A stretch of 64,000 bases of DNA from an archaeon. Its GTDB lineage: Archaea > Nanobdellota > Nanobdellia > Woesearchaeales > GW2011-AR9. This document shows, piece after piece, positions 1-64,000 of this stretch. The notes beneath the pieces were generated by a model. It was given only the letters and a program-made list of their open reading frames with translations, was not told the DNA's origin and did not search any database. The number at the start of each line of letters is the position of its first letter. Position 1 is the stretch's first letter. The translations under genes and the position numbers were made by a program. Location of the stretch: positions 621 to 64,620 of the forward strand of contig JAUYKZ010000001.1 of assembly GCA_030704845.1 (NCBI GenBank). The letters are read 5' to 3'.

Positions 1-785
1 AAGTTAAAAACATTCCAAAACTAAATAATCCGCTTTTCATTGAAGGACTTCCGGGCATAGGAAATGTTGGCAAAATAGCCGTAGATTTTATTATTGAAGA
101 ATTAAAAGCCGTAAAATTATATTCTTTTTTCTCGCACAAATTTCCTCATTCGGTTTTTGTGAATGAAGATAATTTAGTTGACATGCCTAAACTAGAGATT
201 TACTATAAAAAATCTAATGGAAAAAATAAAAAAAGAGATCTGATTTTATTAACTGGCGATATTCAACCAATTGATGAAGAAAGTTCTTATAACTTCTCTG
301 AAGAAATTCTGGGATTGTTAAAACTCCATAAATGTAATGAAATGGTTACGGTTGGCGGAATTGGTTTACAACAAATTCCAGAAGAACCAAAAGTTTATTG
401 TGCCGGAAATTCAGCAAGTCTCTATAAATCGTTTGTTAAGAAAGGGTCGGGAGTTGAGAAAAATATTTTCGGGGTAGTTGGTCCAATTATCGGCGTTTCT
501 GGAGTATTACTTGGATTGGGTCAAAAAAGAGGCATTTCAGGAGTAGCTCTTTTAGCGGAAACATTTGGTCATCCAATGTATCTAGGAATAAAAGGTGGGC
601 AAGAAGTGTTATCTGTACTTGAAAGAAGGTATCATTTTGGAATTAATCTTAAAAAATTAAATAAAGAAATTCTGGAAGTAGAAAAAGAACTGATTAAAAA
701 AACTAAAGAATGGACTTCAGAAGTTATAACTCATTCAGGAGCTGGCGCAAAACCCAAAAATGAAGAAGCAAGTTATATTGGATAG
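1..785 (+). CDS. PAC2-family protein (archaeal proteasome assembly chaperone-like), 5'-partial; the reading frame enters the window at position 3
   Basis: Open frame from nt 3 with no stop (VKNIPKLNNPLFIEGLPGIGNVGKIAVDFIIEEL...), continuous with the listed ORF 159-785. The IEGLPGIGNVG N-terminal motif and the G-rich GVVGPIIGVSGVLLGLG segment are typical of the PAC2/COG1938 family. Confidence 0.6.
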   Translation, partial: VKNIPKLNNPLFIEGLPGIGNVGKIAVDFIIEELKAVKLYSFFSHKFPHSVFVNEDNLVDMPKLEIYYKKSNGKNKKRDLILLTGDIQPIDEESSYNFSEEILGLLKLHKCNEMVTVGGIGLQQIPEEPKVYCAGNSASLYKSFVKKGSGVEKNIFGVVGPIIGVSGVLLGLGQKRGISGVALLAETFGHPMYLGIKGGQEVLSVLERRYHFGINLKKLNKEILEVEKELIKKTKEWTSEVITHSGAGAKPKNEEASYIG

Positions 786-945
786 GTTTTCTAGATATTC
801 ATTAATCTTCATTAATTTAATTGTAGCTAATTCTTAAGTTAAATAATTCAATTCAGGTTAAATGCAATCTTTTTTAACAAAATCATATTCCTATTTTTCA
901 AAAAGTTAAATAAAATATTATTAAAAATCTTGCTAAGTTTTACTC

Positions 946-2997
946 GTGATTGGGCATAATATTTATAAAGCATTAAGCTATTCTAAAACCATGCGTAAAA
1001 AGAGGTGTAATGTAGGTGAAGCTAGAGCTCTTTCTCTTAGAATTAACCCCGCAAAAAAAGGCCAGGTAACAATCTTTATCATACTTGGAATTCTTCTTGT
1101 TTTGGTTGCGATTCTTTACATTGCATTTCAAACTGAGATTGTAACTTTAACTCCTTCAGATATTATTCCAACTCAGAAAGGTAAAGTTGAAACTTTCATC
1201 TCTTCCTGTATTGAAAAAGTGGGTGATCAAGCTTTATTTTTAATTGGCTTACAAGGCGGATTTATTGAAGTTCCTTCCGAAATTAAATCTGACGGAGGTT
1301 CACATCTTAAACTTTCTCAGGATAATGTTGTACCATTCTGGGCGCAAGGACCGGTAACTTTTATTCCTCCGTTATCAGATATAAAATTAAGGGTTGATCG
1401 TTATGTTGAAGAAAATGTTCGTGATTGCTTAGTTAATTCCGAAGCATTCCAGGAATCTTATAATCTTCTTGAGAAAAGCGACATCACTGCCGATACTACT
1501 CTTGGTTCAAATAACGTTCAGTTTAACATTCGGTGGAACATTGAAGTTCGTAATAAAGATGGGGAAGTCGTAGCTGAACTAATCGACCATTCTGCTGAAT
1601 CTCCAATCCATTTCAAGAGTGCTTATGATCTTGCTACTCAAATTGTTACTCAGGAAATGCAGACCTTAAAATTGGAAGATCTTACCCAAGACTTGATTTC
1701 TTTAGAAGCTCCAAATGTTCCGGTTGCGGGAATTGAAGTAAGTTGCTCCCAGAAAAAATGGAAAGTAAGTAATGTTAAATCAGCTTTGAAAGAATTAATC
1801 CGAATAAATATTGGGCAATTAAAAGTTAGCGGCACTGAATTTGTTGAATTCCCCGACGAATTACCTTACTATCAGAATCATTATGTTTGGGATGTGGGAG
1901 AAGTTCCAAAAGATGTAAGCGCAAATTTCCAATTTGAAGAAACTTATCCATTCCAATTCCAAGTAACTCCTTCTGATGGTATTTCTCTTAAAAGTGATCA
2001 ACTTGGTGGAACAAGTTTACTTTCTGCGTTATGCATTCAATCCTGGAAATTTACTTACGATGTAACTTATCCAGTTCTGATAAAAGTTCGGGATGAAACT
2101 ACTGGTTATAATTTTAATATTGCCATGACTGTCCATTTAATCAGAAATATGCCTAACCGGAATGTTCCGTTACAAGCTCGCCCTTCATCTTCATTAGGAT
2201 TCCTTGATGATGAAGCGTTCTGTCAAAACAGAAGAATTCCGATGACTGTTGTTACGAATGAATTGGTGGAAAACAATTATGGTGTATATTTCACAGAACC
2301 TTTAGATGATGTAGATATCAGTTACACTTGCTTGAAATATCAATGTGAATATGATAAAACCGATCTTAACTTTGCTGAAAGAGGATATCAATCAGGATTC
2401 ACCACAAATTTCCCATATTGTGTTGGCGCAATTATGAGGGGAGAAAAAGAAGGATATAAAGAAGATTGGAAACGGGTAGTTACTCAATCAGGAGAAATTG
2501 TTGAATTAAATTTAGTTCCATTATATGACGTTCCTGCATCAAAGATTAAAGTTATCCAACATGAAGTTCGGGGAGATACTGTTCTTCCGGGAACTTCGCT
2601 TAATGAAGATTTAGCTGGTTCAATTCGAATTGCCTTTAGTAAACCGGGCAGTTTAACTCAAAATCAACAGATACCACCTCAGTTAAGACAACCATACCAC
2701 GAATCTAGAATTGGAATCTCTAAAGATATCGATCCTTCATTTGGCGATCGAGAGAAATTATCATTTTTAGCAAAAGCTGATTTCACTTATGAAGTTGACA
2801 TTCAACTTCTTGAAGGCGAAAAATTTGTTGGTGGCTATAAAGCTAATTGGACTGCTGATTGGTCAGCTTTAGAAAATGCGGAAGAAATTACATTTCATAT
2901 AGTTAATCTGAGAAATCCAAGTAATGAAGAAAGTTTCGAATTACTGCTCAACTTAGGCGAATTAAGTGCACAAGTACCTAAGCCGGAGATTAAATAA
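946..2997 (+). CDS. Hypothetical membrane-anchored protein with a large extracytoplasmic domain (683 aa; the true start may be the MRKKR Met near 991)
   Basis: Long ORF with a single N-terminal hydrophobic helix (VTIFIILGILLVLVAILYIAF) followed by a ~600-aa hydrophilic domain. It lies immediately upstream of, and co-directional with, the giant secreted protein. Confidence 0.6.
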   Translation: MIGHNIYKALSYSKTMRKKRCNVGEARALSLRINPAKKGQVTIFIILGILLVLVAILYIAFQTEIVTLTPSDIIPTQKGKVETFISSCIEKVGDQALFLIGLQGGFIEVPSEIKSDGGSHLKLSQDNVVPFWAQGPVTFIPPLSDIKLRVDRYVEENVRDCLVNSEAFQESYNLLEKSDITADTTLGSNNVQFNIRWNIEVRNKDGEVVAELIDHSAESPIHFKSAYDLATQIVTQEMQTLKLEDLTQDLISLEAPNVPVAGIEVSCSQKKWKVSNVKSALKELIRINIGQLKVSGTEFVEFPDELPYYQNHYVWDVGEVPKDVSANFQFEETYPFQFQVTPSDGISLKSDQLGGTSLLSALCIQSWKFTYDVTYPVLIKVRDETTGYNFNIAMTVHLIRNMPNRNVPLQARPSSSLGFLDDEAFCQNRRIPMTVVTNELVENNYGVYFTEPLDDVDISYTCLKYQCEYDKTDLNFAERGYQSGFTTNFPYCVGAIMRGEKEGYKEDWKRVVTQSGEIVELNLVPLYDVPASKIKVIQHEVRGDTVLPGTSLNEDLAGSIRIAFSKPGSLTQNQQIPPQLRQPYHESRIGISKDIDPSFGDREKLSFLAKADFTYEVDIQLLEGEKFVGGYKANWTADWSALENAEEITFHIVNLRNPSNEESFELLLNLGELSAQVPKPEIK

Positions 2998-3049
2998 GAA
3001 AAGATAAGTAGCTCAAATACTTCAACGTAACAAAAAAAGGAAAAGATAG

Positions 3050-6000
3050 ATGAAAACGACAAAAGGAAGATGGATGCGAATATTTTCTTTACTAGTTATC
3101 ATTCTATTTGTAAATCTTCCAATTGTTTCCGCCCTTGAGATATCAAATGTAAGGGCGGATAGTATCACCGAAACAAGTGCAGTCGTTAACTGGGAAACAG
3201 ATAGTAACGCTGACTCTTTTGTGAATTATGGACAAAGTAAAGACAATTTGGTATCAATTGGTGACGCATCCCAATTAATGAGTCATGCTCTTCCATTATC
3301 TGGCTTATCTTCAGATACAACTTATTATTTCTCAGTTGAAAGTAATAGTTTTGTAAGCGATAATGGTGGCGACTTATATTCTTTCAAGACGGCTGCTCCA
3401 GATACTGAAGCACCTCAAATTACTGCTGTCATTCCTGAATTTATTCAAGGAAGTAGATTAGATATAACTGGAAATGTCGAAACTGGTTCTCAGGTAAGAC
3501 TTTTCGTTAATGGTATTTTCTTACAAACGGCAAGTTCAGTTGCAGGCAAATTTACATTTCAAGGTGTATTATTAAAAGCAGATCAAGAAAATATTATTTC
3601 TCTTGAAGCAACTGATCCAGCTGGCAATTCTATGTCATTATCTGGAACCGTGTTTGCTGATACTTCTGCTCCTAAAATTACTCTCCCAGTAATCCCTGAA
3701 TTTAGTGATAGTAATTCATTTCAGTTGAAAGCCTCTTTATCTGAGAATTCCATGATTGAGATATTTAACGGTGATAAATCGGTTTCAAAAACTGAAGGAA
3801 CGTTAATCGATGTTACGATCTCTTTACAAGAAGGAGAAAATAATATCAAAATAGTTGTTTCTGATAAAGCTGGTTGGACTGCTGAAGAAAATTTTACGAT
3901 ACTCTCCGATACGAAACCGCCAACGATCACTTTCGATTTAACTAAAGGCACAGAATATTATGAAGGAAGAGCCGAAACGGATGTAACTGGTAAAACTGAA
4001 GCTGGCGCTAGTGTTTATCTTTACGTGTTTAGATCTTTCGGTGATGAATATAAAGCAGATTTCAAAAGAGCTTATGCGAAAACTATCGCTGACGAAAATG
4101 GCGAATTTAAATTCAGTGAGGTAAGTTTTCCTCCGCCTCCTTTTACAAGTATAACTGAACTTGCTCCAAGAGAAGTTCCAGCAGGATTACAAGAAGTATT
4201 AATTTCTCCTCTCGGTCTTATCGGGAATGAACAACGGAAAGGGTATAAAGTTTATTTGGTTGCGGAAGACAAATCAGGTAAAACTGCTTACGCTCAAAAA
4301 CAAATTAACATCAATACTTGTTTCTCGGCTGCAAGTGATTTCATTATTGATGAACAGATTCAGTTCCATGCTCCATTTAGGTTAGATCCGTCTTTAATGG
4401 AAGAAGGAAGAGAAGCAATTCAAGCTGTGTTTAATTTAAGTTACCGCGGAGATGCAATTGCTCCAATTAATACGGCTACAAATCAACCACAGGAAGCGTT
4501 CAGGATTCAAAGCGTAACATTCCAGAAAGCATGTACTCAAGCTATGTTGGATGAAGACGAATTTAAGTACGGATGTCAATTGTTGCCATCTTCATTAAGA
4601 TATCAAGCAAATGGAGATAAATCTGCTTATTATGTCACAGCTAATCTTAATCGAGCTTTAGATTTTATAGATAAGGAAGATAACGTTTGGGATGATTTCC
4701 AAAAACGTGAATTAAAAATGCCGGTGAAAGTAATTGTTAATTACCAAGAACGTGATGCTCAAGGTGGTTGGGAGCAACAGAAAACTCAAACTTCTTGTTA
4801 CGATTTAGGATATTTTGTTGATGTCCCAATAGAAAGTGAAAATTTAATCCCTGACTTTTTAGCAGAAGAAGGAGTAGATGCGCTTAATTTTACTATTGAA
4901 CAAATTGAAAATGTTAAACCTTACTTAAAAACAGCAATGATTGTTTCTGGTGTAAGTTGTATCGGTTCATTCTTGGTAAAACTAATTGCAAGATTATATA
5001 GAAATTTCATGGCAAACTTTGAACCTTGGTTAACTAGGATAAAAGGGGAAGATGAAAGATGTCCAAATATAGCTGGTCAAAATAAATTATATCTCGATAG
5101 CACAATTCAGCAATGGCAGGATTTGAAAAATCATCCTGAAGCAAATGGAAAAAGTGGTATTCCTGATTTAGATGCTGAAAAAAATTCTCTTAGTAAAAGA
5201 TGTCCGCAAACAGCAAGTGCGTGGGAAGTTGAGACTTATATCGATTTAGCGTATAGATTTACTTGTGACAGATTCTTCTGTAGATCTGTTCCAGCTGCTT
5301 GGACATCTAAAGAAACTGATGAAAAAATTCAAGGTGTTATCGCTGAACAAACCATGTGTACAGCTACCACTACCTGTTCATTCCTTGAACCAGTTGAGAA
5401 TTGCCAAGAGAAGTTGAAAACAAGTGTAGCTAACACCGAAAGAGCAAGAATATTGGAACAGGAAGGAAAATCTTTCACTTGTTATCTTAACAGACAGAAC
5501 GGATTATATTACACTGTTGAAGGAGATCCTCTACAAGAAGAACGGTTCATCTGGAAATTAGTCCCTGAAGAAACAATTAATAGTATTGGAACATTATCAC
5601 AACCAAATCTTCTTGCTTACAAACCAGAAGGATCACAGAACTTCTGTATCGCAACTGATTTAAGTTGTTCTAGTGCATGTAAACGAAAGAGTGGATATCA
5701 AGCGGTAACGGATGGATATACTTTAGAAAAACAAGGAGATAAAGTTGTTGTTGCAGGAAACGGCGGAGCTTGTTACCGTGAAGATCCAAAGGGGGATAGT
5801 ACAGTTCTAAGGAATGCTGGCGAAAATACTCTTCGTGATGCTGGCGGAGATAAAGTTGCTTTCGGATATACTAACGATTGTTTCGTTCAAGATCAGCCTG
5901 AACAATTATATCAATGTGTTTGTGAACCATCGAAAGCACAAGCTGGAGTTTCATTGAAAGGAGCAAGGGAAGCAGTTCGTGAAGTGAATGGTCAGACTGA

Positions 6001-8389
6001 AGAATGGGTATTCCGTCAAGATAGAGTTTATGCTGAATCAAAAGCAACAGCAGGAACGCATTACTCTAAAGATAGATATTATAGTGGAAGAGATTTCAGT
6101 GGAGCATTCGGAACAAATTATGCTCTTGATGCATTCAAGACTGAAGATTTTAGTACGGCAAGAGTCGATCCACATAACCAATTACTTGGAACTTTCCAAA
6201 GTATGTGTCTTCCTGGAATTTATGCAAGATTACAATTATTGCAAAGCATTTTGATGGGACTTAGAAATTGTATCATTGAAGCAAAATATACTGGATTCCA
6301 TGATGCAGGTATGTGTAAAACATTATTCACTCAATATGTCTGTGGTTTAATTTACAAAACAATATCTTATGCGGCAAGTAGTTGTTCACCACTTTCCTTG
6401 AAAGATGTTGGTGAAGATGATCAATTAAGTGCTATCGAAGCAGCTTTAGGTGCCGGTTCGAAAGCAATTCCTGCAACTTTAGATTCATCAATCCAAGAAG
6501 TGAAATCAGATTATGGAAATTCTGCATTAGATCAATATTTTGCATCCGGCAGTCAAGGATTTGCTGAATCGTTATGTTTAGCTGCGTTCGGTTATGACTT
6601 CCCTCTGGGCATGGACTTTATTCAAGATGCTGCTTACGCTTTCCCGACGGCGACAAATGTAATATTCCCAATTGCTGAAAGAGAATTGGCTACATTTGAT
6701 CCGGTGAAAGGAAGCGCGGTGTTCAATTATAATTTAGGTGGTACGATTCTTCCAGGTTGTAAAATTCAAAGTTATAGGACATCATTGAAATGTATCGGTC
6801 CAAATGATTTAGGTAAAGCTGGTGTTGATTGTTCCCAACAAAGTTGTGATTGTTTACAATCAACGGGAGATGTAACTGCCTTTGAAACTCAGAAATCATA
6901 TGTAATCCAAGGTGGAACTGGCGTGGGTGGTATTACTAAAGGACAGATGGTTGATCTTCCAATTCCATCGCCACAAAAAGTAACTAGTCCATTCAGGTAT
7001 GATCACGTGGTACTTGAATTAACTTTAGCTCAAGGAGAAAGTCCAGATACATGTTTCGATGAACAATATAGAACCGGTAACGGCGGAATTTTCTATTTCC
7101 CAATTCAAGATACTTCTCCTCCATTCGCGGTATCATGTCATGTGAACCTGAATAATGGTAAATTTGAATGTCCACAAATCAGTGCATTCTTTGGTGGAGG
7201 ACAAAGTTACTTCGAATACCCATTCATGCGTTGTGCGGATGCAAAGACGGGAGATTTCGTATCTTGTGATCAACCAAATCTTTTCATTAACAATGATCCA
7301 CAGAGAGATCAGATTGTGATTAAACCTTACTTAAATCTAGGAAACGAGAAAGCTTGTTTAAGAATTGAAGATGAAAGAAATTTAATTCAGCCGAGAATTA
7401 TTCCTCTTCCGGATGGTCTGCAAGGTCAGTATTCGCCGGTAATCACGTTAGGTCCAGTTACTGAGAATATGGTTTCTGGTGGTAGCGCAGCAACAATCAC
7501 CAAGAATACTGTGTTAAGCGATTCTGGGTGTGGTGGATTCCAGAACGGTGATTTGAATGTAATTACTCGTTCAGAAAAATCTGTAGCTAATACTAATTTA
7601 GAATTTAAATATGAAAGAAATGTTGAAGGATTGTATAAACTGGAAATTGGAACAACGGGAGTAACGTTAGATCCTGCTAGTAATAATAACAGATTTTTAG
7701 TAAATCAAAATAATGTTTGGAAAGGTGAAAAACAATTCATGACATTCCAAGAAGCTAACGAAGCAATTTTCTCTTATGAAGGATTTAGGTTCAGCAATGT
7801 ACTCGGTCAACCTATACCTAAAGTTGGTTCTGGTGGAAGTTGTATTTATCAAGCTCAATTCCCCAGATCGAATGTTGGACAAACTCAAGGCGGATTAAGA
7901 GTTACTGCTAAATTACTTCAAGCAGTTGGAGATAATTGTTATGAAGCAACTCAATTAATACCTAAATCTGATCTTGGTGTAAATCTCCACACTGAAAATA
8001 TTAGAATCCAACTTGAACCGGTTGAAGTTACGGTTGGTAAAAATCTTGCAGAAGATTTCTTTAACAGGAATTATGAAATTGTTTTAAGTAAAGCGGAAGC
8101 TATCGCTAAAAGAAAATCAGGTTCTTTAGAAGATGCGGAAGCTCTTTATTATTGGGTGTTGAGTTATGTTGCTCAGAAAGATGGCACAACTAAATATAAG
8201 GAGAATATAATCAGTTTACTTGATTTATTCTTCAAACGGGAAAGTAATCAAGGTAAAAGTGATCCTTACACGGAAGATGTTGTGAAGACCGGGGAGTATC
8301 AAATTGTTGAAAAGAATTTATGTTGTGTTGCAAAGAAGATTGGTACTGATAACAACTATGGTGTCTGTGAAGGGGTAGATTGTAAATAA
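3050..8389 (+). CDS. Giant secreted Cys-rich surface protein (1779 aa) with an N-terminal FN3/purple-acid-phosphatase-N-like domain and Ig-like repeats
   Basis: Uninterrupted 5.3-kb ORF with a signal peptide (MRIFSLLVIILFVNLPIVSALE). The ISNVRADSITETSAVVNWETDSNADSFVNYGQSKDNL segment matches the FN3/PAP-N consensus, followed by repeated ~90-aa beta-rich segments (ITAVIPEF..., ITLPVIPEF...). The C-terminal 1200 aa are very Cys-rich with no transmembrane helix. Confidence 0.8.
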   Translation: MKTTKGRWMRIFSLLVIILFVNLPIVSALEISNVRADSITETSAVVNWETDSNADSFVNYGQSKDNLVSIGDASQLMSHALPLSGLSSDTTYYFSVESNSFVSDNGGDLYSFKTAAPDTEAPQITAVIPEFIQGSRLDITGNVETGSQVRLFVNGIFLQTASSVAGKFTFQGVLLKADQENIISLEATDPAGNSMSLSGTVFADTSAPKITLPVIPEFSDSNSFQLKASLSENSMIEIFNGDKSVSKTEGTLIDVTISLQEGENNIKIVVSDKAGWTAEENFTILSDTKPPTITFDLTKGTEYYEGRAETDVTGKTEAGASVYLYVFRSFGDEYKADFKRAYAKTIADENGEFKFSEVSFPPPPFTSITELAPREVPAGLQEVLISPLGLIGNEQRKGYKVYLVAEDKSGKTAYAQKQININTCFSAASDFIIDEQIQFHAPFRLDPSLMEEGREAIQAVFNLSYRGDAIAPINTATNQPQEAFRIQSVTFQKACTQAMLDEDEFKYGCQLLPSSLRYQANGDKSAYYVTANLNRALDFIDKEDNVWDDFQKRELKMPVKVIVNYQERDAQGGWEQQKTQTSCYDLGYFVDVPIESENLIPDFLAEEGVDALNFTIEQIENVKPYLKTAMIVSGVSCIGSFLVKLIARLYRNFMANFEPWLTRIKGEDERCPNIAGQNKLYLDSTIQQWQDLKNHPEANGKSGIPDLDAEKNSLSKRCPQTASAWEVETYIDLAYRFTCDRFFCRSVPAAWTSKETDEKIQGVIAEQTMCTATTTCSFLEPVENCQEKLKTSVANTERARILEQEGKSFTCYLNRQNGLYYTVEGDPLQEERFIWKLVPEETINSIGTLSQPNLLAYKPEGSQNFCIATDLSCSSACKRKSGYQAVTDGYTLEKQGDKVVVAGNGGACYREDPKGDSTVLRNAGENTLRDAGGDKVAFGYTNDCFVQDQPEQLYQCVCEPSKAQAGVSLKGAREAVREVNGQTEEWVFRQDRVYAESKATAGTHYSKDRYYSGRDFSGAFGTNYALDAFKTEDFSTARVDPHNQLLGTFQSMCLPGIYARLQLLQSILMGLRNCIIEAKYTGFHDAGMCKTLFTQYVCGLIYKTISYAASSCSPLSLKDVGEDDQLSAIEAALGAGSKAIPATLDSSIQEVKSDYGNSALDQYFASGSQGFAESLCLAAFGYDFPLGMDFIQDAAYAFPTATNVIFPIAERELATFDPVKGSAVFNYNLGGTILPGCKIQSYRTSLKCIGPNDLGKAGVDCSQQSCDCLQSTGDVTAFETQKSYVIQGGTGVGGITKGQMVDLPIPSPQKVTSPFRYDHVVLELTLAQGESPDTCFDEQYRTGNGGIFYFPIQDTSPPFAVSCHVNLNNGKFECPQISAFFGGGQSYFEYPFMRCADAKTGDFVSCDQPNLFINNDPQRDQIVIKPYLNLGNEKACLRIEDERNLIQPRIIPLPDGLQGQYSPVITLGPVTENMVSGGSAATITKNTVLSDSGCGGFQNGDLNVITRSEKSVANTNLEFKYERNVEGLYKLEIGTTGVTLDPASNNNRFLVNQNNVWKGEKQFMTFQEANEAIFSYEGFRFSNVLGQPIPKVGSGGSCIYQAQFPRSNVGQTQGGLRVTAKLLQAVGDNCYEATQLIPKSDLGVNLHTENIRIQLEPVEVTVGKNLAEDFFNRNYEIVLSKAEAIAKRKSGSLEDAEALYYWVLSYVAQKDGTTKYKENIISLLDLFFKRESNQGKSDPYTEDVVKTGEYQIVEKNLCCVAKKIGTDNNYGVCEGVDCK

Positions 8390-8390
8390 A

Positions 8391-8957
8391 ATGTTGAAAC
8401 AAAAAAAAGGCGGGCTTGTAATTCAAGTTTTAGTATTGATGGTTCTGGTAGTAATTAGCAGCAGCGTTTTATTATTCCTAATTAATAAAGGCGTGATTAC
8501 TGTTAAAGAATCTGGACAAACAGAACCAATCCTTCAAGCAAATTTTTTACCAATCGCTAGAACTGGAACGGTGGCTGTTAAAGAATTTGCTTTCTGTAGT
8601 GATGTTAACGAAGATTTTGAATGTATCGGTCAGCGTTCACTGTTCCAGAAAGGAGATAAAGTTCACTTTAAGTTTGTTGTTGAAACTAATCCGTATGGGG
8701 GAGATGTCATCATTTTTCAGAATTACCGTTTAATTAATCCTAATGGGGTTATAATCTTGGAAGCTGAAGATATGAATAATTATCAGTATGATGCAAGAAG
8801 CGATAAAACATTGGAAGAAATAGTGTTTAAAGATTATATTATCACGGAAGAGAATGATATTCCTGGAACTTATAGGTTTGAATTACTTGTGAGCAATCCA
8901 TTATTAGAAAAGGATATAACTGTTACGGAGGAGTTCACTCTTGCTGGAAATGAATAA
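8391..8957 (+). CDS. Hypothetical membrane-anchored protein (188 aa)
   Basis: Starts 2 nt after the giant-protein stop. N-terminal transmembrane helix (LVIQVLVLMVLVVISSSVLLFLI). Overlaps the next gene by 17 nt, which suggests translational coupling. Confidence 0.55.
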   Translation: MLKQKKGGLVIQVLVLMVLVVISSSVLLFLINKGVITVKESGQTEPILQANFLPIARTGTVAVKEFAFCSDVNEDFECIGQRSLFQKGDKVHFKFVVETNPYGGDVIIFQNYRLINPNGVIILEAEDMNNYQYDARSDKTLEEIVFKDYIITEENDIPGTYRFELLVSNPLLEKDITVTEEFTLAGNE

Positions 8958-10647
8958 AATTTATTGGAAGAGAACTTTAGTATTACTTCTCCTACTTTCA
9001 ATAACATTAAGCATATCTGTATTTGCTGCAACTAAATCCCCTGAGGGATCAACAGCTAAGAGTATCAGTTTAGCTAGCGGAACAACTTGTAATAGTATCA
9101 CCCGATGTAAACAGATTCATCAAGCTTGGTTGCAGGTGTATGACTCTTTGGGTTACAGCAGGCTAGTGTTTAATCCGTCTTTAGGGAAATGGGTTAGTTT
9201 TGAGAGTGTTTATCTTCCCCAATTAGAAGATGCTCCATCTAGCACGGAAATTACCAATGAAGCAGAATCTTCAGAAGCAGTTAATCTTAATGAGATTAGT
9301 GGCAGGTATGCTGTTTTTATTAATGCTGCTGCTGGACATTTTGGAATCCAGCCGGCTTTAATTGCTGTTTTTATTAAGTATGAATCCGGGGGAAATCTTA
9401 AACCTTCCCCTACGGGTTGTCAAGGATTGATGCAGGTTTGTAACTGGAATGCTAATTATAATGGGTTCACCTCTGAGAATCCAAATATAAAAATTAAGGA
9501 TGATGCTCTCGATCCAGAAGCTAACATTTATGTGGGAACATACATATTGTCCCAGAAATTCAAAAGTGTTAGCGGATGTAAAGAAGGTAGTGATAGAATT
9601 AAATGTGTAATTGCAGCTTACAATGCGGGGGAAGGGCTGATTAATTATGCTACCAAGGGTTTTGAGGGTGAAGCAACTTGGCAGCAAGTAATAACCATAC
9701 TTCAAAATGAAGAGTTTGTGAAGGGATTAAAAGCATATTCTGATGAAAGATTTTGGATTAATTCGAATGGAGTAAACCAAACTTGGACTGATTCAGTTTC
9801 ATGTCAAGGTTTTAAAGATAAGGTTACTAGAAGAGGATGCAAGATGTACAATTTACAGTTTTATGTGAATAAAATCTTTGCTTCTGTATATGGAGCTTCT
9901 CAAGAACAGACTTCTTCAAGTGATGAAACAATTGCTACGGCAAGTGGCGTCGGTAAGAAAGTCTTACTAATTGGAGACTCTCATACGGCAGGTTATTATG
10001 GGGAATTACTCCATAACTCTTTGGTTAATGTAAATTATGAAGTGAGAACTTATGGTTGTGGTGGAAAAGTTGCAACAGCCTTTGCTAACAACAGGGAGGT
10101 TAGTTGTAGTCTGTCTTACAAATGGATTGGTAATGAAAAAACCTTGCTAACAAAACTCACTCCTAATTTTTTCCAGACTGAAATTAATTCATTCAATCCA
10201 GATATCGTTGTAATCAGTCTTGGGACAAATTATTGGCTCAGAGAAAGTAGTATTGCTAATCCAGGAAGCGTACATTATGCTTCTGTAAATTCATTATTGG
10301 ATAGTGCTCTAGGAAAAACTTGTTATTGGGTTGGGGCACCAGTGTCAACTATTAAATTTGGAGATAGTAAATTGAATTATGATGGTACTTGTACCAAAAA
10401 CCATCCCAATGATTATGAAACTAGTTGTTCTCTGGTGAATATACCTGGAATAAATCGGGGAGATATATACGATTATAATTTAGTTAATACAAATCTAAGA
10501 AAACTAGTTGAAGATAAAGGATGTAACTTTATAGACCCAACGCAGATTGCTGGTTTAACGGAAGATAAATTAAGAGACAAGTTACATTTTAATAATGACG
10601 GTTATACTATCTGGGCAAACTACGTCTTCAAGAAGATAATCAAGTAA
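8941..10647 (+). CDS. Secreted lytic transglycosylase (SLT domain) fused to a C-terminal SGNH/GDSL-type hydrolase domain
   Basis: Signal peptide is present. The SLT motifs are YESGGNL...GCQGLMQV and AYNAGEG. The C-terminal half carries the GDSH block (LLIGDSHTAGYYG) and the distal block (HFNNDGYTIWANYV) characteristic of SGNH hydrolases. Confidence 0.75.
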   Translation: MLEMNKIYWKRTLVLLLLLSITLSISVFAATKSPEGSTAKSISLASGTTCNSITRCKQIHQAWLQVYDSLGYSRLVFNPSLGKWVSFESVYLPQLEDAPSSTEITNEAESSEAVNLNEISGRYAVFINAAAGHFGIQPALIAVFIKYESGGNLKPSPTGCQGLMQVCNWNANYNGFTSENPNIKIKDDALDPEANIYVGTYILSQKFKSVSGCKEGSDRIKCVIAAYNAGEGLINYATKGFEGEATWQQVITILQNEEFVKGLKAYSDERFWINSNGVNQTWTDSVSCQGFKDKVTRRGCKMYNLQFYVNKIFASVYGASQEQTSSSDETIATASGVGKKVLLIGDSHTAGYYGELLHNSLVNVNYEVRTYGCGGKVATAFANNREVSCSLSYKWIGNEKTLLTKLTPNFFQTEINSFNPDIVVISLGTNYWLRESSIANPGSVHYASVNSLLDSALGKTCYWVGAPVSTIKFGDSKLNYDGTCTKNHPNDYETSCSLVNIPGINRGDIYDYNLVNTNLRKLVEDKGCNFIDPTQIAGLTEDKLRDKLHFNNDGYTIWANYVFKKIIK

Positions 10648-10664
10648 ATTAAATCAATCAACAA

Positions 10665-11132
10665 TCAATGTTTCCTTAATTCAGCTACTAAGTTCTCAAT
10701 TAAAGAAAGAATTTTAAGCGGAGAATTAACATCTTTAATATCAAACGTGCTTTCTTGAACACCTGCTGAACGCAAATAAACCGAACCATAATTTAAAATA
10801 CGTCCTATCCTATTTTGATTTACGTTTAAATCTGGGACGTAAGCTAGTGATCCAAAGTATACAGTCTTTTTATGTTGTTTAATAATACCATCTATGACAA
10901 CTAATTTAGTATTTGTTATTTTATATCGTGTAACCAATCGAGATAATTCCGCAAAAGAAACTGCGAAAAATCCCACAAATAATCCTGTATATAAAATCAC
11001 ATCTGGAATTGCAACTCCCCTTGTGTTAGCAAGAAGAATCATTAAAAGAATTACCACGCCACAAAAATATTCTGGAAGATAAGCTTTCCTCGTTTTACGC
11101 AGTATTTTCAAAACTTGCTCCTTTTCTTCCAT
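10665..11132 (-). CDS. Membrane protein, bacterial-PH-domain (DUF304/YdbT-like) family
   Basis: Two N-terminal transmembrane helices followed by a YKITNTKLVVIDGII...RIGRILNYGSVYL beta-rich domain resembling bPH_2. Confidence 0.5.
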   Translation of the reverse strand: MEEKEQVLKILRKTRKAYLPEYFCGVVILLMILLANTRGVAIPDVILYTGLFVGFFAVSFAELSRLVTRYKITNTKLVVIDGIIKQHKKTVYFGSLAYVPDLNVNQNRIGRILNYGSVYLRSAGVQESTFDIKDVNSPLKILSLIENLVAELRKH

Positions 11133-11185
11133 TTTGTAATTTTATGTCCTAAACCTTTATATATTTTATGCGAAAAGATAGACAA

Positions 11186-11986
11186 ATGCCAGAACTTCCA
11201 GAGGTGGAAACTGTCGTTAGACAATTACGGCAGAAAGTACTTGAAAAGAAAGTGGTCAATGTTGAGGTGTTTGATCCTAAAGTAGTAGACACTCGCCTTC
11301 AACAATTAGCTCCTTTTAAATTTAAAAATATCACCCGGAGAGGCAAATCTATCATCGCTTCTTTAGATAATGATAACTATTTAATCATTCAATTAAGGAT
11401 GACTGGTCATTTTTATTACGTTCCTAAACTTCCTTCATCAGATACACATAACGAACATCTAGCTGCCGTATTTCATTTCACCGATAAATCTATTTTAACT
11501 CACAATTCTATTCGTCGTTTTGGAAAGATTCAATTAGCAACAAAGAAAGAAGTTGATGAATATGTATCTAAGCTAGGTCCTGAACCGTTAGAAATGACTT
11601 CGAGCGAATTTATTTCATCTTTACAGAAAACTCCCTCAGCTGTTATCAAAAGTAAACTTCTCGAACAAGATTGCATTGCGGGAATTGGTAACATTTACGC
11701 TCAGGAAGCATTATATCACGCTAAAATTCTTCCTTCTAAAAAGATAAATCAAATTTCAGAGTCACAATTAACAAAATTACACAAAGAATTACAAAGTGTT
11801 CTTCTTAAGTCAATCGAACATAATGGGAGTACTGTTTCTAATTATACCCACATTGCTGGTAAAGGCGAATTTCAGAATTTTCTTGCAGTTTATCAAAAAG
11901 ATAAATGTCCAAAGAGTCATAAAATCCGAAAAGTACAAATAGGAGGAAGAAGTACCTACTATTGTAAAGACTGTCAAAAATCATAA
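11186..11986 (+). CDS. Fpg/Nei-family DNA glycosylase (formamidopyrimidine-DNA glycosylase-like)
   Basis: Met-Pro-Glu-Leu-Pro-Glu-Val N-terminus (catalytic Pro2), a helix-two-turn-helix region, and a C-terminal zinc finger CPKSHKIRKVQIGGRSTYYCKDCQ. The start is placed at the MPELPEVE Met rather than the upstream ATG at 11168. Confidence 0.8.
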   Translation: MPELPEVETVVRQLRQKVLEKKVVNVEVFDPKVVDTRLQQLAPFKFKNITRRGKSIIASLDNDNYLIIQLRMTGHFYYVPKLPSSDTHNEHLAAVFHFTDKSILTHNSIRRFGKIQLATKKEVDEYVSKLGPEPLEMTSSEFISSLQKTPSAVIKSKLLEQDCIAGIGNIYAQEALYHAKILPSKKINQISESQLTKLHKELQSVLLKSIEHNGSTVSNYTHIAGKGEFQNFLAVYQKDKCPKSHKIRKVQIGGRSTYYCKDCQKS

Positions 11987-12145
11987 AAATGCGTAAAAGC
12001 GTTCCATGTTCTGGATGCTTTTTTTGATCACGCATTTTTAGGATCCCAAAAAAGCATAAGCTGTTGTAGTGTTATATCCACAATCTTAAGGAAGTGGTAT
12101 TACGCTTTTTTTAGGATAAAATCTGTCTTTACGAGAGGTAGATAA

Positions 12146-12382
12146 ATGTTAAAGAAACTCCTTAGCAGGTTTAGGAAAAAAACTGAGTATTCAAATAGAT
12201 TTCTAAAATTTTATCATGAGAACAGAAACAGATTAATCAAGGAACGTAGATCAATATATCATCAGAAACGTGAGAAAGGGATTTGTGTGCGTTGTAATCG
12301 CAAAGCTTTATCAAAAATTGTTTTTTGTTCATATCATCAAGAATGTCAAAAAGGATATAATCAAAAAGCGAGGAGTTCTTAA
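12146..12382 (+). CDS. Small basic Cys/His-rich protein (78 aa), hypothetical
   Basis: ORF with CVRCNRKALSKIVFCSYHQEC, a putative zinc-binding motif, and a lysine/arginine-rich N-terminus. Confidence 0.4.
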   Translation: MLKKLLSRFRKKTEYSNRFLKFYHENRNRLIKERRSIYHQKREKGICVRCNRKALSKIVFCSYHQECQKGYNQKARSS

Positions 12383-12506
12383 TGAATTTTTTCGAGAAAA
12401 AAAAGAAAACTAAGAAAAAACAAAAAGGAGATCCCTGGGAAGTAGATGATTCTGACCATCCGGTACATGAGAAATATACTGAACAAGGACCTGTGAAAGA
12501 ATAATC

Positions 12507-13850
12507 TTAGGCAAGATATTTTCTATAAATGGCTGTTATTGCCTTTCCTAAATCTACCGATTCAATCCCATATACCATTGAACTTTCTCTCGGCCCTTGA
12601 GACATAAATTTAATGTTTATCCCCTGATTACTTAACGTATCTGCTGTTTCTGCAAGAATTCCTCTTCTTCCCTTTAATCCTTTTCCGGCAATAACAACTC
12701 CGCTGAGATGATCATCGAACTCAACTGATGAATCATCTCCAAGATATCCTTGAAGTTCTTGCATGATCTCATCGACGGCAGTTGGATATTTCGGCAATTT
12801 ATTTCTTTTAAGCATAATGGCTGTGTCGTCAATTCCGGTGGTTATGAATTCGACTGGAATTCTTCTCTTCTTGAAAATTCCAAGTAAATCGCAGACGGTC
12901 CCGATTTCTTCATTCATTCCTAATGATTCAATATTAAATGCACAAAGATTGTCGCGATAACCAATACCTACAATTGGTTTATCTGCATCACTTACTCTTT
13001 CTGAAACAATCCATGTTCCTTCCGAGGGATAAGTAAACGTATTTCTTACATGTACGGGTATACGTCCTTTACGTAGGGGAATCATAGCTTCTTCATGAAA
13101 TATGCTAAATCCGGATACTGAAAGATCTCTAATCTCTCGGTAGGTCATCACATCAATCTTTTTCGCATTAGGAATAATTTTCGGATTAACAGATCTAATT
13201 CCATCACTATCGGTAAAATTTTCATAAGTATACCTTAACGCTGCGGCGAGATGTGCACCAGTTAGATCAGAACCACCCCGACTGAATGTAACAATTTTAC
13301 CATCTAAGGTTTGACCATAAAATCCTGGAACAACATGGAGTTGATCTCCACCTAATCTTTGTCTAATTAATTCCTCAGACACAGATAACACTTTTCCGTC
13401 TAAAGTAACTTTCAGAACTTCGCCTGCATTAACATATTCAGCACCAAGGTATGGGGCCATTATTCTTGCAGAAGCTTCTTCGCCAAAAGCTTTAACTGCA
13501 TCTTCGGCTTCTCTTCCACCATCACTAAGATCATTTATTCTTTGATTTAATATTTCATGAAATGCTTCTTCAAATCTATACGCGACTGTTCCAAAAGCAT
13601 GAGCATAATTTCCAAAAACAGATTTGATATCGTGTTCGGGGTTATAATCTGTATCTTTTTTTTTCTTATCAATAATAGAAATTAATTTATCGGTAACTTT
13701 CTTATCTTCTTCGAAAGCTTTCCCAGGCGCAGAAACAACTATAACTTTCCTTCTTGGATCATCTAGTACTATCTTCTTAATTCTTTCAGCTCCTCCAGCT
13801 CCTCCAGATATGGAACTTCCACCAAATTTGCAAATTATATTTTCAAGCAT
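12507..13850 (-). CDS. Aspartate kinase
   Basis: N-terminal ICKFGGSSI glycine loop of the amino-acid kinase family and C-terminal ACT-like regulatory repeats; 447 aa. Confidence 0.8.
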   Translation of the reverse strand: MLENIICKFGGSSISGGAGGAERIKKIVLDDPRRKVIVVSAPGKAFEEDKKVTDKLISIIDKKKKDTDYNPEHDIKSVFGNYAHAFGTVAYRFEEAFHEILNQRINDLSDGGREAEDAVKAFGEEASARIMAPYLGAEYVNAGEVLKVTLDGKVLSVSEELIRQRLGGDQLHVVPGFYGQTLDGKIVTFSRGGSDLTGAHLAAALRYTYENFTDSDGIRSVNPKIIPNAKKIDVMTYREIRDLSVSGFSIFHEEAMIPLRKGRIPVHVRNTFTYPSEGTWIVSERVSDADKPIVGIGYRDNLCAFNIESLGMNEEIGTVCDLLGIFKKRRIPVEFITTGIDDTAIMLKRNKLPKYPTAVDEIMQELQGYLGDDSSVEFDDHLSGVVIAGKGLKGRRGILAETADTLSNQGINIKFMSQGPRESSMVYGIESVDLGKAITAIYRKYLA

Positions 13851-13898
13851 TTTATTTTTTCCAATTATGTTATATTTATTATTTTACCTGTTCCAACA

Positions 13899-14603
13899 TC
13901 AATTCTGTGGCACATCCTTCACTTTTCCGAAATCAAACACTTCTCCGTTATTTACGATAAACACCGAGAAATCTCCTACTCTTTTTAAGAATGGACTTAA
14001 TATCATCTCTTTCAGAATGTCCGTGCCTTCTAATAATGGGTTAAAACTTGGAACAGCAATTAATACTTTCTTTTTCCAAGAACCTTTAAGGAAACATTTG
14101 AATTTCTCCCATTTACTCCCTTGTCGAATTGTAATTGCTGGATGTTCATGGCCGATAATTATTGTATTTGCATCAGTTTCAACTAATTCGTCCCCGTGAA
14201 TAACTAGTATATCTCCGATTTTATATTCGGTAACAACTTGCACTCCTCTTTTTTCAGCAATTGGTGCAATGATTGGGTCATGATTTCCTTTAATGATTAT
14301 TACTTCATCACATCTTTGAAGAAGGAAATCAAGAAATTGAAGAACTTCTCGCCATTCTTGTCTTAGAACTCTCCCAAATTCATGTTTTAAATCTCCGTTA
14401 ATTACAATAGTTTTTGGCTTAACTTTAAGAAGTATTTCTTCCATGTTTTTGAGAATTTCATCTAACTGGTGTCTTGGAACTAGAATTCCTTTATGGTGAA
14501 GAGCTTCTTCATACCCAATATGGAGGTCATTAATTATCAAAACTTTATTTTCTTTGATCCATAAAGAAGCCCGGATGATTTCAATACCTGGGCTGATTTC
14601 CAT
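13899..14603 (-). CDS. Calcineurin-like metallophosphoesterase
   Basis: Motifs NDLHIGYEE, GDL(K)HEF, GNHD and GHEH in canonical order. Confidence 0.75.
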   Translation of the reverse strand: MEISPGIEIIRASLWIKENKVLIINDLHIGYEEALHHKGILVPRHQLDEILKNMEEILLKVKPKTIVINGDLKHEFGRVLRQEWREVLQFLDFLLQRCDEVIIIKGNHDPIIAPIAEKRGVQVVTEYKIGDILVIHGDELVETDANTIIIGHEHPAITIRQGSKWEKFKCFLKGSWKKKVLIAVPSFNPLLEGTDILKEMILSPFLKRVGDFSVFIVNNGEVFDFGKVKDVPQN

Positions 14604-14626
14604 ATCAACTCTATTTCAAAGAAATC

Positions 14627-14636
14627 TTTATAAATA
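14627..14636 (+). promoter_or_regulatory. Archaeal TATA box (TTTATAAATA) about 23 nt upstream of the tRNA-Asn 5' end
   Basis: AT-rich TATA-like element at the spacing typical of archaeal promoters. Confidence 0.5.
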
Positions 14637-14658
14637 GTTTGTCTATTTGGAGAATTAT

Positions 14659-14806
14659 GCCCCAGTGGCTCAGCGGTTAGAGCATTCGGCTGTTAACCGG
14701 AGGGTCGTCGGTTCAAAACAGATCTCCCGGATCTGGTAGAGGGATTCGCGGTCACTCGCGTTCCCGCTCATAAGATTTGGAGATTGGGAAAGTCCGACCT
14801 GGGGCG
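14659..14806 (+). tRNA. tRNA-Asn (anticodon GUU) with a ~74-nt intron in the T-loop
   Basis: Acceptor GCCCCAG/CUGGGGC, D-arm GCUC-AGCGGUUAG-AGC, anticodon stem-loop UUCGG-CUGUUAA-CCGGA, variable loop GGGUC, T-stem GUCGG...CCGAC. The T-loop (UUCAAAA...U) is interrupted by 14719-14792. The intron ends can pair (CAGAUCUCC with GGAGAUUG), which is BHB-like. Confidence 0.75.
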
Positions 14807-14915
14807 CTCATTTGGGGGATAATATCCCCCTCTTTTTCTAAGATTATCGGTTCGTTATAGATAATTCTAACAAAATAAAGAAACATTTATATATCCTCAC
14901 TGCTGAGTAATAACT

Positions 14916-15662
14916 ATGCGCAAACTCTCCTTGGTAGCTCTGGTCTTAAAATTTGGTTTAGGTCTAGCGAATGCTACACCTCCGGCTTTAGACCTTCCGA
15001 TAGTTAGTATTATGGGCGATTCACTTTCGGTAAGAGCCACTTCAAAAGGGGGATATGCAACTTATCTGCAGGATTTATGTTCTGATTTAGAAATTGATAC
15101 TTACGGGATTGGCGGACAAAATACTCGGCAGATGGTTAATCGTTTTAAGAAAGACATTGTCGATAAAACTCTTGGCAGTTATAGGATGTATGATGATGTT
15201 ATAATCTTTGCTGGGATAAATGATATTGCTATGATAGATAATGATTATGTTAAAACCGGCAAGGTTTGGTCTGAAGAAAGAGTAGATGAACATACTCTGG
15301 GAATCATAGAAAGACTAGACTCTATGTATAAAGAAGCAAGAGATTCCGGAATGAGGGTTATTGCGGTAACAATCACTCCTTGGGGCGGATATAAGGGAAA
15401 AGTTACAAGATACGGACAATCTCACTGGTCAGAAAATAGTCAGAAAGCGATAGATGCAATAAACTTGTGGCTTCGCTCAAAACCTGAAAATGTAGATGTC
15501 GTGATTGATGCTTATGATGTTTTGGAAGATTCTAATCGTCCAGATGCATTAAAGAAAGAATTTACCGGAGACCGACTTCATCTCAGTTCAAAAGGTAATA
15601 AAGTTCTTGCTAATGGAATCTATAATGCTGCATATCAGACAATCTGTTCACCAGATAATTAG
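14916..15662 (+). CDS. Secreted SGNH/GDSL-family hydrolase (esterase/lipase-like)
   Basis: Signal peptide, GDS block (IMGDSLS), and the C-terminal DRLHLSSKGNKVLANGI block with the catalytic Asp/His arrangement. Confidence 0.7.
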   Translation: MRKLSLVALVLKFGLGLANATPPALDLPIVSIMGDSLSVRATSKGGYATYLQDLCSDLEIDTYGIGGQNTRQMVNRFKKDIVDKTLGSYRMYDDVIIFAGINDIAMIDNDYVKTGKVWSEERVDEHTLGIIERLDSMYKEARDSGMRVIAVTITPWGGYKGKVTRYGQSHWSENSQKAIDAINLWLRSKPENVDVVIDAYDVLEDSNRPDALKKEFTGDRLHLSSKGNKVLANGIYNAAYQTICSPDN

Positions 15663-15664
15663 TA

Positions 15665-15919
15665 TCATAGCCCAATAGAATAAATTCTTTCAGCAATTTT
15701 TGTCATAAGATTTTTATCCTGGCATTTCTTAAATAGAAGTTCTCCGTAACTGTGGACAATAACTTCAACTTCTTCAATTTTAATCACTAGGAGAATTGGA
15801 GTTTCTAAAAGAACTTCAAAATGTTCTTTAATCTTGTTAAAGTTTAAAGTTTGTTTTTTAGCTAACTTGGCTGAATATGCAGCTTTTGTTTTGCACTTCT
15901 CAATTATAAATTCAGGCAT
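15665..15919 (-). CDS. Hypothetical protein (84 aa)
   Basis: ORF only; no recognisable motif. Confidence 0.35.
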   Translation of the reverse strand: MPEFIIEKCKTKAAYSAKLAKKQTLNFNKIKEHFEVLLETPILLVIKIEEVEVIVHSYGELLFKKCQDKNLMTKIAERIYSIGL

Positions 15920-16068
15920 TATTTAATTAAAATGACTTGTTTATAAAAAGTTATAGTGCTAAATGTATTAAATATAACTCCTAATAACTCCTTATTGCTC
16001 CTAACATTTTTCGTTACATTTATATACTCTAATAATTTTATTACACCTATCATTAGAGGTGATAGTAG

Positions 16069-16464
16069 ATGGTTAAAAGGAGAGCTTCAAATTCAAAAAA
16101 AGCAAGCGCTGTTGCGCGAAAAGGATCTATAGAGATTCATAGAGTTGCACATTATACTTTCTTTGTAGGATTACTTATTGCAATTGTTGCAGGATTATTC
16201 AGAAATTTATTAAGACCTGAAGTACTTGTGACTACTTTGGTAATTCTTGGATTTATCGTTGGTTTGTTTAATCTTACTGCTAAAGAAACTCAAGCATTTT
16301 TAGTTGCTTCAATCGCATTGATGTTAGCGGGCATAGTTAACCTTGGTTTAATTCCTGGTGTTGGTTTATACCTAAGATCAATCTTAAGTAACATAGTTGT
16401 TTTCGTAGTACCTGGAGCAATTATTGTTGGTCTGAAAGCAATTTGGAAAATGGCTTCTGATTAA
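16069..16464 (+). CDS. Hypothetical membrane protein (131 aa, three transmembrane helices)
   Basis: Basic N-terminus followed by three hydrophobic helices. Confidence 0.5.
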   Translation: MVKRRASNSKKASAVARKGSIEIHRVAHYTFFVGLLIAIVAGLFRNLLRPEVLVTTLVILGFIVGLFNLTAKETQAFLVASIALMLAGIVNLGLIPGVGLYLRSILSNIVVFVVPGAIIVGLKAIWKMASD

Positions 16465-16547
16465 TTTTTTTATTACTTTTTTATTACTTTTTATTATCTT
16501 TAAATTAAATAATTAGTAGTGATTACGCTTAATTATGGGGTGGATTA

Positions 16548-16661
16548 ATGAAACATGCACAGATAAATTGCTCTTTGTGTTCAAAAACTTTTAATGCATT
16601 TACTTTCTCTCACGTAGTTGGTGTATGCTGTCCTTACTGCCGTACTTCCACAAAAGTTTAA
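16548..16661 (+). CDS. Small zinc-ribbon protein (37 aa), not in the ORF track
   Basis: Reads MKHAQINCSLCSKTFNAFTFSHVVGVCCPYCRTSTKV, with CxxC...CxxC spacing typical of a zinc ribbon. Sits in a 220-bp intergenic region. Confidence 0.35.
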   Translation: MKHAQINCSLCSKTFNAFTFSHVVGVCCPYCRTSTKV

Positions 16662-16685
16662 AAAGAATAAATCTTCTTTGAATTT

Positions 16686-17516
16686 ATGAACAAAGTTACT
16701 CAATTTTTCTCATTTCTTGGAAGAGGTCTCGCTATGGGCATTGCTGACGTAATTCCTGGCATATCTGGGGGAACTATTGCCTTCGTAACCGGAATTTACG
16801 ATCGTTTAATCTCCAGTCTTAGTTTATTGAAATTTTCATTAATACCTCTTATCTTTAAAGGGAAATTTAAAGAATTTTCAAAACAGATTGATTTTGCTCT
16901 TTTCATTCCTTTGGGGATTGGAATTCTTACTTCAATATTTTTTTTCTCTGGCATAATCACTTCGCTTCTTATTAATCATCCTTCCATAACTTATTCCTTC
17001 TTTTTCGGATTAATCTTATCATCTGCGATTGTTTTATTGCACAAAATTAAGCGAATTAATGTTGAAAATGTAATCTTTTTAATTCTTGGTTTTTTGTTTG
17101 CTTACAGCATTTCTAGTGTACATATTCTAGAAATAACTAATTCTTTACCGATTATCTTTTTCTCGGGAGCCATAGCAATCTCTGCAATGTTACTTCCTGG
17201 GATCTCTGGTGCATTTATTTTACTATTGCTTAACCAATACCAATTCATCTTAAATTCGGTGCAAGACCTTAATTTCGCAGTGTTAATAGTTTTTGCTCTG
17301 GGAGCAATAACTGGTTTACTTGCCTTTTCCAGATTTATCCATTATCTCTTAACAAGATACAAATCTATCGCTCTAGCTGCTTTAGTCGGGGTAATGCTTG
17401 GGGCACTGAAATCTCCTTTACAACAGATAACTTTTGGAACAAATACTGGTTATTTGGTTCTTGCAACCTTGTTAGGTGTGCTAATCGTTTTTATTGTTCA
17501 GAAATTTGATAATTGA
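16686..17516 (+). CDS. DUF368-family membrane protein (putative polyprenyl-phosphate transporter)
   Basis: The GISGGTIAFVTGIYDRLI motif is repeated later as GISGAFILLLL. Two-fold internal symmetry and 7-8 transmembrane helices are typical of DUF368. Confidence 0.7.
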   Translation: MNKVTQFFSFLGRGLAMGIADVIPGISGGTIAFVTGIYDRLISSLSLLKFSLIPLIFKGKFKEFSKQIDFALFIPLGIGILTSIFFFSGIITSLLINHPSITYSFFFGLILSSAIVLLHKIKRINVENVIFLILGFLFAYSISSVHILEITNSLPIIFFSGAIAISAMLLPGISGAFILLLLNQYQFILNSVQDLNFAVLIVFALGAITGLLAFSRFIHYLLTRYKSIALAALVGVMLGALKSPLQQITFGTNTGYLVLATLLGVLIVFIVQKFDN

Positions 17517-17638
17517 ATGTTTCTTGATTTCTTGCTTGGGTATCATACCCCGCAGTTCTATTGCAATATTGATCCCAAGAAAGATTAAAAAATACCCAGG
17601 AGCTCTGCTCCGATTGGGATTTTTTATTAATCTAGGGT

Positions 17639-18034
17639 TTAATTAATCCTTTCATCTATATCTTTGGCAACTTCTTGTAGTTCTCTAAAGATATTTTCCA
17701 TATCCACTTTGATATCTTTTACAATATTCAATAAATGTTGTTCTCTAAGAATATAGCCTCCCTTAATGCGGACTACAATTCCTGTGTCCATCAGTTTTGT
17801 AAGGTGGTGAACTACGGTCCCTCGACTTAAATGAAGTTGTTCAGCAATATCATCTGAAGTTGCCGTCCTTTCTCTTTTTGCATTTTTTACTAATGTAATA
17901 AACACTCTGAAGCAACTACTATCTTTGTCTCGTAGATTAAAAAGACCTAAAGAATTTCCCAACCATTGTAACTCCTGATTGATATTTCCTTCTTCTTTTC
18001 TTCTTAGCTTCAAAATGGTTATTTTAGTTGCCAT
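17639..18034 (-). CDS. Winged-helix transcriptional regulator (TrmB/ArsR-like), divergent from the grpE-dnaK-dnaJ operon
   Basis: HTH segment DIAEQLHLSRGTVVHHLTKLMDTGIVV. Divergent arrangement with the chaperone operon. Confidence 0.6.
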   Translation of the reverse strand: MATKITILKLRRKEEGNINQELQWLGNSLGLFNLRDKDSSCFRVFITLVKNAKRERTATSDDIAEQLHLSRGTVVHHLTKLMDTGIVVRIKGGYILREQHLLNIVKDIKVDMENIFRELQEVAKDIDERIN

Positions 18035-18079
18035 TTTAAAAGATAATGAACTCTCCTTTTTTAACTTTTCTCCAAAAGG

Positions 18080-18089
18080 TTTAAATATA
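18080..18089 (+). promoter_or_regulatory. BRE/TATA element (AAAGG-TTTAAATATA) about 20 nt upstream of the grpE start codon
   Basis: TATA-like element with an upstream purine-rich BRE; implies a leaderless or short-leader transcript. Confidence 0.45.
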
Positions 18090-18109
18090 AGTATTGTCCC
18101 AGAGCAACC

Positions 18110-18652
18110 ATGTCGAGCTTAAATCAACAAGAACCTGAAGAAAATGGCGGAGAATCTCCTAAAAATGAAGGAGAAACATCGTCTGATGAACTGAACGAAC
18201 TGAAAGAACTTCTCCAACGAACGCAGGCAAATTTTGAGAATTATCGAAAACAGACTGAGAAGCGGGTTGAAGAAATGATTCAAATAGCTACAAAAGGAAT
18301 AATCGCTCAAATTTTACCAATTCTTGATAATTTTGAGTTGGCCTTACAAACTGCTGAAACATCTTCGGAACAACCAGAATTCGTTCAAGGAATTACTTTG
18401 ATTCATTCCCAGTTAACCAAAACTCTCAAAGATAACGGGGTTAAAGAAATTAAGGTAGAAGGAACATTTGATCCGCATATTCATGAAGCATTAATGAAGA
18501 TGCCTTCGGAACTTCCAGAGAATTCAATCGTTGGGATTATTCAGAAAGGTTACACTCTTCATGGTAAGCTTTTACGTCCAGCAAGAGTAACATTAAGTGC
18601 AGGACAAATAAAATCAACAGACGAACAGAACAAAACTAAAAATAAAAACTAA
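18110..18652 (+). CDS. grpE: Nucleotide exchange factor GrpE
   Basis: Coiled-coil N-terminal region (ELKELLQRTQANFENYRKQTEKR) and a C-terminal beta-domain. Position is immediately upstream of dnaK. Confidence 0.85.
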   Translation: MSSLNQQEPEENGGESPKNEGETSSDELNELKELLQRTQANFENYRKQTEKRVEEMIQIATKGIIAQILPILDNFELALQTAETSSEQPEFVQGITLIHSQLTKTLKDNGVKEIKVEGTFDPHIHEALMKMPSELPENSIVGIIQKGYTLHGKLLRPARVTLSAGQIKSTDEQNKTKNKN

Positions 18653-18685
18653 AAATAAAAACTAATAATACTGGAGGAACATACA

Positions 18686-20557
18686 ATGACAAACGAACAA
18701 AAAGTAACAGGAGCAACAATTGGTATCGATTTAGGTACTACATTCTCTGCAATGGCAGTACTTGAAGGTGGAAAATCTACAATTATTACAAATTCTGAGG
18801 GAACAAGAACAACCCCAAGCGTAGTTCATATTAAAGATGGGGAAGTTATCGTCGGACAAATTGCCCGAAACCAGGCAATTATCGATCCAACTCATACCAT
18901 TAGATCTATTAAAAGAAAAATTGGAACTTCAGAGAAGATTAGGATAGATGATAAGGATTATACTCCTGAACAAATATCTGCAATGATTCTTCAGAAATTG
19001 AAACGGGATGCGGAAGCATATCTCGGTCAACCGGTAAAAAATGCGGTAGTTACCGTTCCAGCTTATTTCAATGATTCTCAACGTCAAGCAACAAAGAATG
19101 CTGGTGAAATTGCCGGTTTAAATGTTTTAAGAATTATTAACGAACCAACTGCTGCATCGTTAGCATATGGTTTAGATAAACAAGAAACAGAACATACTAT
19201 CTTAGTATTTGACTTTGGTGGCGGTACTTTTGACGTATCTATCCTTGAACTAGGAGATGGTATCTTTGAAGTAAAATCCACTAGCGGAGATAACCTGCTT
19301 GGTGGAGATGATGTTGATACCTTAATCATGGATTGGATTATGGGAAATTTCAAAAATTCAACCGGTATTGATTTAAGAAATGATCCTACAGCTATTCAAA
19401 GATTAAAAGAAGCTTCAGAGAAAGCTAAGATTGAATTATCTTCAAAGGCAAAAGTAGAGATAAGTATTCCATTTATCACTGCAGATCAGAATGGTCCAAA
19501 ACATATCAAAGAAGAATTGTCTAAAGCAAAATTCGAAGAATTAATTTCAGACATCTTAAGACGATTAGAAGGACCTGTTAAACAAGCATTGAAAGATGCA
19601 AGTTTAACTCCAGATAAACTTAATAAAGTAATTTTTGTCGGCGGTTCAACAAGAATCCCGGCTGTACAAGATTTAGTTAGAAAAATTACTGGCAAGGAAG
19701 GAGATAAATCTGTAAATCCGGATGAAGCTGTTGCAGTTGGTGCGGCAATTCAAGCGGGAGTTATCTCTGGGGATATCAAAGATGTTCTCTTACTTGACGT
19801 AACTCCATTAAGTTTTGGAATTGAAACTCTTGGGGGAGTATTCACAAAATTGATTGAAAGAAATACTACGATTCCGACAAAGAAATCTCAAGTATTCTCA
19901 ACAGCTGCCGATAATCAGCAAGCGGTAACAATCAGAGTTGCGCAAGGTGAACGTTCAATGTTTAATGATAACAAACACCTTGGTCAGTTCGATCTAATGG
20001 GAATCCCACCCGCTCCGCGAGGTGTACCTCAGATTGAAGTAGCTTTCGACATTGACGCTAACGGGATACTTAATGTAAGCGCAAAAGATATGGGTACTGG
20101 TAAAGAACAAAAAATCAAGATTACTGGTTCAAGTGCATTAAGTAAAGATGAAGTTGAAAAGATGCGACAAGATGCAGAACAAAATGCTGCTGACGATGAA
20201 AAAAAGAAAGCTAAAGTTGAAGCAGAAAATAATGCGGATGCAGTAGTTTATCAATCAAGAAAAGTCTTGGAAGAATTTAAAGATAAAGTTAACGAATCAA
20301 CCAAGACCAAAATTGAAGCAGCAATTGAAGCTGTTGAAAATTCCCGTAAAGATGGGAATGCTGAAGTGATTAACAAAAAAATTGAAGAATTAAACAAACT
20401 TATGCAGGAAATCGGTACTCAAATGTATCAAGAAGCTGCAGCACAACAACCTGAGCAAACTTCAGGAGAAGAAACGACTGGAAGTAATGCAAAAGATGAA
20501 AACATTGTTGATGCAGAGTTTAAAGAGAAAAAAGAGAAAAAAGAAGAGAAAGCTTAG
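18686..20557 (+). CDS. dnaK: Molecular chaperone DnaK (Hsp70)
   Basis: [26 protein letters not shown] and the substrate-binding domain motifs; 623 aa. Confidence 0.95.
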
Positions 20558-20591
20558 AGCTTTCTCTTAAAACCAATTCGGAGGTACGAAA

Positions 20592-21020
20592 ATGGTAGAA
20601 AAATATAGAAGATTAGTAGATGGTTTAGAGAATAATCTAGACGAAGGGTTACAACATGGTGACCAAGGCGGAGTTCCACAATTTGATTATGGGGGAAGGT
20701 TACCTCAATATGGCGGTAGCGGAAGATATTCTAGTTCAAATTCATTAGATGGGAGATTGGGATTAGCTGGTTATGTGCACAAGATGTTAGATAATGACGA
20801 TTATTTCTCTGCATTAACTGCTGTTGATGCTTCGAATGGTTTAAACGAACCAGGCGTTTCTAATCGCATACTTTATGCAGCTTTAGCAATTTACGGTGCA
20901 ACAAGATTAGGTGATTTAGATAAAGGGTGTAAGGCATACAATCTAATGGAAACTCTCGTTGCTTACTGTGTTAAAAACGCGGGTGATCTATTAAAGGGGT
21001 CTGAACAATCAGATGAGTAA
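20592..21020 (+). CDS. Hypothetical Gly/Ser-rich protein inserted between dnaK and dnaJ (142 aa)
   Basis: ORF with an RBS-like GGAGGT 8 nt upstream. Its stop overlaps the dnaJ start by 8 nt. No known motif. Confidence 0.45.
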   Translation: MVEKYRRLVDGLENNLDEGLQHGDQGGVPQFDYGGRLPQYGGSGRYSSSNSLDGRLGLAGYVHKMLDNDDYFSALTAVDASNGLNEPGVSNRILYAALAIYGATRLGDLDKGCKAYNLMETLVAYCVKNAGDLLKGSEQSDE

Positions 21021-22122
21021 GAATTACTATGAACTCCTTGGTGTTGATAAAAAATCAACCAAGGAAGAAATAAAGAAAGCCTACAAAAAGTTGGCGATGA
21101 AATATCATCCAGATAGAGCGCCAACTGATAAAAAGGCTGAGTATGAAGAAAAGTTTAAAGAAATAAATGAAGCAGCTTCAGTTCTAGGTGACGAGAAAAA
21201 ACGTCAACAGTATGATCAATTTGGTTCTGCAGGTCCACAAAGTGGCGGTTTCCAACAAGGTTACGATTTCTCAGATATCATGTCGCAATTTCGTTCTGGT
21301 TCTTTCGGAGATTTTGGCGACGTCTTTGATCAAATTTTTGGTGGCGGAGGAAGAAGAAGTAATACTCGAGCACGAAGAGGTTCAGATTTATTATACGAAA
21401 CTGAAATAACTTTAGAAGATGCAGCTAAAGGTGCTTCTAAAACAATTCCGCTAAATAAATTGGAATATTGTTCTGATTGTCAGGGGAAAGGAGCTCATAA
21501 ATTTGAAAGTTGTCATCATTGTCATGGTTCAGGTCAGGTGAAACAAACTCAAAGAACTCCATTCGGAATTTTCCAACAAACTGGTCCATGTCCATATTGT
21601 CACAGTAAAGGTGAATTGCCACAAGATTCATGTTCTAGTTGTAACGGTGACGGTTTAGTCAGAAAAAGAAAAGAGATTGAAGTTTCAATCCCCGCAGGTA
21701 TTCAAACGGGGATGCGTTTAAGGGTAACTCGGGAAGGAGAAGTTGGAGAGAATGGTGGGCCTTCAGGAGATTTATATGTTCAAGTTTCCGTTAGTGAACA
21801 TCGTTATTTTAAGAGGAGAAATGATGATTTACATATCACTGTCCCTATATCATATTCACAAGCTGTAATTGGTGACGAAATTGAAGTGCCAACAATTAAA
21901 GGGACTGCCGAATTAAAAATTCCTGCAGGCACGGATTCAGAAACAATCTTTAGAATGAAAGATAAGGGAATGCCTCATTTACAAAGTTCTGGTCATGGCG
22001 ACCAGATGGTTAAGGTAAAAATAGAAGTTCCTAAAAAGATAAACAAGAAACAGAAAGATTTGATTTCTCAATTGAAAGAAGAAAAACCAATCAAGAATTT
22101 TTTAAAGAAAATATTTGGATAA
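21013..22122 (+). CDS. dnaJ: Co-chaperone DnaJ (Hsp40)
   Basis: J-domain (YYELLGV...KYHPDR), a G/F-rich linker and four CxxCxGxG zinc-finger repeats. Confidence 0.95.
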   Translation: MSKNYYELLGVDKKSTKEEIKKAYKKLAMKYHPDRAPTDKKAEYEEKFKEINEAASVLGDEKKRQQYDQFGSAGPQSGGFQQGYDFSDIMSQFRSGSFGDFGDVFDQIFGGGGRRSNTRARRGSDLLYETEITLEDAAKGASKTIPLNKLEYCSDCQGKGAHKFESCHHCHGSGQVKQTQRTPFGIFQQTGPCPYCHSKGELPQDSCSSCNGDGLVRKRKEIEVSIPAGIQTGMRLRVTREGEVGENGGPSGDLYVQVSVSEHRYFKRRNDDLHITVPISYSQAVIGDEIEVPTIKGTAELKIPAGTDSETIFRMKDKGMPHLQSSGHGDQMVKVKIEVPKKINKKQKDLISQLKEEKPIKNFLKKIFG

Positions 22123-22540
22123 TAATATGAAGACTTACCAAACTGTCGGAATTATAGTTGTGGGTGTAGCTTTAGGGGTTTCTGCGTTATTTTGTGGATT
22201 GAGTTCTTATAATAATTATCACCTCTCTAACGAAAATCTAGTATCTAACTCCAGAGCGACAGGCTTTTATGATTTTACTGGCAAAATGGAATATACCCAG
22301 TTAGGGGATGGGTCTGAAGAGATCCAATTAAGAACAGAAAATGGTTCAAAGGTGGTGCTATATCAAAACTTAAATGGCGATGATACTGTTGATAGGATCA
22401 GAATTGAGAGGTATCAAACAAGGGACATTTTTAGATTAGAAGAAATTTTAATAAGGGCATTAAACTATCCTAAGCATGAATCTGAATTTAATCAAGCAGA
22501 TGAAATCTTACTAGAAGAAAGACAAAGATATTCACCGTAA
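22115..22540 (+). CDS. Hypothetical membrane-anchored protein (141 aa)
   Basis: N-terminal transmembrane helix; overlaps the dnaJ stop. Confidence 0.45.
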   Translation: MDNNMKTYQTVGIIVVGVALGVSALFCGLSSYNNYHLSNENLVSNSRATGFYDFTGKMEYTQLGDGSEEIQLRTENGSKVVLYQNLNGDDTVDRIRIERYQTRDIFRLEEILIRALNYPKHESEFNQADEILLEERQRYSP

Positions 22541-22579
22541 TAACAATATTTAAATAACTCTAAATCTCCTATTACTTCT

Positions 22580-24286
22580 ATGGATTTTGAGAAACTAGTT
22601 GAGGTCTATGAAGAACTGGAAAAAACATCTTCAGGCAATGCCCTGCGGGAAATTCTATCCGGTTTCTTCAAGAAAGTTCCCGCGGAAGATATCGCTGTTA
22701 TCTCTTACTTAACTCTTGGCCAGATATCTTCCGATTACGATTCTTCGGTACTTGGTTTAGCTGAAAAATCTGTCTTGAAAGGAATTGCTAAAGCCGGCGG
22801 AATTAGCGAAAAAGAAGTTAAATTAATCATGGATAAAAAAGGGGACGTTGGATTGACAGCTGAACAAGTTTTACACAAAAAACCAAGAACTCTTGTTCCG
22901 GTTGGAAAACTTACGGTCAACGAATTATTTGAAAAATTAAATAAAATTGCTGTAACTAGCGGATCAGGATCCCAAGATCAAAAAACAAACATTCTCGTTT
23001 CTTTATTTCAGAAATCTTCTCCTATCGGCGCCAAATATATCGCACGGATGGTTTTAGGAACTTTAAGGATGGGCGTAGGCGATATGACAGTTATAGATTC
23101 ATTAACTATCGCTTTTACGGGAGATAAAAAGGGTAAAGAAGAAGTTGAGAAAGCTTACAACATTTGTCCAGATGTAGGAATTATTGCTGAAACTTTAGCC
23201 AAGCATGGTTTGAAAGGAATTAACAAAATTGATATTCATGTTGGAAGACCAATAAAAATGATGTTGGCTCAGCGTCTTAAATCACTCGACGAATTACCCA
23301 AAAAAATTGGTGAGAAATGGGCCGTTGAAGGAAAATATGATGGTGAAAGATTACAAGCTCATAAAGACAAGAATGGTAAAATAACTTTGTTCTCTAGAAA
23401 GTTAGATGACATCACATCTCAATTTCCCGATTTAGTTCGGTATTTAGAAAAACAGATCAAAGCAAAAGAATTTGTTGTTGAAGCTGAAGTTATTGCGATT
23501 GATGATCAAGGTAAACATCAACCATTTCAAGTTCTTATGCAAAGAAAAAGAAAACATGACATTGAAGAATATGTCAAAAAGATACCTGTTCAAGCGAAAA
23601 TGTTTGACGTCTTATATTATAATGGTAAATCTTATCTTCATGAATCTTATGAGAAGAGATATGAGATTCTTCATAAAATAGTTTCAAAGAGTAAAAATGT
23701 AACTTTAAGTGATCGCATTATAACTGATGATCTTAGCAAATTGAATGATTTCTTTAAACAGATGTTACATGAAAAATATGAAGGGGTTATGATTAAAGAT
23801 CTTAATGGAGAATATCAAGCCGGAACGCGAGGATGGAATTGGATTAAATGGAAAAAAGAATATGTGAAAGATTTGAGCGATACTTTTGATTTAGTTGTTA
23901 TTGGAGCATTCCATGGTCGAGGTAAAAGGGCGGGAGTTTATGGAGCTTTACTTTGTGCATCTTATAATCCTAAGAATGATCAGTTTGAAACTGTGTGTAA
24001 ACTTGGAACAGGTTTAACTGATGAAGCTCTCGCTGAATTACCGAATAGATTAGAGAAATATAAAGTTAATAAGAAGCCATCACGGGTTGTTATTTCAAAA
24101 GAGATGATACCCGACGTTTGGTTTGAACCTAAAGTTGTCGTCGAAGTTCTTGCTGCTGAGATTACAAAAAGCCCATATCACACTTGTGCAAATGGTTTAG
24201 CATTAAGATTCCCCAGATTTATTAGGTATCGTGAGAAAAAACCGGAACAAGCCACAACAAGTAAAGAGATTGAGGAGATGGCTTGA
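22580..24286 (+). CDS. ATP-dependent DNA ligase
   Basis: Adenylation motif I KYDGERLQAHK and downstream OB-fold region; 568 aa, typical of archaeal Lig. Confidence 0.9.
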   Translation: MDFEKLVEVYEELEKTSSGNALREILSGFFKKVPAEDIAVISYLTLGQISSDYDSSVLGLAEKSVLKGIAKAGGISEKEVKLIMDKKGDVGLTAEQVLHKKPRTLVPVGKLTVNELFEKLNKIAVTSGSGSQDQKTNILVSLFQKSSPIGAKYIARMVLGTLRMGVGDMTVIDSLTIAFTGDKKGKEEVEKAYNICPDVGIIAETLAKHGLKGINKIDIHVGRPIKMMLAQRLKSLDELPKKIGEKWAVEGKYDGERLQAHKDKNGKITLFSRKLDDITSQFPDLVRYLEKQIKAKEFVVEAEVIAIDDQGKHQPFQVLMQRKRKHDIEEYVKKIPVQAKMFDVLYYNGKSYLHESYEKRYEILHKIVSKSKNVTLSDRIITDDLSKLNDFFKQMLHEKYEGVMIKDLNGEYQAGTRGWNWIKWKKEYVKDLSDTFDLVVIGAFHGRGKRAGVYGALLCASYNPKNDQFETVCKLGTGLTDEALAELPNRLEKYKVNKKPSRVVISKEMIPDVWFEPKVVVEVLAAEITKSPYHTCANGLALRFPRFIRYREKKPEQATTSKEIEEMA

Positions 24287-24293
24287 TTACTGT

Positions 24294-25307
24294 TTAAGAA
24301 ATTTCTAACAACCTAAACAACTCGCCAGTATCACTTCCAATAATCAAATCAGTTTTCTCTTTAATGATCTCGTTAGTTATAATCTCTGGGAATTGTAACG
24401 GATTATCACCACAAGAAGTTCCAGGCCGACATTGTGAAGAAGTATATCCCTGAAGTTCTTTCACAATTCTTAGAACACACTGTTCATTGCAATTATAATC
24501 TTCTTTTAAGCCCATAATCCATAATGCTCCTATTGTGTGAGAATCTCTTTTTTCCCTTTCACTTAAGGAGACATCTCCTTGTTTTAATCTTAAATAATAA
24601 TTGTTATCTAGCATGGATCCATCATCCATTCTTATACCTCCTGACGAAAGTAAATCCGTTCCAGTTTCTCTGAGGTATGCATCTCCTTTCTTAGCAAATT
24701 CTTTTGCATTACCCTCCAAATCCATTGCCACAACATCACAATTTACTCTTTCATTTACTTCAATCGCTATAGCTTCACTAAACCAGTTAGGATGTCCTCT
24801 TAACATGTAATATAAGAAGAAATGGGTTGTTTCATGTTCTTCAGCAATGATATCTGAAAGATCTTTCGCTACTTTCTCTCCAAATTGGGTGTTACCAAAA
24901 AGATTTGATTGAGAAATCCCAGACCAACTAGTACTCCCACCGGTAGTGCAGCAACATCCTTCTTCTTGTTCACATTCAGGTTTTTCAATTGATGATATTT
25001 TGTAAATAACTCTCGGTGCAGAGAACTGAAAATGGTTTTCTAGACATTGAACAACTTTGGTTTGTAATTGTAAATAATATTGTAACAATTCTGAATTGCA
25101 ATTGTTATCTTGGCATAACATTTCCACGTAGCTGTTACATAATTCTCCTTGGCATTGAGTTTCCGATAAAGTATCCGTTTTGGTTACTTTTTTAATCGGC
25201 TGATTTAATGTTGAATAACTTACGATAGCGACGATTATCAGTGCTAGAAATAACATTGCTAAGATTATTTTTTTCCATTTCATTTTGATTAACAAGATGT
25301 TAATCAT
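24294..25307 (-). CDS. Secreted Cys-rich protein with an HExxH motif (possible zinc metalloprotease-like); the likely start is the MKWKK Met near 25283
   Basis: Signal peptide or transmembrane helix, many Cys pairs, and EHETTHFF (HExxH). Confidence 0.5.
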   Translation of the reverse strand: MINILLIKMKWKKIILAMLFLALIIVAIVSYSTLNQPIKKVTKTDTLSETQCQGELCNSYVEMLCQDNNCNSELLQYYLQLQTKVVQCLENHFQFSAPRVIYKISSIEKPECEQEEGCCCTTGGSTSWSGISQSNLFGNTQFGEKVAKDLSDIIAEEHETTHFFLYYMLRGHPNWFSEAIAIEVNERVNCDVVAMDLEGNAKEFAKKGDAYLRETGTDLLSSGGIRMDDGSMLDNNYYLRLKQGDVSLSEREKRDSHTIGALWIMGLKEDYNCNEQCVLRIVKELQGYTSSQCRPGTSCGDNPLQFPEIITNEIIKEKTDLIIGSDTGELFRLLEIS

Positions 25308-25425
25308 TTTATTTCTTTCTATTGATGATCATGGTGGTTTCATTCAGATTATGGAGTTATTGTTCACTCTTCAGTGTTTAGAAACATTTTTATAAGATTA
25401 TGTTTTCTGAATTTTTATTGTTTGC

Positions 25426-25595
25426 GGGAGAATTGATCTGAAATCGCTTTTTAACTTCGGTTGAGAAGTCTTTTGATGTGACACTTCGGACGCAGGCAAT
25501 ATAAAAGTTGCTCACGGGAGAATTGAATTGATATCGCTTTTTAACTTCGGTTGAAAAGTCTTTATTGATGATACTTCGGACGTGAGTAGCCTTTT
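25426..25595. repeat. Tandem direct repeat, two copies of a ~75-bp unit (period 90 bp) in the 380-bp intergenic region upstream of gatE
   Basis: Copy 1 is GGGAGAATTGATCTGAAATCGCTTTTTAACTTCGGTTGAGAAGTCTTTTGATGTGACACTTCGGACGCAGG. Copy 2 is about 90% identical (GGGAGAATTGAATTGATATCGCTTTTTAACTTCGGTTGAAAAGTCTTTATTGATGATACTTCGGACGTGAG). Confidence 0.7.
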
Positions 25596-25687
25596 TCTTT
25601 TGATGGATTTTTTAAGTCATGAGAAATTCGTCGAAAGCGTCTCAATCTGCTTAGCAATCCTAAACATTTTTAAAACTCGACATCTTT

Positions 25688-27514
25688 TTGATAGTAATGT
25701 CTATAGATAAACTAGGTTTAACCTGCGGAATTGAAATCCACCAGCAATTAGATGGGAAAAAGTTGTTCTGTAATTCTCCAACAATTATTCGAGAAGATAA
25801 ACCTCATTTCAGGATAGTTCGTAAATTGAGAGCATCTGCTGGAGAATCTGGAATAATCGATGTTGCCGCAAAGCAGGAACAATCTCGAAACAGAAGATAT
25901 GTCTATGAAGGATATTATGATACTACCTGTCTTGTAGAAACTGATTCCGAACCTCCGCATGAAATTAATAAAGATTCATTATTAACCACTCTTCAATTTT
26001 GTAAGATAGTTAACGCCAGAATTTCTCCGGTTGTTCAAGTAATGAGAAAAATTGTTGTTGATGGGTCAAACACTTCCGGTTTTCAAAGAACAGCTTTAAT
26101 TGGCCGGGAAGGAATTCTTGCTACTAGTCTTGGTAATGTTGGGATTACCAACATCTCCTTGGAAGAAGATTCTTGTAAGATTATTAAAGATACTCCGGAA
26201 GAAAAAGTTTATCGTCTTGACCGGTTAGGAATCCCATTGATTGAAATTGGAACGGCTCCAGATATAAAATCACCCGAACATTGTTTAGAAACTGCAAAAA
26301 AGATAGGTATGCTTCTTAGATCTTTACCTTTTGTTAAAAGAGGTTTAGGTACTATTAGACAAGATGTTAACGTTTCAATTAAAGGGGGAACTAGGGTCGA
26401 AATTAAAGGTGCTCAAGATTTGCGCCAAATTCCGCAATTAGTAGAATTGGAAGCTAAACGACAGCATGAATTATTAGAACTAAAAAGAGAATTGAAAGGG
26501 AAAAAATTAAATTCTTTATCTCTGGTTGATTTGACTTCTGTTCTAGAAAAATCTCCGTCTAAAATTATTCAAAGAACGGTATCTAACGTTGGAAAAATTC
26601 TTGGTATTAAAGTGGCTGGATTTGCAGGTATTATTGGTAGAGAGTTACAACCGGGATATCGGGTGGGAACAGAGTTATCTGGAAGGGCAAAAATAAAAGC
26701 TGGTGTAGGCGGAATATTTCATTCAGATGAATTACCTAATTATGGAATTACTGAAAATGATGTTCTTTTAATTAGAAAAAAATTGAATTGTACAACCAAA
26801 GATGCGTTCATTATAGTTGCAGATAAAGAAACTAAAACTAAGATGGCTTTAGAAGCTGTATATGAACGTCTTGAAGAACTCTTTTTAGGTGTTCCTAAAG
26901 AAGTTAGGAAAGCTAACCAGGATGGCACAACGTCTTATCTACGTCCAATGCCTGGTGCTTCCAGAATGTATCCAGAAACAGATGTGCCTTTAATTTATCC
27001 AGATTTATCGGTAGTTGAACTTCCGGAATTATTAGAAGAAAAGATTTCTCGGTATCAAAAAAGATTAGGGTTAAGTGGCGATCTTGCTTCGTTTATAGCA
27101 AAATCTGACAAAGTGCTGTTATTTGAAGAATTGGTTAAAACTCATCCAAAACAGAAACCAGCATTTATTGCGGAAACTTTGATTTCGACTCCTCTTGAAA
27201 TGAAACGTAAATTTGAAGTTGATTCAGATTCACTTACTGAAGATAATTTCAGAGATCTATTTAGGTTCTTAGAAGAGGAAAAAATTCACAAGGATATTGT
27301 TCTTGATGTCCTTATTGACATGGCTAAGGGCCAATTTTCACTACAAAAATATGCTTCCCTTTCTACTGAAGATCTGCATAAAATCATCGCTGAAGTGGTT
27401 AACAGCAATCCTAAAGCACCTTTTGGAGCTCTCATGGGCCAATGCATGAAACAGTTAGCCGGAAAGGCTTCTGGAGAAGTAATTTCTAAAGAATTGAAGA
27501 GGATTTTAGGATAA
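25688..27514 (+). CDS. gatE: Glutamyl-tRNA(Gln) amidotransferase subunit E (archaeal GatE)
   Basis: N-terminal KLGLTCGIEIHQQL, a GatB/E-like catalytic core, an inserted AspRS-like domain and a C-terminal YqeY-like tail; 608 aa. Confidence 0.85.
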   Translation: MIVMSIDKLGLTCGIEIHQQLDGKKLFCNSPTIIREDKPHFRIVRKLRASAGESGIIDVAAKQEQSRNRRYVYEGYYDTTCLVETDSEPPHEINKDSLLTTLQFCKIVNARISPVVQVMRKIVVDGSNTSGFQRTALIGREGILATSLGNVGITNISLEEDSCKIIKDTPEEKVYRLDRLGIPLIEIGTAPDIKSPEHCLETAKKIGMLLRSLPFVKRGLGTIRQDVNVSIKGGTRVEIKGAQDLRQIPQLVELEAKRQHELLELKRELKGKKLNSLSLVDLTSVLEKSPSKIIQRTVSNVGKILGIKVAGFAGIIGRELQPGYRVGTELSGRAKIKAGVGGIFHSDELPNYGITENDVLLIRKKLNCTTKDAFIIVADKETKTKMALEAVYERLEELFLGVPKEVRKANQDGTTSYLRPMPGASRMYPETDVPLIYPDLSVVELPELLEEKISRYQKRLGLSGDLASFIAKSDKVLLFEELVKTHPKQKPAFIAETLISTPLEMKRKFEVDSDSLTEDNFRDLFRFLEEEKIHKDIVLDVLIDMAKGQFSLQKYASLSTEDLHKIIAEVVNSNPKAPFGALMGQCMKQLAGKASGEVISKELKRILG

Positions 27515-27618
27515 AATAACCATCATTCTACAATCTCCAGATTAAAAACCTCGAAAGTGCCACTTGAAAGTGGTTAAAAAGCGGAAGGTTTATATACCAA
27601 AAGCTCTAAAAGTTAGAT

Positions 27619-28716
27619 ATGGCTTTAGATGATATCTTAACTAGTGTACGAAGAACTGCGGGAGACACAATTATAGCTAGCGGTGTTACAGCTGGAGCTT
27701 CAATGCTAGCTGAGAACTACCTTGAAAATTCTACTGGTTCAGATCCATTAATTACTCTCCTTGAGGTTGGCTGTGGATTAGCTGGAGGATATCTTATTAA
27801 AAAAGCTATGTTGGGCAATTTTAGTAACAAAAGAAGTAGAAAAACAAAGAAGAATCTTCTTGACCGAGGAATTGGAACAACCGCTGCAACTGTTGCCGGA
27901 AATGTTTTCGCTCTTAATGAAATCGTTAATTATGTGTCAAATCAAGAACCTGGATATGCTCAAGCTTTAATTGCGGCAGGTTTAGGGGCAGGAATGTATG
28001 TTGCAAATAAAATCGTTCCCCCAGCTGTTGAGTTTATTGGAAAATTATTACCGAAGAAAAATTTATTTGAAGTCCTGAAAAGATTTGGTCTCGCCGCATC
28101 ATTAGTTTATGCTGGAGTTAGCGGAGCAGGATATGTAAATGAAAGAGAATCTAGAGGTAATATTAGCAGAGATTATAATACTAAAATAAACTATAATAAT
28201 CACAAAGTTAAAAATTTACTTGAAACTGATAAAGTGGATCAGAATTTTTTATCTTCCTTAGAAGGCATGTGTAATAGATTAAATATGAATTGTATGGCAG
28301 TATTATCTGTTATGCATTATGAAACAGGTGGCAGTTTTAGTCCAAGTATCAAAAACCCTGGAAGTTCGGCAACTGGGTTAATTCAATTTATGGGTTCAAC
28401 AGCAAAGGGACTTGGAACTACAACCAAAAAACTTTCAGAAATGACCCAAACTGAACAATTAGAATATGTCGAGAAATATTTTAATCTCATAAAAGATAAT
28501 TTTGATGAAGTTAATTATATGGATCCTAAAAATGTTGCTCTAGCAGTATTTTATCCAAGTGCTATCGGTAAAGGGGATAATCATATCATTGCAGAGGAAG
28601 GTAGAAGTAAGCTTGATGATAGAATATTAAAAGCTAATAAGGATCATAATGGTGATGGTAAAATTACTGCTAAGGAATATACTGGCAAAGCTTTGAGTAT
28701 GGGGTATTTGCAATAG
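27619..28716 (+). CDS. Membrane-associated lysozyme-like/SLT-domain protein with a C-terminal EF-hand calcium-binding loop
   Basis: Gly-zipper hydrophobic N-terminal region. The SLT-like catalytic segment is MHYETGGSFSPSIKNPGSSATGLIQFMGST. The canonical EF-hand loop is DHNGDGKITAKE. Confidence 0.6.
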   Translation: MALDDILTSVRRTAGDTIIASGVTAGASMLAENYLENSTGSDPLITLLEVGCGLAGGYLIKKAMLGNFSNKRSRKTKKNLLDRGIGTTAATVAGNVFALNEIVNYVSNQEPGYAQALIAAGLGAGMYVANKIVPPAVEFIGKLLPKKNLFEVLKRFGLAASLVYAGVSGAGYVNERESRGNISRDYNTKINYNNHKVKNLLETDKVDQNFLSSLEGMCNRLNMNCMAVLSVMHYETGGSFSPSIKNPGSSATGLIQFMGSTAKGLGTTTKKLSEMTQTEQLEYVEKYFNLIKDNFDEVNYMDPKNVALAVFYPSAIGKGDNHIIAEEGRSKLDDRILKANKDHNGDGKITAKEYTGKALSMGYLQ

Positions 28717-28722
28717 ATAAAA

Positions 28723-29736
28723 ATGGAAGAATTAAAATCATATAGTTTATTTAATCTTAATAACAAATACGGTAGTTATAACTACTCTTCATTGGAAAAA
28801 ATAATTAAACCAAAAATAATTAAACCATTATATAATTCTAACCCCATAGAATACATAGAATTCTCAAGAAAAGAAATCTCTCCAGTGAGATCTAAAAATC
28901 TAGATAACAGAATTTTACCCCCAGAACGTAATCTTAATAAAATAAAAATTTATTCCTCTAATCCATCTGGGTCATTTGCAAAGGATATTGATTTTAGTAA
29001 ATTGCCTAAAACTCCTAGTTATGCTTTTGAGGAAGCTAAATTGTCAGAACTTCTAAAAGAGATTGAATCTCAAAGAGATCCAAGAAAATTTAAAGAAGCA
29101 GTTTTAAAAGGTATTCAGCTTTATTTCGATGGATTAGTTGAGGGAAGAAGCGAAATTAAAGATTCCGAAGTTTGGGAAGAACAGTTGGAAGTATTAAATG
29201 CCATGTTAAGAGGAGTAGGAATGACGGTTGTAGCATTTTATAGACAAAACCAAGAAATTCCTTTTGATGATATTCGTAATGCAATAATGCCCTATGATTC
29301 AAGATTAATAAGACATGGATCACAAAAAGGATGTAAAAAGAGACATCTTGATGGAAGTGAAGATCAAGTTGGACGGTATGCAATGAAAGTGGCTAATGCT
29401 TTAGAAGGTGAAGAAGTTGATTTAATTATCCCTGTTGCTTCAGGTGGTTTTGAGCCTGCGGTTTTGGTAGCAGATTATTTGGGAGTAAATCAATTATTTC
29501 CTATAAGATGTTCAAGAATGAGTAGAAATGATAGTGGAGTTTTAGTTCCAGTTCAAGCACCTTTAGATTATCCTATACATCAAATTTCAGGCAACAGAAT
29601 TTTATTGGTAGAAGATATTGTAGCCAGTGGGGCAACTGCTTCTAAATTGGCGCAGTGGGTTGAAAATTATGATCCTGCAAAAGTTTATTTTGCTGTTGTG
29701 CAATGTAGAGGAACAGATTTAGTCATAGGATGGTAA
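28723..29736 (+). CDS. Protein with a C-terminal phosphoribosyltransferase (PRTase type I) domain and a novel N-terminal region
   Basis: PRPP-binding motif ILLVEDIVASGATASKL. The ~200-aa N-terminal half has no recognisable motif. Only 7 nt downstream of the SLT/EF-hand gene. Confidence 0.55.
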   Translation: MEELKSYSLFNLNNKYGSYNYSSLEKIIKPKIIKPLYNSNPIEYIEFSRKEISPVRSKNLDNRILPPERNLNKIKIYSSNPSGSFAKDIDFSKLPKTPSYAFEEAKLSELLKEIESQRDPRKFKEAVLKGIQLYFDGLVEGRSEIKDSEVWEEQLEVLNAMLRGVGMTVVAFYRQNQEIPFDDIRNAIMPYDSRLIRHGSQKGCKKRHLDGSEDQVGRYAMKVANALEGEEVDLIIPVASGGFEPAVLVADYLGVNQLFPIRCSRMSRNDSGVLVPVQAPLDYPIHQISGNRILLVEDIVASGATASKLAQWVENYDPAKVYFAVVQCRGTDLVIGW

Positions 29737-29881
29737 CACAGAAATAACCTAGACCTTAATTGATAGTGAGCAGAGCGACGTTATATGGCGCATTTGGTAT
29801 AACTTTATAATTTCTTGATAGGCACTTTTACAAATAATTGTACAAATACTTTTATATCCTAATTTAATTTTTCTTACTTAA

Positions 29882-30484
29882 ATGAAAAATAAATTAATGA
29901 ATCCTAAATTAACTAATAAATCAGTTTACCTTATTATCCTATTCTCCTTAATATCCTTGTTATTCTTAACTCTGTTATCCTATAAAATTGTTCTTTTTTT
30001 AACACCTTTCACGGACTCACAGCAAAAAACAATTGATTTTCTTTATGATCATCTTAATGACGATAACCAATTAGATTTACAATACGCTTCTGATGAGTAT
30101 TCTCATCTTCTTGATGTAAAAAGAATAATGAACATAGCAAATGTTATTTTTTATCTCTCTTTGCTTGCTTTCACTTCAATTATCACTCTTACTAAAAGAG
30201 ACCCCGATCTTCAAAGAAAAATGTTTAAGACTGCCGGAATAACAACCATTTCCGTGTTATTATTACTTGTTATCCTCTCTTTATTTGCTTTTAATGGTCT
30301 TTTTAATTCATTTCATCAGATTTTCTTCCCGCAAGGAAATTGGATATTTGCGAATGATTCTCTTCTTATTACAACCTTTCCGACCTCGTTTTTCATAAAA
30401 ATGGCAAGAAATATCTTTATTCTTTCATTAACAAGCGGAATCTTTTTATTCTCTTTATCTTTACTAAAGAAAAATGTTCGTTAA
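29882..30484 (+). CDS. Hypothetical integral membrane protein (4 transmembrane helices)
   Basis: Four hydrophobic helices. Confidence 0.45.
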   Translation: MKNKLMNPKLTNKSVYLIILFSLISLLFLTLLSYKIVLFLTPFTDSQQKTIDFLYDHLNDDNQLDLQYASDEYSHLLDVKRIMNIANVIFYLSLLAFTSIITLTKRDPDLQRKMFKTAGITTISVLLLLVILSLFAFNGLFNSFHQIFFPQGNWIFANDSLLITTFPTSFFIKMARNIFILSLTSGIFLFSLSLLKKNVR

Positions 30485-30666
30485 AGCTACCGGATTGAAG
30501 GCATGGATTGTTATTTTGATAATAATCATTATAATTATATTGTTCTTAATTTTCCTATTTAACTTTATATTATTCCTTCTTCCGTTAATTCTATTGATAA
30601 TTGTTCTAGGTTACTTCTTTAAGGTACTCAACAAACTTAAAAAAGGCTAGCTCAGATAGTTGTCTT

Positions 30667-31323
30667 ATGAAACCATTAATTATTCTTAATTTTAAAGTAT
30701 ACGAAGAATCATCTGGAAGAAGAGGAGTAAACCTTGCCAGAAAATTATCTTCAATAAGAACGAAAGGGTACGATGTTATTCTTGCGCCAACCCTACCTAC
30801 CTTAAGTGAAATTTCCCATAAAGTAAAATTACCTGTATTTTCACAACATGCAGATCCGGTAGGATTGGGAGCACATACAGGGCAAGTTTCTGTTGACGAA
30901 TTAAAAAAGATTGGAGTTAGGGGAGTAATTTTAAATCATTCTGAGAGAAAAATTCCATTTTCTACTTTAAAGAAAACCGTTGAATTATGTAAAAAAAATA
31001 GACTTGTTACCGTAATCTGTGCTTCTTCTCTTTCGGAGATAAGAAAAGTTGCTCATCTTCAACCACAATACGTTTGTTATGAACCTAAGGAGTTGATTGG
31101 CGGGAAAGTTTCGGTTACCGAAGCACGACCAAATATCATTGTTAAAGCTGTAGATATCGTACGGCAGGCAAGTCCACGAACATTAGTGTTATGTGGAGCA
31201 GGAATCCATTCTAAAGCTGATTTGGGTCTGGCCTTGATGCTCGGTGCTCATGGAGTAATGATAGGTCATGCAGTTCCTAAAGCCGCTAATCCCAAGAAGT
31301 TCTTGCAAGAAATGTTGTTGTGA
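30667..31323 (+). CDS. tpiA: Triosephosphate isomerase, archaeal short form
   Basis: MKPLIILNFKVYEES N-terminus, catalytic NHSERK segment, ~220 aa as for archaeal TIMs. Confidence 0.8.
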   Translation: MKPLIILNFKVYEESSGRRGVNLARKLSSIRTKGYDVILAPTLPTLSEISHKVKLPVFSQHADPVGLGAHTGQVSVDELKKIGVRGVILNHSERKIPFSTLKKTVELCKKNRLVTVICASSLSEIRKVAHLQPQYVCYEPKELIGGKVSVTEARPNIIVKAVDIVRQASPRTLVLCGAGIHSKADLGLALMLGAHGVMIGHAVPKAANPKKFLQEMLL

Positions 31324-31376
31324 TTCTAGTAAAGTAAACTATAAATGTTTAAAAAAGCTGGTGCTCTGAAAGTTTT

Positions 31377-32216
31377 ATGCAGAAATTAATAGCTGGATTG
31401 ATATCGTCTCTCGCTACTCTTTCTATTGCTTCAGGCCTTGGAGCTATTTATTATAATCCTGACAAAAATAAGAATGAAAAACCATATTCCTGGCAGATTG
31501 ATTCAGTATCTCTGAATTCGGTAACTGACGAATTTGAAACAGATATTGGACTAGTTAATGATGATAACGAGAATGAGAATTTACCTTCGGTTAACGAAGA
31601 TCTTCTTGAAGTTTTTAAAGAAACTTATACTGATTATGTAAACAGAAGAAAGAGATGGAGAGAAAATGGGGCAGTAGATTCTAGGTGGTCTGTGGATTCA
31701 GTATCTGGAGCTTCCTCATGGAAAGCACCTTCGTTAAGATATACCTCTTCTACAGGTAATAAATGTGTGGAAGATATTATTGGTCAGGATGGAACTGTTG
31801 TTGGTTGTTATATGACTAAATGGAGACCTGTTGGCGAGAAACCAAAAGCAGGCGTTCTTCAAATTAAAAATTATCCTTGGGAACATTGGTGGAATAATTA
31901 TGATCACAAAGGTCGTTTAACAGTGTATCTCTCTCCTAAAAAAACAACAATTATCGTTAAAGGAAAATCGGATCAGCCAATTCCCATTGAAAAAAAGGAA
32001 GATGTGGAAGATATTCTTAGGCCGTGTTTTTCAGGGAATGATTATGATATTGATAATGCTCAAAGAGTTATTGAAGAAGAAGGAGAAATCTCAAATTTAG
32101 AAAGTGCTATTTTCATAGCAGATTTATTATTGTCTTGTCCTGAAATAAAAGATCATTATTGCGAGATTGAATCACATAGCTTTGAAGATCTTTGTTGGGA
32201 TACTGAGAATTTTTAG
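31377..32216 (+). CDS. Hypothetical secreted protein (279 aa)
   Basis: Signal peptide; Trp-rich, acidic. Confidence 0.45.
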   Translation: MQKLIAGLISSLATLSIASGLGAIYYNPDKNKNEKPYSWQIDSVSLNSVTDEFETDIGLVNDDNENENLPSVNEDLLEVFKETYTDYVNRRKRWRENGAVDSRWSVDSVSGASSWKAPSLRYTSSTGNKCVEDIIGQDGTVVGCYMTKWRPVGEKPKAGVLQIKNYPWEHWWNNYDHKGRLTVYLSPKKTTIIVKGKSDQPIPIEKKEDVEDILRPCFSGNDYDIDNAQRVIEEEGEISNLESAIFIADLLLSCPEIKDHYCEIESHSFEDLCWDTENF

Positions 32217-32222
32217 ACAATC

Positions 32223-32786
32223 TTATTGAATAACAACTGTAAATTGTTGAGTGTTACCGTACTGGTTATCATCGGTACAATCTTGTCTTACTGGTTGTAA
32301 AGTACATACCTTTGCTTTAAAAATATATTGACCGCGAGGCGCATTCTCTGGAACTGAAACCAGGATTGGTTCTTTTCTATTATCGGCCGGTTCCACGTTT
32401 AATTTTTGATCATTATATAATATCCATTCATCTAAAACTCCTTGCGGGAATTTTTTAACAATTCCATCATCATCGATATAATTTACTTCATCTATGGCGA
32501 TAAAGTAATCCTGTTTTTCTTCACCAATGTTAAGAATTCCAATCCCAAATGTGTGCGATTCTCCTGGTAAAACATTTGCGGTATGTAATGGCAAAGCAAC
32601 TCTTTTTCCTTGATCAGTTAGTAAATGTTCTAATTCTTCTTCAGTTCTTTGATCCAGATGTCCTTGAATTTCTGTGGCTCCACCGATGAATTGGTACAAT
32701 AGATTGACTCCTAAACCAAGGATAACTAAAGAAATGATTACAACTACCAGAATGTTAACCGATAAACCAATCGATCCTCTTTTCAT
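32223..32786 (-). CDS. Archaeal type-IV-pilin-like protein (class III signal peptide)
   Basis: MKRG/SIGLSVNILVVVIISLVILGL matches the prepilin peptidase recognition pattern (basic residues-G then a hydrophobic helix). The start is placed at the MKRGS Met. Confidence 0.6.
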   Translation of the reverse strand: MKRGSIGLSVNILVVVIISLVILGLGVNLLYQFIGGATEIQGHLDQRTEEELEHLLTDQGKRVALPLHTANVLPGESHTFGIGILNIGEEKQDYFIAIDEVNYIDDDGIVKKFPQGVLDEWILYNDQKLNVEPADNRKEPILVSVPENAPRGQYIFKAKVCTLQPVRQDCTDDNQYGNTQQFTVVIQ

Positions 32787-32857
32787 ATGGCTATTGTAAA
32801 CACAGAAACTATATAAAATCTGCTTTTTCCACAAATGTATTCGTTGGTGGTGTAAAG

Positions 32858-34123
32858 ATGAGAAAAGTAGTTCCGTTAGTTATTGTTAATGCATTATTAT
32901 TTTCCTGTGGAGATAAAAGTGAAATAAAAAATAATTCTGGTTTTTCAACAAATCAAAATAATCCTTTAGTAGAAGTCTTGAAAGGTAAAACAAATTCAAG
33001 TGGAGAAGTTTCTCTGGATGATATTGTGTTTAAAGTGAATGATAATTTTGGAAATCCTTTAAATGACATCTTGGTGTACCATCTGCAAGGGAAATCCGAG
33101 ACTCTTTCGATTGCGGTTGATGAACAGAGAAAATATTTTCCTAGTTTTCCAACAATTGGTTATTCTCAATATGGTTTATCTTCACAAGAAGGTTTAGAAT
33201 CTTTAGAGAAACATCTATTGGAAGAAATAACATTCGTTTTATCAACTTTAAATGAAGAAAATGGTGAATATGTAGATTCTAATGGTGTCGGAGAAAGATT
33301 CTTAGGGGAGCAAGGAAATAGTAATCGTTATTGTCTTTCTAAAGAAGCTATGGCTCACGATTATATTGATGTTCCTCTCGGTATTGTTTCTTTAGGTAAA
33401 AGTAATGAAGAGGGAAGCTTACTAAATCTTCTTGTTTCTAGGCCACTACATCAAATATTTGAAAAATATATATTAAGAAATTATGGTGACCATGAAGGAT
33501 ATGAAGTTTGGGTTCCTAAAACAGCAATTTCTTTATGTGATGAAGATTACGACGGTGTAGTTTGTCCTATTACCTCAGAAAGATTGTCTCAAGAAATTTG
33601 GCAAAATAATGGGGTTCCTTATTGGCATATTGCGGGTTCATGTTCACTTAATGAAATCCTTGCTGAGGATCTTAGTTCTGATCAAAATAATACCCCGGAC
33701 AATTCTAATAATCCAAGAGTCCAGCCTGATTATCCCGTCAATGAAAATAATTCTTCAGATAATGATGCTTCAGTTCCCGGATGCTCTTTAAACCCTTGCA
33801 TTAAGTTTGATGCAAATCATTGTGAAGAACCATGCGTTTCTGTTCCTAGCGGAAATAGGTGTGTTTATCCTTGCATAAGTGATAGAGATTGCGAGAATAA
33901 TGATTTTCCCTCACGATGTTACGACTTATCAATTTTTGGCGGACAGGAAGGGAAAGGTTGTTTGATAATACCTTGTGATGAAGGTTGTCCTGTTGGAACT
34001 GAATGTATAGATTTAACTGAATATCCTTTCCAGAGAACAGCTTCTGGAGCTGAACCTGCCGCGGCAGTTTTTACTTACGAGAATTGTTATAATGTTGAAT
34101 GTGTGCCAGAAAATAGGTTTTGA
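32858..34123 (+). CDS. Hypothetical secreted Cys-rich (lipo)protein (421 aa)
   Basis: Signal peptide with an LLFSCG lipobox-like motif. The C-terminal region has about 20 Cys in EGF-like spacing. Confidence 0.5.
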   Translation: MRKVVPLVIVNALLFSCGDKSEIKNNSGFSTNQNNPLVEVLKGKTNSSGEVSLDDIVFKVNDNFGNPLNDILVYHLQGKSETLSIAVDEQRKYFPSFPTIGYSQYGLSSQEGLESLEKHLLEEITFVLSTLNEENGEYVDSNGVGERFLGEQGNSNRYCLSKEAMAHDYIDVPLGIVSLGKSNEEGSLLNLLVSRPLHQIFEKYILRNYGDHEGYEVWVPKTAISLCDEDYDGVVCPITSERLSQEIWQNNGVPYWHIAGSCSLNEILAEDLSSDQNNTPDNSNNPRVQPDYPVNENNSSDNDASVPGCSLNPCIKFDANHCEEPCVSVPSGNRCVYPCISDRDCENNDFPSRCYDLSIFGGQEGKGCLIIPCDEGCPVGTECIDLTEYPFQRTASGAEPAAAVFTYENCYNVECVPENRF

Positions 34124-34153
34124 TAATAAAAAAGATAATAAATTAAAACAAAA

Positions 34154-34378
34154 TTAAGTTCTTACAACTTCGTATTCCTTAACGATGATCATCAGGAATA
34201 AGAACAACAACACTGCACCAGCAATCAGGTACCATAATCCCGGAAGAACAGTTGATGTTTGAATTGCAAGGTACATTCCCCAGCCCATCACGATAAATCC
34301 TAACCAAAGGAACTTGTCTAAGACAAGTCTCATGATTTCAAATTCTTGATCTTTACTTAATCTTTTTTTCTTTGCCAT
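34154..34378 (-). CDS. Small membrane protein (74 aa, 2 transmembrane helices)
   Basis: Two hydrophobic helices; lies between the pilin-like genes. Confidence 0.4.
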   Translation of the reverse strand: MAKKKRLSKDQEFEIMRLVLDKFLWLGFIVMGWGMYLAIQTSTVLPGLWYLIAGAVLLFLFLMIIVKEYEVVRT

Positions 34379-34389
34379 GTGTATCGCCC

Positions 34390-34962
34390 TTATGAAGTTT
34401 TAATGAAGAATGTTCTTTCATCGAATACGGTCTCACCGGATGCTTCTACTTTCATTACCAATACTTTGTAAAGGTAAGTACCAGTTTTATCTGGAGCAGT
34501 AATCGTTACTGGAATCACTCTAGTTTCACCAGGAGAGAAACTTAATTCTGAATTATCCCAGATTACCTTTGTTGAAAATGGAACACCACCTTTTGTTGTA
34601 AAGCTTTCATCTGATTCAGATTCTATAGATTCAAATTGATCTCCTGCTTTAATTTGGAATGCAACTTTTAATACTAATTCACTATCTGCAGTATTTTTAA
34701 TACCGATTGCCTGAACATCATCAGATCCGGTTTCAAGTCTTAATTCGGTTGCAGGAAAACTTAATTTTTTATTACCAGTTCTCAAATCATCTAAGATTTG
34801 CTGGCTAATCTGTTCTTGTACTGCAGTTGTAGTACTACCAATACCCGCAAATTGTTCACGAACAAAACCTAAGCCTAAGCCTAAAACAACAAAAGCAATA
34901 ACAACTATGATAATCGTTTGAATAGAAAGTTCAAGGGATCCTCTATTATTCATTACATCCAC
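34390..34962 (-). CDS. Archaeal type-IV-pilin-like protein (class III signal peptide)
   Basis: MDVMNNRG/SLELSIQTIIIVVIAFVVLGLGL fits the class III signal pattern. Confidence 0.6.
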   Translation of the reverse strand: MDVMNNRGSLELSIQTIIIVVIAFVVLGLGLGFVREQFAGIGSTTTAVQEQISQQILDDLRTGNKKLSFPATELRLETGSDDVQAIGIKNTADSELVLKVAFQIKAGDQFESIESESDESFTTKGGVPFSTKVIWDNSELSFSPGETRVIPVTITAPDKTGTYLYKVLVMKVEASGETVFDERTFFIKTS

Positions 34963-35022
34963 CTCTTTTTTTAATTACTATTTGACAATATCTTTATATT
35001 TAAAAATGTATCGGAAAGGTGA

Positions 35023-35868
35023 TTATAAAAAATAGAGACCAATGTGGTACATTTTAACTATTAAGAGTACAATAAATCCTAATAAGAAGCTTGGTACAAA
35101 AGGAACACCTTCTTTAATAAGAACGCTAGTAAGTTTCTTTTCTCGATAAAATTTCTGTAATTTTTGCAGATGTCTTTTTTCGATAGTTCTCTTTGTAACA
35201 ATGATTTCTTTACCTACCACGACTTCTTCAGCTAACCAATCGCCTTCTGTAACATCTGAAATCTTTTTCCGTTGCAGGAAACAACTATCTTCAACTGCAT
35301 TTACAAATAAAAACAAATAGAACAAAGCTGGAGGAAAAAACATTAATGGCCAAATTGTGGGGTAAAAGAATGTAAATATTAAAGTCGCTACAAACAGAAG
35401 CATGACTATACTATGAACAATCCATTGCTGTTTAATTTTTTCTTTCCATTCTTTAACAAATGTTTCTCTTTTTTTAATAGCCAGGAATCCCATCCAAAGT
35501 ACTCCGTAAATCGCGCCAAGGAATAAAAGACCGATGAAAAATATAACCAAATTGAAACTTTCAAGACTTAAAGGGAGGTTAATTCCAATAGCCGCGCCCA
35601 TGCCCATTAATAATTTACTATCTCCACCGCCCCATTGATTAGAATAATAAAACAGAACGGCAATTAAAAAACAAAGAATGAACCCAAGAAAACCACTTAC
35701 AATAATATGCCAATCAACAATTACCGAAAAAATTCCCCTTATCCCAAGCACAGCGAAAAGAAAACCGTAATTTAACCAATCTGGGATTTCCCTAGTTTTA
35801 AGGTCGCTATATGAGGATAATAGCAAAACTAGAATGGTAATCGTGATTATTATAGTCTCAAAAAGCAT
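35023..35868 (-). CDS. Prepilin/preflagellin peptidase (A24 family, PibD/FlaK-like)
   Basis: Polytopic membrane protein with a first catalytic Asp in SDLKTREIPD and a second in WGGGDSKLL. Confidence 0.7.
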   Translation of the reverse strand: MLFETIIITITILVLLLSSYSDLKTREIPDWLNYGFLFAVLGIRGIFSVIVDWHIIVSGFLGFILCFLIAVLFYYSNQWGGGDSKLLMGMGAAIGINLPLSLESFNLVIFFIGLLFLGAIYGVLWMGFLAIKKRETFVKEWKEKIKQQWIVHSIVMLLFVATLIFTFFYPTIWPLMFFPPALFYLFLFVNAVEDSCFLQRKKISDVTEGDWLAEEVVVGKEIIVTKRTIEKRHLQKLQKFYREKKLTSVLIKEGVPFVPSFLLGFIVLLIVKMYHIGLYFL

Positions 35869-36011
35869 GAATCTGGTAAGTTTGTAAGGGTATATTAATA
35901 TTTGGGATGCTGCTGCGCAGAAACTTTTATAAACAAAATACCTTTAGTAGACCTATAGATAATATCAGATTTTAGATATTTAAAAAAGTTTAAAAAAGTC
36001 GGTGGTATACT

Positions 36012-36584
36012 ATGGCTGATGAAGAATATGAAATTATCCCGCATCAACTGCTCTCAGATTTAAAATTTGAAGTTGAAGCTTTAAAGAAGAAATTAACGCA
36101 ACCTGATGCAAAAATCAATGAACTTGTTCTTGAGATTGAAGGTCTTAAAGATAGTATTCATGATTTACATACTATTTTCCAGAAAGCTCTCGAAGAAGTT
36201 AAAGGAGATGATCTTGGAAGAACCGTATCTCTTCTTCGTGAAAGAATGGAAACTATTTCCAGACAAAATGAAACAATTGCTCAAGGGATGGTTGCAATTT
36301 CAGAGAAAGTGGATGATTGGATGAGATCTAGCAGCTCTCAAAAAGCACCACCCACACAAAGACCAACTTCCCAAATGCCCCCTACAGATATGCAATCTCC
36401 TAGAATGGGTATGCCTTCTTCTATGGCAAGACCACAACATCAATTAGGTATGCCACCAATAAGAGGTCCAGCAAGAGTAGCACCTTCACCAATGCCACCT
36501 ATGACTTCAGGTATGCCGGATTTACCTCCTCCACCTCCCCCTGGTCCTTCATTAGGAAAGAAACGACGGGGAATATTCTCTTAG
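36012..36584 (+). CDS. Hypothetical coiled-coil protein with a Pro/Met-rich low-complexity tail
   Basis: Heptad-like N-terminal half. The C-terminal segment is MPPTDMQSPRMGMPSSMARP...PPPPPPGPS. Confidence 0.45.
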   Translation: MADEEYEIIPHQLLSDLKFEVEALKKKLTQPDAKINELVLEIEGLKDSIHDLHTIFQKALEEVKGDDLGRTVSLLRERMETISRQNETIAQGMVAISEKVDDWMRSSSSQKAPPTQRPTSQMPPTDMQSPRMGMPSSMARPQHQLGMPPIRGPARVAPSPMPPMTSGMPDLPPPPPPGPSLGKKRRGIFS

Positions 36585-36591
36585 GAGGGGT

Positions 36592-37254
36592 TTGATGGTT
36601 TCAATTAATGCTTATTTACTTTTACAGAAAGCTGCAACTATTTCCCAACAGAAATGGGATGCAGTATCTAAGCAAGAAATTCAGAAAAAAATTAACGAAA
36701 TAAAATATCTATCTTCTCAAAAAAAAGTACCTAAGCTTTCTTTAAGGAAAGAAGTGATTCATCTTGAAAATAAACTTGAAAGAGTTTTTGAAATGGAAGA
36801 ATCATTTTCAAGCAGAAAACGTGAAGAATCATTAAAAATAACTTCTTTAAAACGTCAAATTGCGGCAATGCAAAAACGGTTAGCGGCATGTGATGAGAAA
36901 GATCTTCAAAAGAAAGTGGATAGATTAACCCATCTTCTTGGCGATTATTTAGCGAGGCAGGAAGTAGAGAAAGCAACTCAACCAATTCCATTATTGCCCA
37001 AAAAAGCAACTCCTTTGTTGTTATCAGTTAAACCACAATTAAAACTACCTATAAACAATTTAAGTCAAAAATTAAGTCAACTCAGAGAAAGTTTAGCTAA
37101 ACAAAAAGAACTTGACCCAGAACGAGCTAAACTATTAGAGAAAAGGATTAATGAAGTTGAGATAAAAATATCTGGAAGTAATAAATCTGAAATAAAACAT
37201 GATGTCTTGTGGGAAACTACCACAAATAAAGTGTCAAAGAATATTAAAAAATAG
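36592..37254 (+). CDS. Hypothetical coiled-coil protein (220 aa)
   Basis: Charged, lysine/glutamate-rich heptad-like sequence. Confidence 0.45.
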   Translation: MMVSINAYLLLQKAATISQQKWDAVSKQEIQKKINEIKYLSSQKKVPKLSLRKEVIHLENKLERVFEMEESFSSRKREESLKITSLKRQIAAMQKRLAACDEKDLQKKVDRLTHLLGDYLARQEVEKATQPIPLLPKKATPLLLSVKPQLKLPINNLSQKLSQLRESLAKQKELDPERAKLLEKRINEVEIKISGSNKSEIKHDVLWETTTNKVSKNIKK

Positions 37255-37547
37255 TTTTACAAATCTCTACTCATCACAGTCCTTCTACCATTATCTTTCG
37301 CTCTTTTAACGGCAGCAAGAATTAATTCTTTGGTTTTCTGATCAACGACATCCATGAAATCTGCTGACATATTATCCACCCCGGCTTCTTTAAGGATATC
37401 TTTAACTTGTGTTCTTACGGTAATCATAATTTAAGTGCGGGGAATATAGTTTTTAAAGGTTATGGTCGTTTTACTAATTGGTTATTTACTCCATTCTAAT
37501 ACCCCGCAATAACAAAGTTTATAAAAAATCTTTTTACTAATGGTCTT

Positions 37548-37955
37548 ATGGTTGAATCAATATTCCTAAAAATTGCAAGAAAAGAAATTCCCGTCCATAT
37601 AATCTATGAAGATGAAAATTGTCTTTCATTCCTGGATGTTAAACCGCATGTAAAGGGACATACTTTGGTTATCCCTAAAAAAGAGGGGGTAACTATTTTT
37701 GATTTTGAGGAAGAAACTTTAAAAAATTTGATGATTGCTGTTAGAAATACCATGGCAAAACTGCAAGAAGTTCTTTCTCCAGATGGTTTTAATGTTGGCT
37801 GGAATCATAACACAGCTGGCGGACAAGTAGTTCCTCATCTTCATGTTCACATCATGCCTCGCTGGCAAGGGGACGGTGGTGGTAGCATGCATTCTATAGT
37901 AAGTAATCCGGGAGAATTAAGTGTGGATGAAGTTGCAGAGTTATTCAAGATTTAG
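37548..37955 (+). CDS. HIT-family nucleotide hydrolase
   Basis: Histidine triad HLHVHIMPR. Confidence 0.8.
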   Translation: MVESIFLKIARKEIPVHIIYEDENCLSFLDVKPHVKGHTLVIPKKEGVTIFDFEEETLKNLMIAVRNTMAKLQEVLSPDGFNVGWNHNTAGGQVVPHLHVHIMPRWQGDGGGSMHSIVSNPGELSVDEVAELFKI

Positions 37956-38183
37956 ATATTCTTTTATTTTCTTAACCAATTCAGAAGAATTTTCATCTGC
38001 TAGAATTTTCATCAATGGAGATAAGACTTCAACATATGGGCTATCTTTGCATTCTAAATTACATCTACCTAAACAACCATAAATAGAAACTTTTACTTTG
38101 CCATCCTTAATAAATTCTTCATAAATACTAGGGCCAAATCTTTCGCAATTAGTATAACACAAATTAATTTCGGGAAGAGTCAT
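37941..38183 (-). CDS. Small Cys-rich protein (DUF1450/YuzB-like), hypothetical
   Basis: CYTNCERFG...CLGRCNLECKDSPYVEV Cys pattern. Confidence 0.4.
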   Translation of the reverse strand: MTLPEINLCYTNCERFGPSIYEEFIKDGKVKVSIYGCLGRCNLECKDSPYVEVLSPLMKILADENSSELVKKIKEYLNLE

Positions 38184-38237
38184 ATGGCAATTATAATCTT
38201 GTGTTTTTGATAAACCTATTTGTTCAGAAGCGATAGC

Positions 38238-38247
38238 TTTTTATAAG
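38238..38247 (+). promoter_or_regulatory. TATA box (TTTTTATAAG) about 25 nt upstream of the tandem tRNA pair
   Basis: Spacing and composition typical of an archaeal tRNA promoter. Confidence 0.5.
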
Positions 38248-38272
38248 AACCGGCATATTTTTGCCTTGGAAT

Positions 38273-38440
38273 GGCGATGTAGCTAAGCCTGGCAGCGAGA
38301 AAGCAGAGCTTTCTAAGTTTCCCTGCTTTCGCTGGGAAATTATAGCGCAACGCTCATATATATTGAGCGATGAGACATTATATGTCGATGACTAGCTTTG
38401 GGCAACGTTGAGGTCGCGTGTTCAAATCACGCCATCGCCA
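38273..38440 (+). tRNA. Intron-containing class-II-like tRNA (Ser/Leu type); anticodon and intron positions unresolved
   Basis: Acceptor GGCGAUG/CAUCGCC, a 3-bp D-stem with the archaeal AAGCCUGGC D-loop, T-arm GCGUG-UUCAAAU-CACGC. The gene is 168 nt, so it must contain about 80 nt of intron(s). A long alternative helix (AGCGAGAAAGCAG with CUGCUUUCGCU) competes with a simple anticodon-arm reading. Confidence 0.5.
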
Positions 38441-38449
38441 CTTCCTTAC

Positions 38450-38551
38450 GCCAACGTGGCACAACTCGGTACTGCGCAAGCCTGGAACTCAGGAAAGTAT
38501 CAGCGAGCTTGTTTCCTTCGGGATATCCCGGTTCAAATCCGGGCGTTGGCG
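38450..38551 (+). tRNA. tRNA-Ser (anticodon GGA) with a canonical 18-nt intron after position 37
   Basis: Acceptor GCCAACG/CGUUGGC. D-arm GCA(C)-AACUCGGUA-(C)UGC. Anticodon stem CAAGC/GCUUG with loop CUGGAA-[CUCAGGAAAGUAUCAGCG]-A. Class II variable arm UCC-UUCG-GGA. T-arm CCCGG-UUCAAAU-CCGGG. Confidence 0.7.
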
Positions 38552-38617
38552 CTCCTTTTTCTTCGAAAAATTAGATAAAACCGCAACTTTTTTAAACAAC
38601 TGATATTCCTTAAACAC

Positions 38618-38953
38618 ATGTTTTTCAGAACTCTCGGAACGCTGGATTTCATCACAGTTCTAATTCTGCTTGGAGCAGCCCTTCTTCCAGAGAAGTTATT
38701 ACTTTTAGCGGCATTTTATTTAGTTGTGAAAGGCGCCACATTTGCATATAGTTCCAGTGACTGGGCAAGTTATGGTGATCTAATCAGCGGGTGTTACCTA
38801 TTCCTTTTTTCTTTAGGAATCGAAATTCCAGTAGTACATACCATTATTATTCTATATTTAATTCAGAAAACAATGTTGACATTTATTGCACTGGGTGTGA
38901 AAGCTAGCTTATACTATCATCACCATAACAAACGTAAAAATTTCATCAATTAA
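38618..38953 (+). CDS. Hypothetical membrane protein (111 aa)
   Basis: Three hydrophobic helices. Confidence 0.45.
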   Translation: MFFRTLGTLDFITVLILLGAALLPEKLLLLAAFYLVVKGATFAYSSSDWASYGDLISGCYLFLFSLGIEIPVVHTIIILYLIQKTMLTFIALGVKASLYYHHHNKRKNFIN

Positions 38954-39219
38954 TTTTAAATATATCTTCTACGGGTATAATCATGACTAATTTGAAAAAA
39001 GATAGAACAATTAAGCGTAATCCATTAGATGATGTTCTAGAAACATTAGAAGAATATTCTGAAGGAGTTTCTTCAGAAGATTTAATGTCATCTGGGGAAT
39101 AAGATGGAAATTATTAAAAAAGAATTTAAAGTTAGTTGTTGCAAATCTTATTTAACATCTAAAGGGAGATGTTATTCTTGTCCTGAACAAGATTTAGATC
39201 AAGACCCTGATGAAGAAAA

Positions 39220-39978
39220 ATGGTAATCAAATTAATTTCATGGAACGTGAACGGAATTCGCGCAATTCTTAATAAGAATTTCAAGGAATATGTCCTGAAA
39301 GAAAATCCGGATATTCTTTGTTTGCAGGAAACCAAAGCTCATCCTGATCAAGTGGATAAAATCTTAGATGAGTATGAACACCATTTCTGGAATTCAGCAG
39401 AAAAAAAAGGTTACTCCGGCACAGCAATCTTCAGTAAAATAAAACCAATTTCTGTAAAGTACGGCGATGGGCCGATGGAAGATAATGAAGGTAGAGTTAT
39501 CACGATTGAATTTGAAGAATTTATTTTAGTTACTGTTTATACCCCTAATTCTGGGCAGGAACTTAAACGACTTAGTTATCGTAAAGAATGGGATAAAAAG
39601 TTTTTAATCTTCCTGAAAGAACTTGAAAAAAATAAACCGGTTGTTGTCTGTGGTGATCTAAATGTGGCTCACACTAATATTGATTTAGCAAATCCGAAAA
39701 GTAATTACAACAAAACTGCCGGTTACACTCAAGATGAAATTGATGGGTTGGAACGATACTTTAAATCGGGGTTTATTGATTCATTTAGGGAATTTAACAA
39801 AGAACCAGGAAATTATAGTTATTGGAGTTATCGTTTCAGTGCCAGAAAGAAAAATATTGGTTGGCGGATAGATTATTTTTTGACATCTTCTTCATTAAAA
39901 AATAAATTAAAAGAAGCATTCATTCGTAAGGATGTTCAAGGTTCGGATCATTGCCCGGTGGGAATAATCCTAAAATAA
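39220..39978 (+). CDS. xth: Exodeoxyribonuclease III / AP endonuclease (Xth family)
   Basis: KLISWNVNGIRA, LCLQETK, the GD...N..H block and the C-terminal SDHCPV motif. Confidence 0.9.
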   Translation: MVIKLISWNVNGIRAILNKNFKEYVLKENPDILCLQETKAHPDQVDKILDEYEHHFWNSAEKKGYSGTAIFSKIKPISVKYGDGPMEDNEGRVITIEFEEFILVTVYTPNSGQELKRLSYRKEWDKKFLIFLKELEKNKPVVVCGDLNVAHTNIDLANPKSNYNKTAGYTQDEIDGLERYFKSGFIDSFREFNKEPGNYSYWSYRFSARKKNIGWRIDYFLTSSSLKNKLKEAFIRKDVQGSDHCPVGIILK

Positions 39979-39998
39979 TCTTAAAATAATTGTATTTA

Positions 39999-40604
39999 CT
40001 AAATTTCTTTATTGTCTTGAATTTTCAATCTGTTCAATAATTCTTCTGCTCTCTCTTTATCCAAGTCATATATCATTGCCAAATATTTTTTTGCTAAAAT
40101 TATACTTTCTTTGCATTCAGAACTACACGGGAAATGTGATAATAAAACCAAATCTTGATCTCTTCTAGTAATATTTGTCCAAGCATTTGTTGGTTGATGA
40201 ATGGGGTTAGGATTTTCTGAAGTGAAATTTTTGGTAAAATAATCTATGCAGCATGACGGGTATCCCAATAATTTTCCCAATTCTTCATGATTTTCTACCA
40301 GTTCATAATATGCTGCCAATAAAGATTTTTCTTCATTTTTTGAGATATAAATAAAATACATCCCTGGACGTTTATCCTTTTCTAAAATTCTAATTCCCTT
40401 GTTAGAATATGCTGTATCCTCTGCAAGTAAAACTTTAAATTTTGATTTCACATAATGTAGATTTTGTTTTTCACAGAATTTGATGACGCTAGGTAATTCT
40501 GATTCATAGAAACCATGTCTAACGACGTTTTTAAGATTGTGTTGTAACAGAAGTATCTCTTGAACTTTCGTGTGAGAGCCGAAAACTTGCAGAAGTTTAT
40601 TCAT
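39999..40604 (-). CDS. Hypothetical protein with a GYPSCC motif (201 aa)
   Basis: ORF only; conserved-looking LGYPSCCIDYF and HFPCSSEC Cys motifs. Confidence 0.45.
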   Translation of the reverse strand: MNKLLQVFGSHTKVQEILLLQHNLKNVVRHGFYESELPSVIKFCEKQNLHYVKSKFKVLLAEDTAYSNKGIRILEKDKRPGMYFIYISKNEEKSLLAAYYELVENHEELGKLLGYPSCCIDYFTKNFTSENPNPIHQPTNAWTNITRRDQDLVLLSHFPCSSECKESIILAKKYLAMIYDLDKERAEELLNRLKIQDNKEI

Positions 40605-40633
40605 TAGTAATTAAGAATGAAGAGTTCCTTATA

Positions 40634-41413
40634 TTAATTGTGGGTTTTGTTTCCAACAATCTCTCGGTAAACTTCCCACGCACTTTTTTGTTCCATCTTT
40701 TTGATTACTCTAGAGAAAGCCACATCATGTAATCCGTTATGGGCTGGATTCTCTAAAACAATTGCGTCTTGCAGATTAGCAATATTATTTTCTTTAATGA
40801 CTTTCATCCAAGCAAAAGAGAATGCATACGCTTTAGCTTCTTCATCACGAGAATCATCTAACGGTTGAGTTAGAACATGTCCCAACTCGTGACCTAAAGT
40901 AAGCATGACTCTTCCTAATGAACCTTCGGGAATGAAAACTTCTGAAAGAAGTCCATGTTTAGTTCTATTTATGGATAATCCTACCACACTTGGAGTGGGA
41001 GCAATTTTTTTGAATTCCTCTGGTTTACAGATACTAATTTTAATATTGCCGGGGAGAGTTTTTCCAAAAATCTTTTCGAATGCATTTTCAATGTGAGGTC
41101 TAATTTCTTCAGCCTTACCTACAAATATTCCTTCTTTCCCAGGGATCAGAAATTGTTCGGGTAAGAAATGGTATTCCGATTTTGTTGGAAATAAATCATA
41201 CAATACTTGCTGCTGTAAATGGTATTTATTTTCCGTTTGATCATTAGAATAAGAAAACGGAATCGTTGGTGTAAACAGGCTATACGGTCGAAAAGAATCT
41301 TGTTGTGCTGGGTGATAAGAAGCTGTAGAATGTGCGATGTATTCTAATCTACTTTCTACCTCTGTTCTTTGTTCGTACAATCTTCCGGTCGTATATCTTG
41401 TCCCTGAATACAT
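40634..41413 (-). CDS. Putative zinc metallopeptidase (ImmA/IrrE-like HExxH protein)
   Basis: LTLGHELGHVL HExxH motif about 85 aa from the C-terminus. Confidence 0.5.
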   Translation of the reverse strand: MYSGTRYTTGRLYEQRTEVESRLEYIAHSTASYHPAQQDSFRPYSLFTPTIPFSYSNDQTENKYHLQQQVLYDLFPTKSEYHFLPEQFLIPGKEGIFVGKAEEIRPHIENAFEKIFGKTLPGNIKISICKPEEFKKIAPTPSVVGLSINRTKHGLLSEVFIPEGSLGRVMLTLGHELGHVLTQPLDDSRDEEAKAYAFSFAWMKVIKENNIANLQDAIVLENPAHNGLHDVAFSRVIKKMEQKSAWEVYREIVGNKTHN

Positions 41414-41498
41414 TTTGGTGCCATTCTCATCCTCAGCCTACTTCGATTATCCCATGATGGGATTTTATAAAGTTCTTCATTGGATCTTGAGGGTAAAG

Positions 41499-41658
41499 CG
41501 GACCCGGGAGGACTTTCCCAGTCTCTCTAGGAGATCTGTTTTGAACCCCCGACCTACAGCTCTCTTCCATATTGGTAGGAGGCTGTCGCCCTATTTGGCT
41601 CACGCCTAATTCTCTCTTTTGGAGAGAATTATAGGTATCCAGTCTAGGCTACGGGTCC
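41499..41658 (-). tRNA. tRNA-Arg (anticodon CCU) with three introns (D-loop, anticodon loop, T-loop)
   Basis: Minus-strand read: acceptor GGACCCG/CGGGUCC. D-stem GCCU/GGGC enclosing about 55 nt, including an 8-bp hairpin AUUCUCUC/GAGAGAAU. Anticodon stem ACAGC/GCUGU with loop CUCCUA-[CCAAUAUGGAAGAG]-A. T-stem GGGGG with loop UUCAAAA-[CAGAUCUCCUAGAGAGACUGGGAAAG]-U. 160 nt minus about 86 nt of introns gives 74 nt. Confidence 0.65.
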
Positions 41659-41683
41659 TTGAAAGCTCGGAAATGACTCTGCT

Positions 41684-41693
41684 TTTTATACTT
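41684..41693 (-). promoter_or_regulatory. TATA box (AAGTATAAAA on the minus strand) 25 nt upstream of tRNA-Arg(CCU)
   Basis: Canonical spacing to the tRNA 5' end. Confidence 0.5.
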
Positions 41694-41716
41694 TGGGGAG
41701 AAATATCCGATTATAT

Positions 41717-42169
41717 TTAGTTAGAATGTATTACAATTAATGACTGAGTTTTTTCAATACCTTCAATTTGTTGCAATTTACTTAATAGGACTTTATCAAA
41801 TTCTTCTACATCTTTAACTCTAACTAAAGCTATTAAATCTGTGCCACCCGAAACGATATCTACTTTCTCCACGAAATCATATTTTCCAACTTCTTTTGCA
41901 ATATCATACTGGGTCTTCTTTTTTTGTTTTAATAACGGCAAGTTTACAGAGATTAAAATGTATGAAGAAAATCCCTTATCAATTTTTTTATTATCCAACT
42001 CAATTGTATATCTAGTGATTACTTTCTCTTTCTTTAATTTTTGGATTCTGTGGTGGATTGTAGTTATCGGTAGCAATGTCTTTTTTGCGATTTGCCTAGT
42101 AGTATAATCGCCATGTTCTTTAAGGACTTCTAAGATTTTTTTATCTTTCTCGTCTATTGTTATTGGCAT
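41717..42169 (-). CDS. Lrp/AsnC-family transcriptional regulator
   Basis: N-terminal HTH (ILEVLKEHGDYTTRQIAKKTLLPITTIHHRIQKL) plus a C-terminal RAM-like domain; 150 aa. Confidence 0.75.
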   Translation of the reverse strand: MPITIDEKDKKILEVLKEHGDYTTRQIAKKTLLPITTIHHRIQKLKKEKVITRYTIELDNKKIDKGFSSYILISVNLPLLKQKKKTQYDIAKEVGKYDFVEKVDIVSGGTDLIALVRVKDVEEFDKVLLSKLQQIEGIEKTQSLIVIHSN

Positions 42170-42288
42170 GGTTGAACAGATGTTCCATTTATTATATAAA
42201 TCTTGCTATTTTTTGTGTTTTTTTCCACTATTTGTGGGGTATTTATTAATATTAGCAGACTTTACACTGGTGATAATCAAGATGAATC

Positions 42289-43380
42289 TTGATCTTGGAG
42301 GAAAATAAAATGACATTAACAGATCAAATAGAACACTCAACACAAACACAACGCATGTACGTATTTCCAGAAGGTTATACTCCTAAATTAGATTACTTCC
42401 AAACTGCAGAAGGAATTAAATTAATCAAAGATACTTTTGCTGGTGAACTGGCAGACAGATTAACTTTACAAAGAGTGACTGCTCCAAGATTTTTGATTGT
42501 CGGAACCGGATTACAGGATGATCTTGCGGGAACGCAAGTGCCGGTAAGTTTTCAGACTAAATTTTCTGATCAACCTGTCGAAGTTGTTCATAGCTTAGCT
42601 AAATGGAAAAGACAAACTTTAGGTAAATATAGGTTTCCTCACGGAACTGGTTTGTATACTGATATGGATGCTATAAGAAAAGATGAAGATGTAAGTCCAA
42701 TTCATAGCGTTTACGTAGATCAATGGGATTGGGAAAAAGTTATCTCGACTGAAGAAAGAACTTTACCATTTTTGCGAAGTATTGTAGATGGAATTTATCA
42801 AGCTTATCGGGAAACGGAAAAAGTTATTGCCAAAAGATTTCCGGAATTGAAAACTAGATTGCCAAAAGACATCGCTTTTATTCATTCTGAAGATCTAGAA
42901 AGAAGATTCCCAGAATTTACCCCAAAGGAAAGAGAAGATTTAGCTGCAAAAGAATATGGAGCTTTCTTTTTAGTCGGAATTGGTCATCCGTTAAAATCTG
43001 GACAACCACATGATTTAAGAGCTGCCGATTATGACGACTGGTCTGCCCAGACTGAATATGGCCGAGGTTTAAATGGTGATATTATTGTTTGGGATGATGT
43101 TCGAAAGAAATCATTGGAATTGTCTTCAATGGGAATCAGAGTAAATGCCGAATCTTTAAGCAGACAATTGGAGATGGCTGGATTGACAGAAAGAAAAAAC
43201 CTTGATTTTCATAAAGGAATCCTGGAAGACCGGATACCCTTATCCGTCGGCGGAGGGATAGGTCAATCTAGAACTTGTATGTATCTATTGCAGAAAGCCC
43301 ATATTGGAGAAGTTCAATCCAGTGTCTGGCCAAAGGAAGTTGAAGAAGAATTTGTGAGGAGAGAAGTGCCTCTTCTTTAA
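42289..43380 (+). CDS. asnA: Aspartate--ammonia ligase (asparagine synthetase A)
   Basis: C-terminal GGGIGQSRTCMYLLQKAHIGEVQ matches the AsnA signature; class II aaRS-like core. The start may be the MTLTDQ Met at 42310. Confidence 0.85.
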   Translation: MILEENKMTLTDQIEHSTQTQRMYVFPEGYTPKLDYFQTAEGIKLIKDTFAGELADRLTLQRVTAPRFLIVGTGLQDDLAGTQVPVSFQTKFSDQPVEVVHSLAKWKRQTLGKYRFPHGTGLYTDMDAIRKDEDVSPIHSVYVDQWDWEKVISTEERTLPFLRSIVDGIYQAYRETEKVIAKRFPELKTRLPKDIAFIHSEDLERRFPEFTPKEREDLAAKEYGAFFLVGIGHPLKSGQPHDLRAADYDDWSAQTEYGRGLNGDIIVWDDVRKKSLELSSMGIRVNAESLSRQLEMAGLTERKNLDFHKGILEDRIPLSVGGGIGQSRTCMYLLQKAHIGEVQSSVWPKEVEEEFVRREVPLL

Positions 43381-43422
43381 TTGAATAGAACACTTAAAGT
43401 ATGAAATAAAATTATAACTAAA

Positions 43423-44088
43423 ATGATACCCTCATATGTTTATGAACAAGCTAGAAAACTAGATATACCCCTTAAAACAGTTTATTTATCAGTAAGCACA
43501 GATACTTGTAATGAAAAAATTGAAGCACTAAGAAAAATAGATCCTAACCAACATTGGAACTTGTATCAAGTTGTGAAATCGGTCTATGTTTTGGTTGATT
43601 GGGATCCGTTCATCTTTGTTTTTCCAGAATTAACAACCAGATTTAATGGAAAAAGGAAACGGGTAAGTGGAGGAACTTTAAGAGCAAGAAGATCACTTTC
43701 GCATATAGGCAGAATCGATAAAGACCTGGTGTCTAAATTATTTGATCAGAAAGGATTGACCTATAAAGATCCAACTCCTTATGTTGGTGCTGACGGCATT
43801 CCAGATTCAATGGAATATGGAACCTGCACCCCATTCATATCCCCATTTGAAATGGAAAGATTAAATTATATTTCACCGGTTCCAGTTAAAGGAATATTTA
43901 TCCACGATGATTCCAGACTGGATAATCTTGTTGCTGACATTTCAATTGGAGGAAAAGGCGAAGAAGCTCACAAAGTTTCAATGCACTTGCCTTATCATGG
44001 AATTTATGATATTCTTAAAGCTGAGTTTGGAGATAAGGTCCATAAAATAAAAATATGGGGGAAATATTGTCTTACTGGCAAGGAATAA
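43423..44088 (+). CDS. Hypothetical protein between asnA and asnS (221 aa); possibly a YbaK/ProX-like deacylase (weak)
   Basis: ORF with GTCTPF and ISIGGKG segments faintly reminiscent of the YbaK fold; no firm motif. Confidence 0.4.
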   Translation: MIPSYVYEQARKLDIPLKTVYLSVSTDTCNEKIEALRKIDPNQHWNLYQVVKSVYVLVDWDPFIFVFPELTTRFNGKRKRVSGGTLRARRSLSHIGRIDKDLVSKLFDQKGLTYKDPTPYVGADGIPDSMEYGTCTPFISPFEMERLNYISPVPVKGIFIHDDSRLDNLVADISIGGKGEEAHKVSMHLPYHGIYDILKAEFGDKVHKIKIWGKYCLTGKE

Positions 44089-44150
44089 TTTGAGCTAACC
44101 TTTCCTACGGCAAGGAAATCTTTTTAAACGTATCAAGACTTTAAGGGATA

Positions 44151-45497
44151 ATGGCGAAAACAATTGCAAACCAAAAGACGAAAACAACGGCTAAATCCCC
44201 CAAATTTGTCTCAATTCAGGAAGCGATAAATGCTGGTGACGGGAAAACTGTATCTATTCGTGGCTGGGTTTATCGAGAAAGGGGTAGTAACAAATTCAAA
44301 TTCGTCGTATTAAGAGATTCCTCAAACATAATCCAATGTATCTTTGATCGGAAAGATTTTGAAAAATCTTGGGAAGAAATTGATCAATTACAAGTTGAAT
44401 GTTCATTACATCTTACTGGAACAATATCTAAAGATGAAAGAGCACCAACTGGTTTTGAACTTCACGTTACAAAATATGAATTAATCGGTAAAAGTGACAG
44501 TTATCCGATAACAAAAGATCAATCTGTAGAATTTCTTGCCGATAACAGGCATCTATGGCTTAGAAGTAGAAGGATGACTTCTATCTTAAAAATTAGATCA
44601 ACTGTTTTTGGAGCAATTGATGAATATTTTAAAGGGGAAGGATTCTATGAATATCATTCTCCTATTTTCCAAGCAGTACAATGTGAAGGTGGAGCTGAAT
44701 TATTCAGCGTAGATTATTTTGGCAAGAAAGACGTTTTCCTTGGTCAAACCTGGCAACTTTATGCCGAACCAGCAATTTTTGCTTTAGAAAAGATTTATAC
44801 CATCTCGCCAAGTTTCCGTGCAGAAAAATCTAAAACTTCAAGACATCTTACAGAATACTGGCACGCTGAAATGGAAATGGCCTGGGCAGATTTTGATGAC
44901 ATCATGGATCATGGAGAAAAACTACTCAAACATATTGTTAAAACAGTTCTCGCGACAAATTTTGAAGAACTTAAACTTCTTGAAAGAGACATTTCAAAAT
45001 TGAAACCAATTGTGGAAAAACCATTTATTAGAATGACCTACGATGATGCATTGAAAATTCTTAAAGATAAATGTAAAATGAAAGTAGAATGGGGAAAGGA
45101 TTTACGGACAATTGAAGAAGAAGAACTCACTAAACTTTATGATGTTCCAGTAATCTGCACAAGATACCCTAAAAAAGTTAAAGCTTTTTACATGACGGAA
45201 GATCCTAAAAACCCGGATGTTGTTTTGGGCTGTGATTTCCTTGCTCCAGAAGGATATGGTGAAATTATTGGTGGTTCTCATCGAGAAGCTGATTTGGAAA
45301 AAGTTAAGCAACGCCTTATTGATGACGGAGAAGATCCTATCGAATACGAATTCTATTTAGATACTAGAAGATACGGAAGTGTTCCACATGGTGGATTTGG
45401 AATGGGAGTTGAAAGAGTAGTTCGTTGGATTTGTGGTCTTGAGAATATTAAAGATGCAATACCTTTCCCGAGAACAATGGAACGATACAAACCATAA
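44151..45497 (+). CDS. asnS: Class IIb aminoacyl-tRNA synthetase, most likely asparaginyl-tRNA synthetase (AsnRS/AspRS family)
   Basis: N-terminal OB-fold anticodon-binding domain. Motif 2 is FRAEKSKTSRHLTEYWHAEMEM. Motif 3 is GSVPHGGFGMGVERVVRW. Located 3' of asnA. Confidence 0.8.
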   Translation: MAKTIANQKTKTTAKSPKFVSIQEAINAGDGKTVSIRGWVYRERGSNKFKFVVLRDSSNIIQCIFDRKDFEKSWEEIDQLQVECSLHLTGTISKDERAPTGFELHVTKYELIGKSDSYPITKDQSVEFLADNRHLWLRSRRMTSILKIRSTVFGAIDEYFKGEGFYEYHSPIFQAVQCEGGAELFSVDYFGKKDVFLGQTWQLYAEPAIFALEKIYTISPSFRAEKSKTSRHLTEYWHAEMEMAWADFDDIMDHGEKLLKHIVKTVLATNFEELKLLERDISKLKPIVEKPFIRMTYDDALKILKDKCKMKVEWGKDLRTIEEEELTKLYDVPVICTRYPKKVKAFYMTEDPKNPDVVLGCDFLAPEGYGEIIGGSHREADLEKVKQRLIDDGEDPIEYEFYLDTRRYGSVPHGGFGMGVERVVRWICGLENIKDAIPFPRTMERYKP

Positions 45498-45540
45498 TAA
45501 ATATTGACTGTTTTAATCTTCTTAAAGTGTTTCTTACTCA

Positions 45541-46251
45541 CTATTTAGATATTTTCCATAAAATATTAAAATATTCGGTTTGTGCTTTAGCTAGTTGATT
45601 ATTTTCAATGCTTACTGCAAAGTATGGTTCTTTCCAAATGAAGAATATTACTTTATTTTTATAAATTAGGGTTGTGACTGGAGAAAGTAGTTTTTTGTCT
45701 AAGTGCTTATATTCCCCATTTTTTAACTTTATAAACTTTGCATTCTTTTCTACAATTGCTATCTCTTTGGCTTTAAATTCATCTAGTTTTAGTATTGCTT
45801 GCTCATTGAAATATCCAAGAATTTCTTCATATTCTTTTCTGATGCCGATAACCCGGTATTCTTCGGCATTATTGACAATATCTCTTCCAACAGATTTTAA
45901 TCCTTCTTTTCCATAAAATAATTCGCATTTTACAACTTCCGGATTTTGATTAGATATCTTTTTTAATTCAGGCAGAATACTTTCCAATGAGGAGTATTTT
46001 TCTTTGAAGTAAAACAATAACTTCTCTGGAGATAAAGCACTAAAATGCTTTGCTTTATTCTTTATATAAAATGAAATAATGCCTCTTCTAATTAGTCTTT
46101 CTAATAGGTCATAAGTAGTTGTTCTGTCAATACCAGTTTCTTTTGAAATTTTGAGTGCGGGAGAATCACTTAGTTTTAAAAGTGCCAGGTAGATTTTTAT
46201 CTCCCTTTCATCGAATTCCAAATCTTTCAAAATTTCAACTATTTTGTTCAT
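45541..46251 (-). CDS. TrmB-family transcriptional regulator
   Basis: N-terminal winged HTH (IYLALLKLSDSPALKISKETGIDRTTTYDLLERLIRRGII) plus a C-terminal sensor domain. Confidence 0.7.
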   Translation of the reverse strand: MNKIVEILKDLEFDEREIKIYLALLKLSDSPALKISKETGIDRTTTYDLLERLIRRGIISFYIKNKAKHFSALSPEKLLFYFKEKYSSLESILPELKKISNQNPEVVKCELFYGKEGLKSVGRDIVNNAEEYRVIGIRKEYEEILGYFNEQAILKLDEFKAKEIAIVEKNAKFIKLKNGEYKHLDKKLLSPVTTLIYKNKVIFFIWKEPYFAVSIENNQLAKAQTEYFNILWKISK

Positions 46252-46336
46252 GTATGGTCGATAGTAGTTATTGTATTTAAGTGTTGTGGGAATTCTACAA
46301 CACGGGTTAATATTCTACCTGTATTTTCATTAGAAT

Positions 46337-46903
46337 ATGACGCCGGATAATAAAGATCAATATGATGATACAGAACTATTTCGTAGATTTGCTTTATTTG
46401 GTGTATCAACCAAAGGAGAACACTTTGATACACAAATATCTAGAATTGAAGAAATTTGTAATGTTGATGGCAATGTCGTTATGCTTGAACTAGCACCAAA
46501 TTATGAGCAATGTGTTCATGAGGGTTTACTAAAACCGAATACATATCTGAAGATAGCAGATCGTTGGAAAGAGCGATGTTCTAAAATAATCGCAGGAGAT
46601 CAAGAATTAACTATCCCAGAAAATCCAGATTGGTTGGTAAGTCTTGTAATGGGTGAGAGTTACTTTTATCCAGATTGGAATCGTGAGGAAATTATGAGAG
46701 CAAATATTGTAAAAGAAAAACCAGATATTGTTATAGTAGGAAATGGAAACTCAGATCTGATTAAAGACCATTTTCCGCACGCATATTATATTGTATTTGA
46801 AATAAATGGGAGATATTCTGCAAGTTCAACAGGCCATAACAGAGGAATTCATAGATGGCATAATCCGAACAAAATAATTACATTACCTAGTAGAGAAGAA
46901 TAA
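46337..46903 (+). CDS. Hypothetical protein (188 aa)
   Basis: ORF only. Confidence 0.45.
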   Translation: MTPDNKDQYDDTELFRRFALFGVSTKGEHFDTQISRIEEICNVDGNVVMLELAPNYEQCVHEGLLKPNTYLKIADRWKERCSKIIAGDQELTIPENPDWLVSLVMGESYFYPDWNREEIMRANIVKEKPDIVIVGNGNSDLIKDHFPHAYYIVFEINGRYSASSTGHNRGIHRWHNPNKIITLPSREE

Positions 46904-47048
46904 TCAAAGGGGCATTTTTCTGATGTGGTTAGTTTAACTATTGTAGTTCGTTGTACAGTAATAGAAAAACGTTGATCTAGTAGCATTAATTGCCCAAAAC
47001 CCGAAACCTTAAAATACCCAGTTCATATTAAATCGGTGGAGGTAAAAT

Positions 47049-47441
47049 ATGGCATTTGAATTTTTAGTTTTAATAGGAAGAATACTTTTTGGCGGTTTTT
47101 TTATAAATAGTGGGATAAATCATCTTACAAAAAGAGAAGGTATGGCTCAATACGCACAATCAAAAGGTGTTCCGGCAGCAAAATTTTTTGTGGTTGTTTC
47201 TGGATTGATGATTCTTTTGGCTGGATTATATATCGTTTTTGGAGTATGGCCGCAGGTTGGCGTATTATTAATTGCAGCATTTCTTCTACCAGTATCTTTA
47301 GTGATGCATAACTTTTGGTCAATAAAAGATCCTCAACAAAAAATGACTGAAATGATTAGCTTCATGAAGAATATGGCTTTGCTTGGAGCTGCATTAATGT
47401 TTCTAGGAATAGCTACGCCTTGGGCTTTTAGTTTATTTTAA
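47049..47441 (+). CDS. DoxX-family membrane protein
   Basis: Four transmembrane helices and a DoxX-like RILFGGFFINSGINHL segment. Confidence 0.65.
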   Translation: MAFEFLVLIGRILFGGFFINSGINHLTKREGMAQYAQSKGVPAAKFFVVVSGLMILLAGLYIVFGVWPQVGVLLIAAFLLPVSLVMHNFWSIKDPQQKMTEMISFMKNMALLGAALMFLGIATPWAFSLF

Positions 47442-47955
47442 CACTATAACTAAGCCCATCTTTTATTTTTATTATTTTTGTTTTTAATTTTGAATTGTTT
47501 AAGATAGCTTCTTTAAAATCTTGACATCCTTCAGCAGAAATATTATCTGCGATTATTACCCCGCCTTTCTTCGATAATCTTAAACAATCATCTAGAATTT
47601 TTAAATAACCGTTTTTATAGAAATCGATAAAAATAAAATCAAAATAATTGGTTGGTAAGGATTTAACGACTTCGACACCATCTCCGGTGATAATCTTTCC
47701 ATCGATTGAAAATTTAGTATAATTAATGATGGCTTCTTCAACAATTTTAATGTTTATATCAATTGTAATCAATTCTCCGCCTTCGCTGCCAAGAATTATG
47801 CCACTATATCCATTTGCAGTTCCTAATTCTAAGATTGTTTTAGGTTGATGTTCTTTTACTTTTTGTAAAAGCCATTCTCCTTTCTCTTTTCCAATGATAG
47901 GAATGCCTCTACGTTTACTTTCTTCTTCAAGGTCATCCATCATTTTCCAGTTCAT
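47428..47955 (-). CDS. Class I SAM-dependent O-methyltransferase (family 3-like)
   Basis: ILELGTANGYSGIIL glycine-rich SAM motif and a downstream acidic loop. Confidence 0.7.
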   Translation of the reverse strand: MNWKMMDDLEEESKRRGIPIIGKEKGEWLLQKVKEHQPKTILELGTANGYSGIILGSEGGELITIDINIKIVEEAIINYTKFSIDGKIITGDGVEVVKSLPTNYFDFIFIDFYKNGYLKILDDCLRLSKKGGVIIADNISAEGCQDFKEAILNNSKLKTKIIKIKDGLSYSVKIN

Positions 47956-48132
47956 TGTTAATAACTTATACTAAAGTGCCAAAGCTTTCGAACTTATTTT
48001 TGGCACTTTATATATATAAAATGCGTTAATATATTCGAAATCTAACGCATTTTAGTATATTTTGCAACCTAATGCGAATGATCTCTAAATAGGTAGATTT
48101 ATTAAAAAACTTGCTTTAATTTATTATGAATT

Positions 48133-48384
48133 ATGGGCATACTTAAAACTCTTGGCAAAAACCTTCTAGTGATATTAATCGGTGGGTTAACTGGCGGAAT
48201 TATTTCAATTCCTTTTGCTATCGTCTGGATGAAAAGTATCGGCCCTCAAGTTGGTTTAGGAATTATCGCTTTATTACCAATAATTTTGATTCTTTATTTT
48301 ATTATAGGAGCTTTCATTGGTGCAGTTCTAGGATTATTTATCTACCATCTATTTATCAAACGAAAATCTAAAACCAAACGTTAG
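48133..48384 (+). CDS. Small membrane protein (83 aa, 2 transmembrane helices)
   Basis: Two hydrophobic helices and a basic C-terminal tail. Confidence 0.45.
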   Translation: MGILKTLGKNLLVILIGGLTGGIISIPFAIVWMKSIGPQVGLGIIALLPIILILYFIIGAFIGAVLGLFIYHLFIKRKSKTKR

Positions 48385-48400
48385 AAAAACATAAATCAAA

Positions 48401-49540
48401 CTATTCACTTGCTTCTTGTTTTTCTAACCACTTCTGTTTAAGAATTTTAAAAGTCTCTTCCGAGATAGAACTTCTAATATCTTCCATTAATTTACAATAA
48501 AAGTAAAGGTTGTGGTAAGTCATTAATGAATAAAATAATAATTCTTTTACTTTATAGAGATGATGAATATATCCTTTTGAATAATTCTTACAGACGAAAC
48601 AGGAACAATTTGGATCTAATGATGAATTATCCTCTTTAAATTGCGAATTACCAATTCTCACTCTAAACTTGTTATCGACATTTCCGCCAGATTCTGGTCT
48701 AACAAAAAAGTAACCCAATCTAGCTAGTCGTGTTGGAAGAACACAATCAAATGTATCCGCGCCGCATTCAACATAATCAAAAATATCTTCCACGCTACCT
48801 ATCCCTAACATGTGTTTAGGTTTATCTTCTGGAAGAAATGTCATGGTATGTTTAACTATCCCATGAATCTCTTTGGTAGGATCACCAAATATTCCGCCAA
48901 TACCATAGCCGGGGAAGGGGAGAGAAGCGATAAATTTGGCTGATTCTTCTCTAAGATCTTTAAATCTACCTCCTTGAACGATTCCAAAGAGTGCTTGATT
49001 TGAATTGCTTTTTTGATGTTCTTTTAAACATCTTAATGTCCATTGATGAGTTCTTCCCATGGCTTCTTTTGTTCTTTCAAGACTGTCATTAAAATGGACG
49101 CATTCGTCAAAAGTGAAAATGATATCTGCTCCGATATTCTGCTGAATTTGCATAGATTTTTCCGGAGTAAACCTGTGAGAAGAGTTGTCAATGTAAGATT
49201 TGAAATCAACTCCTTCGTCATCTGTCTTTGAAAGTCGACCGTTTAAACTGAATACTTGAAATCCTCCGCTGTCGGTAAATGTCGTTCCATCCCATGCCAT
49301 GAATGAATTTAATCCTCCTAATTTAGAAATAATTTCATCTCCTGGTTTAAGATAAAGATGATAAGTATTCGCTAAAGTTGCTTCGTATCCAATTTCTTTT
49401 AATTGTTGTGCAGATAATCCTTTGATAGCTGCTCGTGTTGCAACCGGAATAAAAGCTGGCGTTTTAAGATTACCATGGGCGGTTGTAATTATACCACATC
49501 TAGCCAGGCCGTCTTTGTGAATTATTTGAAAGGATAGCAT
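48401..49540 (-). CDS. tgt: tRNA-guanine transglycosylase, bacterial QueTgt-like
   Basis: MLSFQIIHKDGLARCG...TPAFIPVAT...DSGGFQV and the zinc site CSCFVCKNY...H. The N-terminal region resembles bacterial Tgt rather than archaeosine ArcTGT. Confidence 0.85.
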   Translation of the reverse strand: MLSFQIIHKDGLARCGIITTAHGNLKTPAFIPVATRAAIKGLSAQQLKEIGYEATLANTYHLYLKPGDEIISKLGGLNSFMAWDGTTFTDSGGFQVFSLNGRLSKTDDEGVDFKSYIDNSSHRFTPEKSMQIQQNIGADIIFTFDECVHFNDSLERTKEAMGRTHQWTLRCLKEHQKSNSNQALFGIVQGGRFKDLREESAKFIASLPFPGYGIGGIFGDPTKEIHGIVKHTMTFLPEDKPKHMLGIGSVEDIFDYVECGADTFDCVLPTRLARLGYFFVRPESGGNVDNKFRVRIGNSQFKEDNSSLDPNCSCFVCKNYSKGYIHHLYKVKELLFYSLMTYHNLYFYCKLMEDIRSSISEETFKILKQKWLEKQEASE

Positions 49541-49545
49541 TTTTG

Positions 49546-50205
49546 TTATATCCGTTTATACCAATTACCATCATCACTTTCCACAAATCCCATCTGTTTA
49601 GCAATCTGGTCATATCGCTCAAAAAGTCTTAAACTAGAGGTTTTAGACTTCCATTCGTTGTTAACTGATCCTTGAATGCCAAGACATTTTGTTCTTAAAT
49701 TTTTAGCAATATACTCAACGCTTTTTACAAGAAGTTCTTCCCATTTTAATGGAGCTAATCCCCTGGAGTGAAAACATTTACTTTTATCGCTGTGTCTAAT
49801 CCTAGCTTGGATACCTTGAATTTGAGTAATCATCAACGTATCAACCGCGGGACATTTTATCCCGGTAATGGCTTCTGGCCAACCTTTGTACAATAAAGCA
49901 ATCCCAACCGGTGCATCAAGATAAATAACATTATTATAAGATCGACCATCTGGAAAGATTGTTCTTGACCAATAATCATCTCTTCCATGATCGAATTCTG
50001 CTCTTAACGGGGATAATTCATAATCACTTTTTCTTTTTTCAGAAAGTATTACTCCTTCCTTTGTAGAAGATTCTAATAGTTCTTCAAGAGGGATATGATT
50101 TAGTATCTTACTCCCAGAAACACTTCTTATTAGTCTCTCTTCCAATATTCGAACTTTTTTTTCTTTATCCCCAATTAATCTAATTAATTCTTTGATTATT
50201 CTCAT
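49546..50205 (-). CDS. Hypothetical protein, paralog A of a tandem pair (219 aa)
   Basis: Shares blocks with the next gene: GRDDYWSRTIF, LALLYKGWP, ITQIQGI, HSRGLAPLKWEELLVK. Separated from tgt by 5 nt. Confidence 0.55.
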   Translation of the reverse strand: MRIIKELIRLIGDKEKKVRILEERLIRSVSGSKILNHIPLEELLESSTKEGVILSEKRKSDYELSPLRAEFDHGRDDYWSRTIFPDGRSYNNVIYLDAPVGIALLYKGWPEAITGIKCPAVDTLMITQIQGIQARIRHSDKSKCFHSRGLAPLKWEELLVKSVEYIAKNLRTKCLGIQGSVNNEWKSKTSSLRLFERYDQIAKQMGFVESDDGNWYKRI

Positions 50206-50861
50206 TGCAGTTCCTTATACCAATTACTATCTGTTTCTTTAATATATCCAATTTTTTCAGCCGTTTCATCATATCTTTTTTTAACATTAGATCTAAATTG
50301 ATTTGAACCAAAACACCACCCGTTATTAGTTGATCCTTGTATTAAAATTCTGGTATATCCCGCTTTCTTAGAAATTTCTTCCATTAATTTAACTAAAAGT
50401 TCTTCCCATTTTAATGGAGCTAACCCTCTTGAATGTTTATGGCCAACGATTTTGTAACCTTTCCTAATTTCGGCTTTTACTCCTTGGATTTGAATTATTT
50501 GAACCGCATCTTCTTCGTCAGATTCCACTGTTGAACAGATTACCGCATTTGGTAATCCTTTGTATAATAAAGCGAGACCACTACGACTGTCCAAATAAAT
50601 ATCGTATCCTAGATTTTCTTTGAATATTCTTTGTGACCAATAATCATCATGTCCACAATTTAAGTTAAATTTAGGTTTAACTAGTCCTATCTTATAATCT
50701 TTTAATCTTTTATCAGAAAGCTTAACATTTTCAAGAGCTGAATCCTTAAGAAGTTTTTCAAGGTCTATGGTATGGTGTAATTTACCAACTACTTCTTGTA
50801 GTCTTCTATCTGGGTCCAATTTAATTCTCGAAATTGAGGGAATTAAGTCTTCTGTTTCCAT
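50202..50861 (-). CDS. Hypothetical protein, paralog B of a tandem pair (219 aa)
   Basis: GHDDYWSQRIF, LALLYKGLP, IQIQGV, HSRGLAPLKWEELLVK. Overlaps paralog A by 4 nt. Confidence 0.55.
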   Translation of the reverse strand: METEDLIPSISRIKLDPDRRLQEVVGKLHHTIDLEKLLKDSALENVKLSDKRLKDYKIGLVKPKFNLNCGHDDYWSQRIFKENLGYDIYLDSRSGLALLYKGLPNAVICSTVESDEEDAVQIIQIQGVKAEIRKGYKIVGHKHSRGLAPLKWEELLVKLMEEISKKAGYTRILIQGSTNNGWCFGSNQFRSNVKKRYDETAEKIGYIKETDSNWYKELQ

Positions 50862-51199
50862 AATGCCCTTTTTTACTTTTTTCTTTATAAATTTTCATGC
50901 TCAAAATGTTAAAAGAAAACCTTTAATAATATCCTTTCTTTACTAATAAAAAAGAGGTATAACAAAACATTTTTAAGCTGAATTGTTTTTATTGCCAATT
51001 CTAAGGAAAATGTATTCGAATTATATCCTTATATCCAATCGTATATAACTTGGAGGAGTGGTTTTTATCGTAAGCAATAACAAAGAATGTCGAAAAATTT
51101 TATTTTTGTATTGAAAAAGAATATCTCTTTGTTTCTTCTAAATCCAACTCTCAACCAAAAGCAAGTTTGTTTCTTAAATAAATTCGAGGTAAAATAGCA

Positions 51200-51751
51200 A
51201 TGAATGTTAATAATCGTAAGTCTAAAGTGGTTATTGGATGTCGTATTCCAAAAGATTTCTTCATCACTGAAGGTGTTGGCGAAAGCAACATTACAATTCA
51301 TGCGGGTTCTTATCATCTTGCTTTAAAGAATGCGGGGATAGAAATGTGTAATATTATGACTTATTCTTCAATTCTTCCTAGCATTGCTAATGAGATTAAA
51401 CGACCTTCAAAATTGGTTCACGGTTCAGTCATGGAAACGATAATGGCTACAACAAATTCTAAAAAAGGTCAACTAGCAACGGTAGGAATCATTTTTGGAT
51501 GGTTGTATAACAAAAAAAATGGTAAAAAATACGGTGGTCTTGTTTGCGAATATAATGGACATATTGCGGAATCATTAGCTAGAAAACAATTAGCTGAAAG
51601 TATTCAAGAATTGTATACTAACGGTTTCTCTAAAGATTTTGATTTAAAAGAGATTAAAACAATCTCCGAAAGTTTCATCCCAAAAAAGAAATTTGGTACG
51701 GCTATAGTTGCTCTTTGTTTTACTAATTATGTGGTGCCTTTATTGAAATAA
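51200..51751 (+). CDS. pdaD: Pyruvoyl-dependent arginine decarboxylase
   Basis: PKDFFITEGVGES...YHLALKNAGIEMCNIMTYSSILP matches the PdaD proenzyme cleavage region (Ser of the pyruvoyl site). Confidence 0.8.
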   Translation: MNVNNRKSKVVIGCRIPKDFFITEGVGESNITIHAGSYHLALKNAGIEMCNIMTYSSILPSIANEIKRPSKLVHGSVMETIMATTNSKKGQLATVGIIFGWLYNKKNGKKYGGLVCEYNGHIAESLARKQLAESIQELYTNGFSKDFDLKEIKTISESFIPKKKFGTAIVALCFTNYVVPLLK

Positions 51752-51895
51752 TCAAAATTCATTATTTTTTTAATTTATTACATTAATTAAATAATACCTT
51801 TCGTAATCATTTTTCGGTAGTAAATCATCCAAAAGGTTTATAAATCATAAACCCAATTTGCTTCTATACAAATTAAAATTTAAGAGTTAGCAAAA

Positions 51896-52387
51896 ATGAC
51901 AATTGACGAAAATGTTTTGGAACAACTTTCAGTTGCTAGAACTTTTGCTGAAAGAGGAAATGTCTCATCAATGGACTGTGTTCTTAATTATGTAAGAGCC
52001 TGTTCTAAAAGAACCGGCGAAAATTTGTCTAATGAAGTAAAAGAAATTGAAAAAGCGGGGTATAGGGCAGCTATTCCTATTGAACTTTTGATTGCTAGAT
52101 ATCATGCAGAAACTGGCGAGATTGAAATTGCAGAACAGATTCTTTCTCTTGTAAAAGTATATGCTAACAGAACTGGTGAAGACGTTTCTGATGATATCAA
52201 AGAAATTGAGAAATCTGGATATATTGCGGCAATTCCGGTAGAACTTTCGGTTGCAAGATATCATGCTTTGGATGGTAATTCTCCCGCTGCAGAGAATTTC
52301 ATATCTTATGCAATGCGATATGCTAGGAAAGCAGGACAAGATATTTCTGAGATGGTTGCCGAAATTAGGGCATTGATTAAAAAATAA
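51896..52387 (+). CDS. Hypothetical protein built from three ~48-aa tandem repeats
   Basis: The unit RTGE(N/D)(L/V)S(N/D)(E/D)(V/I)KEIEK(A/S)GY(R/I)AAIP(I/V)EL(L/S)(I/V)ARYHA recurs three times. Confidence 0.5.
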   Translation: MTIDENVLEQLSVARTFAERGNVSSMDCVLNYVRACSKRTGENLSNEVKEIEKAGYRAAIPIELLIARYHAETGEIEIAEQILSLVKVYANRTGEDVSDDIKEIEKSGYIAAIPVELSVARYHALDGNSPAAENFISYAMRYARKAGQDISEMVAEIRALIKK

Positions 52388-52465
52388 TTTATTCGGTTCA
52401 GTTAAAGGCAGTTTAAACTAAATCTTTAAATAATAGTTTTTTTTATTAAGTAAAAAGAGGTTTGT

Positions 52466-53485
52466 TTGATGAAGAAAATAATTTACTTAATTTTAATAAT
52501 TTTTTTAATAAGTGGTTGTTCTAGACCATTAGAAAATGTTCCAACGAATGAACTTGTTCCATCAAACGAACAAATAATTCCCCCAGATTATTCTAATCAA
52601 TTACCAAGAGAAATGCCTGAATCTCCCGGACATGCGATTGTAGATGAACCTGAAGTAGTTCAATTAGTGTCAAAATGGAAAATTGGTGGATCGGCTATCC
52701 CCGGAAATTATGCTGATGCCGATATAATAAAATTAGATGATGGCAAATATCGTATGTATTATTCTCCCGAACCGGAAGTGCCTGGTTTCAAAGGACAAAT
52801 CTATTCAGCTTTATCTTCAGATGGGATAACTTGGAGTCAAGAAAGTGGCGAAAGAAAACAAGGAGCAACTTTTCCTTCGTTGATTAAGCTTTCAGATGGC
52901 AAATATAGAATGTATTTCCAAAGTCAAGGAGTTATAAATAGTGCATCTTCTTCAGATGGTTTAAATTGGAAAGACGATTCCGGAACAAGAATTGATACAC
53001 AAAATAATGTTGGATTAAATTTAGATAATGTTGCAGCTCCAACTGTGATAAAATTTGATAATCAATACTTGATGGTTTATCGAGGAACAATAAACGAAAA
53101 ATATCCTGGACAAGTTCCTAACAATAACATTCAATTACTTCTTTGGGCAGTTTCTAGTGATGGGCTGAAATTTGACAAAAAAGGAATAGCTCTTGATAGT
53201 AGAAATGATGAGTTTCAAGGATTACTGGACGGACCTGAACTTGTAACTTGGGATGATGGTTCTCTTAGTTTATATTTTTGGTCATATAAAGGGGTTTATC
53301 ATGTTCAATTTGAGAATGGCAAGTTCTCACAAACATCAGAATTTGACTTTACAACCTCTACTAATCCTCGCATGATCTTCCCAGAGAATCCTCCCGGAGA
53401 TCCTACTATAACTAGGATTGGAAATAAATGGTTCATGTATTATGGTCAGCATAAAGAAGGGATATTCTATGCTACAATTGGATAA
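52466..53485 (+). CDS. BNR-repeat (sialidase/glycoside-hydrolase-like beta-propeller) lipoprotein
   Basis: Lipobox LISGCS. Three S-x-D-G-x-x-W BNR motifs: SSDGITWSQ, SSDGLNWKD, SSDGLKFDK. Confidence 0.65.
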   Translation: MMKKIIYLILIIFLISGCSRPLENVPTNELVPSNEQIIPPDYSNQLPREMPESPGHAIVDEPEVVQLVSKWKIGGSAIPGNYADADIIKLDDGKYRMYYSPEPEVPGFKGQIYSALSSDGITWSQESGERKQGATFPSLIKLSDGKYRMYFQSQGVINSASSSDGLNWKDDSGTRIDTQNNVGLNLDNVAAPTVIKFDNQYLMVYRGTINEKYPGQVPNNNIQLLLWAVSSDGLKFDKKGIALDSRNDEFQGLLDGPELVTWDDGSLSLYFWSYKGVYHVQFENGKFSQTSEFDFTTSTNPRMIFPENPPGDPTITRIGNKWFMYYGQHKEGIFYATIG

Positions 53486-53536
53486 GGATTCTGATGAATC
53501 ACAACTTTTTAATACCTTAGTCTTTATCTCAGTTTT

Positions 53537-54631
53537 ATGAAAGATTTCACAATATTATCAAGACTTGCAAATCTTCCAACGGCTCCTTTTTATGAAGATG
53601 CGGTGCGGGAAGAGATTGAAAAAATTTTTCTAAAACTATTTCCAAAAAAAGAAGTTCAATGGAAAACTGATAAATATCAAAATTTAATTGTTACTTATAA
53701 TGGAGGTTCCGAAAAGAAACTAGCTTACGTAGTACATATGGATCATCCAGCATTTCATATCATTAAAGGCAAAGCAAAAATGATGGGCGGACTTAATCCG
53801 AACATTCTTCCAGGAACTCCCATTATTCTTCATGGGAAAAACAAATCAGAAAGGGCGATTTTGGGTTCACTAGGGGAAGATGGATTATTCTCTTTAAACA
53901 TCTCTGCTAGTGGTTATGTTTTTGCAACGTTAGATTTGTCTCCGTTGACGGTTGAAAATAACATCATTCGAGCTCCGGTTTTAGACGATCTAGCTTCTGC
54001 AGCTATGTCCTTGGCAGCATTAAAAAATATTGTTGAAAAAAAACTTCCAATTACAATTTATATTGTTTTTCATCGAGCAGAAGAAGTTTCATTCCAAGGA
54101 GCTTATGGTGTTGCGTCACAATATATCTTTCCTAAAGAGACATTAGTTTATTCCGTTGAAACAAGTTCTCACCTTGCCGATGGGAAGGAAATTGCTAAAG
54201 TAGGGGCAGGAGTTGTTCTTAGGACTGGAGATGCCTTAACTCCTATGTATGAAGAGACAGCGCTAACTTTGCTTAGGAAAGCAAAAAAAACTTTCAAAGG
54301 CAAAATTCAAGAAGTTCTAATGAATGCTGGAAGTTGTGAAGGATCGTTATATTATGCATTAGGTTATCGGGCAGCTGGAATTTGTTTGCCTTTAATTTCT
54401 TGGCATAATAACGGGGTGTTGGAAGGAAAAAATAGTGTTGTTCCAGAGGGTGTGCATAAGGATGATTTCCATGCAGGTACTGCTTATTTAATTCACGTCG
54501 CGGAAATTTTAGCTGATGATAATGTTCTTTATAAGAAACCATTAGAAGATAATTCAACAGAGAATCATAAGAAACTTGTTGAGTCTGTAAAGAAATCTTT
54601 TGAAAAATTTCATCAGGAAGGATTGATCTGA
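53537..54631 (+). CDS. M42-family (FrvX/CelM-like) metallopeptidase homolog
   Basis: VVHMDHPAF (the HMD block), LDDLASAA (in place of DDRAG), a AEEVSFQGA Glu-Glu block, and C-terminal His residues; 364 aa. Confidence 0.55.
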   Translation: MKDFTILSRLANLPTAPFYEDAVREEIEKIFLKLFPKKEVQWKTDKYQNLIVTYNGGSEKKLAYVVHMDHPAFHIIKGKAKMMGGLNPNILPGTPIILHGKNKSERAILGSLGEDGLFSLNISASGYVFATLDLSPLTVENNIIRAPVLDDLASAAMSLAALKNIVEKKLPITIYIVFHRAEEVSFQGAYGVASQYIFPKETLVYSVETSSHLADGKEIAKVGAGVVLRTGDALTPMYEETALTLLRKAKKTFKGKIQEVLMNAGSCEGSLYYALGYRAAGICLPLISWHNNGVLEGKNSVVPEGVHKDDFHAGTAYLIHVAEILADDNVLYKKPLEDNSTENHKKLVESVKKSFEKFHQEGLI

Positions 54632-54692
54632 TAAGTCCATTTTGTGATTAATCTAACTAAAGTTTTTATAAAATGAAGAAAACTTACTGTTT

Positions 54693-55700
54693 ATGTATAA
54701 ACTTAAACAAATCCCGGAAGACTTTTTGGTAACAGAAATAAGTTCTATTCCCCGCAGTGATAACGGAAGATATCATTATTATAAACTGAAGAAAAAGAAT
54801 AGAAATACAATAGATGCTGTTAAACAACTTGCTAAGACTTTAGGGATTAAAGAGAAACAAATCGGTTTTGCAGGTAACAAAGATAGAAATGCCGTGACAG
54901 AACAAATAATTTCGATAATTGGGGTAAATAAAGAAAAAATATCTAGCATAGCTCTCTCTGATATGTCTTTAGAATTCATTGGTTACGCTGATAAACCTAT
55001 CTCGCTAGGGGATTTGAATGGAAATGCTTTTGAAATCGTTGTAAGAAATCTTGATGATAATCAAATCACCAATAATCCCATCTCTTTCTGTGAAAATTAT
55101 TTTGATGAACAAAGATTTTCAAAGAATAATGTCGAGATAGGTAAGATGTTCCTTAAAAAGAATTTTGAAAAAGCTGTTGAGTTGATAGATCATCCTGTTT
55201 GTTTGAATCATTTAAAAAAATTTCCCAAAGATTTTGTTGGAGCAATAAGAAGAATACCCATTCGTTCATTAAGAATATATGTTAACGCTTATCAAAGCAT
55301 GTTATGGAATAAAACAGTTGTTTCTTATTTAGAAAGGCATTGTTCGGTTGTAAAGAAAGTACCTTATTCTCAGGGGGAACTTGTTTTTGTGAAAGATAAA
55401 ATAGATTTAAAAGTCCCGATTGTTGGTTTTGATAGTCGTTCGTTAGAATCTGGTGAGATTAAACAGATTATTGTAGATTTATTGAAAAAAGAAGAAATGG
55501 AATATTCAGATTTTCTAATAAAACAAATACCTCAGCTAAGTCTAGAAGGAGAGTTAAGGACTGTTTTCATTGATGTGAATAATTTCGTTTTAGGTAAATC
55601 AGAGGATGATGAATTAAATTTTGAGAAGAAAAAAATTAAGATTTCTTTTACTTTGCCGAAAGGCAGTTATGCTACAATGGTTGTTAAGAAAGTTTTTTAA
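54693..55700 (+). CDS. truD: tRNA pseudouridine(13) synthase TruD/Pus7
   Basis: Signature IGFAGNKDRNAVTEQ (the catalytic Asp in GxKD) and a C-terminal TruD domain. Confidence 0.8.
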   Translation: MYKLKQIPEDFLVTEISSIPRSDNGRYHYYKLKKKNRNTIDAVKQLAKTLGIKEKQIGFAGNKDRNAVTEQIISIIGVNKEKISSIALSDMSLEFIGYADKPISLGDLNGNAFEIVVRNLDDNQITNNPISFCENYFDEQRFSKNNVEIGKMFLKKNFEKAVELIDHPVCLNHLKKFPKDFVGAIRRIPIRSLRIYVNAYQSMLWNKTVVSYLERHCSVVKKVPYSQGELVFVKDKIDLKVPIVGFDSRSLESGEIKQIIVDLLKKEEMEYSDFLIKQIPQLSLEGELRTVFIDVNNFVLGKSEDDELNFEKKKIKISFTLPKGSYATMVVKKVF

Positions 55701-55768
55701 GGTGATTTTTATAATCTTTAATGGCGATTATTAGTAAAGTTTAAAAGCTTCTATCTCATTTTAAGAAC

Positions 55769-56542
55769 ATGCATACTCAATCAATTTACATTTTAGGTAG
55801 TGTGATCTTGGTATCTTTAATATCTTTAATTGGATTAATTTCTCTTTCAATGGATCGTAAATTTCTGAACAGAATCCTTTTAATTTTGGTTAGTATCTCT
55901 GCTGGAACTCTTTTTGGTGGTGCATTCTTACATCTGCTACCGGAAGCCGTGGAAATGGCGGGTGGATTTACGATTAATATCTCATTATATGTTTTAGGTG
56001 GGATTGTAGTATTCTTTATTCTAGAGAAAATAATTCATTTCCATCACCATCATCACGCTCATAATCATAAAGAATCTTTACTTCACGAACCACACCCACA
56101 TCATATTGGGGTAATGAATCTTATCGGCGATGGATTACACAACTTTCTTGATGGACTGATTATCGCGGGGGCATATTTTGTTAGTATTCCGGTGGGTATC
56201 GCTACTACTGTAGCAGTTATTTTCCATGAGATCCCTCAAGAATTAGCTGATTTTGGGGTTTTGTTATATGCTGGTTTCTCGAAAGGAAAAGCAATTGTTC
56301 TTAACCTTATTTCAGCTTTAGTTGCAGTGGTTGGAGCCTTAATTGGTATATTTTTTGGAGCATCTTCTCAACAATTTATTGCTGTCATTCTTCCTTTTGC
56401 TGCCGGCGGATTTTTATATATTGCTGGATCAAATTTAATCCCGGAACTGCATAAACATTGCAAGTTGAAAGAATCTTTTATTCATTTATTTGCGTTGCTT
56501 CTAGGGATAGGTATAACTGCGGGGTTGTTGTTCGTTAAATAA
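55769..56542 (+). CDS. ZIP-family zinc transporter
   Basis: His-rich loop HFHHHHHAHNH, the HEIPQELADF motif, and 8 transmembrane helices. Confidence 0.8.
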   Translation: MHTQSIYILGSVILVSLISLIGLISLSMDRKFLNRILLILVSISAGTLFGGAFLHLLPEAVEMAGGFTINISLYVLGGIVVFFILEKIIHFHHHHHAHNHKESLLHEPHPHHIGVMNLIGDGLHNFLDGLIIAGAYFVSIPVGIATTVAVIFHEIPQELADFGVLLYAGFSKGKAIVLNLISALVAVVGALIGIFFGASSQQFIAVILPFAAGGFLYIAGSNLIPELHKHCKLKESFIHLFALLLGIGITAGLLFVK

Positions 56543-56609
56543 TCTTGGGCAGGAATCTCTTTATTATTAGAAAAGCTTAATAAATGGGCTAGAAAACTAT
56601 AGTTTAGAT

Positions 56610-56728
56610 GGGCTTGTAGTATAGTGGATAGTACGGCCGGCTTCGGGAAGTGGAAGTATTGTCTTCACTTGCAGTCACCGGCTAACCGGGGTTCGAATTT
56701 GAAAAAAACGAAAGTCCCTGCAAGCCCA
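56610..56728 (+). tRNA. tRNA-Arg (anticodon UCG) with two introns (30 nt after position 37; about 17 nt in the T-loop region)
   Basis: Acceptor GGGCUUG/CAAGCCC. D-arm GUAU-AGUGGAUA-GUAC. Anticodon stem GCCGG/CCGGC with loop CUUCGG-[30 nt]-A. T-region CGGGG-UUCGAAU-[UUGAAAAAAACGAAAG]-(U)CCCUG. Confidence 0.7.
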
Positions 56729-56738
56729 TTCATTTCAA

Positions 56739-57248
56739 ATGAATTTGCAAATAGGAGTATTCGGAAGTGCATCTACGACTAATAAGAAATACCTAGATCT
56801 TGCTCAGGAAACTGGGAAACTTTTAGCTGAAAATGAAGTGACTATTTTTTGTGGTAATGTTACAGGGATTTTAGGCGCAACCATTAAGGGAGCTAAATTA
56901 GTTAATGGAAAGACAGTTGTTGTTGCTCCATATGATCATAAAAATTTAGATTTATCTAATGTTGATGTTTACATCGCAAGTTCATTAAATTGGTTCTCTA
57001 GAGGTCCATCATTGGTAAATTCTTTGAACGGAATAATTGTAATCAGCGGAGGCGTTGGAACTCTAACTGAAATGGCCTACGCCTGGTGGGAAGAAGTACC
57101 TATTGTAATTGTAAGAACTGGGGGGATTAATGACCAATATATTGGAAAAACATTTGATCCAAGGAAGAAGCATAAACTTTTAGGTGCAGATACACCTAAA
57201 GAAGCAGTTGATTTATTACTGAAAACGATCTCTAAAAGAAAAAGTTAG
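56739..57248 (+). CDS. LOG/TIGR00725-family Rossmann-fold nucleotide-binding protein
   Basis: IGVFGSAS...FCGNVTG...VISGGVGTLTEM motifs. Confidence 0.7.
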   Translation: MNLQIGVFGSASTTNKKYLDLAQETGKLLAENEVTIFCGNVTGILGATIKGAKLVNGKTVVVAPYDHKNLDLSNVDVYIASSLNWFSRGPSLVNSLNGIIVISGGVGTLTEMAYAWWEEVPIVIVRTGGINDQYIGKTFDPRKKHKLLGADTPKEAVDLLLKTISKRKS

Positions 57249-57269
57249 TTTCATCGCTACTTATTATCA

Positions 57270-58094
57270 TTAAGAATTCTTTTTAGTTAACTGCAAATAA
57301 TTTTCAGAAGATATTAACGATTTTCCTATTTTTTGTTCTAGTTCTTTTCGAGTATTCTTCGCGATATTACCGCCTTCCTTAGCAGTCTCTTTTAGTTCTG
57401 GAACACCTTGTGCGTTTTTGGCAATAGTGATATCTGTAGTTGCCTTCTCTCCAACCATATTCAAGATCAATTCCCAATCCGTCATATAATCTCTTAGATT
57501 CTGATTAGGCTTGGCTAAATCTTTAAACTTCTTGTATTCTCCGACGGTCTTACCAAATGCTGCTTTAGAGATTTCGTCTGTTAATATTGCAAAGTCTCTC
57601 TTTTCTTCAGCACCCCTGTTTTTCCATTCGTTAGTAAGATCCTGCCTTATTGCAATACCTCTCAGCCTTTTGTCAATCCACTCTTTAGGGTAACCCTTTA
57701 GTTTATAGTATTCTTTTACTCTATCTTGAGCAAGCTCTGGGTTTTCAATTTCTTCGATACGCTCTTTTCCAATTTGAGCTAACCACATCTTGAATGGTTC
57801 AGCTTTCTTGGAAGGTATGGATTGTATAATTCTAAAAATAGACCTAGTATTAGCACAGTCTGTTAGTCTCATCTTACCATCTGTAGCAGGTAATTTCAAC
57901 TGGTGACAAATTGTCACCACTTCGCTTCCTTCTTCATTTAGCCTTTGACTAAGTTTATTCCAATATTTTCTAGCCATTAGGTGGTCTTCTTGCTCAGTCA
58001 AAGCTGTAACTATATCAACTACAGAAAAATACCATTCATTATTAAACCAAATTCTTCTAATTTTCTTATCCTGAAACACAATTAACGACTTCAT
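57270..58094 (-). CDS. Bro-N domain protein (phage antirepressor-like) with a C-terminal KilA-C/ORF6C-like region
   Basis: N-terminal FQDKKIRRIWFNNEWYFSVVDIVTALTE matches Bro-N. Confidence 0.65.
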   Translation of the reverse strand: MKSLIVFQDKKIRRIWFNNEWYFSVVDIVTALTEQEDHLMARKYWNKLSQRLNEEGSEVVTICHQLKLPATDGKMRLTDCANTRSIFRIIQSIPSKKAEPFKMWLAQIGKERIEEIENPELAQDRVKEYYKLKGYPKEWIDKRLRGIAIRQDLTNEWKNRGAEEKRDFAILTDEISKAAFGKTVGEYKKFKDLAKPNQNLRDYMTDWELILNMVGEKATTDITIAKNAQGVPELKETAKEGGNIAKNTRKELEQKIGKSLISSENYLQLTKKNS

Positions 58095-58219
58095 AAGTAA
58101 TTTGTATCACCGATGGTATATAAAATCTATCTGCGGTTGACCAGTGGGAAGTGGCTCTTAAAACACCAATGATGGAGGTGGGGCGCTATTTCCCTTGGTA
58201 CAGAAATGGGATAATTTTC

Positions 58220-58570
58220 TCATTTCTTGTAACCAAACTTTTTATCGTAAGTTTTGTGATCCGTAATGTCAAGAACGAATGCAACAATTTCAACTTCGCT
58301 TTCTCCGTCGGTTAATGAATACAACATCCTCCAAAAAACAGGAAGTTCGACATGGAAAAGGTTTGTTGCTCCATATCTAAGTTTGTATTCTCCTGGAATG
58401 AGATTTTTAGCAATGGGTTCTCCATAATGGGGATTTGATTTAATCAGTTCTACTTTTTGATTGACGGCTTTGAGAATCATCCGTTCCGTTTTGGATGTTG
58501 GCGCTTCTTCATTAAGATGCTTATAGACTTCTTCTGCCTCGGGAGATAATTTTACGCGAACAATTTTCAT
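58220..58570 (-). CDS. RelE/ParE-like type II toxin
   Basis: 116 aa. The C-terminal VEIVAFVLDITDHKTYDKKFGY resembles the RelE-family catalytic tail. Overlaps the upstream small gene by 4 nt. Confidence 0.5.
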   Translation of the reverse strand: MKIVRVKLSPEAEEVYKHLNEEAPTSKTERMILKAVNQKVELIKSNPHYGEPIAKNLIPGEYKLRYGATNLFHVELPVFWRMLYSLTDGESEVEIVAFVLDITDHKTYDKKFGYKK

Positions 58571-58845
58571 AATTCGAGCCCCTCAGCAATTGCTTTCCGT
58601 AAGTTCGGATTAGGATTGTGAATCCAAGTTATGCCTCGCATGGTTACTAAAATTTTGTTGCTTAATTCGAGATATTCAAGAATAACTTTAAGGGTGTTAT
58701 GGTTTATTTGCCTGGGAAGTATGCGTTTAAGTTCTGCAACAGTTATAACGCTTTCATTCATGTTCTTGAGAATATCTTCTACCATAAGTACAGTGTTTAA
58801 AGTAGGGCTATGTTCCAGTTTGTGTTCTTGTTGTAATTCAGGCAT
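58567..58845 (-). CDS. Putative antitoxin partner (92 aa)
   Basis: Small acidic protein whose stop overlaps the toxin start (ATGA). Its own TATA-like element sits about 30 nt upstream. Confidence 0.45.
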   Translation of the reverse strand: MPELQQEHKLEHSPTLNTVLMVEDILKNMNESVITVAELKRILPRQINHNTLKVILEYLELSNKILVTMRGITWIHNPNPNLRKAIAEGLEL

Positions 58846-59029
58846 TTTGGTATTTAATATTTATTAACTTATAACTAATATTTATCAACTGATATTTAAA
58901 TCTTTTGCTTGGTTAGGACACTTTAGGCGAATTTTTCATGACATTAGTAGTGTACCAGTGTTTAAGATTGATAATTTCTCCACAAAGAGTGCAAAGTTCT
59001 AGACGACAAAAAAATCCTTCACAATAACC

Positions 59030-59038
59030 TTTATATAA
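59030..59038 (+). promoter_or_regulatory. TATA box (TTTATATAA) 21 nt upstream of the SRP54 start codon
   Basis: Canonical archaeal TATA; leaderless configuration. Confidence 0.45.
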
Positions 59039-59059
59039 GCACCCTTCTTCTAGCATCTG

Positions 59060-60412
59060 ATGGTACTTGGCAAACTTGGAGATTCTTTAAAGGAGACGTT
59101 AAGCAAAATTACGTCCTCAGTTTTCGTAGATGAAAAACTAATAAACGAACTTGTTAAAGACATCCAACGAGCACTTCTTCAGTCTGATACTAACGTTCAG
59201 TTAGTTTTTGATTTAAGTAAAAATATCAAAGAACGAGCTAAAGAAAAAACTCCCGCGGGCATTACAAAACGTGAACAATTAGTTAAAATTGTCTATGAAG
59301 AATTAACAAACTTCTTAGGTAAGGGAGCTCGTGAAATTAAACTTGAAAAGAAACCATTACAAATCATGTTGGTCGGTCTTTTTGGTTCAGGAAAAACTAC
59401 TACGGCGGGTAAGCTTGCCAAATATTACAAGAAAAGGGGATATAAAGTTGCAGTTATTCAGACTGACACTTGGCGTCCTGCTGCATATGAACAGCTGAAA
59501 CAATTAGCATCTCAAGTCGGTGTTGATTTCTATGGTATCAAGGAAGAGAAAGATCCGGTAAATATTTATCTTTCAGTTGAAAAGAAACTTCCAGACTACG
59601 ATTTAGTGATTGTTGATACTGCTGGAAGAGACGCTTTGTCTGAAGAATTAATCGCGGAACTTAACGCTCTAAATGAAGCGGTGAAAGCTGATGAAAGGTT
59701 ATTAGTTATTTCTGCGGATATCGGTCAGGCTGCACAAAAACAGGCTCAAGCTTTCCATGACACTTGTAATGTTACCGGCGTTATTGTCACAAAACTGGAA
59801 GGGACAGCTAAAGGTGGTGGAGCATTATCTGCTTGCGCTGTAACTAATTCTCCGATCATGTTTATCGGGATTGGTGAGAAAATTGACGATTTGGAAATGT
59901 TTCATCCGCAACGTTTCGTTGGAAGATTATTAGGTATGGGTGACATTGAATCTTTACTTGAGAAAGCAAGAGAAGTCATGTCTGAAGATACGGCTAAAGA
60001 TATGCAAGAAAAATTCTTGAAAGGCGATTTTAATTTGATAGATCTTTATGAACAAATGAAATCTCTAAAAAAGATGGGTTCGTTTGGCAAACTTATGGAG
60101 ATGATTCCGGGTATGGGTCAATTAAAACTTCCAAAAGAAGCTTTAGATATCCAAGAAGGAAAATTAGAAAAATGGAAATTTGCAATGGATAGCATGACTC
60201 GGGAAGAGTTAGAAGATCCGGATATAATCTCTTCTGAGAGGGTTGATCGGGTTTCTTCTGGGTCAGGTTTAGCTGTTAGTGAAATCAGAGAGTTGCTTAA
60301 ACAATATCGTCAAAGTAAGAAGATGATGAAGATGTTTAAAGGTGGGGATAAAGACATTTCTAAAATGATGAAACGAATGGGCGGTAAAATGCCGAAAGGC
60401 ATGGGTTTCTAG
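59060..60412 (+). CDS. srp54: Signal recognition particle protein SRP54
   Basis: N domain, G domain (MLVGLFGSGKTTTAGKLA, DTAGR, TKLEG) and a Met-rich M domain (MMKMFKGGDKDISKMMKRMGGKMP). Confidence 0.95.
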   Translation: MVLGKLGDSLKETLSKITSSVFVDEKLINELVKDIQRALLQSDTNVQLVFDLSKNIKERAKEKTPAGITKREQLVKIVYEELTNFLGKGAREIKLEKKPLQIMLVGLFGSGKTTTAGKLAKYYKKRGYKVAVIQTDTWRPAAYEQLKQLASQVGVDFYGIKEEKDPVNIYLSVEKKLPDYDLVIVDTAGRDALSEELIAELNALNEAVKADERLLVISADIGQAAQKQAQAFHDTCNVTGVIVTKLEGTAKGGGALSACAVTNSPIMFIGIGEKIDDLEMFHPQRFVGRLLGMGDIESLLEKAREVMSEDTAKDMQEKFLKGDFNLIDLYEQMKSLKKMGSFGKLMEMIPGMGQLKLPKEALDIQEGKLEKWKFAMDSMTREELEDPDIISSERVDRVSSGSGLAVSEIRELLKQYRQSKKMMKMFKGGDKDISKMMKRMGGKMPKGMGF

Positions 60413-60434
60413 TTTAGTTTCTAGTTTTTCTTAT

Positions 60435-60610
60435 GTCGTGAGATTTTTAAACGCTGAGAATTCTACCACTTTATTGAATGATGGCTTATAAGTAAACCAT
60501 TATTAATGGTGGAATTCTGGCGTGTTCAAAAAGAAACTGATCCGACCGAACGGAGCATGTCGCAGGTGTATTCGCTGGTGGGGGTCAGTTTCTCTTTTTG
60601 ACATCTCACT
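60435..60610 (+). ncRNA. Candidate structured ncRNA (possibly a reduced SRP/7S RNA) downstream of srp54
   Basis: The terminal helix pairs GUGAGAUUUUUAAA with UUUUUGACAUCUCAC. A long imperfect hairpin spans 60452-60530 (CGCUGAGAAUUCUACCAC with GUGGAAUUCUGGCG, apical AAUGAUGG/CCAUUAUU). A second hairpin pairs GAAACUGA with UCAGUUUC. Its interior, CCGACCGAACGGAGCAUGUCGCAGG, is reminiscent of SRP RNA helix 8 (tetraloop, AGCA, GCAGG). Confidence 0.35.
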
Positions 60611-60628
60611 GGACTGAATTTTCAATTA

Positions 60629-61153
60629 TTATTGTCCTGAACTCCACGGATAAAATGATGCAAGGAGCAGTAAACAATCTAAAGCTGGGGTTCTCTGTTC
60701 TCCAGAAACATAAACCTGAGTTTCAGGATATTTAATGATTTCTCCTTTACAGTTAGTGTGATGTTCTTTTAATTGATCATGAATCTCTGAGACCAAAATA
60801 AAACTTTCATAGTTTTCTCCATCAACTTCTTCATGGAGAATTCTATCTAATTGGTTAACATAATCTGCTACAGCAGCATTTGCAACCCATACCTGAGCTG
60901 AATAATCCGAATGATTTTCTTCACGTTTAAAATAAACAATACTCTCCCGGAATAAATTTTCTTTTAAATTAACAACTCGCTTTGCGGAAAGCATTTCTTG
61001 GTCTGGACAAATGCTGGCAAAGAGTGAAATTGGTCCTTTGTTTGCCAAGAAACGAAGACGGTTTGCAACGGCAGTATTTCTTCGTTCTAGTTCAATCTCA
61101 TGTCCTTGACAAAAGAATTTCATTACATCATACATATCATTAATAAGTTCCAT
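60629..61153 (-). CDS. Hypothetical protein (174 aa)
   Basis: ORF only. Confidence 0.45.
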   Translation of the reverse strand: MELINDMYDVMKFFCQGHEIELERRNTAVANRLRFLANKGPISLFASICPDQEMLSAKRVVNLKENLFRESIVYFKREENHSDYSAQVWVANAAVADYVNQLDRILHEEVDGENYESFILVSEIHDQLKEHHTNCKGEIIKYPETQVYVSGEQRTPALDCLLLLASFYPWSSGQ

Positions 61154-61249
61154 CGGGTCTTCATAGCCCTATTTCTTTAAAAATATTATCTTCAGAATCG
61201 AAAAGATTAAAGATGCAATCATTTTTATTAGATTTAGGAGGATGATATT

Positions 61250-61534
61250 ATGGTTAAACTTGTAAGAGTTGAGATGTTAAATAAAAGTAAATTAGAGTGT
61301 ACGGTAAAAGCAATAGGTCTTTTAATGAAGGATTTGTTAGATCTTAGGGATGAAATTAATCCGATAATTCATTCTATGGGAACATCAAAACATGCAGCAA
61401 AATTGATACCTAATGAAAGCAGAGTTAATCAGATAAGAACGTTATTCGCTAATACCGAGCTACATTCAAGAAACATGCAAAAATTTGCTAAAGAAACAAT
61501 AGCATCATTAGAAGTATCATTAGCAGAGTTATAA
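61250..61534 (+). CDS. Hypothetical protein (94 aa)
   Basis: ORF only; GGAGGA RBS-like element upstream. Confidence 0.4.
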   Translation: MVKLVRVEMLNKSKLECTVKAIGLLMKDLLDLRDEINPIIHSMGTSKHAAKLIPNESRVNQIRTLFANTELHSRNMQKFAKETIASLEVSLAEL

Positions 61535-61542
61535 GTTAACGA

Positions 61543-61668
61543 TTAATCTAGCGGCACTTCTTTTCGGAAACCGCAGGATTTACAGTACCACACTTTGAAC
61601 ATTCCATCAGAGAATTTGTGCTGTCCTTCATGAAGTTGTTTTTTACATTCTGGGCAATGGTCTAGCAT
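61543..61668 (-). CDS. Small zinc-ribbon protein (41 aa), not in the ORF track
   Basis: Reads MLDHCPECKKQLHEGQHKFSDGMFKVWYCKSCGFRKEVPLD (CPEC...CKSC). Confidence 0.35.
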   Translation of the reverse strand: MLDHCPECKKQLHEGQHKFSDGMFKVWYCKSCGFRKEVPLD

Positions 61669-61744
61669 GGTTTAAGATAATGTGCACCTATTAATAACCT
61701 TTTCGGGAGAAAGATTAAATACTTGAATTATTTTCTATTTATCG

Positions 61745-62503
61745 ATGGCGTCATATAAACAATTATCAAGATTTCAATCAATTTTAAATGAAGATAGTTT
61801 TACTTATATCTCATCGATTCAAATTATAAGACAGATGTCTCAGTTGATTAGGTCGTTAAAACATACAATCCCTCCTGGCGGAAGAGATTTTGCTAAACAA
61901 TATCTTCTAAATTTTGAAAAGTTTATTTCCGTGATTAATTATGAAAAAATAAATCAGTTAGAAACAGGTATCAATCTTTGTTTAAGTACGGTCAGATTTG
62001 TTTCAGACATTCTTAATCAGAGAAGAGAACAACAATTGCCTTCTGGGCGATTAAGGGTAATGGAAAAAGAATACCTTTACAGTCTTGGAAAAATTCTTTC
62101 CGGGTTAAGAATTGCGTTTAGGGTTGATATCAAAACTTTCTCTCCACCAAAAGATGTTGCATTACGTTATTTCTTTGACAAGAAAGAAGGCGTTGGTAGA
62201 AACTATGCATTCAATAAGATTGGCGGCGATTCTCCAGATAAAGTTTTACCTTCTTTATCAATTGAAAACATTTATCTTGCTATTTCTTTATTAGAACTAC
62301 ACCGAGATACTAAAAATATTGGTAGTTGGACTATTTTTGGAACAACAGCTACTCCGATTAGAATCATTGCATCAGAAAGGCTAATTGGTAAAAAGAGGAT
62401 TTTTGCAATATTTAAGGCTGAGGGCCACACTAAACAAAAAAGTGGGTATCTTATACTAACCAAAGAAAGTACGCCTCAAAATACTCCGTTCGAAGAACTA
62501 TAA
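61745..62503 (+). CDS. Hypothetical protein (252 aa)
   Basis: ORF only. Confidence 0.45.
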   Translation: MASYKQLSRFQSILNEDSFTYISSIQIIRQMSQLIRSLKHTIPPGGRDFAKQYLLNFEKFISVINYEKINQLETGINLCLSTVRFVSDILNQRREQQLPSGRLRVMEKEYLYSLGKILSGLRIAFRVDIKTFSPPKDVALRYFFDKKEGVGRNYAFNKIGGDSPDKVLPSLSIENIYLAISLLELHRDTKNIGSWTIFGTTATPIRIIASERLIGKKRIFAIFKAEGHTKQKSGYLILTKESTPQNTPFEEL

Positions 62504-63094
62504 TTCAATTATCTTTCCAGATTTTCCAACGTTTATTACTTTAGTATTGCCTATCTTTTCTTCGATACCATGCGTTTCATGGATATGGCCACAAATATGA
62601 ATATCTGGCTTAAATTCTTCAATGGCTCTTCGCACACCTTTACTTCCCCACCCAATAGTTTTCATGCTTATAATGGAATCATTTGGTTCTATGTGAGTTA
62701 CCATCAATTTTTTCTTGGCATCCTTAATCTCTTCGTGAGCTTTTCTAAGAGTTTCAAAAAATTCATCTTCTGATAATGTTCGCATGATATCTGCATACCC
62801 GCAGCCGAAAATACCCACATCGCCGATTCTTAAGGAATATCCGTGGATGTTTTTAATTTTGTAATGTTCTGCAAGAGCGTTAATTTCAGCCAATCCTTCG
62901 TGATTTCCAGGAATGATCGCAACTTCAAGTCCTTTAGCTTTAAATGGACCAATCATGCCCTCTTTATGCTGATCAAAATTGAAAATATCGCCTGCAATGA
63001 CAACTAAGTCGACTTTTTCTTTAGCTCCTTTCTCAGCCATTTCTTTCATGAAAGATTGGTCTCCATGAATATCACTTATTGCTAATATTTTCAT
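62498..63094 (-). CDS. Metallophosphoesterase (MJ0936/YfcE-like)
   Basis: ISDIHGD, GDIFN, GNHE and GHIHE motifs. Confidence 0.75.
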   Translation of the reverse strand: MKILAISDIHGDQSFMKEMAEKGAKEKVDLVVIAGDIFNFDQHKEGMIGPFKAKGLEVAIIPGNHEGLAEINALAEHYKIKNIHGYSLRIGDVGIFGCGYADIMRTLSEDEFFETLRKAHEEIKDAKKKLMVTHIEPNDSIISMKTIGWGSKGVRRAIEEFKPDIHICGHIHETHGIEEKIGNTKVINVGKSGKIIEL

Positions 63095-63193
63095 ATGATT
63101 TTAGGGTCATGCCCACTTTATAAGCGTTTCGGTTACTATTGCTGAGTGGTTAAAACCAGAAGGTTTATAAATGAAAGGCTACCTAAAAAAAGT

Positions 63194-64000
63194 ATGATGG
63201 ACTATGTAGCGGAATTGAAACAGAATCCTAACGATTGGGATACATGGCTTATTTATTCTGACACTCTTCTACGTCAAGGCAATCCTCTTGGAGAATTGAT
63301 TGGTTTGGAGCATCGTTTATTTTTCTCACCAGGTCATCTTGAAGGGAATAATTATTCTGCTTTAATGGAAGCTAGAGAACAAGCCCGGAATGATGTAGAA
63401 GAAGATCTGAAAGAAAAAGGCGTTTCACGTGTTCTTGATTGGTATCATGGTCTTCCTCGTGATGTTGACTTTAATGGTAATAATGAACAGAAAGCCAAAT
63501 TAATTAGGGAGAATCCATTCATTCAGCTTATCGAGACAATTAGAGGAGGTTACAAAGCATTTTCTAAATTAGTTCCAGGCACTAGAAGACATGCGGATGA
63601 ATTGTGGCAAGATCGGTTGGTTCTTCATGAACTGAGAGAGATGGGGTTTTATATTGCTGATGGAGCAGTTTATTTTCTTAGCAAAGATGGCAAGAGTCAA
63701 CATCTAGGAGGCGAGCCTTATCTTGCTCTTACGAGAGAAGGCAGCAATCCTTTATTAAAGAATCTTGGTGAGGCATATAAACAATTATCAGAAACAAGAG
63801 ATTATCGTGTGCCTGAGGAAGATTTAGAGTCTGCTCTTGCCGATCCTGAAACGGAAGTTTTTGAGTTATCTAAATTGGGTTTGGATAGATACTATGATGA
63901 TTATTCTATTTTAGAAATTCCTACTCGACTAATTAGCCAATCTCTAAATGATGATCAGAGAAGATTAGTCGAGCGCGTTTATGGGAAAGGAGATGACTTT
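63194..64000 (+). CDS. Hypothetical protein, 3'-partial (runs off the window); the N-terminus resembles the TIGR02996 repeat-companion domain
   Basis: Open frame of 269 codons with no stop. The N-terminal NPNDWDTWLIYSDTLLRQGNPLGELIGLE resembles the W-x-x-YADWL-x-E-x-GDP-x-GE-x-IRLQ repeat-companion consensus. Confidence 0.5.
   Translation, partial: MMDYVAELKQNPNDWDTWLIYSDTLLRQGNPLGELIGLEHRLFFSPGHLEGNNYSALMEAREQARNDVEEDLKEKGVSRVLDWYHGLPRDVDFNGNNEQKAKLIRENPFIQLIETIRGGYKAFSKLVPGTRRHADELWQDRLVLHELREMGFYIADGAVYFLSKDGKSQHLGGEPYLALTREGSNPLLKNLGEAYKQLSETRDYRVPEEDLESALADPETEVFELSKLGLDRYYDDYSILEIPTRLISQSLNDDQRRLVERVYGKGDDF

What the first reader, a model, noticed from the sequence alone, without database searches (positions are those of the whole stretch)
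946..10647. Co-directional surface cassette with a giant adhesin-like protein and a murein hydrolase
Four tightly spaced or overlapping genes run on one strand:
- a 683-aa protein anchored by one transmembrane helix;
- a 1779-aa signal-peptide protein (FN3/PAP-N domain, Ig-like repeats, very Cys-rich body);
- a 188-aa membrane protein starting 2 nt after the giant gene;
- a secreted SLT lytic transglycosylase fused to an SGNH hydrolase, overlapping the membrane protein by 17 nt.

Archaea have no murein, so a surface apparatus ending in a peptidoglycan-cleaving enzyme, in a small AT-rich archaeal genome, looks like a host-attachment or cell-wall-breaching module of an episymbiont. Giant Cys-rich surface proteins are typical of DPANN archaea but are essentially uncharacterised.
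Basis: partly seen in the sequence, partly recalled or inferred. Interest (0 to 1): 0.85.

Follow-up and report, generated by a model that had tools for sequence, protein, structure and literature searches.

The report
Archaeal cassette with swappable murein hydrolases
A four-gene block found in hundreds of tiny Woesearchaeota archaea joins three unknown surface proteins to a secreted, species-variable enzyme that cuts bacterial cell walls, so these archaea probably carry a built-in tool for attacking or feeding on bacteria.

Summary
Four co-directional, tightly packed genes lie at 946-10647 in a Woesearchaeota-type archaeal contig. The last gene encodes an SLT lytic transglycosylase with an intact catalytic Glu, fused to an SGNH hydrolase with an intact Ser/Asp/His set.

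The order g1-g2-g3 is kept in every one of about 60 related loci that are long enough. At least 428 species genomes encode a g1 relative.

- **Anchors.** g1 starts at ATG 991 (668 aa) and carries an archaeal prepilin-type signal (KKG|QVTIF...). g3 looks pilin-like too, and the window encodes a prepilin peptidase.
- **Variable slot.** The fourth position holds secreted enzymes built from at least ten different murein-cutting domain families.
- **Tag.** All of these enzymes share a roughly 45-aa module that Pfam does not model. It occurs nowhere else in about 3600 neighbouring ORFs. A reverse search starting from the module returned only this cassette (9 of 9 testable loci).

The giant protein's Cys-rich core has no relative among solved structures.

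Best reading, at moderate confidence: a conserved surface scaffold that displays plug-in murein hydrolases against bacteria. Murein hydrolases in these archaea were already reported. I found no description of the cassette or the module.

The parts
963..970 (+). TATA-box-like element (TTTATAAA) about 25 nt upstream of ATG 991; likely promoter of a leaderless or short-leader cassette transcript
   Evidence: Read directly from the sequence. It lies downstream of the GTG 946 start, which argues for ATG 991. Function as a promoter is inferred.
991..2997 (+). g1: 668-aa (683 aa if counted from GTG 946) membrane-anchored, disulfide-bonded surface protein of an orphan family
991..1128 (+). g1 N-terminal class III (prepilin-type) signal: basic leader, KKG|QVTIF, 19-residue hydrophobic helix
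   Evidence: Family consensus MYKKR...KKGQVTIFIILG. Hydropathy 3.26. Detected by the motif scan.
3050..8389 (+). g2: 1779-aa Sec-exported giant protein with no membrane anchor
   Evidence: About 95 full-length homologues at 35-59% identity. 513 clusters at 50% identity in 1.84 billion representatives. No C-terminal TM segment in any of 78 homologues.
3161..3919 (+). g2 N-terminal FN3/PAP-N domain (aa 38-114) and Bap-like Ig domains (aa ~132-290)
   Evidence: Pfam PF16656 at 31.6 bits against a cut-off of 30; Big_13/Glucodextran_B below their cut-offs. PDB profile hit to biofilm-associated surface protein 7dm0, E 4e-8.
4250..7489 (+). g2 Cys-rich conserved core (aa 401-1480), an orphan fold. 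It includes a 60-residue helix (aa 602-661, nt 4853-5032) with a semi-hydrophobic centre.
8391..8957 (+). g3: 188-aa pilin-like or signal-anchored small protein: N-terminal KKG|xxxx(E/Q), a hydrophobic helix, then a beta-rich domain with one invariant Cys pair
   Evidence: Homologues lie in the same position in about 50 loci. Alignment A6 has Glu at +5 in 20 of 28 sequences and Gln in 5. No Pfam, NCBIfam or PDB match.
8941..10647 (+). g4: secreted SLT-SGNH murein hydrolase (NCBI start ATG 8950), the variable 'position-4' enzyme of the cassette
   Evidence: Pfam. Only 15 homologues in 5.8 billion proteins. Sec signal.
9085..9219 (+). g4 aa 49-93: cassette-specific ~45-aa module (C..xRC.EID.VW ... 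VWD ... W..F..VY); candidate docking or targeting module
   Evidence: A locally iterated HMM finds it once in 42 ORFs. All 42 are the secreted enzyme downstream of g3: the next gene in most loci, or the one after an intervening enolase gene in L052 and L061. It occurs in none of the other ~3600 ORFs. It is also present in 6-7 truncated position-4 ORFs. A reverse search from the module in metagenomes returned the cassette in 9 of 9 testable loci. Pfam has no match to this stretch.
9319..9681 (+). g4 SLT (family 1 lytic transglycosylase) domain, aa 127-247, catalytic E148
   Evidence: Alignment to Slt70 (1qsa) puts E148 on E478, and MltC-like 9vi7 scores E 6.7e-6. ES148, GLMQ162 and AYNAG226 are present.
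9961..10626 (+). g4 SGNH/GDSL hydrolase domain, aa 341-562
   Evidence: PF13472 at 33.4 bits against a cut-off of 32.9. GDS345-347, G428xN430 and D546xxH549 are present. No solved relative by sequence.
35023..35868 (-). Archaeal type IV prepilin peptidase (A24), the candidate processing enzyme for g1 and perhaps g3. It is an accessory, not part of the cassette.
   Evidence: Peptidase_A24 E 4e-14 plus Arc_PepC_II. It is flanked by ordinary pilin-like ORFs.

Best explanation
The four genes form one operon-like unit that builds a cell-surface apparatus directed at bacterial peptidoglycan.

**Proposed assembly.**
- g1 and g3 insert in the archaeal membrane through N-terminal prepilin-type hydrophobic helices. 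g1 is probably processed by the A24 peptidase encoded in the same window.
- Together they hold the anchorless, disulfide-stabilised giant protein g2 on the surface.
- The Sec-exported enzyme in position 4 joins this scaffold through its ~45-aa module.

**Proposed action.** In this genome the SGNH esterase would clear ester substituents such as MurNAc O-acetyl groups. The SLT domain would then cleave MurNAc-GlcNAc bonds, opening the sacculus of a contacted bacterium. In other species the same slot carries amidases, lysozymes, endopeptidases or deacetylases, presumably matched to other wall chemistries.

**Shown.**
- Conserved gene order and tight coupling.
- Domain content and intact catalytic residues.
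- The module is restricted to position-4 proteins.
- Prepilin-like N-termini.
- g2 has no anchor of its own.

**Inferred.**
- Physical complex formation.
- The docking role of the module.
- Contact-dependent action on living bacteria.
For: **Synteny.**
- g1-g2-g3 is present in all of about 60 loci long enough to test, at 25-53% identity.
- At least 428 species genomes have a g1 relative.

**Coupling.**
- In the window there is a 1-nt gap and then an 8- or 17-nt overlap.
- In most relatives position 4 starts 3 nt before the end of g3.

**The position-4 slot.**
- It is always a Sec-signal, Cys-rich protein.
- 19 of 31 individually scanned examples carry a murein-active domain above the Pfam cut-off, and 2 more carry one just below it.
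- The families are SLT, Amidase_2, GH25, Phage_lysozyme2, Peptidase_M15_4, M23, M74 and Polysacc_deac_1, with Glucosaminidase and Hydrolase_2 just below cut-off, plus 3D.

**The module.**
- It is unique to position-4 proteins.
- The reverse search returned the cassette in 9 of 9 testable loci.
- It co-occurs with g3 in 44-45 of 47 loci.

**Catalytic residues.** The SLT Glu and motifs are intact, as is the SGNH triad.

**Enzyme pairing.** O-acetylation blocks lytic transglycosylases, and the de-O-acetylase Ape1 works in a complex with LtgA in Neisseria (PMC7083599).

**Anchoring.**
- g2 has no anchor in 78 homologues.
- g1 and g3 have prepilin-like N-termini.
- An A24 peptidase is encoded in the window.

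**Target.** Archaea lack murein; that rests on established knowledge. Pfam matches that this search filed under peptidoglycan work (GDSL, Polysacc_deac_1, DUF218, VCA0040-like) do occur, but no murein-synthesis gene turned up among the roughly 38 window ORFs scanned.
Against: - No direct evidence that the four proteins interact.
- A mirror-tree test of the module against g3 is weak (Spearman 0.38; partial 0.23 given g1).
- PAC2 upstream and bPH/Fpg downstream are also often syntenic, so part of the conservation reflects general genome collinearity.
- g1 and g2 are conserved at housekeeping-like levels with a non-variable FN3/Ig end. That fits a structural envelope role as well as a host-contact role.
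- About one third of position-4 proteins show no recognised murein-active domain. They carry only GDSL, FGE-sulfatase-like, DUF2272, DUF218 or phosphoesterase domains, or nothing.
- Divergent lineages keep g1-g2 but have a different small membrane protein and no recognisable hydrolase.
- No host is known.
Confidence: 0.5

Rival explanations
1. Type IV pilus tip complex. g1 and g3 are minor pilins that prime a pilus and present the non-pilin giant g2 at its tip, as PilY1/PilC is presented in bacteria. The hydrolase rides on or accompanies the tip, so that the fibre can reach and pierce a bacterial wall. This is a more specific geometry of the main model.
For: - g1 fits the archaeal class III signal pattern (K-G-Q-V-T-I followed by a hydrophobic helix).
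- g3 has G/A|xxxxE with Glu at +5 in 20 of 28 homologues, the hallmark of bacterial type IV pilins, and is of pilin size.
- A prepilin peptidase and two ordinary pilin-like genes lie in the same window.
- Minor-pilin plus large-adhesin operons placed apart from the assembly genes are the rule in bacterial type IV pili (general knowledge).
- Archaeal type IV filament loci often carry large adhesin-like proteins (bioRxiv 10.64898/2026.04.22.720090).
Against: - No assembly ATPase or platform protein lies in the cassette, nor among the roughly 38 window ORFs scanned.
- At +1, g3 has G, R or K, which does not fit the FlaFind pattern as I recall it.
- g1 (about 640 aa mature) is far larger than known pilins. 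Its model has a broken N-terminal helix (39-67 and 77-102) rather than one long alpha-1 helix.
- No PilY1/PilC-like domain appears in g2.
- Class III signals are also used by non-filament surface proteins in archaea (general knowledge).
Confidence: 0.2
2. Envelope scaffold plus free exoenzyme. g1-g3 are housekeeping cell-envelope proteins: an S-layer-like canopy (g2) on membrane stalks (g1, g3), comparable to SlaA/SlaB. The hydrolase is simply a co-expressed, released enzyme used to scavenge peptidoglycan debris for amino sugars and amino acids, or to kill competitors. No host contact is involved.
For: - g1 and g2 are near-universal in the clade, uniform in length and as conserved as neighbouring housekeeping genes.
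- Free secreted peptidoglycan hydrolases that kill bacteria are documented in other archaea (PMC12352652).
- Peptidoglycan necromass has been proposed as a DPANN nutrient (PMC11537232).
Against: - It does not explain why every position-4 enzyme carries the same cassette-restricted module whatever its catalytic domains.
- It does not explain why that gene is translationally coupled to g3.
- g2 matches no S-layer structure. It also lacks the C-terminal anchor or sorting signal common in archaeal S-layer proteins (plus general knowledge).
- S-layer proteins usually diverge faster than this.
Confidence: 0.2
3. The clustering is inherited genome collinearity with no functional link. The SLT-SGNH gene merely sits next to three unrelated surface-protein genes.
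For: Flanking PAC2, bPH and Fpg genes are also conserved in position in many relatives.
Against: - The flanks break in many loci and in the distant ones while g1-g2(-g3) stay together.
- Position 4 is replaced by non-homologous enzymes of the same biochemical theme, always bearing the same module.
- In L052, L061 and L076 an enolase gene intervenes, yet a secreted enzyme still follows it. It carries the module clearly in L052 and L061 and only weakly in L076.
- The reverse search from the module finds only cassettes.
Confidence: 0.03

Closest known systems
[quoted passage not shown] 2021, fam00969, PMC8204110; Vigneron et al. 2022, PMC9723730)
   Same: The same clade, the same GH23/SLT domain in a secreted archaeal protein, and the same proposed target (bacterial walls).
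   Different: Those reports treat the enzyme alone. Here it is one interchangeable occupant of the fourth slot of a conserved cassette, marked by a dedicated ~45-aa module. At 568 aa this example is small, and it is fused to SGNH.
Family 1 lytic transglycosylases (E. coli Slt70, MltC)
   Same: Catalytic Glu in an ES motif, GLMQ and AYNAG motifs, and Pfam SLT well above its cut-off.
   Different: Encoded by an organism without murein. No superhelical U/L domains of Slt70 and no lipobox. Fused to SGNH and to the cassette module.
Neisseria LtgA-Ape1 pair (lytic transglycosylase plus peptidoglycan de-O-acetylase; PMC7083599)
   Same: A lytic transglycosylase working with an esterase that removes O-acetyl groups which would otherwise block it. 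Here the two activities would sit on one polypeptide.
   Different: The SGNH domain of g4 has no detectable sequence relative among solved structures, so Ape1-like specificity is inference. The pair would act on foreign walls, not the cell's own.
Bacterial type IV pilus minor-pilin/PilY1 priming and tip complex (general knowledge)
   Same: An operon of prepilin-type proteins plus one large Sec-exported non-pilin protein, encoded apart from the assembly machinery.
   Different: No PilY1 or PilC domain. g1 is ten times the size of a minor pilin. The system is archaeal, and a wall hydrolase is attached.
Cellulosome-type enzyme display (dockerin-tagged enzymes on a surface scaffoldin; general knowledge)
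   Same: One short conserved module on otherwise diverse, multi-domain polysaccharide-degrading enzymes, next to genes for a large anchored scaffold.
   Different: No sequence or fold relation was shown. There is one enzyme per locus, not many. Binding of the module to the scaffold is untested, and the substrate is murein.
Sulfolobales SlaA/SlaB two-component S-layer
   Different: g2 does not match SlaA or any other S-layer structure. g1 is anchored at its N-terminus, whereas SlaB as I recall it is anchored at its C-terminus. A third protein and a hydrolase are always attached.
Surface toolkits of episymbiotic or predatory CPR bacteria (Vampirococcus lugosii, PMC8080830; Saccharibacteria type IV pili, PMC9894109)
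   Same: An ultrasmall cell with a reduced genome, giant surface proteins, pili and secreted murein hydrolases proposed to breach a bacterial host.
   Different: In CPR these genes are scattered and the cells have murein of their own. Here they are one conserved archaeal cassette built from orphan protein families.

Membership tests
Family 1 lytic transglycosylase (Pfam SLT, GH23) | Profile match above the curated threshold | tested here: met
   PF01464 at 55.7 bits against a cut-off of 21.3, aa 127-247.
Family 1 lytic transglycosylase (Pfam SLT, GH23) | Catalytic Glu in the E-S motif, plus the G-L-M-Q and A-Y-N-x-G motifs | tested here: met
   E148-S149 aligns with Slt70 E478-S479. GLMQ is at 162 and AYNAG at 226.
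Family 1 lytic transglycosylase (Pfam SLT, GH23) | Cleaves MurNAc-GlcNAc bonds with formation of 1,6-anhydro-MurNAc | not testable with these tools
   Needs an enzyme assay on sacculi.
SGNH/GDSL hydrolase | Conserved blocks I (GDS), III (GxN) and V (DxxH) | tested here: met
   GDS345-347, G428-T-N430 and D546-K-L-H549. PF13472 at 33.4 bits against a cut-off of 32.9.
O-acetylpeptidoglycan esterase (Ape1-like) | Sequence or structural relation to Ape1, or activity on O-acetylated murein | tested here: not met
   phmmer of aa 334-568 against all PDB sequences found nothing at E <= 10. Substrate specificity therefore remains inference from the fusion to SLT.
Archaeal class III (prepilin-type) signal peptide protein | N-terminal basic leader, a [KR][GA] cleavage motif, then about 20 hydrophobic residues (FlaFind-type pattern, recalled from memory) | tested here: met
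   g1 has KKG|QVTIFIILGILLVLVAILYIAF, conserved in 121 homologues. g3 has KKG|GLVIQ followed by a hydrophobic helix, but its +1 residue (G, R, K or S) falls outside the recalled pattern, so g3 is only partly met.
Archaeal class III (prepilin-type) signal peptide protein | A cognate A24 prepilin peptidase in the genome | tested here: met
   Peptidase_A24 plus Arc_PepC_II at 35023-35868(-).
Type IV filament (pilus) system | Assembly ATPase and platform protein associated with the pilin genes | tested here: not met
   None in the cassette, in its conserved flanks, or among the roughly 38 window ORFs scanned. The rest of the genome was not available.
Type IV filament (pilus) system | Pilin fold: a long N-terminal alpha-1 helix packed on a beta-sheet | tested here: inconclusive
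PilY1/PilC-type pilus tip adhesin | C-terminal PilY1/PilC beta-propeller domain | tested here: not met
Archaeal S-layer protein | Structural similarity to known S-layer proteins, or a C-terminal anchor or sorting signal | tested here: not met
   There are no S-layer chains among the g2 hits, and no C-terminal hydrophobic segment in 78 homologues. S-layer proteins are structurally diverse, so this does not exclude a lattice role.
FN3 / purple acid phosphatase N-terminal domain | Profile match above the curated threshold | tested here: met
   PF16656 at 31.6 bits against a cut-off of 30, aa 38-114 of g2.
Docking-module enzyme display (cellulosome-like) or polymorphic effector slot | One conserved short module shared by enzymes with otherwise unrelated catalytic domains | tested here: met
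   The module was found once in each of 42 complete and 6-7 truncated position-4 ORFs and nowhere else. Catalytic domains come from at least 10 families.
Docking-module enzyme display (cellulosome-like) or polymorphic effector slot | The module binds a cognate receptor on the scaffold | not testable with these tools
   No multimer prediction was available. The mirror-tree signal is weak.

The most novel reading that the evidence does not exclude
Woesearchaeales as a whole possess a dedicated, previously undescribed cross-domain attack organelle. Two prepilin-anchored proteins and a giant protein of novel fold would form a contact apparatus. Species-specific murein-degrading enzymes would be plugged into it through a new ~45-aa docking module. 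Most members of this very abundant archaeal order would then live as episymbionts or predators of Bacteria.
Probability: 0.3. Interest if true: 0.88.

Novelty: new variant of a known kind. Interest (0 to 1): 0.68.

Why it matters
Woesearchaeales are among the most widespread uncultured archaea, and neither their hosts nor their way of life is known.

Secreted murein hydrolases had been noted in some genomes. What is added here is a fixed genetic context present in at least 428 species. It has three orphan surface proteins that are good candidates for the contact machinery. It also has a sequence tag, the ~45-aa module, that identifies the wall-degrading enzyme of each species whatever its catalytic type.

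This makes the question "do these archaea attack bacteria, and how?" directly testable:
- the module and g1-g3 are concrete targets for antibodies, FISH-coupled imaging, pull-downs and metatranscriptomic tracking;
- the enzyme repertoire per species may predict host wall chemistry.

It also offers a source of diverse archaeal bacteriolytic enzymes.

Tried and rejected
**Searches for a known family that found nothing.**
- Pfam, NCBIfam and PDB-sequence searches gave nothing for g1 or g3, and nothing for g2 beyond its FN3/Ig end.

- The afdb50 library was not available.
- The bacterial sigma-70 promoter and terminator scan is not meaningful for an archaeon and showed little enrichment: 44 sites against 34.7 +/- 6.4 expected.
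- ARAGORN found no tRNA, although Rfam finds two.

**Ideas tested and dropped.**
- A viral or mobile origin: no g1 relative in 2.9 million viral contigs.
- The internal hydrophobic stretch of g2 (aa 629-647) as a transmembrane helix: hydrophobicity is not conserved (median 1.59, minimum 0.75), and it lies inside a 60-residue helix of the model.
- A mirror-tree test for the module's partner was weak.
- The paralogous upstream cassettes and the downstream proteins of the divergent lineages had no Pfam domains.

**Other.**
- The metagenome search with the broad module alignment failed for lack of a conserved stretch. A narrower alignment worked.
- Six literature searches found no description of the cassette, the g1/g2/g3 families or the module. 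Two of them were poorly targeted.

Full report
**1.

The window has four co-directional ORFs at exactly the stated coordinates:
- g1: 946-2997;
- g2: 3050-8389;
- g3: 8391-8957;
- g4: 8941-10647.

Spacing is 52 nt, then 1 nt, then a 17-nt overlap.

Domains and topology:
- Pfam finds SLT (E 4.5e-15) and Lipase_GDSL_2 (E 8e-8) in g4.
- In g2 it finds an FN3/purple-acid-phosphatase N-terminal domain plus weak Ig-like hits.
- It finds nothing in g1 or g3.
- g1 and g3 each have one N-terminal hydrophobic helix. g2 and g4 have Sec-type signals.

The body of g2 (aa 401-1779) holds all 44 of its cysteines, 3.2% against 1.1% in the other ORFs.

The contig is archaeal:
- it is identical to an NCBI MAG record named 'archaeon';
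- it carries PAC2, GatE-type, ATP-dependent ligase and archaeal prepilin peptidase genes;
- it carries an intron-bearing tRNA.

Two corrections:
- g1 most likely starts at ATG 991 (668 aa). M16 is nearly invariant in 121 homologues, and a TATA-like TTTATAAA lies at 963-970, downstream of the GTG.
- NCBI starts g4 at ATG 8950.

**2. The enzyme looks active**
- g4 E148-S149 aligns with the catalytic E478-S479 of E. coli Slt70. The GLMQ and AYNAG motifs of family 1 lytic transglycosylases are present.
- The SGNH domain keeps GDS (345-347), GxN (428-430) and DxxH (546-549).
- O-acetylation of MurNAc blocks lytic transglycosylases, and in Neisseria the de-O-acetylase Ape1 works in complex with LtgA (PMC7083599). 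An SLT-SGNH fusion therefore makes biochemical sense.
- The g4 SGNH domain has no detectable relative among solved structures, so this specificity is inferred.

**3. The cassette is conserved far beyond this genome**
- g2 has about 95 full-length homologues at 35-59% identity, in MAGs named Woesearchaeota or Nanoarchaeota.
- g2 also matches 513 clusters at 50% identity in a library of 1.84 billion representatives. The named distant members are again Woesearchaeota.
- g1 has more than 260 homologues at about 50% identity over 98% of its length.
- In every locus long enough to test (about 60), g1 is followed directly by g2. In the main clade, g2 is followed by g3.
- The flanking PAC2, bPH and Fpg genes are often syntenic too, so some conservation is plain collinearity. 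But the flanks change in many loci and in the distant ones while the block stays together.
- No relative exists in 2.9 million viral contigs.

**4. Position 4 is a variable slot with a constant theme**

The gene after g3 usually starts 3 nt before the end of g3. It always encodes a 390-1361-aa protein with a Sec signal and 1.5-4.4% Cys. It is poorly conserved: g4 itself has only 15 homologues in 5.8 billion proteins.

Among 44 position-4/5 proteins, Pfam finds:

| Pfam family | Members |
|---|---|
| Lipase_GDSL_2 | 12 |
| SLT | 11 |
| FGE-sulfatase-like | 11 |
| Amidase_2 | 7 |
| DUF2272 | 6 |
| Peptidase_M15_4 | 3 |
| Exo_endo_phos | 3 |
| Metallophos | 3 |
| Polysacc_deac_1 | 2 |
| Phage_lysozyme2 | 2 |
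| Glucosaminidase | 2 |
| Hydrolase_2 | 2 |
| GH25 | 1 |
| Peptidase_M74 | 1 |

- Individual scans add Peptidase_M23. One further locus has Polysacc_deac_1 + 3D, followed by GDSL + DUF218 + Peptidase_M15_4.
- Of 31 proteins scanned individually, 19 carry a murein-active domain above the Pfam cut-off and 2 more carry one just below it.
- The enzymes together cover glycan, amide and peptide bonds of murein as well as its deacetylation. A slot repeatedly refilled with non-homologous enzymes for the same substrate is strong evidence that the output of the cassette is murein degradation.
- Archaea have no murein, and these enzyme classes do not act on pseudomurein (general knowledge). The substrate must therefore be bacterial.

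**5. A cassette-specific module**

All position-4 proteins share a ~45-aa segment, whatever their catalytic domains. The consensus is C..xRC.EID.VW ... [VI][WF]D ... W..F..VY. In the window it is g4 aa 49-93, nt 9085-9219.
- It sits at very different positions in the protein (aa 32 to 709) and is often followed by a Pro/Thr-rich linker.
- A locally iterated HMM finds it exactly once in 42 ORFs, with individual E-values of 6e-6 to 3e-20.
- All 42 are the secreted enzyme downstream of g3: the next gene in most loci, or the one after an intervening enolase gene in L052 and L061.
- It occurs in none of the other roughly 3600 ORFs of 85 loci plus the window.
- Six truncated position-4 ORFs have it as well, and a seventh has it weakly. 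That gives 44-45 of 47 loci with any sequence after g3.
- Pfam has no model for it.
- As an independent test I searched metagenome contigs starting from the module alone. Ten loci were confirmed. In all nine with upstream sequence, g3 lies immediately upstream, and g2 and g1 lie further upstream wherever the contig reaches. This test samples only one subclass of the module.
- Weak module-like motifs also follow g2 in divergent, g3-less lineages.

The simplest reading is a targeting or docking module that ties the variable enzyme to the constant part of the cassette. A murein-binding role is an alternative. A mirror-tree comparison slightly favours g3 over g2 as the co-evolving partner, but it is weak.

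**6. The three constant proteins**

*g1*
- The family N-terminus is MYKKR...KKG|QVTIFIILG. This is an archaeal class III (prepilin-type) signal as I recall the pattern.
- The window encodes an A24 prepilin peptidase with the archaeal C-terminal domain, next to two ordinary pilin-like ORFs.
- Eight Cys are invariant.
- The AF2 model is confident (pLDDT 88.5): TM helix, second helix, an alpha/beta domain, then beta-sandwich domains.

*g3*
- The N-terminus is M..KKG|xxxx(E/Q) followed by a hydrophobic helix. Glu is at +5 in 20 of 28 homologues and Gln in 5. Then comes a ~140-aa beta-rich domain with one invariant Cys pair.
- This resembles a bacterial-type pilin signature, but the +1 residue does not fit the archaeal pattern.

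*g2*
- It has a Sec signal, an FN3 domain and Bap-like Ig domains.
- These are followed by a 1,100-aa core with 23 invariant Cys.
- The model is of moderate confidence (pLDDT 74) and mixes long helices with sandwiches.
- None of 78 homologues has a membrane anchor. The internal hydrophobic stretch is not consistently TM-like. g2 must therefore be held by partners or released.
- Conservation is even along g2. The FN3/Ig end is not hypervariable (40-50% identity), and the least conserved parts are aa 800-1000 and 1400-1779.

**7. Most likely mechanism and its rivals**

I commit to a surface scaffold, with confidence about 0.5. g1 and g3 would be anchored by prepilin-type helices and would hold the anchorless g2. 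The scaffold would display a module-tagged murein hydrolase for action on bacterial walls on contact.

Rivals:
- **Pilus tip complex.** The same parts mounted as a type IV pilus tip complex. The signals and the peptidase favour it. The lack of any ATPase or platform gene nearby, the size of g1 and the absence of a PilY1-like domain count against it.
- **Envelope scaffold with a free enzyme.** An S-layer-like envelope with a merely co-expressed enzyme used for scavenging or antagonism. The housekeeping-like conservation and the SlaB hit favour it. The module, the coupling to g3 and the lack of any S-layer match count against it.
- **Pure collinearity.** This is essentially excluded.

None of the protein-protein contacts has been shown.

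**8. Comparison with what is known, and novelty**

Extracellular murein transglycosylases in Woesearchaeota and Pacearchaeota, and the idea that they point to bacterial hosts or prey, are published (PMC8204110, PMC9723730). Peptidoglycan hydrolases of other archaea have been shown to kill bacteria (PMC12352652).

Six full-text searches found no description of the following:
- the conserved g1-g2-g3 context;
- the prepilin-type anchoring;
- the slot-like exchange of murein hydrolase types;
- the shared module.

The library lacks most subscription journals, so absence from it is not proof of novelty.

Functional analogies are the minor-pilin/PilY1 operons of bacterial type IV pili, dockerin-tagged enzyme display, and the surface toolkits of CPR episymbionts (PMC8080830, PMC9894109). 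Membership in any of these families is not supported.

I class the finding as a new variant of a known kind. About 0.3 probability remains that it is a new, order-wide cross-domain attack apparatus.

Noticed in passing
window 32223-35868 (- strand): An archaeal type IV prepilin peptidase gene (35023-35868) lies next to two ordinary pilin-like ORFs: 34390-34962 'MNNRG|SLELS...' and 32223-32834 'MKRG|SIGLS...'. No assembly ATPase or platform gene was seen among the neighbours scanned.
   Followed up: partly
window 14916-15662 (+): A second, stand-alone secreted SGNH/GDSL hydrolase (248 aa, signal peptide, Lipase_GDSL_2 E 8e-14) lies 4 kb downstream of the cassette.
   Followed up: no
window 24294-25307 (-) and 32858-34123 (+): Two further secreted orphan proteins have the highest Cys content in the window (4.2% and 4.5%) and no Pfam match.
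   Followed up: no
window 16686-17516, 29882-30484, 42289-43380, 48401-49540: Bacterial-type genes sit in an archaeal contig: a DUF368/VCA0040-like undecaprenyl-phosphate translocase-like protein, a Lit-like lipoprotein transacylase, AsnA, and a queuine tRNA-ribosyltransferase.
   Followed up: no
window 14664-14725 and 38450-38551: Rfam finds two tRNA genes that ARAGORN missed entirely. The second is 102 nt and so probably carries an intron.
   Followed up: no
L072:1698-9998, L073:2063-9737, L083:2431-9969: Divergent Woesearchaeota carry a second, paralogous cassette directly upstream of g1-g2. It consists of a ~760-aa g1 paralogue with the same KKGQITIFII N-terminus, two large secreted orphan proteins (~1030 and 490-800 aa) and a ~270-aa membrane protein. 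None has a Pfam domain. In these lineages g3 is replaced by a ~260-280-aa membrane protein, and no recognisable hydrolase follows.
   Followed up: partly
L052:18211-19473, L061:8468-9769, L076:18403-19704: In three loci an enolase gene is inserted between g3 and the secreted hydrolase. The hydrolase carries the module clearly in L052 and L061 but only weakly in L076. In several other loci a ~410-aa ORF follows the hydrolase; I did not scan it, but in the one such locus with annotation the gene after the cassette is enolase.
   Followed up: partly
L056:17474-21936: One lineage has a different 175-aa membrane protein in place of g3. It is followed by a 1312-aa secreted protein with a Peptidase_M74 (murein endopeptidase) domain, so the murein link does not strictly need a g3 orthologue.
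   Followed up: partly
Genome-contig loci L008, L011, L012, L016-L020 and others: Many public genome records that hold the cassette are titled 'uncultured Methanosarcinales archaeon', although their cassette and flanking genes match Woesearchaeota/Nanoarchaeia. The taxonomic labels are probably wrong.
   Followed up: no
position-4 proteins of L009-L011, L017, L020, L022, L025, L027, L036, L041, L074: FGE-sulfatase-like (lectin-fold) domains and phosphoesterase domains (Exo_endo_phos, Metallophos) recur beside the murein hydrolase domains. They might target phosphodiester-linked wall polymers such as teichoic acids, but this is unexplained.
   Followed up: no

What the first reader, a model, noticed from the sequence alone, without database searches (positions are those of the whole stretch)
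3050..8389. 1779-aa Cys-rich giant ORF with an FN3 / purple-acid-phosphatase-N-like entry domain
Single uninterrupted 5.3-kb ORF. The first ~100 aa after the signal peptide match the FN3/PAP-N pattern (ISNVRADSITETSAVVNWETDSNADSFVNYGQSKDNL...YYF). They are followed by about three Ig-like repeats, each beginning I(T)xxVIPEF. The remaining ~1200 aa contain more than 80 Cys and no transmembrane helix. This is not an S-layer-like composition and it matches no family I can name, so it could be a new class of disulfide-stabilised extracellular attachment protein.
Basis: seen in the sequence. Interest (0 to 1): 0.7.

Follow-up and report, generated by a model that had tools for sequence, protein, structure and literature searches.

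The report
Giant archaeal wall-attack surface protein
This intact 1779-residue secreted protein belongs to a large uncharacterised family of tiny Woesearchaeota archaea; it always sits between two pilin-like genes and usually next to bacterial-cell-wall-cutting enzymes, so it is probably the scaffold these archaea use to grip and breach bacterial walls.

Summary

The family is restricted to Woesearchaeota/Nanoarchaeia: 167 species genomes and 591 clusters at 50% identity. It sits in a fixed operon:
- a ~670-aa protein and a ~190-aa protein, both with type IV pilin-like (class III) signal peptides, flank the giant gene;
- a secreted, highly variable murein hydrolase usually follows (SLT+SGNH in this window).

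In three homologues a murein hydrolase domain is fused to the giant protein's C-terminus.

Best reading (inferred, confidence ~0.5): an extracellular scaffold or adhesin, held by pilin-like partners, that presents peptidoglycan hydrolases to bacterial cell walls. An S-layer role is disfavoured: there is no anchor and N-glycosylation sequons are depleted. It is a new variant of pilus-associated adhesin systems and a good lead on Woesearchaeota–bacteria interaction.

The parts
991..2997 (+). Gene A: ~668-aa partner protein with a type IV pilin-like (class III) signal peptide (..AKKG|QVTIFIILGILLVLVAILYIAF). The rest has no known domain but has conserved Cys. The listed GTG start at 946 is probably wrong; homologues align from the ATG at 991.
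   Evidence: A homologue lies directly upstream of the giant gene in 79 of 86 loci. The 7 misses are contig ends. The motif [KRQ][GA]Q[VI][TS]x[FY] is present in 72 of 76 homologues, and 3 of the other 4 carry the near-variants N/H/S-GQ[VI]T. Identity is 27-53%. No Pfam hit.
3050..8389 (+). Gene B: the giant 1779-aa ORF of the finding (mature protein ~193 kDa, pI 4.7).
3050..3133 (+). B aa 1-28: Sec-type signal peptide, with predicted cleavage after VSA.
   Evidence: It is the most hydrophobic segment of B. The NLPxVSALEISNV consensus is conserved across the family.
3137..3400 (+). B aa 30-117: FN3 / purple-acid-phosphatase-N-like domain.
   Evidence: Pfam PF16656 scores 31.6 bits against a gathering score of 30, over aa 38-114. 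The same family hits 19 of 22 long homologues.
3401..4309 (+). B aa 118-420: three Ig-like stalk units starting with DT..P.IT at aa 118, 204 and 287. The number of such units varies among homologues.
   Evidence: PDB profile hit to Bap 7dm0 over aa 132-283, E=4e-8. Big_13 and Glucodextran_B are sub-threshold. An insertion hot-spot lies after aa 164. The third unit is inferred, not matched.
4319..4849 (+). B aa 424-600: beta-rich domain with four invariant Cys (424, 495, 509, 583).
4853..5032 (+). B aa 602-661: predicted single 60-residue helix. It contains the conserved semi-hydrophobic stretch aa ~625-647 (AMIVSGVSCIGSFLVKLIA).
5033..6649 (+). B aa 662-1200: Cys-rich mixed alpha/beta core plus a helical bundle (aa ~1054-1196). 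It holds the best-conserved family motifs, AYRWTCDRFFCR and GLRNCIxEAKxTGxxDAGxCK. Fold unknown.
6656..8011 (+). B aa 1203-1654: region of several beta-sandwich domains. The part after aa ~1440 is the least conserved in the protein.
8021..8341 (+). B aa 1658-1764: TPR-like helical end domain. In some homologues murein-hydrolase or wall-binding modules are attached after this point.
8391..8957 (+). Gene C: 188-aa type IV pilin-like protein (MLKQKKG|GLVIQ + a 22-residue hydrophobic helix + a ~140-aa beta domain with 2 invariant Cys). It starts 1 nt after the stop of B.
   Evidence: A homologue lies directly downstream in 78 of 86 loci. Seven misses are contig ends and one is a truly different ORF. 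The motif [GA]xxxx[E/Q]+hydrophobic occurs in at least 59 of 78 homologues (E 48, Q 11). Alignment A10.
8941..10647 (+). Gene D: secreted lytic transglycosylase (SLT, ES...GLMQ intact) fused to an SGNH/GDSL esterase. It overlaps the end of C.
   Evidence: Pfam SLT 55.7 bits (gathering score 21.3) and Lipase_GDSL_2 33.4 bits (32.9). The equivalent position in other loci holds variable murein hydrolases.
35023..35868 (-). Archaeal prepilin (class III signal) peptidase, the candidate processing enzyme for A and C. It is flanked by small pilin-like ORFs at 34390-34962(-) and 32223-32834(-).
   Evidence: Pfam Peptidase_A24 53.3 bits. The pilin-like N-termini NRG|SLELSIQT.. and KRG|SIGLSVN.. were read. 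The link to the operon is inferred.

Best explanation
The giant protein (B) is the secreted, probably disulfide-stabilised scaffold or adhesin of a four-gene surface module, A-B-C-D. The module is ancestral to Woesearchaeota/Nanoarchaeia.

A (~670 aa) and C (~190 aa) carry type IV pilin-like class III signal peptides. After cleavage by the prepilin peptidase they would hold B either at the cell membrane or at the tip of a type IV-like filament.

B extends an FN3/Ig stalk and a conserved Cys-rich body of unknown fold. Its variable C-terminal beta-sandwich/TPR end carries or docks a murein hydrolase: usually the separate product D, sometimes a fused domain.

The likely function is to bind a bacterial cell and locally open its peptidoglycan. 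This archaeon lineage is not expected to make peptidoglycan itself, so the target is inferred to be foreign.

Shown:
- ORF integrity;
- the domain parse of the N-terminus;
- family size and taxonomic range;
- operon conservation;
- pilin-like motifs in A and C;
- hydrolase domains in D and in fused B homologues.

Inferred:
- physical A-B-C-D association;
- pilus versus membrane anchoring;
- disulfides;
- the bacterial target.
For: (1) Family and range.
- About 95 full-length homologues at 35-59% identity, all labelled 'hypothetical'. The named ones are Woesearchaeota or Nanoarchaeota.
- 591 cluster representatives.
- 167 species genomes, with the same taxa in the record titles.
- No relative on viral contigs.
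- The flanks are housekeeping genes: PAC2, Fpg, GrpE-DnaK-DnaJ.

(2) Operon.
- A is directly upstream in 79 of 86 loci and C directly downstream in 78 of 86. Nearly all misses are contig ends.
- B/C/D start and stop codons abut or overlap.

(3) Pilin-like partners.
- A has K/R-G|Q-V/I-T followed by a ~20-residue apolar helix in 72 of 76 homologues.
- C has G/A followed by E or Q at +5 in at least 59 of 78.
- A terminal Gly, Gln at +1 and Glu at +5 are the stated hallmarks of archaeal EppA-processed pilins (PMC3875500).
- A prepilin peptidase and two small pilin-like ORFs lie in the same window.

(4) Murein link.
- The gene after C carries SLT in 14 of 67 loci, GDSL/SGNH in 11, DUF2272 in 10, and M23, M15_4, Amidase_2 and Phage_lysozyme2 in 4 each.
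- Polysacc_deac_1 occurs in 3, Hydrolase_2 in 2, and GH25, Glucosaminidase and 3D in 1 each.

(5) Fusions at the C-terminus of B.
- P0024 has a Pro/Thr linker followed by a complete MepA-like M74 endopeptidase (46.6 bits).
- P0151 has an SLT with ES..GLMQ.
- P0105 has a phage-tail lysozyme (31.2 bits, gathering score 28.2).

(6) Extracellular, rigid character. 37 of 44 Cys are at least 90% conserved, and there is no membrane anchor.

(7) The literature already proposes that the large murein transglycosylases of Woesearchaeota and Pacearchaeota act on bacterial hosts (PMC8204110; PMC9723730).
Against: - No pilin Pfam or NCBIfam model hits A or C. Profile searches against PDB are not significant (fimbrial protein, E=0.82).
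- No type IV filament ATPase or platform gene lies in the operon, nor among the window ORFs I scanned.
- A pilin-like N-terminus can also act as a plain membrane anchor, as in bindosome-type proteins.
- No physical interaction among A, B, C and D was tested.
- D is absent in some loci: enolase follows C in 6 of 67. In the most divergent locus (L004) neither C nor D is recognisable.
- The core of B has no recognisable binding or catalytic fold, so its own activity is unknown.
- The hosts of Woesearchaeota are unknown.
Confidence: 0.5

Rival explanations
1. B is the main cell-envelope (S-layer-type) protein of Woesearchaeota. A would be its membrane-anchored stalk, by analogy with SlaA/SlaB of Sulfolobales. 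The hydrolase gene would be a neighbour with no mechanistic link.
For: - B is a large secreted anchor-less protein rich in beta-sandwiches, encoded next to a membrane-anchored partner.
- The family is near-universal in the lineage, single-copy, and sits in a housekeeping neighbourhood.
- SlaA/SlaB is cited from my own knowledge.
Against: - Sequence and Cys conservation are unusually high for an S-layer protein: 40-60% identity across an order-level clade and 37 near-invariant Cys.
- There is no C-terminal TM or sorting signal.
- N-glycosylation sequons are strongly depleted: 3 against 13.3+-3.5 expected in this protein. The family median is 4 against 11.4, and all 78 members fall below expectation.
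- Independent fusions of murein hydrolases to the C-terminus of B indicate a functional link to peptidoglycan.
Confidence: 0.13
2. The module is a nutrient-scavenging 'murein-osome'. B would be a cell-surface platform that binds free or detrital peptidoglycan and positions hydrolases to harvest amino sugars and peptides, with no attachment to a living host.
For: The same murein-hydrolase linkage and fusions apply. Class III signal peptides are also used by archaeal substrate-binding 'bindosome' proteins (bioRxiv 10.64898/2026.04.22.720090). Woesearchaeota have reduced metabolism, according to the literature read.
Against: - A ~190-kDa scaffold with a long stalk and a deeply conserved core is an elaborate device for simple substrate capture.
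- Lytic-transglycosylase, amidase and endopeptidase sets resemble wall-breaching enzymes of phage tails and secretion systems (PHROG tail and endolysin hits for D).
- No transporter genes are linked to the operon.
Confidence: 0.15
3. B is a membrane-active translocon or fusogen. After D opens the wall, the conserved semi-hydrophobic helix and the helical bundle of B would insert into the host membrane and create a conduit between the cells.
For: - The second most hydrophobic segment of B is conserved, rich in small residues, and embedded in a 60-residue helix next to a helical bundle.
Against: - The summed insertion energy of the helix is unfavourable: +2.6 kcal/mol here, family median +3.4.
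- There is no direct evidence of membrane activity.
Confidence: 0.08
4. The ORF is an artefact (chimeric assembly or frameshift fusion), or a fast-evolving orphan with no conserved function.
For: None was found beyond the general risk that comes with metagenome assemblies.
Against: An identical protein is deposited in NCBI. About 90 homologues from independent assemblies are colinear over 97-100% of its length. There are 167 species genomes with relatives.
Confidence: 0.01

Closest known systems
PilC/PilY1 tip adhesins with minor pilins (PilIJK/GspK family) of bacterial type IV pili
   Same: Both are large Sec-secreted non-pilin proteins encoded among pilin-like genes, one of which is unusually large (A compared with GspK/PilK/TadG). 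Both are proposed to be held by those pilins and to mediate contact with other cells (PMC13533445).
   Different: There is no sequence or fold similarity. No beta-propeller or PilC Pfam hit was found. The C-terminal ~19 residues of B are poorly conserved, so a PilY1-type terminal beta-strand is not evident. The system is archaeal, has no linked assembly genes, and is coupled to murein hydrolases.
Large extracellular murein lytic transglycosylase proteins of Woesearchaeota/Pacearchaeota (fam00969 of Castelle et al. 2021; Vigneron et al. 2022)
   Same: They belong to the same organisms. They are the products of the gene I call D, which lies next to B in most loci. The hypothesis is also shared: interaction with bacterial cell walls.
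   Different: In the passages I searched (term look-ups) those papers describe the hydrolase only. I found no mention of the conserved A-B-C partners, their pilin-like signals or the fusions.
Giant Ig-repeat surface adhesins (Bap, Ca2+-stabilised tandem-repeat adhesins)
   Same: The N-terminal stalk of B is similar to them: PDB 7dm0 at E=4e-8 and NCBIfam Ca_tandemer at 28 bits, below its cutoff of 50.
   Different: Only ~250 of the 1779 residues are similar. B has no long repeat array, no T1SS or LPXTG-type signals, and is dominated by a non-repetitive Cys-rich body.
SlaA/SlaB S-layer pair of Sulfolobales
   Same: A large anchor-less secreted protein encoded next to a membrane-anchored partner.
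   Different: B shows high conservation, many invariant Cys, sequon depletion and linkage to murein hydrolases. No structural match was listed.
Wall-breaching hydrolases attached to delivery machines (phage tail lysozymes, VirB1/BfpH-type transglycosylases, polymorphic effectors)
   Same: A conserved structural machine is combined with a swappable peptidoglycan hydrolase, either fused or encoded next door. D hits PHROG tail and endolysin families. One fused domain is Phage_lysozyme2.
   Different: No phage, T4SS or T6SS structural genes are present, and there are no relatives on viral contigs. The carrier protein is unrelated to any known spike or tail protein.

Membership tests
FN3 / Pur_ac_phosph_N domain (PF16656) | Profile score above Pfam's gathering threshold | tested here: met
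   31.6 bits against 30 at aa 38-114. The same hit occurs in most homologues. The margin is narrow, and fn3 itself is below its threshold.
Bacterial Ig-like domains (Big_13 / Glucodextran_B / Bap-type) | Profile match to the domain family | tested here: inconclusive
   Pfam gives 24.1-24.9 bits against a cutoff of 27. The family profile does hit Bap 7dm0 at E=4e-8 over aa 132-283.
Type IV pilin-like proteins (class III signal peptide): applies to neighbours A and C, not to B | Short basic leader ending in Gly/Ala, Gln at +1 and/or Glu at +5, followed by a ~20-residue hydrophobic helix | tested here: met
   A meets it in 72 of 76 homologues and C in at least 59 of 78. The criteria are quoted from PMC3875500.
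Type IV pilin-like proteins (class III signal peptide) | A prepilin peptidase is encoded in the genome | tested here: met
   Peptidase_A24 at 35023-35868(-), 53.3 bits.
Type IV pilin-like proteins (class III signal peptide) | Match to a curated pilin profile or to a solved pilin | tested here: not met
   No Pfam or NCBIfam pilin hit even at E<=10. The PDB profile search gave only a fimbrial protein at E=0.82. The small pilin-like ORFs beside the peptidase also get no Pfam hit, so the test is weak.
Type IV pilin-like proteins (class III signal peptide) | Actual cleavage and incorporation into a filament; assembly ATPase and platform protein present | not testable with these tools
   Only 64 kb of this genome is available. 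No ATPase or platform gene was found in the ORFs scanned.
PilC/PilY1 tip adhesins | C-terminal beta-propeller (PilC/PilY1 domain) and a conserved terminal beta-strand peptide | tested here: not met
   No Pfam hit. The predicted C-terminal part is beta-sandwiches plus a TPR-like domain. The last ~19 residues are poorly conserved. This is a resemblance of role only.
Archaeal S-layer glycoproteins | Membrane or lipid anchor (C-terminal TM, PGF-CTERM) | tested here: not met
   The C-terminus ..NNYGVCEGVDCK has no hydrophobic segment.
Archaeal S-layer glycoproteins | Abundant N-glycosylation sequons | tested here: not met
   3 sequons against 13.3+-3.5 expected. All 78 family members fall below expectation.
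Archaeal S-layer glycoproteins | Forms the regular envelope lattice; very high abundance | not testable with these tools
   This needs proteomics or cryo-ET.
HAP2/fusexin class II fusogens | Three-domain class II fold with fusion loops and a C-terminal TM anchor | tested here: not met
Lytic transglycosylase SLT (PF01464): applies to neighbour D | Profile score above threshold and the catalytic Glu-Ser plus GLMQ motif | tested here: met
   55.7 bits against 21.3. ..YESGGN...CQGLMQV.. was read.

The most novel reading that the evidence does not exclude
A-B-C-D is a previously unrecognised, lineage-wide cross-domain attack organelle. In this reading a pilin-mounted protein of novel fold lets an archaeon dock on a bacterium and cut through its peptidoglycan with exchangeable enzymes. 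Through its conserved semi-hydrophobic helix and helical bundle it would then engage or open the bacterial membrane. This would make Woesearchaeota parasites or predators of bacteria with a dedicated machine unrelated to known secretion systems.
Probability: 0.12. Interest if true: 0.9.

Novelty: new variant of a known kind. Interest (0 to 1): 0.62.

Why it matters
Woesearchaeota are among the most widespread uncultivated archaea. Their hosts and mode of interaction are unknown. The only molecular hint so far was their odd possession of large murein hydrolases.

This analysis shows that those hydrolases belong to a fixed module. The module also has two pilin-like proteins and a ~190-kDa conserved protein of unknown fold, and the hydrolase is sometimes fused to that protein. 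That turns a loose observation into a defined and testable apparatus.

It provides:
- concrete targets for antibodies, pull-downs and cryo-ET;
- a marker family for surveying the lifestyle;
- a variable C-terminal region plus hydrolase repertoire that could help predict which bacteria are targeted.

It also adds about 1350 residues of protein with no detectable relative among solved structures.

Tried and rejected
- Pfam, NCBIfam and PHROG scans of B found nothing beyond aa ~285.
- A profile search of the 78-sequence family alignment against all PDB sequences gave only Ig/FN3 hits at the N-terminus.
- Foldseek against PDB with model 1 gave only tandem-sandwich matches with TM <= 0.1.
- The AFDB Foldseek library was unavailable.
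- Model coordinates are not exposed, so Cys-Cys distances and disulfide pairing could not be measured.
- The transmembrane reading of aa 625-647 was rejected. The insertion-energy scale is unfavourable, and homologues carry secreted enzymes at the C-terminus, which places both halves outside the cell.
- Viral or mobile origin was rejected: there are no relatives on viral contigs and the synteny is housekeeping.
- BLAST self-comparison of the N-terminal stalk found no significant internal repeats. The units were defined by motif only.
- Pilin Pfam models did not detect A or C. PDB profile searches of A and C were not significant.
- Literature searches found no description of this protein family or of the operon.
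Full report
**1. The observation**

The window holds one uninterrupted ORF, 3050..8389 on the + strand. It starts with ATG and encodes 1779 aa. It is not an assembly artefact.
- The identical protein is deposited as 'MAG: hypothetical protein Q8Q01_00020 [archaeon]'.
- About 90 homologues of 1750-2400 aa from independent assemblies align over 97-100% of its length at 35-59% identity.

- There are 44 Cys, not more than 80. That is 2.47% overall and 3.24% after aa 420, against 1.14% in the other ORFs of the window. No Cys lies before aa 424.
- Three stalk units begin with DT..P.IT at aa 118, 204 and 287. Only the first two contain VIPEF.

The FN3/PAP-N call is correct but narrow: PF16656 scores 31.6 bits against a gathering score of 30, over aa 38-114. 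The next two units resemble Bap-type Ig domains (PDB 7dm0, profile E=4e-8, aa 132-283).

**2. Anatomy of the protein**

aa 1-28 form a Sec-type signal peptide; the consensus NLPxVSA|LEISNV is conserved. The FN3 domain and the three Ig-like units follow.

Everything from aa ~420 to the end has no match in four searches.
- Pfam, NCBIfam and PHROGs found nothing.
- A family-profile search of PDB sequences found nothing in this part.

I built two AlphaFold2 models from a 43-sequence alignment.
- Model 1 covers aa 580-1779 (mean pLDDT 74.9).
- Model 2 covers aa 415-1210 (mean pLDDT 73.7).

Together they suggest the following parts:
- a beta-rich domain with four invariant Cys (aa 424-600);
- one 60-residue helix (aa 602-661);
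- a mixed Cys-rich region;
- a helical bundle (aa ~1054-1196);
- several beta-sandwiches (aa ~1203-1654);
- a TPR-like helical end domain (aa ~1658-1764).

37 of the 44 Cys are at least 90% conserved in a 78-sequence alignment whose members fall to 25-40% identity. This is the pattern expected for structural disulfides in an extracellular protein. Pairing could not be checked because model coordinates are not exposed.

Conservation is highest in aa 1000-1440 (mean 51% identity to the query) and lowest in aa 1441-1779 (28-31%).

**3. Is there a transmembrane helix?**

Residues ~625-647 (AMIVSGVSCIGSFLVKLIA) are the second most hydrophobic stretch of B and are conserved. The apolar run is only 15-16 residues before a Lys or Arg.

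| Segment | Summed Hessa-scale insertion energy (kcal/mol) |
|---|---|
| B aa 629-647 (window) | +2.6 |
| same stretch, family median | +3.4 |
| B signal peptide | -0.65 |
| N-terminal anchors of neighbours A and C | -6.0 and -4.3 |

Homologues carry secreted enzymes at their C-terminus (section 6), so both halves of B should lie outside the cell. I therefore agree with 'no TM helix', and note this helix as an unexplained conserved feature.

**4. Family size and range**

A HMMER profile of the core (aa 660-1440) found 591 representatives of 50%-identity clusters at E<=1e-3, and 201 at E<=1e-30. Most of those listed are 1500-2700 aa.

A scan of one genome per GTDB species found relatives in 167 genomes. 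Every informative record title says Woesearchaeota, Nanoarchaeota or Nanoarchaeia. Many third-party-annotation (TPA) MAGs bear what looks like a placeholder 'uncultured Methanosarcinales' label.

No relative was found on viral contigs. The window itself is ordinary chromosome: PAC2, Fpg, GrpE-DnaK-DnaJ, DNA ligase, GatE, AsnRS, TGT and SRP54.

**5. Conserved operon**

I examined 86 loci, a few of them redundant.
- A homologue of the upstream ~670-aa protein (A) lies directly before the giant gene in 79. All 7 misses are contig ends.
- A homologue of the downstream ~190-aa protein (C) lies directly after it in 78. Seven misses are contig ends.
- The eighth miss is the most divergent locus, L004, which has an unrelated ORF there.

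Stops and starts abut or overlap. In the window, C starts 1 nt after B's stop, and D overlaps C.

A and C both look like type IV pilin-like proteins.
- A has [K/R][G/A]|Q[V/I]T followed by a ~20-residue apolar helix in 72 of 76 homologues. Three of the other four have N/H/S-GQ[VI]T, and the fourth ORF (L079) starts downstream of the motif.
- C has a short basic leader, G/A, then E (48) or Q (11) at +5, in at least 59 of 78. The remainder mostly show variants.
- A terminal Gly, Gln at +1 and Glu at +5 are the features reported for archaeal EppA-processed pilins (PMC3875500).

The window also encodes a prepilin peptidase (Peptidase_A24, 35023-35868, minus strand). Two small pilin-like ORFs flank it.

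No curated pilin profile detects A or C, and profile searches of PDB are not significant. The pilin assignment therefore rests on the motif and the context only.

**6. Link to peptidoglycan**

The gene after C is almost always on the same strand and abuts C. In the window it is a secreted SLT lytic transglycosylase with intact ES...GLMQ, fused to an SGNH/GDSL esterase. From general knowledge, SGNH esterases of the Ape type remove O-acetyl groups that block lytic transglycosylases, so this pairing would make sense. That activity was not tested here.

Domains found in 67 such 'D' proteins:

| Pfam family | Members |
|---|---|
| SLT | 14 |
| FGE-sulfatase | 14 |
| GDSL_2 | 11 |
| DUF2272 | 10 |
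| Metallophos | 5 |
| Peptidase_M23, Peptidase_M15_4, Amidase_2, Phage_lysozyme2 | 4 each |
| Polysacc_deac_1 | 3 |
| Hydrolase_2 | 2 |
| GH25, Glucosaminidase, 3D | 1 each |

In 6 loci enolase follows C, so there is no D. Many D proteins share a short module, C-x4-6-C-x-EID-x-VW...VWD..W. It could be a docking element, but this is speculation.

In three homologues a murein hydrolase is fused directly to the C-terminus of the giant protein.
- P0024 has a Pro/Thr linker followed by a complete MepA-like LAS endopeptidase. Peptidase_M74 scores 46.6 bits, and the HxxxxD and HxH motifs are visible.
- P0151 has an SLT with ES..GLMQ.
- P0105 has a phage-tail lysozyme (31.2 bits against 28.2).

Other tails carry sub-threshold SH3_3-like and lectin-like repeats. 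P0072 and P0075 have a transglutaminase-core domain inserted in the stalk. About 15 of 122 homologues have C-terminal tails longer than 100 aa; the median tail is 14 aa.

**7. Interpretation**

The best-supported reading is that B is the extracellular scaffold or adhesin of an A-B-C-D module.
- The pilin-like A and C would tether it, either on the membrane or at the tip of a type IV-like filament.
- The variable C-terminal end would carry or dock murein hydrolases and wall-binding modules.
- The lineage is not expected to make peptidoglycan (archaea normally lack murein transglycosylases, PMC8204110). The target is therefore inferred to be bacterial.

This agrees with earlier proposals based on the hydrolase alone (PMC8204110; PMC9723730; PMC12352652). 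In the passages my term searches returned, those papers do not mention B or its pilin-like partners. My literature searches found no description of the family or the operon.

The nearest functional analogy is the PilC/PilY1 adhesin held by minor pilins (PMC13533445). B fails the membership features of that family: it has no propeller and no conserved terminal strand.

**8. Rivals**

- An S-layer role, by analogy with SlaA/SlaB, is disfavoured. Conservation is high, there are many invariant Cys, and there is no anchor. N-glycosylation sequons are depleted family-wide: 3 against 13.3+-3.5 expected here, family median 4 against 11.4, and 78 of 78 below expectation. D shows 1 against 7.4. The hydrolase fusions also argue against it.
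- A nutrient-scavenging platform for detrital peptidoglycan cannot be excluded.

**9. Verdict**

The finding is real and more interesting in context than in isolation. It is a member of a large, uncharacterised, Woesearchaeota-wide family with a body of unknown fold. It is embedded in a conserved operon of pilin-like genes and murein hydrolases.

Function is inferred, not shown. My confidence in the wall-attachment/breaching scaffold reading is about 0.5. I rate novelty as a new variant of a known kind (pilin-associated adhesin machinery) and interest at about 0.6.

Noticed in passing
window 3050-8389 and 8950-10647; alignment A1 (78 homologues): N-glycosylation sequons (N-x-S/T) are strongly depleted in the giant protein: 3 against 13.3+-3.5 expected by shuffling. 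All 78 family members fall below expectation, with a median of 4 against 11.4. The neighbouring hydrolase D shows 1 against 7.4 and A shows 1 against 4.3. A control Cys-rich ORF (32858-34123) is not depleted. The cause is unknown.
   Followed up: partly
window 8941-10647 aa ~50-95; loci L010, L013, L015, L016, L033, L039, L056, L068, L072, L082 and others: Many of the otherwise unrelated downstream hydrolases share a short module, C-x4-6-C-x-EID-x-VW ... VWD..W (in the window: CNSITRCKQIHQAWLQVYD...). It may be a common docking or targeting element.
   Followed up: partly
window 34390-34962(-), 35023-35868(-), 32223-32834(-): A prepilin peptidase (Peptidase_A24 with the archaeal C-terminal domain) is flanked by two ~190-200-aa ORFs with pilin-like N-termini (NRG|SLELSIQT.., KRG|SIGLSVN..). 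This suggests a type IV filament locus without its ATPase or platform genes in view.
   Followed up: partly
window 27619-28716 (+): A 365-aa ORF with N-terminal hydrophobic segments has a by-eye lytic-transglycosylase-like motif (..HYETGGSF...ATGLIQF..). It got no Pfam hit at E<=1e-3. It may be a second murein-active enzyme.
   Followed up: no
window 32858-34123 (+) and 24294-25307 (-): Two further ORFs with no Pfam hit are Cys-rich (4.5% and 4.2% Cys). The first (32858-34123) has a lipoprotein-like N-terminus and a C-terminal cluster of closely spaced Cys; the second was not examined. Cys-rich proteins, at least one of them apparently secreted, seem common in this organism.
   Followed up: no
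window 946-2997 (+): The mechanically listed GTG start at 946 is probably wrong. Homologues align from Met16, which is the ATG at 991 (MRKKR...).
   Followed up: yes
window 57270-58094 (-): An ORF with a Bro-N domain, typical of viruses and mobile elements, sits among housekeeping genes. It may be a remnant of an integrated element.
   Followed up: no
loci L009, L011-L013, L015, L018, L020 and others (genome-contig scan): Dozens of TPA MAGs that carry this Woesearchaeota-type operon are titled 'uncultured Methanosarcinales archaeon'. The taxon label is probably a placeholder or an error.
   Followed up: no
proteins P0072 and P0075 (aa ~240-369): Two homologues have a transglutaminase-core (cysteine-protease-fold) domain inserted into the N-terminal stalk between the FN3 domain and the Ig units.
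   Followed up: partly
window 14916-15662 (+) and 13899-14603 (-): A stand-alone GDSL/SGNH hydrolase and a metallophosphoesterase lie a few kb downstream of the operon. The same two domain types are found fused into D proteins at other loci.
   Followed up: no

Follow-up and report, generated by a model that had tools for sequence, protein, structure and literature searches.

A predicted secreted fusion of lytic transglycosylase and SGNH esterase modules at the variable end of a conserved surface-gene cluster of Woesearchaeales

What might an archaeon do with an enzyme built from two domains that typically belong to bacteria? The question arises from a gene in a 64,000-nucleotide stretch of contig JAUYKZ010000001.1 (assembly GCA_030704845.1; Woesearchaeales, GW2011-AR9), hereafter the window, in which a preliminary description had recognized an SLT lytic transglycosylase fused to an SGNH hydrolase and had interpreted the product as a weapon against bacterial walls. 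The reading frame (8,941 to 10,647; the genes, modules and codons of the locus all lie on the forward strand) is real: it encodes 568 aa from a TTG at 8,941 to a stop codon at 10,645 to 10,647, and its product is matched at 100% identity by an NCBI protein (P0001, 'transglycosylase SLT domain-containing protein [archaeon]'). NCBI places the start three codons further on, at ATG 8,950 (565 aa); given that a GGAGGAG sequence (8,927 to 8,933) lies 7 nt ahead of the TTG, either start is possible. Pfam places both domains on this one chain (SLT at aa 127-247 and Lipase_GDSL_2 at aa 344-556), with their catalytic residues intact. The N-terminal hydrophobic leader (8,941 to 9,027; …LVLLLLLSITLSISVFA/A), read by eye as a Sec-type signal peptide and modeled by AF2 as a single helix over aa 3-22, suggests that the protein is probably secreted. 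It contains 14 cysteines, shows no recognizable anchor beyond the leader, and yielded no cell-wall-binding domain in the Pfam scan.

The archaeal nature of the carrier is borne out by its gene content. The window encodes GatE with a GAD insert, a three-domain ATP-dependent DNA ligase, PAC2, TruD, a prepilin peptidase of archaeal type (Peptidase_A24 and Arc_PepC_II; 35,023 to 35,868) and an SRP54 that is 80-83% identical to those of named Woesearchaeota/Nanoarchaeota MAGs; it also contains an intron-bearing tRNA (two tRNAs were found by Rfam and none by ARAGORN). No murein synthesis genes were detected among the window ORFs scanned. The tetranucleotide profile of the fusion gene, a test of contamination, is mildly atypical for the contig (3rd percentile, r=0.85 vs a mean of 0.93), yet its GC (0.361) and GC3 (0.267) are host-like and it lies in conserved archaeal synteny, with the same gene position recurring in at least eight independent assemblies (NCBI, ENA, JGI and Logan). 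Contamination is thus not the explanation of the gene.

The first catalytic module (9,283 to 9,888) is a lytic transglycosylase of the GH23/SLT family 1, including a conserved Cys-rich C-terminal extension, and is clearly detected by Pfam (PF01464, E=4.5e-15, 55.7 bits vs a cut-off of 21.3). All the canonical motifs that had been read from the sequence are in place, namely YES (147-149), GLMQV (162-166) and AYNAGEG (226-232). The predicted catalytic acid/base, E148 (codon 9,382 to 9,384, checked in the DNA), aligns with Glu478 of Slt70 and is invariant in the family alignments, as are the E, S, G and L of the ES, GLMQ and AYNAG motifs in the family alignment A3. Sequence searches against solved structures recover MltC (9vi7, E=6.7e-6) and Slt70 (E=3.9e-4). 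In the full-length AF2 model the region of about aa 120-310 has a pLDDT above 90, and the module is predicted to assume a lysozyme-like α-helical fold; the best Foldseek matches are MltF, MltC, MltE and Slt (probability 1.0, with a target TM-score of up to 0.67 for MltE), and goose-type lysozymes are also present among the matches. Upstream of it lies a further conserved unit, here termed the pre-SLT module (9,082 to 9,225; C..I[D/H]..W … W..F[D/E].VY), which was delineated by MAFFT alignment of the modules and modeled with a pLDDT of 60-69. Throughout the family it keeps its place ahead of the glycosidase module, and it can be present where SLT is absent: positions 6-77 of our HMM match alone in 11 other proteins.

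The second catalytic module (9,955 to 10,644) belongs to a rare DUF459/PatB-like subtype of the SGNH (GDSL_2) esterases. Its Pfam match is barely over the cut-off of 32.9 bits in the whole protein (PF13472, E=8e-8, 33.4 bits) and reaches 37.1 bits in a scan of the isolated module. The characteristic motifs are GDSH (345-348), GTNY (428-431) and DKLH (546-549). At least 90% conservation across an alignment of 83 subfamily members (A2) is seen for the block I nucleophile S347 of GDSH (codon 9,979 to 9,981, checked), the block II oxyanion-hole glycine G375 (10,063 to 10,065), the block III oxyanion-hole asparagine N430 of GTN (10,228 to 10,230) and H549. The latter forms block V together with D546 (D546-K-L-H549, catalytic Asp/His; 10,576 to 10,587), which aligns with the DGIH of PatB; most members have Asp at the position of D546, but P0002 and P0005 have Gly. 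The SGNH domain that the preliminary description had bracketed between GDSHTAG and DGYTIW is accordingly present with these residues intact, and DGYTIW (553-558) is real, but it forms the end of block V, with D546 and H549, the catalytic residues, lying just upstream. When modeled alone with the 83-sequence alignment, the module attains a pLDDT of 87 and a pTM of 0.85; in the full-length model, built from a shallow alignment, this half has a pLDDT of only 26-45. An insertion of ~35 aa with two cysteines (10,342 to 10,455; pLDDT 55-62) is seen by MAFFT in the window protein only.

The same description had labeled this domain Ape-type. The Ser/His/Asp triad of Ape1 is indeed present, and Foldseek matches the module with probability 1.0 to many SGNH esterases, acetylesterases and acyltransferases, Ape1 and PatB among them; the label itself is not supported, for generic esterases (TesA, CE3, sialate O-acetylesterase and 1yzf) score at least as high as these two, and ~120 residues of Ape1 are missing. 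Ape1 ranks 19th in the Foldseek search, with a target TM-score of 0.37-0.39 for its 349-356-residue chains, and the ~230-aa module has the ~35-aa loop as its sole insertion. In profile comparisons with solved structures the subfamily matches PatB (2e-8) and Ape1 (4k3u, 5.2e-8), with 1yzf, TesA and PatB scoring equal to or above Ape1. The Pfam family most often matched in the subfamily is DUF459 (64 of the 83 members at E<0.01), and the window module itself scores 20.8 bits against it (PF04311), under the cut-off of 27.2. The subtype is rare, with 171 representatives at E<=1e-3 among 1.84 billion. Judged by its sequence, the module belongs to a small subfamily of its own, apparently outside the Ape1 family proper. 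Given that it is not demonstrably Ape-type, we infer its substrate, most probably the 6-O-acetyl group of MurNAc, from its fusion to the SLT module. A second GDSL gene in the window (14,916 to 15,662) is not of the same subtype, as it gave no match to the subfamily HMM.

The fusion is not an isolated event. The SGNH subtype occurs together with SLT in P0002, P0003, P0005, P0010, P0011, P0016, P0018-P0022, P0024, P0026, P0027, P0029, P0093, P0129 and P0160, usually in the order SGNH then SLT. The reverse order is seen in the window protein and in P0093, a fused relative of 2377 aa, which rules out the window protein as the sole bearer of this arrangement. Given that independent rearrangements keep the pair together, the two activities are likely to be functionally coupled. 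To judge from the searched collections, the repeated fusion of this rare SGNH type to SLT, mostly in the order opposite to that of the window gene, appears to be new; no protein of the phage collection carries it, and a bacterial contig (L007) encodes a member of the SGNH subtype that stands alone. Other relatives combine the SLT or pre-SLT module with Amidase_2 (P0009), a CE4 deacetylase (P0160 and P0055), 3D (P0028), a SleB-like Hydrolase_2 (P0035) or a weak M23 domain (P0008), and these partners support murein as the target of the family. Domains that are not clearly murein-linked (Metallophos, EEP and FGE-sulfatase-like) are found in further relatives.

Examination of the gene neighborhood suggests a setting at the cell surface. 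The enzyme gene appears to be the last member of a conserved and previously undescribed four-gene cluster, comprising genes for a pilin-like protein of ~680 aa, a surface protein of ~1750 aa, a second pilin-like protein of ~185 aa and the enzyme. In the window the first of these, g683 (946 to 2,997; 683 aa), has a predicted class III (type IV pilin-like) N-terminus, [KR][GA]/Q[VI]T[LI]F…, recognized by eye in the alignment and by a regular expression; its orthologs are 45-50% identical, and it has neither a Pfam match nor a PDB sequence match. The second (3,050 to 8,389) encodes a Cys-rich 1779-aa protein, 89% identical to its counterpart in L001 and 37-46% identical to those in L004 and L012-L014, for which Pfam finds only fn3/Ig-like domains at the N-terminus and the PDB gives no sequence match. 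The third, g188 (8,391 to 8,957; 188 aa), again has a pilin-like N-terminus; in every locus examined an ortholog immediately precedes the enzyme gene, and in the window the 3' end of g188 runs 8-17 nt into the enzyme gene (ATG or TTG start, respectively). The class III-like motif is conserved in the orthologs of g683 and g188, and the home-made regular expression retrieves only four window ORFs. No TFF ATPase or platform gene was found within the cluster. A profile scan of genome contigs with a 4-sequence alignment recovered four archaeal loci. The order giant gene, ~185-aa gene, enzyme holds in all loci that are long enough (L001-L006, L009-L014 and the P0160 contig), with the ~680-aa gene also present in L004, L012, L013, L014 and the P0160 contig and PAC2 in L004, L013, L014 and the P0160 contig, and it is retained across relatives that are only 35-50% identical. 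In L017 the giant protein itself bears SLT-SGNH and is encoded downstream of a g683 homolog.

Within this conserved frame the end of the cluster is variable. Comparison by blastn with the close relatives L001 and L008 delineates a cassette (8,438 to 10,662), including g188, in which DNA similarity to L001 collapses. The flanks are 81-85% identical to L001 at the DNA level (in protein 89% for the giant, 83% for Fpg and 77% for bPH); inside the cassette protein identity falls to 31% for g188, 47% for SLT and 35% for SGNH, and the order of SLT and SGNH is swapped. A third architecture (P0008) is carried by L008, which comes from the same sample as L001 and has downstream flanks 93% identical to it; window positions 8,685 to 9,214, covering the pre-SLT module, are 75% identical to L008 in nucleotides, and the remainder of the gene differs. 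The architectures encountered comprise SLT and SGNH in both orders, CE4+SGNH+SLT, GDSL+SLT+amidase, and SLT with further, weakly M23-like domains. Thus, quite distinct murein-hydrolase architectures replace one another in near-identical strains, which appears to be a new observation.

In light of these contextual connections we propose, as the more probable interpretation, that the protein is an exported, disulfide-rich, bifunctional murein-degrading enzyme, which acts as the terminal, exchangeable 'cargo' of the surface cluster and opens bacterial walls locally. The SGNH module (Ser347/His549/Asp546, with Gly375 and Asn430 forming the oxyanion hole) would remove acyl groups bound as esters, most probably 6-O-acetyl groups on MurNAc, and deacylation would provide the free C6 hydroxyl required by the adjacent family-1 lytic transglycosylase (Glu148), which would then cut the MurNAc-β-1,4-GlcNAc bond to give 1,6-anhydro-MurNAc. 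With both activities on one chain, the protein could be a single-polypeptide counterpart of the bacterial Ape1-LtgA complex. It may locally open the wall of contacted bacteria for attachment, feeding or killing, and the replacement of cassettes from strain to strain might reflect differences between target walls. The coupling of esterase and transglycosylase that the preliminary description invoked is established: lytic transglycosylases need a free C6-OH on MurNAc, Ape acts before them, and LtgA forms a complex with Ape1 in which each stimulates the other (PMC1199599, PMC7083599). As for the supposed weapon, the murein target finds support in the partner domains of the relatives, but a weapon is only one of several readings, beside the breaching of a host wall for episymbiosis and scavenging. 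We know of no bacterial host of any Woesearchaeon.

The same enzymology could instead serve nutrition, with a free secreted enzyme digesting murein necromass for the uptake of amino sugars and peptides, involving neither attack on cells nor a link to the neighboring genes. The lack of a recognizable anchor beyond the leader and of a Pfam cell-wall-binding domain would fit this role, as would the portrayal of DPANN archaea, in passages of two earlier studies, as predicted scavengers with reduced genomes (PMC8204110, PMC9723730). However, we regard it as rather unlikely, given that the order with the pilin-like and giant surface genes is strictly kept across divergent relatives, that g188 and the enzyme gene are coupled via overlapping stop and start, that L017 fuses the enzyme to the giant protein, and that near-identical strains swap the cassette, a behavior more typical of conflict or recognition genes than of bulk polymer digestion.

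Less probable still is a target other than murein, with the SGNH module acting as a lipase, a phospholipase or an esterase of capsular, teichoic or archaeal glycans, and the GH23 module as a chitinase or a lysozyme on another β-1,4 GlcNAc polymer. GH23 includes chitinases, goose-type lysozymes occur among the fold matches of the SLT module, no murein-specific enzyme stands out in the fold and profile searches with the SGNH module, and the Metallophos, EEP and FGE-sulfatase-like domains of certain relatives point the same way. Against this, the family-1 transglycosylase motifs are intact, the top folds are MltF, MltC, MltE and Slt rather than lysozymes, and in relatives the partners of these modules include Amidase_2, 3D, SleB-like and CE4, all of them domains specific to murein or associated with it. 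Furthermore, pseudomurein is not expected to be a substrate of lytic transglycosylases because its talosaminuronic acid lacks the C6-OH.

The linkage to pilin-like genes and the prepilin peptidase of the window might also bring to mind a 'specialized' transglycosylase, like VirB1, FlgJ or EtgA, which would serve the archaeon in assembling a pilus or surface apparatus across the wall that it builds itself. This is very improbable, in that archaea are not, to our knowledge, makers of murein, the scanned window ORFs include no genes for its synthesis, and housekeeping enzymes are not expected to swap between near-identical strains. Finally, almost no weight can be given to the view that the gene is misassembled or mis-binned bacterial DNA, or a very recent transfer without a role in the archaeon: the typically bacterial domains, the low-normal tetranucleotide correlation and the stand-alone relative on L007 are outweighed by the host-like composition, the archaeal genes on both sides within one contig, the recurrence of the gene position in independent assemblies and the distance of the nearest SLT cores from bacteria or phages (identity of only 37-39% across ~115 aa), which implies that any transfer was ancient.

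Beyond the favored interpretation of an exported, wall-opening cargo, one may entertain, more tentatively, a pilus-like or giant-adhesin contact apparatus with an exchangeable 'warhead' at its end, for which esterase, transglycosylase, amidase, deacetylase, peptidase and other modules are attached through the ~60-aa pre-SLT adaptor and swapped by recombination to match the walls of hosts or prey. If true, this would represent an archaeal analog of polymorphic toxin and phage tail-lysin systems, and genomic evidence of cross-domain episymbiosis or predation of DPANN archaea on bacteria. Woesearchaeota rank high among DPANN groups in abundance and diversity, and the locus gives a handle on whether they live on bacteria. 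Its enzyme is small and expressible, the specificity of both predicted activities is measurable on O-acetylated and plain murein and on different wall chemotypes, and its natural allelic series could be matched to co-occurring bacteria. Single-chain esterase-transglycosylases opening O-acetylated, lysozyme-resistant walls could also be of antibacterial interest.

Several known systems resemble parts of this locus. One is the Ape1-LtgA pair of Neisseria, which likewise combines an SGNH esterase with a family-1 lytic transglycosylase; the window module retains the full catalytic set of Ser/His/Asp, Gly and Asn. The pair differs in consisting of two proteins rather than one polypeptide, in the ~350-residue Ape1 chains (~350-390 aa for the Ape1 architecture) with an extra domain, inserted into the SGNH core, that the window module lacks, and in acting on the producer's own wall, whereas the window enzyme, which has no patA/patB context, would act on a foreign one. 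Blocks III-V of the structures of PatB (peptidoglycan O-acetyltransferase B) and DUF459 proteins (PDB 7tjb, 7trr, 8tlb and 8gr2) align with the window module, including DGIH, and stand-alone members of the SGNH subtype of ~220 aa exist in bacteria, as on L007. PatB has PatA (MBOAT) as its partner, and no MBOAT or AT3 domain was found among the scanned window ORFs; given that no acetyl donor would be available outside the cell, only hydrolysis seems plausible for the window module.

In archaea, extracellular murein transglycosylases of Woesearchaeota and Pacearchaeota aimed at bacteria have already been proposed, in passages that describe fam00969 (Castelle et al. 2021, PMC8204110) and GH23 genes (Vigneron et al. 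2022, PMC9723730), as proteins that would bind or degrade bacterial walls. They are like the window gene in lineage, SLT/GH23 domain and predicted extracellular location. Going by its description, fam00969 comprises proteins that reach ~3000 aa including the transglycosylase domain, a size and layout matched by P0093 (2377 aa), whereas here a separate 568-aa gene lies beside that of the 1779-aa protein. Those passages mention no SGNH partner, pilin-like neighbors, permutation of domain order or replacement of cassettes between strains. Bacteria-killing peptidoglycan hydrolases of archaea (Strock et al. 2025, PMC12352652) and the GH25 lysozyme that Aciduliprofundum acquired horizontally (Metcalf et al. 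2014) are likewise secreted against a polymer that the archaeon does not make, through catalytic families different from those of the window enzyme. The survey of Strock et al., whose main text does not mention SGNH/GDSL, demanded a Pfam cell-wall-binding domain (PMC12352652), and given that the window protein has none, the present family would be missed by it; surveys of this design thus pass over a whole family of archaeal murein hydrolases. Lastly, among the virion transglycosylases of SPbeta-like phages (YomI and tape-measure proteins) none has an SGNH or pre-SLT module, and the resemblance is confined to the SLT core, the closest in the phage collection being from Bacillus SPbeta-like phages (37-39% identity over aa 117-233, or 21-25% of the query). 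What these and other 'specialized' transglycosylases, by which macromolecular machines cross walls, share with the locus is the concept of a lytic transglycosylase carried on a large surface or tail structure and opening a foreign wall locally.

The ORF at 8941-10647 (+), which the preliminary description had read as a lytic transglycosylase joined to an SGNH esterase, is confirmed and spans 568 aa when counted from its TTG, with GGAGGAG 7 nt upstream of that codon; the NCBI model starts at an in-frame ATG at 8950, giving a protein of 565 aa recorded as 'MAG: transglycosylase SLT domain-containing protein [archaeon]', its contig being 64,684 bp long. Pfam searches recover both domains on the one chain: SLT at aa 127-247 (E=4.5e-15) and Lipase_GDSL_2 at aa 344-556 (E=8e-8), the latter scoring barely over the gathering score and emerging more clearly when the module is scanned alone. 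In the suggested alignment to Slt70, carried out with phmmer against the PDB, the catalytic Glu478 pairs with E148, and the ES, GLMQ and AYNAG motifs are kept across the family alignments. The catalytic residues of the esterase are likewise intact, S347, G375, N430 and H549 being at least 90% conserved in an alignment of the 83-member subfamily. All of the motifs quoted earlier are present, but DGYTIW proves to be the tail of block V and not the catalytic pair, which is D546/H549 in DKLH; this Asp, three residues upstream of the catalytic His, is replaced by Gly in two relatives. AlphaFold models the SLT module with a pLDDT >90, and Foldseek places the model nearest MltF, MltC, MltE and Slt, with goose lysozymes ranking behind. 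The SGNH module reaches a pLDDT of 87 and a pTM of 0.85 with a deep alignment; a shallow alignment left it unmodelled.

The further suggestion that the esterase is of the Ape type is not clearly supported. A PDB profile search matches PatB (2e-8), Ape1 (5e-8) and a DUF459/CJ0610C structure (2e-6), with comparable values for 1yzf and TesA, and Foldseek returns generic esterases, CE3 enzymes, OafA, Ape1 (19th) and PatB (38th), all in a narrow TM range. Since neither profile nor fold searches single out Ape1 over generic SGNH enzymes, and the additional domain of Ape1 has no counterpart here, we do not file the module under the Ape family. DUF459 is the Pfam family matched by most members of the subfamily (64 of 83), the window enzyme itself falling below its cut-off. 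A stand-alone member of this subtype lies in one clearly bacterial contig, and the SGNH module is therefore probably of bacterial origin. The window codes for a second, stand-alone SGNH esterase with a hydrophobic leader (14916-15662 (+); Lipase_GDSL_2, E=8e-14), found in the same place in locus L008, which is of a different subtype and gives no match to the HMM of the fused-module subfamily.

Relatives of the enzyme are few: a word-indexed search of 5.8 billion proteins found 15, and exhaustive phmmer against 1.84 billion representatives yielded just 171 matches to the SGNH module at E<=1e-3, of which 20 also passed E<=1e-10. About 18 proteins are matched by the home-made HMMs of both modules, nearly all with SGNH first and SLT last; the order is reversed in the window enzyme and in P0093, a protein of locus L017. 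The permutation is evident in BLAST comparisons with the relative P0002, residues 255-549 of which align with 21-316 of the window enzyme (47% identity) and residues 49-235 with 341-567 (35% identity). Retention of the pair across independent rearrangements speaks for a joint requirement of both activities. A pre-SLT motif of about 60 aa (C..ID..W…W..FD.VY) always stands ahead of the glycosidase module and occurs also in proteins devoid of SLT. In locus L012 (9067-10648) the gene is apparently split into a 315-aa SGNH ORF and a 172-aa SLT ORF, which could mean that the reading frame has shifted, that the gene is a pseudogene or that the assembly is faulty. The partner domains of relatives include murein-directed or murein-associated types, namely Amidase_2, CE4 polysaccharide deacetylase, 3D, SleB-like Hydrolase_2, DUF2272 and a weak M23, along with Metallophos, EEP and FGE-sulfatase-like domains that have no obvious link to murein. 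Lytic transglycosylases are known to require a free C6-OH, with Ape acting before them, and in the complex of LtgA with Ape1 each enzyme stimulates the other (PMC1199599, PMC7083599). Based on the fusion, the murein-directed partner domains and this established biochemistry, we propose that the SGNH module de-O-acetylates MurNAc.

The enzyme is encoded by the last of four tightly packed genes on the same strand, preceded by those for a 683-aa protein (g683, 946-2997), a Cys-rich giant surface protein of 1779 aa with an fn3/Ig-like N-terminus (3050-8389) and a 188-aa protein (g188, 8391-8957), whose stop is overlapped by the enzyme start by 8-17 nt. For these three, neither Pfam nor the PDB offers a match that would account for their function. 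The order is kept at 35-50% protein identity in loci L004, L009, L011, L012, L013 and L014 and in the contig of the homolog P0160, usually with PAC2 ahead; L012 and L013 bear the label 'uncultured Methanosarcinales archaeon', yet their synteny matches that of Woesearchaeota loci. The proteins of about 680 aa share the N-terminus [KR][GA]-Q-[VI]-T-[LI]-F-I-I-[LI]-G, which leads into a hydrophobic helix, and those of about 185 aa share KG-VTELLVMLI…; judged by eye and with a simple regular expression, which selects just four ORFs in the window, the N-termini of g683 and g188 resemble class III (type IV pilin-like) signal peptides. At 35023-35868 (-) lies the gene for an archaeal prepilin peptidase (Peptidase_A24 + Arc_PepC_II). 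Near it is a 203-aa ORF with a pilin-like N-terminus (32223-32834 (-); KRG|SIGLSVNILVVV…), and the ORFs beside it at 34390-34962, 36012-36584 and 36592-37254 have no Pfam matches. Downstream of a g683 homolog in L017, P0093 (2053-9186; 2377 aa) ends in SLT followed by SGNH and corresponds, in fused form, to the giant and enzyme genes that are separate in the window, although it resembles the giant protein of the window very weakly, at E=1.6e-4 across 50 aa.

Comparison with L001, from a close relative in which the giant protein is 89%, Fpg 83% and bPH 77% identical, reveals an exchanged cassette made up of the g188 and enzyme genes. The DNA is 85% identical up to 8438 and 81-84% identical from 10662 onward, and between these points a single 300-bp stretch within the SLT domain aligns (70%); across this region g188 is 31% identical and the domain order of the enzyme is opposite. 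Locus L008, from the same metagenome as L001 (ERZ27254763) and sharing 93% identity with L001 in its downstream flank, has a third allele, P0008 (809 aa), which has the leader and pre-SLT module of the window enzyme (75% nt identity over 8685-9214), after which come an SLT of a different kind, bearing a Cys-rich insertion, and additional domains. One locus accommodates three enzyme architectures. Because the enzyme has diverged no more than the giant protein among distant relatives, this pattern reflects replacement by recombination and not merely fast point evolution. In L001 a HaeIII-type restriction enzyme and a cytosine methyltransferase (6189-8149) are inserted between the cassette and the bPH_2 gene; this pair is absent from the window and L008.

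The reading with most support is that the gene encodes an exported esterase-transglycosylase which acts on the murein of bacteria, has a genetic link to a surface or pilus-like apparatus and has diversified from strain to strain. Within this reading we infer export, the substrates, the sequence in which the modules act, the physical link to the neighbouring products and the bacterial target. Less probably, the same enzyme might instead scavenge wall debris or, less probably still, act on non-murein substrates; a self-directed role in assembly is improbable. Contamination as the source of the gene is excluded, because the same gene position recurs in independent NCBI, ENA, JGI and Logan assemblies.

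This recurrence of the locus, together with gene content and SRP54 identity, bears out the archaeal host. Besides the archaeal prepilin peptidase, the window codes for a GatE that carries its GAD insert, an ATP-dependent DNA ligase of three domains, PAC2, TruD, an archaeal-type TGT and an SRP54 that shares 80-83% identity with its counterparts in numerous MAGs bearing the names Candidatus Woesearchaeota, Nanoarchaeota or Nanoarchaeia. GC stays level near 0.35, and the enzyme gene is host-like in GC (0.361) and GC3 (0.267), its tetranucleotide profile being somewhat atypical (r=0.85, 3rd percentile among same-size windows). Rfam finds two tRNAs, at 38450-38551 (+) and 14664-14725 (+), the one of 102 nt probably containing an intron; ARAGORN finds none. 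Bacterial-type genes are also seen, for a DUF368/VCA0040-like polyprenyl-phosphate translocase (16686-17516), a Lit-like lipoprotein transacylase (29882-30484), AsnA (42289-43380) and, within 18686-22122, DnaK (18686-20557) and DnaJ (21013-22122); a DUF368 gene also lies near the four-gene cluster in the P0160 contig. Elsewhere, 52466-53485 (+) encodes a GH43-like protein (weak Pfam matches) whose leader is of the lipoprotein type, and 57270-58094 (-) a protein with a Bro-N domain, which is often met in viruses and mobile elements.

In the literature searched, which is no proof of absence, we found neither the recurrent, permutable pairing of SLT with a rare PatB/DUF459-like SGNH module, nor the conserved cluster of four genes, pilin-like ones among them, nor strain-level cassette replacement at the enzyme locus. 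Haloarchaeal murein hydrolases have been shown experimentally to kill bacteria (PMC12352652); a Pfam wall-binding domain, which the window enzyme does not have, was a condition for inclusion in that survey, and the main text of the survey makes no mention of SGNH or GDSL. Extracellular murein transglycosylases of Woesearchaeota/Pacearchaeota, with a suggested use against bacteria, are already described (PMC8204110, PMC9723730), and P0093 resembles the 'large extracellular LT proteins' described by Castelle et al. (PMC8204110).
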